A stretch of DNA of 21,983 bases, taken from contig JARRQT010000016.1 of the NCBI GenBank assembly GCA_037381445.1, forward strand, positions 1-21,983, in the 5' to 3' direction. Positions 1 through 21,983 of this stretch are shown here, piece by piece. Origin of the DNA: Calditrichia bacterium (GTDB lineage Bacteria > Calditrichota > Calditrichia > RBG-13-44-9). The notes under the pieces were generated by a model. It made no database searches. It was not told the DNA's origin and saw only the letters and a program-made list of their open reading frames with translations. Numbering within the stretch: the first letter of the stretch is position 1; the number at the start of each line of letters is the position of its first letter. The position numbers were made by a program, and so were the translations under genes.

Positions 1-312
1 TATGAAGATCTGAAAAAGAAAAACGTGGCGCAGCTCCGGGAAATTGCGAAGGGTATTCAGCACGAGGCCGTGCAGGGGTATACCCAGTTGAACAAGGAAC
101 ATCTGCTGGATGCCGTCTGCAGCGCGCTGAACATCGATACCCATGTTCATCACGTGGCGGTGGGCATCGAGAAAAGCGCCATCAAGGCGGAAATCAGGAA
201 ACTGAAGAAGCTGCGGGACGAATTCATCGCCGCTAGGAATTACCTGGAATTGAAATCGGTCCGCTGTGAAATCCGCAAACTGAAAAAGAAGCTGCGTAAG
301 GCCGCCATTTGA
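1..312 (+). CDS. Small basic protein with Rho termination factor N-terminal-like (Rho_N) motif; 5'-truncated by window edge
   Basis: Frame 1 is open from base 1 (YEDLKKKNVAQLREIAKGI..GYTQLNKEHLLDAV), which resembles the Rho_N pattern L.kktv.ELr.iAk.....gys.l.K.eLi. The C-terminus is Lys/Arg-rich and helical. The GTG at 25 is probably internal. Confidence 0.65.
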   Translation, partial: YEDLKKKNVAQLREIAKGIQHEAVQGYTQLNKEHLLDAVCSALNIDTHVHHVAVGIEKSAIKAEIRKLKKLRDEFIAARNYLELKSVRCEIRKLKKKLRKAAI

Positions 313-476
313 CAGCCGGCGCAGCGGAGTTCAAAGCCGGAACTTCTTCCGGTCGGCAGGCATAAACCGGATCTGAACGGACCATCGCGGCGTTTCCGCT
401 GCACTGGGTTTATTTTGCAGTGCGTCATTTTTTTATCTGCCCATTGTTATTCAAAACCTGAAGAAGAAAGGTCCTT

Positions 477-941
477 ATGGCTAAACAGAGTGCCGGCCTG
501 CTGGTTTACCGGATCAAAGACAATGAGCCGGAGTTATTTCTGGTGCATCCGGGCGGCCCTTTCTGGGCAAAAAAGGACGAGGGCGCCTGGTCTATTCCCA
601 AAGGAGAATTTGGAGAGGAAGAAGAGGCCCTGCCGGCCGCAAAAAGAGAATTCAGGGAAGAGACCGGCTTTTCGATTGAAGGTGATTTTCAGCGTTTGAC
701 GCCCGTCAGGCAAGCGGGCGGAAAAATCGTTCATGCCTGGGCGGTGGAAGGAGATGCCGACGCTTCTGCCATCCATAGCAACACCTTCAGCATGGAGTGG
801 CCGCCAAAATCCGGTAAACAGCAGCAGTTCCCGGAGGTGGACAGGGCAGGGTGGTTCAAATTTCCCGAAGCCGGGAAAAAAATCCTGAAAGGGCAGGCGC
901 CGCTGCTGGAAGAGCTGGAAAAGATAATCGAATCTTCCTGA
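477..941 (+). CDS. NUDIX hydrolase (predicted NTP pyrophosphohydrolase-type)
   Basis: Complete Nudix box G-x5-E-x7-RE-x2-EE-x-G (GEFGEEEEALPAAKREFREETGF), N-terminal SAGLLVYR and LVHPGGPFW motifs, and AAGG upstream of the ATG. Confidence 0.92.
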   Translation: MAKQSAGLLVYRIKDNEPELFLVHPGGPFWAKKDEGAWSIPKGEFGEEEEALPAAKREFREETGFSIEGDFQRLTPVRQAGGKIVHAWAVEGDADASAIHSNTFSMEWPPKSGKQQQFPEVDRAGWFKFPEAGKKILKGQAPLLEELEKIIESS

Positions 942-990
942 CGCCCGGCAGATTGTCTTCTATTTTTCAATTCGGCAGGATTGCGAATCC

Positions 991-2040
991 CTAAAACATT
1001 TCCATTTCAGCCGGTTCCGTTTTGGTGACCAGGCTGATGTTGTGCTTTTTCAGGCGGTATTTGAATTTTTCGCGGCTGATCCGCAGCAGCCGCGCCGCCT
1101 TGGCCTTGTTCCCCTTGGTCATCTCCAGCGCCTTCATGATGGCGGCTTTTTCCAGGTCCTCCAGCGAAATGCCCTGGGGAGGGATATTGATTTCAATATT
1201 GTCATTCTGCTTTATCTTGAGCGGAAAGTTGTCAACGATATGGCCTTCCCCCAGCTTGAGATCCTGTGCGCCGATGATCTCGCCGGAACTCAATAAAACC
1301 GCCCGTTCGATTGAATTCTTGAGCTCGCGGACATTGCCCGGCCAGGGGTAACTGAGCAGCATGTCCTTGGCATCGGGCGACAGACCGATAATCTTCCGTT
1401 CGTGTTCAGCGGCCAGTTGGTACATAAAATATTCAGCAAGCACCAGAATATCCAGATTTCTCTCCCGCAGGGGAGGCACCCGGATGGTAATGACGTTGAG
1501 ACGATAGTAGAGGTCTTCGCGGAACAGACCCTGCTGCACCAGTTTGAACAGCTCGCGGTTGGTGGCGGCGATAATCCGCATCTTGACATTGATATTCTTC
1601 ACCCCGCCCACCCGGCGAAAAACCTTCTCATCCAGCACTTTAAGAAGTTTGGCCTGCAGACTGAAATTCAGATCACCGATTTCATCCAGGAAAAAAGTGC
1701 CGCCGTCCGCCAGCTCCAGCAGGCCTTTCTTGGATTTTTTGGCGTCGGTGAAGGCGCCGGCCTCGTATCCGAAAAGTTCGGTTTCCAGAAGTGTTTCCGG
1801 CAGGGCGGTGCAGTTTATTTCCACGAAGGGTTTGGCGGATTGCTGGCTGGCATTGTGTATGGCGCGGGCGATCAATTCTTTACCGGTTCCGCTTTCGCCC
1901 AGAATTAAAACCGTGGAGGTGGAGCTGGCAGCAACTTTGTTAATTTCCTCAAATAGCTGCTTCATTTTAAAACTGTGTCCGAGTAAGTTGTTATAATTGA
2001 TAACAGAATCGTCGGATGATGTGTAAAGACTGAATGGCAC
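991..2040 (-). CDS. Sigma54-dependent transcriptional activator (bEBP; AAA+ plus Fis-type HTH) without N-terminal sensory domain
   Basis: Walker A GESGTGKE, GAFTDA loop, Walker B FFLDEIG, FREDLYYRL, WPGNVRELKN and C-terminal HTH GNKAKAARLLRISR. GTG start with AGGT upstream. An in-frame TGA at 2062-2064 rules out an N-terminal extension. Confidence 0.93.
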   Translation of the reverse strand: MPFSLYTSSDDSVINYNNLLGHSFKMKQLFEEINKVAASSTSTVLILGESGTGKELIARAIHNASQQSAKPFVEINCTALPETLLETELFGYEAGAFTDAKKSKKGLLELADGGTFFLDEIGDLNFSLQAKLLKVLDEKVFRRVGGVKNINVKMRIIAATNRELFKLVQQGLFREDLYYRLNVITIRVPPLRERNLDILVLAEYFMYQLAAEHERKIIGLSPDAKDMLLSYPWPGNVRELKNSIERAVLLSSGEIIGAQDLKLGEGHIVDNFPLKIKQNDNIEINIPPQGISLEDLEKAAIMKALEMTKGNKAKAARLLRISREKFKYRLKKHNISLVTKTEPAEMEMF

Positions 2041-2247
2041 TTTTTTACCTGATTTTTTGGTTCAACTCAACGTACTCTTCCGTTTTATATTATCGGTCAT
2101 TTTCGGCCGACCTTGAGAGGGAGTTGAAAATAATTGGTAAAGAATTTCCTGCCATTAAAAGCTTTTCGTCTTTAAAAATTCATCCCATCTGCCAATGACT
2201 TGAGTTCCTGATTTTCGCATTTGTCTAATATATGAGAATCCCTGTTG

Positions 2248-3087
2248 TCACTTTATAAAAACGGTCAGGCAGTCCCTGTTTCCGTCTTCCTGCGGAAGGG
2301 GAGCGAATGATTCCTCACTGCGGAAAAGAGATGCGCCCAGCCGGGAGAGGAGCTCCTCTGATGACGCATGTGAAGAGGATATCCCAATTTGATCCTCCTC
2401 CGAATAGGCGTTATACAGCGCCGCAATCTCTTTTAAATACGAGGAAGCGCCGGGCAGCAGACCCGTTCCGTCGCCGGAGAACAGTTCCGTATTGGCGATC
2501 CTGATCCGGATGCCGCTAGTATCGGCAAAAAAGACCGCGGGCAGGGAGAATGTCTGTCCGGGAAAGGTCCGCTTGTTACCCGCCTTGTCTATCGCGGTAA
2601 AACTGTATGAATAAACATGACCCGGCACCAGCAGCGATCCGTCATTTCCTTTGCCGTCCCACGGAATGGATTCCGGCGGATTTTTTTCGCCGCTGATGGT
2701 CCGGAACAGCGCTCCGTCGCTTCGGAAAATATCCAGTTGCCAGGTATTGAGGTCTTTGAAATGCGCCTGAAAGACGCGGGCTGGCTGGGGATGAATATTG
2801 GCGGCATGGGAGTCGGAAATCCGGAAAGGAAAGGACTGCCAGTTTCCGCTGTTCTGAGAACCGTCCGCCGCCGGCTGAATGGCTGCCCAGGAAATTTTTT
2901 CAGGAATTTGGATCAGGTCTGAAAAATCGGTATTCATAACGATCGGCAGCTTCTCTTCCTGCAGTTCGGCCTTGTAGGTTTCTTTCACCACCACTTCATC
3001 CAGGGCCTTTGAACTGTCGGCGGCCTGCTGGGAAATACCGCTGACAGCAAGCGAAAATAATGCGAATAGTACTAACCATGATTTCAT
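2248..3087 (-). CDS. Exported protein with central FlgD_Ig-like domain and possible degenerate OmpA-C-like tail
   Basis: Start reassigned to ATG 3087 (GAGGA RBS; signal peptide MKSWLVLFALFSLAVSGIS). Contains WQLDIFRSDG..FRTISG...PESIPWDGKGNDGSLLVPGHVYSYSFTAIDKAGN, a FlgD_Ig-like pattern. Confidence 0.7.
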   Translation of the reverse strand: MKSWLVLFALFSLAVSGISQQAADSSKALDEVVVKETYKAELQEEKLPIVMNTDFSDLIQIPEKISWAAIQPAADGSQNSGNWQSFPFRISDSHAANIHPQPARVFQAHFKDLNTWQLDIFRSDGALFRTISGEKNPPESIPWDGKGNDGSLLVPGHVYSYSFTAIDKAGNKRTFPGQTFSLPAVFFADTSGIRIRIANTELFSGDGTGLLPGASSYLKEIAALYNAYSEEDQIGISSSHASSEELLSRLGASLFRSEESFAPLPQEDGNRDCLTVFIK

Positions 3088-3109
3088 TTTGGGTTCCTCG
3101 AATAATCTG

Positions 3110-4153
3110 TCAAATAACAAATTGGAAAGTGATAACGCCGGTCTGGTCATGCCGCAAACCGTTTTGTTGCAGGGCGGCGAACTGCCATTCCTTCAATGCT
3201 TTGACCACTAACTGATCCCAGTCCCGTGACCCGCTGGTCCTCTCGATCAAAACATTTTCCCGCACACTGCCGTCTTCCATCACTGTAAAGCGCAGCGAAA
3301 TGGATGCGCCCACACCTTGTCTTTTTGCCCAGGCAGGGAAGGGGGGTACAATTTTCCGGACAATCTGCCGGTTTGCCAGCGGTCCGGTGATGAAGGTCTG
3401 GGTTTGCTTCTTCTTTAGATCTTTTTGATTGAGCGGGAGTTTTTGCGGAACTGTTTCGATGTTGATGCCGCCTGTCCCCGCAGAAACCGGCCGCTGTTCG
3501 GATTTCCCGCTCAACTGAATTTTGGGACCTTTGGACATCGCAAAAGCCATGGCCTGCTGCGGAGAAGAATTGGAGGCAAGCAGGACATCTTTATTAACAT
3601 CCAGGCTGATGGGCGCGGGTCTGGCAATTTTATCATTGTTTTGAATACCCTTCGCCGAAGAAACATTGATGATGTTACCGGGCTTCGCCACATTCTCTGC
3701 TACCTGTTCAACCTTCTCCAGATGGATGGGCGCCTGTTTCCGGGGCATATCCAGAAATATGCGGTCAGTTCCGGCAAAGCGGGGAGCGGCGGTCTGTGCA
3801 GCCTGCTCCGCGGGCGCTTCCTTCTGTTCGGATTCCGTGAAAATGGTCTGGCTTTCGTTCTGCGCGTGCCTGGGTTGCTTTGGCGGCTCTTTCACCGCGA
3901 TCTCTTCGTTGAGGTCGATGAAATTGATTTCACGGATGGGCGGTGAATCCGGCACGTCCAGATCGGCCAATCCCCAATAGCCAACCAGGAACAGAACATG
4001 CAGCAGAATGGAAATGGTGACGCCGCCGGAAAGCCTGTTTCTCTCCTTTCGGACAAATGACATCCATTTCTGGTAGAGCTTGGAGTTCCGTTTTTCCATG
4101 AATGGGTCCGCCAGGGGATATTTTAACAGGGCATTTATATTTAGATTTTTCAT
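3110..4153 (-). CDS. tonB: TonB-family energy transducer
   Basis: Start reassigned to ATG 4153 (after the ExbD stop, AAAGGGA RBS). Single TM with S-x3-H motif (SILLH, 3998-4012). C-terminal TonB_C domain PPFPAWAKRQGVGASISLRFTVMEDGSV...SGSRDWDQLVVKALKEWQF. Confidence 0.88.
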   Translation of the reverse strand: MKNLNINALLKYPLADPFMEKRNSKLYQKWMSFVRKERNRLSGGVTISILLHVLFLVGYWGLADLDVPDSPPIREINFIDLNEEIAVKEPPKQPRHAQNESQTIFTESEQKEAPAEQAAQTAAPRFAGTDRIFLDMPRKQAPIHLEKVEQVAENVAKPGNIINVSSAKGIQNNDKIARPAPISLDVNKDVLLASNSSPQQAMAFAMSKGPKIQLSGKSEQRPVSAGTGGINIETVPQKLPLNQKDLKKKQTQTFITGPLANRQIVRKIVPPFPAWAKRQGVGASISLRFTVMEDGSVRENVLIERTSGSRDWDQLVVKALKEWQFAALQQNGLRHDQTGVITFQFVI

Positions 4154-4166
4154 AAAAAATATCCCT

Positions 4167-4571
4167 TTAAACTTGATTTCGGTTTCGCTGCATTGTTGCG
4201 ATGGCGATGTGCGTCGCCCCCGCTTTTTTCGCAAGAATAAGCAGATCCAGAATATGTTTGTGGGTCACATTCTTATCCGCCCGGATCACCACCAGCCGGT
4301 CCGGGTGTTCTTCCAGCTTCTGCTTCAGTCCGGCCTCCAGCTCATCCAGGGTGGTGAATTCATTCTCGTTCAGCGCGACTTTTCCGTCCAGAGAATAGGT
4401 TATGGTGATATTGGATTCCGATTTTGCTTCCACCGTTTTGGCTTTCGGCAGATTGATGTCCATATCAACCGGCGTCATCATGAGGGGTGAAGTGACCATA
4501 AACACGATGACCAGTATGAGAGCAACGCCTACCAGCGGCGTGATATCGATTTTGCTAATTGGGCCGTCCAT
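4167..4571 (-). CDS. exbD: ExbD/TolR-family biopolymer transport protein (TM Asp replaced by Gly)
   Basis: IDITPLVGVALILVIVFMV TM, INLPKA, VVIRADKNV..KHILDLL..AKKAGA; adjacent to exbB and tonB. Confidence 0.9.
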   Translation of the reverse strand: MDGPISKIDITPLVGVALILVIVFMVTSPLMMTPVDMDINLPKAKTVEAKSESNITITYSLDGKVALNENEFTTLDELEAGLKQKLEEHPDRLVVIRADKNVTHKHILDLLILAKKAGATHIAIATMQRNRNQV

Positions 4572-5001
4572 GATTACCTCCCGGCGTTTGCTTTTGTTTG
4601 ACGATTGAAAGCTGCTGCGCGCCGCTCTGCTTGGCGATATCGAGGACCGCCACTACTTTGTCGTGCAGCACATTCTCATCCGCGCTGATTAACACCAGCT
4701 TGTCCCTGCTGGCATCCATGATGGATTTCAGCGAATCGGCGAGCAGGGCAGATTCAATCGTTTGTCCATTCAATATGATTTCATTGTCGTTCTTCAGGGT
4801 GATCTCGGCCTTCAGTTCGGTTTCATCCATCACCGACTGCGCTTTTTTCAGCGAGGGCGTCGAGACTTTGATTCCCGATTGCATCACCAGCGGATAGGAT
4901 ACCATGAAGATGATAACCAGGGTGAGGCATACGTCCACCAGCGAGGTTAGGTTGATCTCCGTTACCCCCTGCTTGATTTTTATTTTTTCATTCATTTTCA
5001 T
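4555..5001 (-). CDS. exbD: ExbD/TolR-family biopolymer transport protein
   Basis: EINLTSLVDVCLTLVIIFMV TM with the conserved Asp, LISADENVLHDKVVAVLDIAKQSGA, and GGAG RBS. Its 3' end overlaps the next exbD by 17 nt. Confidence 0.92.
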   Translation of the reverse strand: MKMNEKIKIKQGVTEINLTSLVDVCLTLVIIFMVSYPLVMQSGIKVSTPSLKKAQSVMDETELKAEITLKNDNEIILNGQTIESALLADSLKSIMDASRDKLVLISADENVLHDKVVAVLDIAKQSGAQQLSIVKQKQTPGGNHGRPN

Positions 5002-5031
5002 CCGTGAAACTCTCCAGGTTTAATTTCATTT

Positions 5032-5652
5032 TCAGGCACTGGCGGGAATGCCCAGCATCACCAGTACTTTTTTACTCACGGATTCGATTTCCAGCATCAT
5101 ATTGTTGACCCGGCGCAGGAAGTAGTTGTAGAAAATCACGGCGGGCACGGCGACCACCAGACCGCCGGCGGTGGTGACCAGCGCTTCGGCGATACCGGCG
5201 GAGATCACCGACGGCCCTGCGGAACCCGAAACCGCCAGGGAGTGGAAGGCCTGGATAATTCCCACCACCGTCCCGAAGAGGCCGATGAGCGGGGCAATGT
5301 TGCCGAGCGTTCCCAGAATATTCAGATTTTTTTCCAGCTTGGTGCGCTGGTCCATGGCAATGGCGTCCATCATATCCACCACGGCAGCGGGATTTTTGGC
5401 ATTTTCTTCCAGCCCGCTTTTGATGACGGCGGCCAGAGGGGAGAGGGAATTGTTGCAGACTGAAATGGCGGCCTCGATGCCGTCCTGCCGGAATGCGCTT
5501 TTCAGATTCATGAAGAATCTTTCCGAATCCACGGCGGTGTGCTTCAGATAGAGCCATCTCTCAAAAATGAAAGTCAGCGCGATGACAGAACATCCCAGCA
5601 GAATTATCATGGTAATACTGGATCTCAGGGTTTCAATCACATTCACATCCAT
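5032..5652 (-). CDS. exbB: MotA/TolQ/ExbB proton-channel family protein
   Basis: Three TM segments; LGTLGNIAPLIGLFGTVVGIIQAF and ISAGIAEALVTTAGGLVVAVPAVIFYN signature; AGGAG RBS. Confidence 0.95.
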   Translation of the reverse strand: MDVNVIETLRSSITMIILLGCSVIALTFIFERWLYLKHTAVDSERFFMNLKSAFRQDGIEAAISVCNNSLSPLAAVIKSGLEENAKNPAAVVDMMDAIAMDQRTKLEKNLNILGTLGNIAPLIGLFGTVVGIIQAFHSLAVSGSAGPSVISAGIAEALVTTAGGLVVAVPAVIFYNYFLRRVNNMMLEIESVSKKVLVMLGIPASA

Positions 5653-5692
5653 TGAATCATCTCCTAATTTTATAAATCACCTGTTTAAGTTT

Positions 5693-8600
5693 TTATTTAT
5701 GTGCACCGCCGGAAAGCGAAACGGACAATGCCTGAATCCGCTCCCGGGCTGCGTTAATCCATTGTTCTTCGGTAGCGCTGTTTGCCAGCAGTTCGTAAGT
5801 GTTCAGGGCTTTCTGTGCCTCGCCGCTGTTTTCGTAAATCGCCGCCAGCTGCGCAATGGAGCTCAGCCGGTAATAATCCGAGGGTTCCCCGATATTGGAG
5901 GCCTTGGTAAAAACAGCTTTTGCCTCTTTTGTCTGATTTTCATTCAGGTAAAGCATGCCCAAATGGTAGGCGGCCTCCGAGGCAACCGCGGCATCGGAAG
6001 ATTTGGACAATTCCGAAAACAGGCTGCGGGCGTCCGCAGGCTGGTTCAGGTCCGTGTAAATCCTGGCGACCTGCAGGGTGACTTTTTGTCTGTCCTGCCC
6101 CTGCGGATTTTCTGCGAGATATTTTTTGAAATATTCCAGCGCTTTCTCTTTGTCCTTCAGCTTATCGTAGCACCAGCCTGCATTCTGGATGGAGGAAGCG
6201 TAAAATTCCGAATCGGTATTGTTTTCGATGACATTGTTAAAACAATCAATGGCGGAGAGATAGCTCTCCGTGCTGAAATAGCAGATGCCCAGCAGGAACC
6301 TGGCTTCGGCCAACTGCCCGCTTTCCGGGAAATAGCGGATGAACTGGTTAAATTCCCGAGCGGCATCCTGATATTTGTTCTGCGCCAGAAATGATTTTGC
6401 CAGCGAGAACTGGGCGTCCGGCGCGTAGGAGGAGTTGGGATAGAGCGTCAGAATCTCTTTAAATTCCCTGACGGCATCTTCGAATTTTTCCTCCGTCAGG
6501 TAGTTGGTGGCCATCCGGTAACGTGCATCCACCGCCAGATCGGTGTTGGCGGATTGCTCGATCACCTTTTGCAGGGTCTCAGCTGCCTGCTCGCTCTGCC
6601 CCAGTTGATAATAGCAGTACTGAATTCCTTCCAGGGCGGTCTTGCTTTTTTCATGGGTGGGATAATTGTCAATAAATTTTTGGTAACGCTGAATGGCCGT
6701 TTCATAGCTGCCGGCGTTGTAAGCGGACTGGGCCAGTCCTAACTGACTCTCCACGGCATAATTGCTTCCGGCGTAATCCTGAATGATTTTGGAATACATG
6801 GAATCGGCTTCCGCAAAATAATTGGCCCGGAAGTATATGTCTGCGGCATGATACAGCGCGGCGGGAGCAAGCTTTGAAGCGGGAAACTCATCCGCCAGTT
6901 TCTCCCAGTATTGAATTGCCTGTCCGTAGGATTCCAGCCGGTAATAGCATTCCGCTGTATGGTCCAGCGATTTCTCTACGATCCGCGTATATTCCGGGCG
7001 GGCATGATAATCCAGGTTTAGCGGGAATTCCTTCAGTGCGTTCTGGTAGTCCCCCTGGTGGAAAAGCGCGGTGGCGTAGCCGTACTCGGCCAGCGGCCGG
7101 TTTGCCGGATCCAGGCTTTTCTTCAGCTGCTTGAACAGGATGGCGGCCGTATCCACGCTGTTTGTATAAAATGTGCACCAGGCCAGTCCCACAGACGCTT
7201 TTTCTGTGAGATCATCGGATGTTTGGGATTGCGCCAGCCGGTAGTTTTCGGCGGCCTCGCCGTAGTGTTTCAGGAAATATGCGGATTCGGCAATCAGGAG
7301 GTGGTTGGCGCGCTGCCAGAAATTCAGCGACCCGGCATCATTGCTGTTTTTCAAATAGCTGTAACGGTTGATGACGTCCTGATACTTCCCTTTCTGATAA
7401 TCCTCATTCTGCAATGCGAAAAAAGCGGCATCCTGAATATCGCCGGTCACAGTTGAGTTGAGCACCTCATCGAAATATTTTTTCCCGGCAGCTTCATTCT
7501 CATGAATAGCGACCATGAAATTGATGGCAGGTGCCATATCATTCCTGGGATAGATGGAAAGGAACTGTTTCAGACTGATGAGGGCACTGGCGGTGTCGCC
7601 TTTTTCGAATTCCGTCATGGCCGCCTTCACCTTGGCGAGGGGGGCGATGGGGGAGTTCATATTCAGGGAAGCGATATTCCGGAAAATCCGGATGGCATCC
7701 TGATATTTCTCGGGATTCTGGCGGCCCATCTGCCGGTAGCATTCCGCCTGCATATACTGAAAATAGCTTTTATTTGAGGCATCAGCGGCAATATTGAATT
7801 CCGCCAGCGCATTCTCCGCTTGACCAATATTGAGGTACGCCCATCCCAGCCGGAAATGTACGGCATCCGTATACCGGCTGTTGGGGAAATACTGCATGAA
7901 TCTTTTCAGCTCGGACTGGGCGGCCAGCCAGTCGCTGGCGCGCATAAAAACCTCCGAAGCATGCAGCATGGCTTCCTCGGCGATCGGCGTGCCGGGAAAC
8001 TGATCGTTCAATTTCTTGTAGATGCTTACAGCCAGAATCCGGTTGTCCGCCATCTCATATGCCCTGGCCAGCAGGGACAATCCCGCGGGATCTTTGGAAT
8101 CCTTCAGCAGCCGGATAGCTTCACCGGAGTTATGCCCGGCCAGCGCCAGGCGGGCCCTGATGAACTGCACGCGGCTCTCATTCTCATAAAGGGGATTGGC
8201 GCTTTGCAGCTCTTCCAGCAAGCCGCGGCAGGTTTCCCACTTCTCTTCATTTGCCGCCTGCCAGGAGAGCGCGAGGGTGGCTTCCCTTCTGATATATTCC
8301 CGCCCGCTTCCTTCGTGCAGGAACCGGAAAATCTGTAGCGCTTCCGCGGTTTTGTTTTCCCTGAGGAAAAGAATACCTTCCCGCAGCGCGGCCTCTTCCC
8401 GCAGCGATTTCGGCAGTTCCAGTTTAGTGGATTGGACATCGCGCAGAATGCTGCGGGCATCCTCAAACTTGTTTTCCCTGGTGAGGACGTCTGCCTGCAG
8501 GAAACAAATCCTGGCAAACAGCACGGGATCCCCGGTTTCCTTTTTCGCGGCATTGCATTCGTAGATGATATTATCCACGGACTCGCCCCGGGTGTAGCTG

Positions 8601-8725
8601 CCTGCCGCAGCGGCATAATGGCTCCAGGCGGCGTCTTCGTCCGCGAATGCCAATCCGGCTGCCAGCAGCGCAATTCCCGAGGCGGTTAATAATACATTCC
8701 GGAAATTTTTTATTAATGTTTTCAT
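5693..8725 (-). CDS. Large exported tetratricopeptide-repeat protein (~1010 aa)
   Basis: Start reassigned to ATG 8725 (GGGGA RBS; signal peptide ending ALLAAGLAFA). Many TPR units of the type A...Y..l...yP.S..a.dA.f.lg..y (e.g. FPNSRYTDAVHFRLGWAY, YPNSSYAPDAQFSLAKSF, FPESGQLAEARFLLGICY). Confidence 0.9.
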   Translation of the reverse strand: MKTLIKNFRNVLLTASGIALLAAGLAFADEDAAWSHYAAAAGSYTRGESVDNIIYECNAAKKETGDPVLFARICFLQADVLTRENKFEDARSILRDVQSTKLELPKSLREEAALREGILFLRENKTAEALQIFRFLHEGSGREYIRREATLALSWQAANEEKWETCRGLLEELQSANPLYENESRVQFIRARLALAGHNSGEAIRLLKDSKDPAGLSLLARAYEMADNRILAVSIYKKLNDQFPGTPIAEEAMLHASEVFMRASDWLAAQSELKRFMQYFPNSRYTDAVHFRLGWAYLNIGQAENALAEFNIAADASNKSYFQYMQAECYRQMGRQNPEKYQDAIRIFRNIASLNMNSPIAPLAKVKAAMTEFEKGDTASALISLKQFLSIYPRNDMAPAINFMVAIHENEAAGKKYFDEVLNSTVTGDIQDAAFFALQNEDYQKGKYQDVINRYSYLKNSNDAGSLNFWQRANHLLIAESAYFLKHYGEAAENYRLAQSQTSDDLTEKASVGLAWCTFYTNSVDTAAILFKQLKKSLDPANRPLAEYGYATALFHQGDYQNALKEFPLNLDYHARPEYTRIVEKSLDHTAECYYRLESYGQAIQYWEKLADEFPASKLAPAALYHAADIYFRANYFAEADSMYSKIIQDYAGSNYAVESQLGLAQSAYNAGSYETAIQRYQKFIDNYPTHEKSKTALEGIQYCYYQLGQSEQAAETLQKVIEQSANTDLAVDARYRMATNYLTEEKFEDAVREFKEILTLYPNSSYAPDAQFSLAKSFLAQNKYQDAAREFNQFIRYFPESGQLAEARFLLGICYFSTESYLSAIDCFNNVIENNTDSEFYASSIQNAGWCYDKLKDKEKALEYFKKYLAENPQGQDRQKVTLQVARIYTDLNQPADARSLFSELSKSSDAAVASEAAYHLGMLYLNENQTKEAKAVFTKASNIGEPSDYYRLSSIAQLAAIYENSGEAQKALNTYELLANSATEEQWINAARERIQALSVSLSGGAHK

Positions 8726-8744
8726 ACTGATATTCCCCGCTCTC

Positions 8745-9995
8745 TCAATTTTCACTATTCATTCCCAGTGTGCCGGACGGTCCCTGGGTATCGATGGAAA
8801 CCAGAGAACCGGCTGATTCATAGCTTTGTCCTTCGCTGGTCACGACCAGGAAATGGTAGGTGAATTTGCCGTCCGGAACCAGGGTGCCGTTATCATCGCG
8901 GCCGTCCCAGACAATCTGTTCGGGGAGCTCGCCGACCTGGGTGAAATTGCGCACCACATTCTTCTGCCGGTCCAGGATTTCAAACGTCCAGCGGCTGACT
9001 TCCCCGCGGCTTCTCACCTTGAGCTTTATTTTGGAAATGTTCTGTTCGCCGGTGGGGGAAAACACATCCGGAGAGGCATCGGCTCCCACACCGAATCCGC
9101 TGAAGGCGTAATTCACGGCAATCAGATGATTCATGCCCAGATCGGGCACGCTCTGGTTGCTGTAATCCAGGCCGATCTTGTCGAATGATATCCCGATACC
9201 CATAGCAAACTGGTCCGAGTTTAAACCGGTGCGCAAAGCAAGATTGGGCAGGGCCTGGTATTCGGCCCCGATATTGAAGCGGGTTTTATCCCATCCCGAG
9301 ATTTTGGAAATGTCGGCGCTTACCACCAGTTTGTTTTGCAGGAAGCTGGTGGCGACCCCGGCCCGAAACTGCATGGGGAATTTTTCCGATTGACTGGCCA
9401 GCGTCACCGTCGGCGAAATCAGGTTGGTGAGGGCAATACCGGCATCCACCCGCTCGAACAGGCGCTTCTTCAGGCCGATGTCCGCGCCGTGACCTATACC
9501 GGAATAACCCAGCATTTTTTCGGTGACCAGTTTATAATTGATGCCGAAAGCGATGTCCGCGAACAGTTCTTTAGACCACGAGAGCAGGAAGGCCATATTG
9601 GTCAGGCTGAAACTCCCCAGCGCTTCATTCAGCTCATTCCGCTGGTCAAAATCGCCGGAGGTGAGGGCCAGGACGCCCAGGCCGAAATTGCCGTAGCGGC
9701 GGGTGGGGGCAGTAGCCGCGATGTAATCGAAGCTGGTGCTCATGAACAGCCGGGAATGCATGAAGTAGATCTGGTAGGGGTCCTGGTTTGCCAATCCTGC
9801 CGGATTCCAATAAATTGCGGTTCCGTCCTTGGCCAAGGCCGTGAAGGCATTTCCCATCGCCATGGCCCTGGCGCCCACACCCATCTGCAGGTAGGTACCC
9901 GGCATGCCTGCCACTCCATCCTGGGAAAACAGAGGGCTGTTTCCCCACACTGCCAAAGAGAGAACCGTGCATAAGATTATCAGTTGTTTTTTCAT
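8745..9995 (-). CDS. PorV/PorQ (UPF0164)-family outer-membrane beta-barrel with C-terminal FlgD_Ig-like domain
   Basis: Start reassigned to ATG 9995 (GGAG RBS, signal peptide). N-terminal family motif YLQMGVGARAMAMGNAFTALAKDGTAIYWNPAGL, amphipathic strands through HLIAVNYAF, then VFSP..WTFEILD..VVRNF..IVWDGRDDNGTLVPDGKFTY. Confidence 0.85.
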   Translation of the reverse strand: MKKQLIILCTVLSLAVWGNSPLFSQDGVAGMPGTYLQMGVGARAMAMGNAFTALAKDGTAIYWNPAGLANQDPYQIYFMHSRLFMSTSFDYIAATAPTRRYGNFGLGVLALTSGDFDQRNELNEALGSFSLTNMAFLLSWSKELFADIAFGINYKLVTEKMLGYSGIGHGADIGLKKRLFERVDAGIALTNLISPTVTLASQSEKFPMQFRAGVATSFLQNKLVVSADISKISGWDKTRFNIGAEYQALPNLALRTGLNSDQFAMGIGISFDKIGLDYSNQSVPDLGMNHLIAVNYAFSGFGVGADASPDVFSPTGEQNISKIKLKVRSRGEVSRWTFEILDRQKNVVRNFTQVGELPEQIVWDGRDDNGTLVPDGKFTYHFLVVTSEGQSYESAGSLVSIDTQGPSGTLGMNSEN

Positions 9996-10054
9996 TTTAT
10001 TTTCTCCAAACATTTCAATTCCGTTTGTTTTTCTTTCTGACATTTTGAATCATC

Positions 10055-13000
10055 CTATCGCATAACTGCTATCTTACGTTTGGCATCCATTACTGATTTA
10101 CCGTTAGCGGTTGCTCTGGCAATGAGAATATATCCGCCGTTCCCGACTCTCTGACCGCGGTCGTTGACGCCCGCCCAGGCTATTGAATTGGGATGATTGC
10201 TGCTGTTCCGTCCCCTGCCGCCCGGTTGGCCGGCCGCAATATTTTTGGTCCACACCAGGTTTCCGAAGAGATCAAATATCTGCAGGGTGACGTCCGCATC
10301 CTCGGGCAAGTAGTACTCAATGTGCGTCACATCCGATTCCAGTCCGAAGGGATTGGGATAATTGATCGGCTTCCCATCCGCCAGGGTGGAAGGGGTCAGG
10401 TTGACCAGTATTTCGAAATCAGTGTAAACCGAATCCACACTTGCCCGGACCACATTGGTTTCGGATACCTTGCCTGCTACAAACACCACGGAGGCGATTC
10501 CCTTTTCATCGGAAAGGGTGGCGTTCTGTTTCAGCTGGCCCGTTCCCGAAAGCAGTTCAAATTTGACTTCCTGGTTTGTGACAGGATTTCCGCTTCCGTC
10601 CAGCAGCTGGGTAGACAGGGTCACTTCTTCCTTTCCGCGCAGTTCTGTTTTCGGGGCGCTGAATTCGATGCCCGAGACGCTTCCGGCAAAGATTTCAATC
10701 GGATCGGAATAGGCCGGTGCTGTTTCCGTTTCATCCACCACTTTGATTCGGATGGTTCCCACGGAATTGTAAACCTGCTGGATGGTCCGCTGGCCGCCCT
10801 GGAGGTTGAAGGAGGCATTTTCCACTGCTCCCACTTCCTTTGTGATATCCTGGGCATCCACCGCGCTGAGATGGACCACCTGGCTGGCGCCGGGTATCGT
10901 TTCGCCGATGCCGTTTTTGTAGAAGACCTTCATTTCGAAGGGTTCTCCGGCGGCAACCCGGTTGGCGCTGAGCTGAAGTTCATAATGGAGGCCGCCCACC
11001 AGCACGTCCACCAGCCCATCCAGCGAAGTGCGGATCTGGCTGTTGGTCTCGTCAATGGCGCGGATGATCTGGTTGCCGCCCTGCTTCAGGGTGACTGAAA
11101 AAGTGCTCTTCCCGCCGACCAGCTGCGGCTGTGAATTCTCAACGGCAGCGGCGTTGTCGGTGGTGAACAGCCGGATATGGTCCGAAGGCACCGATGTCAG
11201 CAGGTTCCAATAATCATCTACTGCATAAACATTCACGGGGAAGGGCAGGCCGGAAGTCTGCTTCAGCGGCGTGTCTTTTCTGCCGGGTGTTTTCAGAGGA
11301 TCATTTTCAGTGTCACCGGGCAGCGGCGCCTCACCGGGCAGCAGTACCAGCAATTGGCTGAATTGATTCGGCTGGATGGAAAAACTGTCGCTCACTGCTT
11401 CTGCAAAGTCCTGCTGCTGTGAGAATTTAGCGCGAATGGTGTGCTTGCCGGCCGCCCGCAGCGTGACTGGTATCTGCAGTTCGCCATTCTCAAGCGCCAG
11501 TTGGCTGGAAACGGCGGCGAAGGAATCGCTCACCGATAGGGTAAGGGAATCAGATTGCGACCGGATCAGGTTGTAATAGGCATCCACGGCACGGACCAGC
11601 ACATTCACATTGTTGCCGGCAATATGACTGGTGGCATCACCCTTTTTCCCGGGAGCGACGCCGGGGGTTGCACTTTGGCCGGGAAGAACGATTTGCAGTC
11701 CCGCGAGCTTGTCCGGTATCACCGAAAAGGCGTTGCTGTAGCCTGTATGGGTATTGGGCGCGGGCACATAATCCGCTGCATAGAGCACTACGTTGGAATC
11801 CGCCCGGGTGACTGCCAGCTGGCCCTGCCAGACTCCATTTGCCATGGTGACGCCGGTCTGTGAAAGGGTGCCGTTTCCGGTGGAGGCGGAGAGAATGATG
11901 TCGCCTTCGTAATCGGTGACGGGATAGTCATTCTGGTTCTGGGCTTCTATTTTAACCGTGAACGGGCTTCCTGCCACGCGATTGCTGTCGATGGCCGAAA
12001 TCGCATAGTGATGATGATCGCAGGATTGCACAAAGACAGAGGTCGAGCTATCTATAATCACTCCGTGCTCAATATCCTGCACGATCAGAGTATTTTTGCC
12101 TGGTGTCAGAAAAGTGAGCGGGAATGAGGTCAGATCGGCTGCCAGCAGGGTATCGGAGGGCAGAACGGCCAGCAGGTCGGTTGAAGAAAAATGAACGCTC
12201 AGGCTCTCCGGCTTGACGGCGTTCCACCAGGCATCCGTGACGCGGAGGCTGGTCTGAAAAGGAATTCCGCTGATCTGCGCATAGGGATTTCCGGTTTTTC
12301 CTGGGGCAAGTCCGGGAGTAGCGGTTTCGCCCGGCATCAGGATCTGCAGCCGTTTCAGCTCGCCGGAAACCAGTGTGAAGGGATTGCTGTTTCCGCGGAC
12401 CACATCCGCGAAATCGTGAATATTCAGATGGGCGCTCTGCACGGCCTTGGTGACCACAACCGGTCCGCTCCATGCGCCATCGGCAAATTTTACCTGTTCC
12501 GCGAAGATGGTTCCGGGACCGGTAGAAGAAGTGAGGCTGGCCGTTTCGCTGTAGTTCTTCACCGTTTCGCCGTTTCCGTCCACCGCACGGATAGTCACCT
12601 GAATGGTGTCACCGGCAGTCTGGGGGCTCTTGATGGGATCGAATGCGAAACTGGCCACCGAACCGCTGATGACGTGAATGAGCGGTGAGGTGTCGGAGGA
12701 TATCTGCAGATCGGTTTTATACTGGGCGGTCAGCGTCCAGTAACCCGGTGTATTCAGTCGGACATCGCTGAAAGTAATGGTCCCGGCCTGCATGGCGGCA
12801 TCCAGCGGCAGTGTGGCATTCTGGTCAGTGGAAGTGATGCCAACCAGTCCGTCTGCCGATACGATCGGGTTCCACCACGCATCCACCGCATTCACCGTAA
12901 CAATGACAGCGTCTCCGGAGACCTGGGTTTCCACTTCGCCGGTTTTTCCGGGAGCAACACCGGGGGTTGCGGTTTCGCCGGGCAGAAGGATTTGCATGCG

Positions 13001-16000
13001 GGTGAATGTCCCGGCACTTATTTTGAAAAGATTGCTCTGGCCGCTGTGGGGCGTCGATGCATAATCCATGCAGGTCAGTTGCGCATTTTCCATGGCGCGG
13101 GTGATAGTGATTTTTCCTGTCCATACACCGTCCACAAAATCGATTTCGGTGGGGGAAAGGGTTGCCTGTCCGGTGGAGGTCTGCAGTCTCGCATGACCAT
13201 TATAACCCGCCACAGGATTTCCGGCCACATCGGAGGCCGTAATCCGGATCGAGAATCCGTTTCCTGCGGTTTGATCGGCGATGGCATCAAATTCGAAATG
13301 ATCAAGATTGCCCGGATTCACATTGAAGGCGCTGCTCACTGCCGCCAGCTTTTCGGGATCCGTAATATCCTCGGCGGTCAGGGTATGGGTTCCGGCGGTG
13401 CCCATCATAACCGTGGGCCGGGCCGAACCGTTGATTAATTTGCTCTTTGCGGTAAGCGTAGCGTTTTCATCGGAGGATAACAGCCTGATGCTGTCCGATA
13501 CCGAACTCACCAGGTTCCAGTAATTGTCCACCGCCAGCACCCGCGCTTCAAACTGATCGCCGGTGAGCTGGTCCAGGGGCTGTCCGGATTTTCCGGGGGC
13601 GACGCCCGCCTGCAATTCCTCGCCGGGAAGCAGGATGTGCAGCTTCTTAAACGAACCGGCCAGCACCGTGAATGCATTGCTGGTGCCAGTATGAACGGGC
13701 GTTCCGTTATCGCTGACCGAAACGGTTACTTCCGTGGCCGCCCTGGTCAACCGGATTTCGCCGGTCCATTCGCCGTTCTCGAAAGGTCCGACCTCGGCGG
13801 GTGTCACAGTGCCTTCATCGGTTGAGGCACTGATCGATAAAATGCCGCTAAAGCCGAACAGCTTCTGGTCCTCGGTCCCGCGGGCTTCAATGGTCACGGA
13901 AACGGGCTCTCCGGCGGTTGCCGGACCGGTTATTGTCTTAAATGTGAAATGGTCCAGATCCTGCGGCAGTATGGTAATTTCAGGCGTTTGCCCATTGTGG
14001 ATAGCGGGATTGTTCAGATGAAAAGCGGAGACAGTATGATTGCCCGCTCCGTTCAGCGTGATGCTCAGGCTTCGGGTGCCCTTTGCCAGAACGGTCGGTT
14101 CCGGCAGCGAGGCGTAGAGATCGGTGGACGAAACACCGAAAGAGTCCGAGGAAGTGGTGACCACATTCCAGTACTGGTCAACACCATTCACCACCATCGG
14201 GAAGGGCTCTCCGGCATTCTGCACCTGCGGTGTTCCGCTGTATCCCGGGGCAATGCCAGGGGTGGGAATCAGTCCCGGAACAATTACCTGGAATGCCGCC
14301 AGCGGCCCGGGTTTAACTTCGAAATCGTTACTTTGCCCGGTGTGAGCCGGCGTTGCCCCGTCGGAGGCAGAGAGGTATACGCCGCCGGATGCTTTTTTCA
14401 TGGTAATATTTCCGGTCCACGAACCATTGCTGAAATTGGCGGTCACGGGGATCAGGGTGTTGTCGCCGGTGCTGGCGCTGAGCAGTACCATGCCGGTGTA
14501 ATTGGATACCGGATTGCCCTGCGGATCCACCGCGGTTATGGTTACTGAAAAAGGAATACCTGCCTGCTGCGGTCCATTGATGGGATTGAACACAAAGCGG
14601 TCCAGATTCCCGGGATTGACACGAATCTGACTGCTGGTCCCTTTCAGAACCGAAGGATTTGTCTGGTTGGTGGCGGAAATGGTCTGCAGGCCGGTGTTGT
14701 TCAGAGCCACCAGAAACTGGCGCGTGCCATTATTCAATGAGATGTCCTGCGGCAGGGAAGCGGACGGATCGGTGCTGCTCAGGTGAACCACATCCACATT
14801 ATTGGGGATTACATTCCACCATTCGTCCACCACATTTACCCGGGTATAGAAATTCGTTCCGGCCAGCACTTCACCGGCATATCCTGTTTTGCCAGGGGCA
14901 ACTCCCGGGGTAGCAGCTTCGCCGGGCAGCAACACCTGCATTTTGTGGGCGGGACCCGGTACAACATTGAACTGATTGCTTACCCCGCTTTGCGGGGGAT
15001 TTGTACGGTCCTGCACATTAACAGTGACCAGCGAGGCTGCTTTGGTGAGGGTGATTTCTCCTGACCACCAGCCGTTGGTCATGGTTATCTCGCTGGGAGA
15101 AATGGTGGCCAGACCAGTGCTGGCGGACAGATCCAGTGTAGCATTGAAATTGCTGATCAGGTTCCCCTGGGCATCTACGGCAGTAATGATGGAGGAAAAT
15201 GCTGATCCGGCAGTCTGAGGTGATGAGATTGAACTTATAGTGAAATGGTCCAATTTGCTTGAAAAAACCTCAATTGGGGAACTGACGCCATTTAAAATGG
15301 AGGAATTGTTCACATCCCGCGCGGTAATGGTCTGGCTGCCCTGCGTGTTCAGCTTTACCAGCATGGAAACCGCGCCATTGCTCATGGATTGACTGGAGGG
15401 CAGCGTCGCCGCCGCATCACTGGAAGACAATGAGATGGTATGCGCAACATTTGTTTTCAGATTGAAGAATTCATCCGTGGCAAAAACATCGACAAAAAAA
15501 TCTTTTCCGGCCTGCTGGGAGTTGGGAGAACCGCTTTTTCCGGTAAGGCTTCCCGGCAGATGATTTTCGCCCGGAACGACGGTCAGCAGCCTCTTGAAAT
15601 CTCCGGGCAGGGCGCAGAAGCGGTTGCTTTCCCCCTGAATGCCGCCGTCAAAGGCCCGGACCCATACGTCGCCGGTTACTCCCCATCCACGGGTTTTCTT
15701 GCCTGCGCGGTAAATCCATACGCTTCCTTTCCACTTACCGGCTTCCAGCCTGATCCTTTGGGGAGAAATCCGGCCGATGCCGTAATCGGTTTGCTCGGAT
15801 AAATCGACATACTGGTTATAGTCATATACCCGATTTCCGTTATTGTCACGGGCGATAATCTCCACCTGCTTGATTTCTTCGCCCACGGTCACCTGTCCCG
15901 GCATGACCCACCAGGGGTCCCCGATTTCACTGATCGTGAAGTAGCCTAATTCCACCACGTTCAATGCCGGAGAAGTCACACTCTGTACCGCGGAATTGCT

Positions 16001-16396
16001 GTCATCATGAATACTGATAGCCTGATTTCCGGTGGAATTTAAGGTGATGCTGAGCCTGGCAGTGCCGTCTACCACATTGACCGGCAGCGGCAGCGAGGCG
16101 TAGGGATCACTGGATGAAACGGAAATCTGGTCGGAAGAGGGAACCACATTCCAGTTCTCATCCACCACATTGACAATGATCTCGAATGGTATGCCTTTGG
16201 TCTGTCCCTCGGGCTCGCCGGTATATCCGGTTGCGGTTCCGGGAGCAGCGGTCATGCCCGGCAGCAGGATTTGCAGCTTTTTTGCAACCTGTGCATCGGC
16301 ATTCGAGAACACTGCCAGTATTAATATGACAAGTAATCCGGTGGAATACCGGAAGATGTTCGAAGGAAAAGAGGACTGCCTCCCTGGGGTTTTCAT
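10055..16396 (-). CDS. 2113-aa secreted Ig-like repeat surface protein with Big_1-like domain and T9SS-type/FlgD_Ig-like C-terminal domain
   Basis: GGAGG RBS (16404-16408); signal peptide ending NADA; ~216-aa tandem units. Big_1-like segment LLDGSGNPVTNQEVKF...SDEKGIAS. C-terminus NYPNPF...IEYYLPEDADVTLQIFDLFGNLV...WAGVNDRGQRVGNGGYIL...KIAVMR. Confidence 0.9.
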   Translation of the reverse strand: MKTPGRQSSFPSNIFRYSTGLLVILILAVFSNADAQVAKKLQILLPGMTAAPGTATGYTGEPEGQTKGIPFEIIVNVVDENWNVVPSSDQISVSSSDPYASLPLPVNVVDGTARLSITLNSTGNQAISIHDDSNSAVQSVTSPALNVVELGYFTISEIGDPWWVMPGQVTVGEEIKQVEIIARDNNGNRVYDYNQYVDLSEQTDYGIGRISPQRIRLEAGKWKGSVWIYRAGKKTRGWGVTGDVWVRAFDGGIQGESNRFCALPGDFKRLLTVVPGENHLPGSLTGKSGSPNSQQAGKDFFVDVFATDEFFNLKTNVAHTISLSSSDAAATLPSSQSMSNGAVSMLVKLNTQGSQTITARDVNNSSILNGVSSPIEVFSSKLDHFTISSISSPQTAGSAFSSIITAVDAQGNLISNFNATLDLSASTGLATISPSEITMTNGWWSGEITLTKAASLVTVNVQDRTNPPQSGVSNQFNVVPGPAHKMQVLLPGEAATPGVAPGKTGYAGEVLAGTNFYTRVNVVDEWWNVIPNNVDVVHLSSTDPSASLPQDISLNNGTRQFLVALNNTGLQTISATNQTNPSVLKGTSSQIRVNPGNLDRFVFNPINGPQQAGIPFSVTITAVDPQGNPVSNYTGMVLLSASTGDNTLIPVTANFSNGSWTGNITMKKASGGVYLSASDGATPAHTGQSNDFEVKPGPLAAFQVIVPGLIPTPGIAPGYSGTPQVQNAGEPFPMVVNGVDQYWNVVTTSSDSFGVSSTDLYASLPEPTVLAKGTRSLSITLNGAGNHTVSAFHLNNPAIHNGQTPEITILPQDLDHFTFKTITGPATAGEPVSVTIEARGTEDQKLFGFSGILSISASTDEGTVTPAEVGPFENGEWTGEIRLTRAATEVTVSVSDNGTPVHTGTSNAFTVLAGSFKKLHILLPGEELQAGVAPGKSGQPLDQLTGDQFEARVLAVDNYWNLVSSVSDSIRLLSSDENATLTAKSKLINGSARPTVMMGTAGTHTLTAEDITDPEKLAAVSSAFNVNPGNLDHFEFDAIADQTAGNGFSIRITASDVAGNPVAGYNGHARLQTSTGQATLSPTEIDFVDGVWTGKITITRAMENAQLTCMDYASTPHSGQSNLFKISAGTFTRMQILLPGETATPGVAPGKTGEVETQVSGDAVIVTVNAVDAWWNPIVSADGLVGITSTDQNATLPLDAAMQAGTITFSDVRLNTPGYWTLTAQYKTDLQISSDTSPLIHVISGSVASFAFDPIKSPQTAGDTIQVTIRAVDGNGETVKNYSETASLTSSTGPGTIFAEQVKFADGAWSGPVVVTKAVQSAHLNIHDFADVVRGNSNPFTLVSGELKRLQILMPGETATPGLAPGKTGNPYAQISGIPFQTSLRVTDAWWNAVKPESLSVHFSSTDLLAVLPSDTLLAADLTSFPLTFLTPGKNTLIVQDIEHGVIIDSSTSVFVQSCDHHHYAISAIDSNRVAGSPFTVKIEAQNQNDYPVTDYEGDIILSASTGNGTLSQTGVTMANGVWQGQLAVTRADSNVVLYAADYVPAPNTHTGYSNAFSVIPDKLAGLQIVLPGQSATPGVAPGKKGDATSHIAGNNVNVLVRAVDAYYNLIRSQSDSLTLSVSDSFAAVSSQLALENGELQIPVTLRAAGKHTIRAKFSQQQDFAEAVSDSFSIQPNQFSQLLVLLPGEAPLPGDTENDPLKTPGRKDTPLKQTSGLPFPVNVYAVDDYWNLLTSVPSDHIRLFTTDNAAAVENSQPQLVGGKSTFSVTLKQGGNQIIRAIDETNSQIRTSLDGLVDVLVGGLHYELQLSANRVAAGEPFEMKVFYKNGIGETIPGASQVVHLSAVDAQDITKEVGAVENASFNLQGGQRTIQQVYNSVGTIRIKVVDETETAPAYSDPIEIFAGSVSGIEFSAPKTELRGKEEVTLSTQLLDGSGNPVTNQEVKFELLSGTGQLKQNATLSDEKGIASVVFVAGKVSETNVVRASVDSVYTDFEILVNLTPSTLADGKPINYPNPFGLESDVTHIEYYLPEDADVTLQIFDLFGNLVWTKNIAAGQPGGRGRNSSNHPNSIAWAGVNDRGQRVGNGGYILIARATANGKSVMDAKRKIAVMR
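11040..16285 (-). repeat. Degenerate intragenic tandem repeat: (A-B)x7 then A-A Ig-like modules, ~650-nt period
   Basis: The A-module motif LQILLPGE.A.PG.APGK.G recurs near 16270, 15580, 14935, 14285, 13635, 12990, 12340, 11690 and 11345. The B-module motif LDHF....I..PQ.AG...LSASTG...G.W.G...G.SN.F.V lies between them. Confidence 0.85.
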
Positions 16397-16428
16397 AAAT
16401 ATACCTCCATATATTTGAATATGATCAA

Positions 16429-16884
16429 TTAATTTGCCCGGTTTTTGGAATCTGTCTGTAATTTTTCATGGGATTCCGAATGCTCGGTATTATGTTCCTT
16501 TTCCAGTTTCTCCAGCAGAAAATTCAAATTGTCACCGATTTCATGCAGATAATCGGTACCGCGCATGTGGATTCTGTGCCGGTAATTCCCGGTAATTGCC
16601 TGCTGTAATGCCCGTTGGATTTGAATCAGGGGGCCGGCAATGCGATGGGACAAACGGGCGCCCATCCAGAAATTGAAAGCGCTGATAACGAGGATCGCCA
16701 AAAAAAGGATTGAGAACTTCCAGTATACCCGCAGATCGACCGGAAACTGGTAGGAGCTTTTTTCCACCCAGTAGAGAATGACACCGAAGAAAAGAATTTC
16801 CGCGGCGGTCAAAAAGGTATATAGCAAGGTGAATGCATGTTGTAAATTGGGTCGAATATAGTAGAATCGGCGCATATGACACAT
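16429..16884 (-). CDS. Small two-TM membrane protein with HAMP-like C-terminal domain and no output domain
   Basis: Two hydrophobic segments, then SHRIAGPLIQIQRALQQAITGNYRHRIHMRGTDYLHEIGDNLNFLLE (HAMP-like P...G.l...i.....DE...l...N). The start may be ATG 16875, which has better RBS spacing. Confidence 0.75.
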   Translation of the reverse strand: MCHMRRFYYIRPNLQHAFTLLYTFLTAAEILFFGVILYWVEKSSYQFPVDLRVYWKFSILFLAILVISAFNFWMGARLSHRIAGPLIQIQRALQQAITGNYRHRIHMRGTDYLHEIGDNLNFLLEKLEKEHNTEHSESHEKLQTDSKNRAN

Positions 16885-16913
16885 CCCTGTTTTTCTTTCC
16901 TACTGCCAATAGG

Positions 16914-16928
16914 GCAAATGGGGTGCCA
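16914..16928 (-). promoter_or_regulatory. Sigma54 (RpoN) -24/-12 promoter
   Basis: The minus strand reads TGGCAC-CCCAT-TTGC (GG-N10-GC), correctly oriented ~30 nt upstream of the first operon gene. A sigma54 activator gene flanks the operon. Confidence 0.8.
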
Positions 16929-16970
16929 CCTTTTCAGAATTTTCCTAATTTCAAAAATTACATCTTATTG

Positions 16971-16986
16971 AGTGATGTGGATCACA
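16971..16986. promoter_or_regulatory. CRP/FNR-family-like binding site
   Basis: AGTGA-TGTGGA-TCACA, one mismatch to TGTGA-N6-TCACA; GATCACAT matches the extended CRP consensus. Confidence 0.45.
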
Positions 16987-17063
16987 TCCCGGACTGTTGG
17001 CGGTTTTAGAAGTGTGGTTCATATGAAACAAAAATGGAAAAAAAGGTGGTTTATTTGCCCCAG

Positions 17064-17081
17064 CCGGTTCATTTGAACCGG
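17064..17081. promoter_or_regulatory. Perfect inverted repeat, candidate upstream activator sequence
   Basis: CCGGTTCA-TT-TGAACCGG, ~135-155 bp upstream of the sigma54 -24 element. Confidence 0.35.
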
Positions 17082-17369
17082 TTATTATTTTCCGTTTCCG
17101 AAAAAAATAATCTCGGAGCATTATTCCGGCACAGTAATCCGGCAGGGATATTCTGTAATATTTTTTTACACTCACTGACTTTGAATACTTGTGCCGGCAC
17201 ATTTTGTAATAATATGTCGGGAAGTCGGAGGGGTTGTATTAATTTAAGTTGAAATATTGTGAGATAGGAGGGTTCTGCGCCAGGTTCTATGGAGAGATTC
17301 TTTTCTGCAAATAGAAGTTCTTTTTTATGTCGCCTGTTTTCAAACAGGCTGATGGAATTGGCAGAGGGA

Positions 17370-17385
17370 TGTGACGAATGTCACT
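17370..17385. promoter_or_regulatory. Second CRP/FNR-family-like site
   Basis: TGTGA-CGAATG-TCACT, one mismatch to consensus; GTGAC/GTCAC form a perfect dyad. Confidence 0.35.
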
Positions 17386-17471
17386 TTTGGGATTTGCCGG
17401 GTTTCTTTTCATAAACCGGATAAGCCGGATTTTTTTATATATATAATTTCAGTTGATGCCGAAATGTATTC

Positions 17472-18557
17472 TCAGTTCTTCACAGGCCAGGAAATAGCGA
17501 TCGTCGTTCCTTTGTCTTTGCTGCTTTCCATCCGGAATTTGCCCCCTGAGGACTCAGTTCTTTCCTTCATGCTGACCAGCCCGATTTTCTCATTAAGATT
17601 TTTGCCGGAGAAAGCGCTGTTCACGTCGAAACCGTTTCCGTAATCCCGGATCATCAATTCAAGCAGCCCTTCTTTATTATTCAGATCGATCCTGACACTG
17701 TCTGATCCACTGTGTTTGGCGACATTGTTGAGGGCCTCCTGAATGATGCGGTAGATGACAATCTTAAGATTATTCGGAATTTCCTCTTCAGCGACATTAA
17801 AACTGTTTTCAATCCGGATATTGGGGTAAATTTTATTATATTCCGAACAGAACCACTCGACGGTGGCCAATACTCCCAGGTGATCAATCATCAGGGGGCG
17901 CAGCTCGCCCTGAATTTTGCGGATATCCGAAATGGTGCCGTTTACCAGATTCACAACGGATTGTAATGCACTTTTAATTTCCGGAATGGCTTCGTTTTTG
18001 TTAAGCCTGGATATGGATCTTTCCACACTGAACTTGACGGCGGCGAGCGTTTGCGCAATGCCATCGTGTAATTCCAGTGCCAAATATTTTCTCTCTTTTT
18101 CCTGAATATTCATCAGTTGGGAAGAGAGATATTTAAGCTGGCGTTCCGATTCTCTCAAGGCATTTCCTGTCTTATTTCTTTCCACTGCATAACGGATAGA
18201 CCGCTCAAGAAGATGGACATTGATCTGCCCTTTCACCAGATAATCCACAGCACCTTCCCGCATGGCCGAGACATCCACCTCATAATCTCCCTGTCCGGTC
18301 AGAAAGATAACAGGGTACCCCATGCCCTGCTTTTTCATTTCCTGCAGCAGTTCCAGGCCCGTTTTCAATCCCAACTGATAGTCGAGGAGCAATACATCGT
18401 AGCCTCCCCTCAAAACTAATTCCAGACCGGATTCATAGGTAGGGGCCCATTCCAGGTTGATTTTCGCGTGACGCGCTTCTGAAAGCATGGAACGGACCAG
18501 AATGAAATCATCTTCATCATCCTCGATAAGCAGAACCTTAATCGGATTAGTGCTCAT
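17472..18557 (-). CDS. Receiver-domain-containing histidine kinase (REC + HisKA_3/NarX-UhpB-type + HATPase)
   Basis: REC: LLIEDDEDD, LLLDYQL, FLTG, YLVKG. H-box ELHDGIAQTL; YRIIQEALNNVAKHS; DYGNGF; IGLVSMKER; KGTTI. Start overlaps the upstream stop (TAATG). Confidence 0.93.
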   Translation of the reverse strand: MSTNPIKVLLIEDDEDDFILVRSMLSEARHAKINLEWAPTYESGLELVLRGGYDVLLLDYQLGLKTGLELLQEMKKQGMGYPVIFLTGQGDYEVDVSAMREGAVDYLVKGQINVHLLERSIRYAVERNKTGNALRESERQLKYLSSQLMNIQEKERKYLALELHDGIAQTLAAVKFSVERSISRLNKNEAIPEIKSALQSVVNLVNGTISDIRKIQGELRPLMIDHLGVLATVEWFCSEYNKIYPNIRIENSFNVAEEEIPNNLKIVIYRIIQEALNNVAKHSGSDSVRIDLNNKEGLLELMIRDYGNGFDVNSAFSGKNLNEKIGLVSMKERTESSGGKFRMESSKDKGTTIAISWPVKN

Positions 18558-19021
18558 TAAGATTCCTTCCCTTCGTTTGGAGGTAATTCAACTATTTCAA
18601 ACCAATATCTTCCCAAAGACTTTATGACTTCGACCAGCGACTCAAATGTCACAGGCTTGGTAATATAACTGTTGGCACCCAGATCATAAGACTTTATAAT
18701 ATCCCCCTCTTCTTTGGAGGTGGTCAATACGACCAGAGGAATTCTCCGCAACTCGGGATCTGATTTTATCTCAATCAATGCTTCGCGCCCGTCTTTTCGG
18801 GGCATGTTCAGGTCCAGCAGAATCAGTCCCGGTTTGGGGGCATTGCGCGGATTACTGTATTTATTTCGGTGCTTGAGAAAATCCAATAGCTCCTCGCCGT
18901 CTCCAACAATATAAAGATCGTTCAGGAGGCGGCTGCTTTTCAAGGCTTCTTTTACCAGCAGACAATCGTCCTGGTCATCCTCGGCCATCAGAATCGATAC
19001 GGATTTTGCATTAGGCGTCAT
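18557..19021 (-). CDS. Single-domain response regulator (Rcp1-like receiver)
   Basis: ILMAEDDQDD, LILLDLNMPRKDGRE, IPLVVLTTS, SYDLGANSYITKP, YWF tail. Confidence 0.94.
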   Translation of the reverse strand: MTPNAKSVSILMAEDDQDDCLLVKEALKSSRLLNDLYIVGDGEELLDFLKHRNKYSNPRNAPKPGLILLDLNMPRKDGREALIEIKSDPELRRIPLVVLTTSKEEGDIIKSYDLGANSYITKPVTFESLVEVIKSLGRYWFEIVELPPNEGKES

Positions 19022-21983
19022 CCTTATTATCCTTTCTGTTTTGTTTCAGGGGAAGTGTGAGAATAAATTGCGTTCCTTTTCCGGGAGTACTCTTTGCATC
19101 GATCGTACCGCCGTGTCTCTCGATAATTTTGCGGCAGATGGCCAATCCGATTCCGGTTCCTTCATACTCGTGGCGGGCATGAAGCCGCTGGAACGGGACA
19201 AAAATCCTGTCCAGATATTTTTCTTCAAAACCAATTCCGTTATCTTCCACGTAAAGTCGGCATATATTTTTTGCTGCTGCGCGGGAATTCAAATTATTTG
19301 ATTCCGATTCCGGCATTTTTGCGAAAATTTTTATGAGAGGTGCCTCATCCGGCCTGCGGAACTTGAGCCCGTTACCTACCAGGTTTTGAAATAGCTGTTC
19401 CATCTGAAACGGCTCAGCTTCGATAACCGGCAATTCGCCAATTTCGATGTGCGCGGCGTTTTGCTCGATCACGGTTTCCAGATTAGAGGCAACGTTTCGC
19501 AACACCATATTCAGATCCACCGCTTCAAAAGGCCGTGCCTTCGTATTTACCCGGGAGTAGTCCAGCAGCGCATTGATCAGATTCCGCATGCGGGCTGCCG
19601 CATTCTGCATTCGTTGCAGATAGTCTTTGCCATCTTCGCCCAATTCACCATTATATTTCAGTTTCAGTCGGTCGCCGAAGGCGAGTATTTTTCGCAGCGG
19701 CTCCTGCAGGTCGTGGGAAGCTACGAAAGCAAAATCCTGAAGCTCCCGATTGCTTAATTCCAGCTTCCCGGTATAAATCTTGAGTTTCTCTTCGGCCCGG
19801 GTACGGTCCTTAATTTCGATCTCAAGTTTTTCATTCGCTTTTTCCAACTGCGCTGTTCGCGATTTCACGCGAAGTTCCAGATCATCGTGGGCTTCTCGCA
19901 ATTCATTTTCCATTGCTTTTCGCCTGGTAATATCGCTCAATGTCAGAATACCCAGAATGACGTTACCGTCTTTGTTTTTTACCGGCGTTCCGCCGTAATT
20001 GCAAATCATCTTGCTTCCTGTATCGACGCGATGCAGTTTTGCCTCGAAATTTGTAAAGGTCTCGCCGTTGAGCACCCTGGAAACCGGCCATTCCTCCAGA
20101 GGCATCGGCCGATTGTCCGGATAAAGAAGTTGAAAATTTTCCGGATACTCATTCATATGTTTTCGTGCCTGTTTCACCTGCTCGAATCCATGCATCCGCA
20201 GTGCTGAGGCATTCATATTCAGCACATTTCCCTGCAGATCAAAAATCACCAGCCCCTCAGTCATGCTTTCCAGAATAGCCTCGTCCCGTGCCAGCAGCGA
20301 TTCCATGTTTTTTCGCCCCTGCACAATATCTGTGATCTCGATGGCCATTATAAGCACCCCATCTATGTCACCGCTGACATTGAACAGGGGGACGTTGTCT
20401 ACATTCCAGTATGTGTTTTCCCTGCCGGGACCAACCGAGGCAGAATATTCCCTGATGCTGACTGTTTTGCCTGTTCGATAAACCTTTTCCACTAAACCAA
20501 GGGCGCCTCTGGCTGCCATTTCCGGGAAAACCTCTGCAACGGTGCGGCCAACCATGGGAGTATTCGGAGTGCCCGGAATAGACTGAAAAGCAGGATTAAC
20601 AAATTCATAGCGATGATCCTGTCCCCGTACAACGGCAATGCCAACCGGCGCAACCTTCATCATTCTTTCCATAAAGAGGCGCTGATTCTGGATTTCTGTT
20701 AACAGACGTTCCCGTTCCTGTGCGTCCCTCACATTTTGCGTGACATCCTGCAGGGAGAAAACCAATCCCAACACATGTCCTCCGTCGTCCTTTACCGGGA
20801 TCAGTGTCCAGTCCCAGTAGGTAACGCCCCGTTCTGGCCGGTCCGGAAATTCGAAAGGTTTTGCGCGGAATTCAATCGCTTCGCCGGTGTCCCGGACTTT
20901 TTGAAAAATCTCTTTATTTTCCTTATGGGGGAATAGGTCGAAATGGTTTCTGCCGATCAACTCACTTGCCGGATACCCCGTTCCTTCAGCATAGGCGGTA
21001 TTGACTTTCACAAAATTAAAATCCCGGTCCAGATAGGCGAGCTGGGTACGGGTATTTTCCATGATGGAATTGAGCGTGTCGCGCTCGATTTCCAGCATGC
21101 CGGCCAGATCCTCGGCACGCTGCCGTTCATAGGTGACATTGTGCAGAAGATTCTGCATTTTTATTTCTGTTTGCTTCCGCACGGTTATATCGTGATTGGC
21201 ACCTACCGAAGCGATCAGTTTTCCCTCTTCATCCAGCAGCGGAATGATGGCCTGGTCGATATACAATTTCTTTCCATCTCGCGAAAAATGGATAACCTCC
21301 CCGATAACCGGTTTGCCCTGCTGCAGATACTTGAGATTCCATTTCCTTTTTTCAGGCGTGATATTGGAAGGTATTACCTCGTAAACGGGCCGCCCCATTG
21401 CCTCTTCGGCCTTCCAGCCGTATAGTGTCTCAGCAGCCCTGTTCCAGGCGGTAATACTCAGGTTCTGATCTGTCGCGACGACGGCATCGTGAATATAATC
21501 CAGCAGGGTGGCCTGATAGCGAAGTTTCTCCTCGGCTTCGAAGCGGCCTGTGATATCTTTTGAGAAAACCGCAATCCCGTCTCCGGTGGGATACACACTG
21601 ATATCATAATAAAAGGTGCGGCCATCCTGCGGCCGAATCCACTTGTTAAGATAGGCCTGGGGCTGGCGGGTTCGCAGCGCTTTTAAATATACCTTATGAA
21701 TTTCCGAACCTTCGAGCTCCGGGAATACTTTCGTAAAGGCTTTTCCGATGGCCTGCCGGTTGGGGATACGAGTGACTTTTTCCGAAGCACTATTTCGATA
21801 GGTATATCGAAGGTCGGTATCGAGCGCTGAAAAAAGGTCCGTGATACATTCCGCCAGCTCCTGGTATTTGAATTCGCCGGTCTGTGTTTTCGGGTCATCG
21901 CCGGACAGCGCCTCACGGGATAACAACAATTTCTGGTTTTGGCGCTCCAGCGCTTCCTTTTGAGTTTGTAATTCCCGAATCAA
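19011..21983 (-). CDS. Multi-PAS sensor histidine kinase (at least 5 PAS/PAC, HisKA, HATPase); 5'-truncated by window edge
   Basis: Five PAS units ending DIT/DIT/DVT/EIT/DIT; H-box FAFVASHDLQEPLRKI; QLFQNLVGNGLKF, DNGIGF, GTGIGLAIC. The frame is open to the window end and the visible part has no TM segment. Confidence 0.95.
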   Translation of the reverse strand: MIRELQTQKEALERQNQKLLLSREALSGDDPKTQTGEFKYQELAECITDLFSALDTDLRYTYRNSASEKVTRIPNRQAIGKAFTKVFPELEGSEIHKVYLKALRTRQPQAYLNKWIRPQDGRTFYYDISVYPTGDGIAVFSKDITGRFEAEEKLRYQATLLDYIHDAVVATDQNLSITAWNRAAETLYGWKAEEAMGRPVYEVIPSNITPEKRKWNLKYLQQGKPVIGEVIHFSRDGKKLYIDQAIIPLLDEEGKLIASVGANHDITVRKQTEIKMQNLLHNVTYERQRAEDLAGMLEIERDTLNSIMENTRTQLAYLDRDFNFVKVNTAYAEGTGYPASELIGRNHFDLFPHKENKEIFQKVRDTGEAIEFRAKPFEFPDRPERGVTYWDWTLIPVKDDGGHVLGLVFSLQDVTQNVRDAQERERLLTEIQNQRLFMERMMKVAPVGIAVVRGQDHRYEFVNPAFQSIPGTPNTPMVGRTVAEVFPEMAARGALGLVEKVYRTGKTVSIREYSASVGPGRENTYWNVDNVPLFNVSGDIDGVLIMAIEITDIVQGRKNMESLLARDEAILESMTEGLVIFDLQGNVLNMNASALRMHGFEQVKQARKHMNEYPENFQLLYPDNRPMPLEEWPVSRVLNGETFTNFEAKLHRVDTGSKMICNYGGTPVKNKDGNVILGILTLSDITRRKAMENELREAHDDLELRVKSRTAQLEKANEKLEIEIKDRTRAEEKLKIYTGKLELSNRELQDFAFVASHDLQEPLRKILAFGDRLKLKYNGELGEDGKDYLQRMQNAAARMRNLINALLDYSRVNTKARPFEAVDLNMVLRNVASNLETVIEQNAAHIEIGELPVIEAEPFQMEQLFQNLVGNGLKFRRPDEAPLIKIFAKMPESESNNLNSRAAAKNICRLYVEDNGIGFEEKYLDRIFVPFQRLHARHEYEGTGIGLAICRKIIERHGGTIDAKSTPGKGTQFILTLPLKQNRKDNKDDA

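Follow-up and report, generated by a model that had tools for sequence, protein, structure and literature searches.

A Calditrichota operon that may tie a Ton-type motor to a T9SS carrier and its filament

A nine-gene operon from the phylum Calditrichota has, in our estimate, an even chance of encoding a private energy chain of the Ton type, which would pull on a single T9SS carrier-cargo complex via a soluble TonB-box adaptor. A fuller version, in which the rotor, asymmetric (ExbB5-ExbD-ExbD*) and with only one proton site, would pull carrier and filament off SprA and work the filament at the surface, is offered more tentatively, at somewhat less than even. All nine ORFs are encoded on the minus strand, between 2248 and 16884 of the window (the whole stretch of DNA that was analysed, 21,983 nt of a Calditrichota contig). 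An earlier note on this DNA had described nine co-directional, tightly packed genes, and this is confirmed: with the likely starts, the intergenic gaps are, in gene order, 32, ~60 (11 from the first ATG), 19, 40, 30, -17, 13, and 22 nt, that is, -17 to ~60 nt. No plug receptor, SprA, or GldKLMN match was found among the scanned ORFs, which agrees with that note's statement that the window is without a TonB-dependent receptor, SprA, or PorKLMN.

The features, in the direction of the operon, are as follows:
16914..16928, minus strand: sigma54-type -24/-12 promoter motif, ~30 nt upstream of the first gene
16429..16884, minus strand: HAMP-like inner-membrane protein with 2 TM helices and no output domain, 148-151 aa (PF00672, 17.7 bits)
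10055..16396, minus strand: 2113-aa secreted filament with a signal peptide, Ig-like repeats, Big_1, and a PorU-like C-terminal sorting domain (CTD)
8745..10043 (likely start 9995), minus strand: outer-membrane barrel of the PorV/PorQ family, fused at its C-terminus to a FlgD-type Ig domain
5693..8725 (ATG at 8725), minus strand: 1010-aa TPR scaffold of the YbgF/BamD repeat type, with a signal peptide
5032..5652, minus strand: ExbB/TolQ-family subunit with 3 TM helices (PF01618, 123 bits)
4555..5001, minus strand: ExbD1 (PF02472), transmembrane Asp present
4167..4571, minus strand: ExbD2, Gly in place of the transmembrane Asp (homolog comparison)
3110..4153, minus strand: TonB-like transducer with a 44-aa cytoplasmic end, TM helix, long linker, and TonB C-terminal domain
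2248..3087, minus strand: 279-aa periplasmic adaptor candidate with a signal peptide, box-like strand, Ig domain, and OmpA-C-like domain
991..2040, minus strand: receiver-less sigma54 activator, 207 nt downstream of the operon

The module is present in 12 of 86 genomes of the phylum (8 of the 53 high-quality ones). Eleven other genomes carry the motor; in seven all nine genes stand in order, in three the locus is cut by a contig edge, and in one there are four genes. The gene-neighbourhood survey that the earlier note had set as a test therefore speaks for a conserved order (seven full and three truncated loci in eleven genomes), and, because the same order recurs in other genomes, chance clustering is ruled out. 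For named genomes the order refers to Calditrichota; a barrel search of genome contigs gave one locus. All 22 metagenome loci that have an Asp-less ExbD also show the order without a break, a count that includes some duplicates of genome loci and was made after 5 of 27 loci (L066-L070; 27-31% identity, a single ExbD with Asp) had been excluded as unrelated. The single-contig genome G082 possesses TPR-ExbB-ExbD-ExbD without an orthologous barrel, TonB, or adaptor.

The motor genes have the channel residues of Ton systems. ExbB keeps a Thr in 15/15 and a Glu in 26/26 pattern-matched ORFs and ExbD1 its Asp in 29/29, these being residues with a role in the channel. ExbB, ExbD1, and TonB retain channel residues and ExbD2 does not have the Asp: among the 120 homologs listed, the position is Gly in 118 (115 by pattern, 3 by eye), Ala in 2, and Asp in 0. 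The TonB-like protein matches PF03544 (35.4 bits, cut-off 24.6) and solved TonB C-domains (E 2e-6), with SxxxH in the TM helix of all 27 orthologs printed. A 13-row ExbB tree, built with regard to common descent with AglRQS, supported no deep branch. The TPR protein passes TIGR02795 (199 bits, cut-off 90.1) and TIGR03302 (181.6, cut-off 81.4), falls under the PorW/SprE cut-off (124.6 < 250), and is predicted to be periplasmic, with no lipobox seen by eye. A paralogous relationship with the TPR protein of another locus in the genome, C1, was set aside as weak (22% identity, two registers, typical of generic repeats).

The earlier note's assignment of the barrel to the PorV family stands (NF033709, 124 bits, cut-off 90), although the protein scores under the cut-offs of PorV, PorQ, and PorV2 proper; it also matches the FadL-type families Toluene_X and UPF0164, and among solved structures its profile matched no barrel and FlgD weakly. 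Its C-terminal tail is a FlgD_ig domain (PF13860, 30.3 bits, cut-off 27), predicted to be periplasmic; all 13 orthologs that were aligned have it. Such a tail is rare among paralogs, only 3 of 27 in the genome being longer than 400 aa. Cognate shuttle genes are reported directly 3' of their cargo genes (PMC12618676, excerpt). This genome encodes 23 other PorV-family barrels over the cut-off, none with a linked motor, and a CTD-bearing gene lies directly 5' of the paralog in 17 of the 23 that have an upstream gene. Cargo and PorV pairs are common in the genome, and the motor coupling is the distinctive part.

The filament is built of 17 Ig-like repeats, A and B types alternating, and its family matches are Big_1 and a C-terminal FlgD_ig; the family profile search found no catalytic or binding domain. 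In the metagenome locus L063 it is shorter (1140 aa, 8 repeats). The T9SS-type CTD that had been claimed for it is partly borne out: the fold is PorU-CTD-like and begins with a PNP motif (YPNPF, invariant in 12/12 aligned), but the tail scores under both type A CTD cut-offs (TIGR04183, 20.3 < 23; PF18962, 16.6 < 27). Among solved structures the tail is closest to the PorU CTD, 6ZA2, both by sequence profile (E 0.082) and, for the predicted fold, by Foldseek (E 1.1e-4, TM 0.61), with unrelated Ig domains ranking just below PorU; proteins outside T9SS share this Ig fold, as does the operon's own adaptor.

In the adaptor candidate, the N-terminus with the TonB-box-like strand is disordered in the structure model, the middle is an Ig domain of the FlgD/CTD type (the FlgD_ig match being weak), and the C-terminus is a degenerate OmpA-C-like fold that aligns into OmpA domains. 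This domain is not matched by the Pfam OmpA model, and inspection by eye found none of the peptidoglycan-binding motifs. The TonB-box-like motif occurs in 66 of 74 adaptor homologs vs 99 of 2698 background ORFs, with a pattern derived from the same alignment on which it was counted, and the adaptor evidence extends to a distant subfamily. The barrel-Ig and Ig-OmpA pair resembles fused Ig-repeat-OmpA proteins cut in two, and the adaptor probably connects to the barrel's periplasmic tail. A complex prediction for the TonB C-domain and the adaptor scored 0.00, in a run in which controls were not folded, and it weighs on neither side. TonB boxes are described as having little sequence constraint (PMC11658791, excerpt). 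The earlier note had none of the following: the ExbD without Asp, the box-like strand and the OmpA-C remnant in the last gene, and the Ig tail of the barrel.

The remaining T9SS parts lie elsewhere in the genome. SprA (TIGR04189) is over the cut-off on contig C78, unlinked to the operon, and PorU and many PorV paralogs are also encoded; across the phylum, SprA is matched in 85 of 86 genomes (82 over the cut-off). The earlier note had proposed checking for SprA and PorV in the absence of PorL/M, and the genome gives that picture, GldK, GldL, GldM, and GldN not being found in profile searches run without a positive control. Specifically, GldL and GldM gave no match in the genome itself, GldM_1st and GldL_N (PF12081, PF22827) were over the cut-off in 0/86 genomes with one weak sub-cut-off match each, and GldK and GldN (PF19841, TIGR03525) in 0/21, with no control match; since no control genome was matched in the GldL/M search, very divergent copies are possible. 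Melioribacter and Ignavibacterium are reported to have SprA and PorV but none of the other T9SS proteins (PMC11705866). In Flavobacterium, release of the carrier-substrate complex from SprA is the energy-requiring step and is powered by GldLM (PMC10994853, excerpt).

On the preferred reading, the giant Ig filament would cross the outer membrane via the genome's SprA, as in the PorU-PorV, PorZ-PorQ, and type B pairs, and its PorU-like CTD would stay uncleaved on the barrel encoded next door. ExbB-ExbD1-ExbD2 may form a 5:1:1 proton motor with a single proton-carrying site that drives TonB. The TonB C-domain would bind the disordered N-terminal strand of the adaptor as it does receptor boxes, and as in the GltF strand modelled on the GltG TonB domain (PMC11761067, excerpt). 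The Ig/OmpA-like body of the adaptor and the TPR scaffold would then transmit the pull to the barrel's Ig tail, taking the loaded carrier off SprA and afterwards positioning or tensioning the displayed filament. Since 74 of 86 genomes are without the module and nearly all of these have SprA, extraction from SprA does not depend on it, and the pull must add something. Support comes from the receptors: no plug-bearing receptor lies in any locus read while the operon brings its own box-like strand. The conserved gene order, the barrel's rare but conserved tail, the likeness of barrel and adaptor to a split Ig-repeat-OmpA protein, the PorU match of the cargo tail, SprA and PorU in a genome where GldKLMN were not found, and the presence of other motors (Ton, Tol-Pal, Agl-like) for other jobs also speak for it. 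An ordinary receptor-serving Ton system as the sole role is rejected. No Plug match was found on the operon contig; the genome has 32 unlinked plug-domain receptors that the operon TonB could also serve. Counting against the preferred reading are the 74 genomes without the module, these 32 receptors, the 23 unlinked barrels, the loose TonB-box pattern, G082, the sub-cut-off cargo tail, the occurrence of its Ig fold outside T9SS, and the lack of a positive control in the GldL/M search.

The operon is a variant of the Ton/Tol/Agl motor machines. The genome has a separate Ton locus on C74, Tol-Pal on C77 (by eye), and an Agl-Glt-core-like locus on C325. The ExbB-ExbD-ExbD-TonB gene set is that of Ton systems, whose usual job is import, and one could picture a split TonB-dependent transporter in which TonB opens the hatch of a FadL-like barrel via the box adaptor and the filament is a capture arm. 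The FadL-type matches of the barrel fit this, as does the C1 locus (TPR-barrel-ExbB-ExbD-TonB), where a plug-less barrel has a box-like N-terminus; full-length matches to that barrel came mainly from two families, which is not a measure of phylum-wide presence. We nevertheless regard import as unlikely: the operon barrel is a PorV_fam match located behind a CTD-bearing gene, like 17/23 paralogs, the filament gave no match to a binding or catalytic domain, and the loci read have no conserved neighbour that encodes an inner-membrane transporter or a catabolic enzyme. Ton-powered export has a precedent in Myxococcus, where Oar-dependent secretion of PopC uses TonB1-ExbB1-ExbD1-ExbD2 (PMC11658791, excerpt). 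Unlike Oar and other Ton systems, the operon locus has no 22-stranded plugged receptor, and the box-like strand sits on a separate soluble protein. A Tol-Pal-like tether, with TonB as TolA, the adaptor as TolB box plus Pal, and the TPR protein as CpoB, would have the motor position or release a wall-anchored barrel-filament; its purpose would be a stable envelope or placement at the pole, and not secretion. In Tol-Pal (TolQ-TolR-TolA-TolB-Pal-CpoB) the transducer pulls soluble periplasmic TolB by its N-terminal box, and the operon shares with it a motor, a transducer, a TPR protein that passes the YbgF model, and an OmpA-C-like fold at the adaptor's end; PorE-PorP-cargo complexes have moreover been proposed to be wall-anchored (PMC12618676, excerpt). 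Even so, a tether is improbable. A full Tol-Pal locus is already on C77, the module is patchy (12/86), and the OmpA-like domain is without a Pfam match or visible wall-binding motifs. The operon differs from Tol-Pal in that no TolB propeller or Pal lipoprotein was matched among the nine proteins and in having two different ExbD proteins, a barrel, and a giant cargo.

Parallels with the Agl-Glt core (AglRQS, GltC/D/E/G, GltF) lie in the parts list: a TolQ-like and two TolR-like subunits, a TonB-like protein, a TPR protein, a box-bearing small protein, and, in a gliding machine moving the filament along the cell, a barrel and an adhesin-like protein (PMC3169522, PMC9389320, PMC11761067, excerpts). 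The earlier note's gliding-like system is very unlikely, however. The operon TonB is not of the GltG/AgmX type (NF033768, 22 bits vs 40, where a C325 protein scores 94.7) and has a 44-residue cytoplasmic N-terminus, with no FHA match or long cytoplasmic part; cytoplasmic platform genes are absent from the locus, and an Agl-core-like locus exists separately. The core complex by itself is also thought unable to drive motility (PMC3169522, excerpt). Other differences from Agl-Glt are the PorV-family barrel that stands, with its CTD cargo, in the outer-membrane position, and the ExbD without Asp. We give little credence to a surface-contact sensor, in which load on the filament would reach the asymmetric motor, and a HAMP-only protein controlling the sigma54 activator, by way of barrel, TPR, adaptor, and TonB. 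An output-less 2-TM HAMP protein does come first in 8/8 full genome loci including the window, a receiver-less activator lies 3' of five loci including the window, a sigma54 motif stands upstream, and ExbD2 is without Asp; but most loci read are not followed by the activator, the HAMP gene was not seen in L063, and ExbB, ExbD1, and TonB retain active-motor residues. A general replacement of GldLM for all T9SS export in the phylum would suit SprA in 85/86 genomes with no GldM_1st or GldL_N over the cut-off, yet it is hardly tenable, being largely refuted by the module's spread: with 12/86 genomes (8/53 high-quality) against 85/86 for SprA, the module is not the phylum's general T9SS motor. Of the earlier proposal of a dedicated Ton-energised module for one surface adhesin, the conserved order and the dedication to one carrier-cargo pair survive (it looks dedicated), and substitution for the T9SS motor at large falls away with gliding.

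Among T9SS cargo-carrier pairs (PorU-PorV, PorZ-PorQ, type B CTD-PorP/SprF, and PorE-PorP-PG1035), the operon is similar in having the CTD-bearing cargo gene directly followed by the barrel gene (PMC10202324, PMC12618676, excerpts). It also has linked TPR and OmpA-like parts, as PorE does, and the cargo CTD is PorU-like; unlike in PorE, these parts are separate proteins in the operon, without a lipobox by eye. The barrel's Ig tail, the Ton-type motor, and the box-bearing adaptor set the operon apart from such pairs, and GldKLMN was not found. A literature search, largely outside subscription journals and supplements, found no published description of the nine-gene operon. If the fuller version is true, this would be the first PMF motor other than GldLM tied to T9SS carriers, and it would extend across several uncultured phyla with the translocon but without GldKLMN. 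The whole phylum shows SprA without detected GldL/M, and the operon is a concrete case in which another PMF motor is linked to a T9SS carrier at the level of the genes; it leaves secretion in the 74 genomes without the module unexplained, sharpening that question. Since only one member of the conserved pair of ExbD proteins has the proton-carrying Asp, the pair puts the two-Asp model of 5:2 rotary motors, in which the sites alternate, to a natural test. A TonB-box adaptor that is a protein in its own right, if real, would broaden the range of TonB pulling targets. The operon also offers a short parts list open to expression and testing.

Expression may start from the sigma54 promoter, whose motif is observed and whose control of the operon is presumed. 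The -24/-12 motif has 2 matches in the window vs 0.30 expected (2 of 100 shuffles reach 2), and six of the seven other full loci have a same-strand motif 5' of their first gene, with a pattern loosened to TTGY after the sequences had been inspected. The first gene's HAMP match is weak (cut-off 25), with two TM helices predicted; the gene is first in all seven other full genome loci and was not seen 5' of the cargo gene in L063. The sigma54 activator is a probable regulator, accessory to the machine: orthologs 64-76% identical lie 3' of the operon in G074, G065, G063, and L062, and are absent behind the remaining loci read. The end point that the earlier note had given to the region, 16928, is the edge of the sigma54 motif.

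The nine co-directional genes claimed in the earlier note are present as nine ORFs on the minus strand; they are compactly spaced, as was also claimed, but the gaps run to about 60 nt rather than staying below ~50 nt. The window is the entire contig C16 of source genome G000 (5.1 Mb, 91.85% complete), and its features are as follows:

25-941, plus strand: small unknown ORF and a NUDIX hydrolase
991-2040, 3' of the operon: receiver-less sigma54 activator, with short inverted repeats (by eye) between it and the operon
2248-16884, minus strand: HAMP-like gene, cargo, PorV-family barrel, TPR, ExbB, ExbD1, ExbD2, TonB and last gene (likely start 3087)
16914-16928: sigma54 -24/-12 motif
16930-17200, upstream of the promoter: further short inverted repeats (by eye)
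17472-21983, minus strand, upstream: PAS histidine kinase, single receiver and receiver-kinase hybrid

Pfam/NCBIfam matches assign ExbB, the two ExbD proteins and TonB_C, and place the TPR protein in the YbgF/BamD type. The barrel is above cut-off for PorV_fam and also matches FlgD_ig, the 2113-aa cargo carries Big_1 and a C-terminal FlgD_ig, and matches are weak for HAMP in the HAMP-like product and for FlgD_ig in that of the last gene.

A survey of gene neighbourhoods had been called for, and the order proves to be kept. Orthologs of the Asp-less ExbD (ExbD2) occur in 12 of the 86 Calditrichota genomes surveyed, in three families. The complete nine-gene order is found in 7 of the 11 other loci read, including one in which an N gap interrupts TPR (G074), one with a two-piece cargo (G083) and one in which a single frame spans TonB and the last gene (G073); in three more, the order is intact up to a contig edge. 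The single-contig genome G082 keeps only TPR-ExbB-ExbD-ExbD, with unrelated neighbours on both sides, and a search of that genome for orthologs of the barrel, TonB and the last gene found none; the frames of this four-gene remnant (C1:521788-526392) are open and its partner genes absent. A metagenome scan gave 27 loci, five of them unrelated and excluded; in all 22 with an Asp-less ExbD, some being duplicates of genome loci, the neighbouring genes are the same as far as the contigs extend. Candidate division KSB1 is the named source of one ExbD2 homolog.

The sigma54 motif is also seen 5' of the first gene in 6/7 other full loci, counting with a pattern that was broadened once the sequences had been inspected; three matches are strict and lie ~30-40 nt off, and three are looser and lie ~200 nt off. 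The activator lies 3' of the operon here and at four other loci, and the inverted repeats could be its binding sites. The kinase, receiver and hybrid trio was not seen beside other operon copies; a NUDIX gene similar to ours lies on the opposite side of the operon at locus L025.

The motor residues of ExbB, ExbD1 and TonB are conserved. ExbB retains its Thr and Glu, which we take to be channel residues, the transmembrane Asp of ExbD1 is present in 29/29 pattern-matched ORFs, and TonB has SxxxH in 27/27 sequences printed. At the Asp position of ExbD2, Gly (118) or Ala (2) is found among 120 listed of 185 homologs. The simplest reading is that ExbD1 and ExbD2 would form a heterodimeric axle with a single proton site. 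In E. coli, ExbD D25N and TonB H20A are inactive (PMC11658791); a 2022 review left it open whether AglQ and AglS heterodimerise (PMC9389320).

The cargo has 17 alternating Ig-like repeats behind its signal peptide, followed by Big_1 and by a terminal domain that opens with an invariant YPNPF, falls short of TIGR04183 and best matches the PorU CTD, which remains uncleaved on PorV (PMC10202324). Cargo-barrel pairs as such are ordinary in G000, where TIGR04183 is matched 138 times and 24 PorV_fam barrels lie above cut-off: a same-strand ORF precedes 23 of 27 barrel loci, and 17 of these 23 end in a PNP-type tail. The unusual part of the pair is the Ig tail of the barrel, retained in 13/13 orthologs (only 3/27 barrel paralogs exceed 400 aa) and presumably periplasmic, given that it follows the final strand of the barrel. 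More broadly, G000 has at least 24 PorV-family barrels. Most are encoded immediately after a gene whose product has a divergent PNP-type tail, often close to plug-domain receptors, and this amounts to an extensive expansion of cognate cargo-carrier pairs. At L040 (G000:C128:3-4979), a cargo with a window-like tail precedes a 637-aa PorV-family barrel fused to TPR repeats, and C145:1-7164 encodes a protein of >2300 aa with A/B Ig repeats like those of the cargo. Three cargo orthologs (L022:4126-4620, L023, L024) carry ~158 additional residues after the second repeat, with no Pfam match, a candidate variable tip domain.

The product of the last gene (279 aa) begins with a signal peptide and a short hydrophobic TonB-box-like strand. 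The box pattern occurs in 66/74 homologs versus 99/2698 background ORFs, a count that speaks to conservation and not function because the pattern was derived from the same alignment; of the eight homologs missing it, four have close variants and two are a distant subfamily. This subfamily (446 matches, with members named from Krumholzibacteriota, Zixibacteria and Eisenbacteria among 120 listed) aligns end to end with the last gene (HHalign 99.92%, 278 columns) and has its own conserved strand, in register with that of the last gene, in 105 of the 120 listed. In an AlphaFold2 model, residues 1-76 (pLDDT < 50) are followed by an Ig domain, which matches FlgD and the PorU CTD (middling Z 5-7), and an alpha/beta domain.

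What, then, might the operon do? In Flavobacterium, pulling a loaded carrier off SprA needs energy (PMC10994853), cognate shuttles also determine the final place of cargo (PMC12618676), and in the Agl-Glt model the GltG TonB domain pairs with a GltF strand (PMC11761067). Each link of such a chain has an operon counterpart, which is why we give roughly even odds to a private energy chain pulling one carrier-cargo complex. Force would pass from the motor through the TonB transducer, box-bearing adaptor, scaffold and tailed carrier to the cargo, every contact being predicted; the pull would first extract the complex and then place or tension the cargo.

Split-transporter import is unlikely by comparison. 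On the separate matter of ordinary Ton receptors, searches of G000 gave 32 plug domains and 7 TonB_C matches; the plug receptors have other motors, since separate loci exist elsewhere (Ton on C74, Tol-Pal on C77, Agl-core-like on C325, TPR and plug-less barrel on C1), and the operon's TonB may conceivably serve them too. A Tol-Pal-like tether is less probable again. The fold matches of the last gene's alpha/beta domain are TagL, MotB, MotS and OmpA (middling Z 5-7), and the family profile spans the Ig-to-OmpA domains of multi-Ig-OmpA proteins, yet Pfam OmpA was not matched and wall-binding motifs were not visible by eye. A contact sensor is improbable and gliding slightly more so. By the tests applied, the operon is not a canonical T9SS, a Ton-receptor locus, Tol-Pal or an Agl-Glt core, yet it draws components or logic from all four (PMC3169522).

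That it is the general T9SS motor is very improbable, because the majority of carriers and of genomes do without it. The earlier note had asked whether SprA and PorV occur with PorL/M absent, and this is the picture obtained: alongside the PorV_fam barrels, SprA is full length on C78 (PorU is on C219), and GldL and GldM models gave nothing above cut-off in G000 or the 86 genomes, with no control genome matched either. The same was true of GldK and GldN in G000 and 21 genomes. SprA is in 85/86 Calditrichota genomes, and a published survey records SprA, PorV and Plug but none of the remaining T9SS proteins in Melioribacter and Ignavibacterium (PMC11705866). No description of the nine-gene operon was found in the literature searched, and we class it as a variant of the envelope machines that combine a 5:2 motor with a TonB transducer.

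Two other motor loci of G000 should be recorded. L038 (C1:70813-77422) encodes TPR (frameshifted near its end), a 585-aa barrel, ExbB, ExbD and a TonB whose C-domain is the closest paralog of ours; the barrel has no Pfam match (no plug), a conserved box-like N-terminal strand and strong matches in 15/16 same-family genomes. L039 (C325:131-3383), resembling the Agl-Glt core, encodes a small secreted protein, ExbB, a GltG/AgmX-type protein above cut-off and a pair of TolR-like proteins; in one of the pair, the Asp position is occupied by Asn, as judged by eye.
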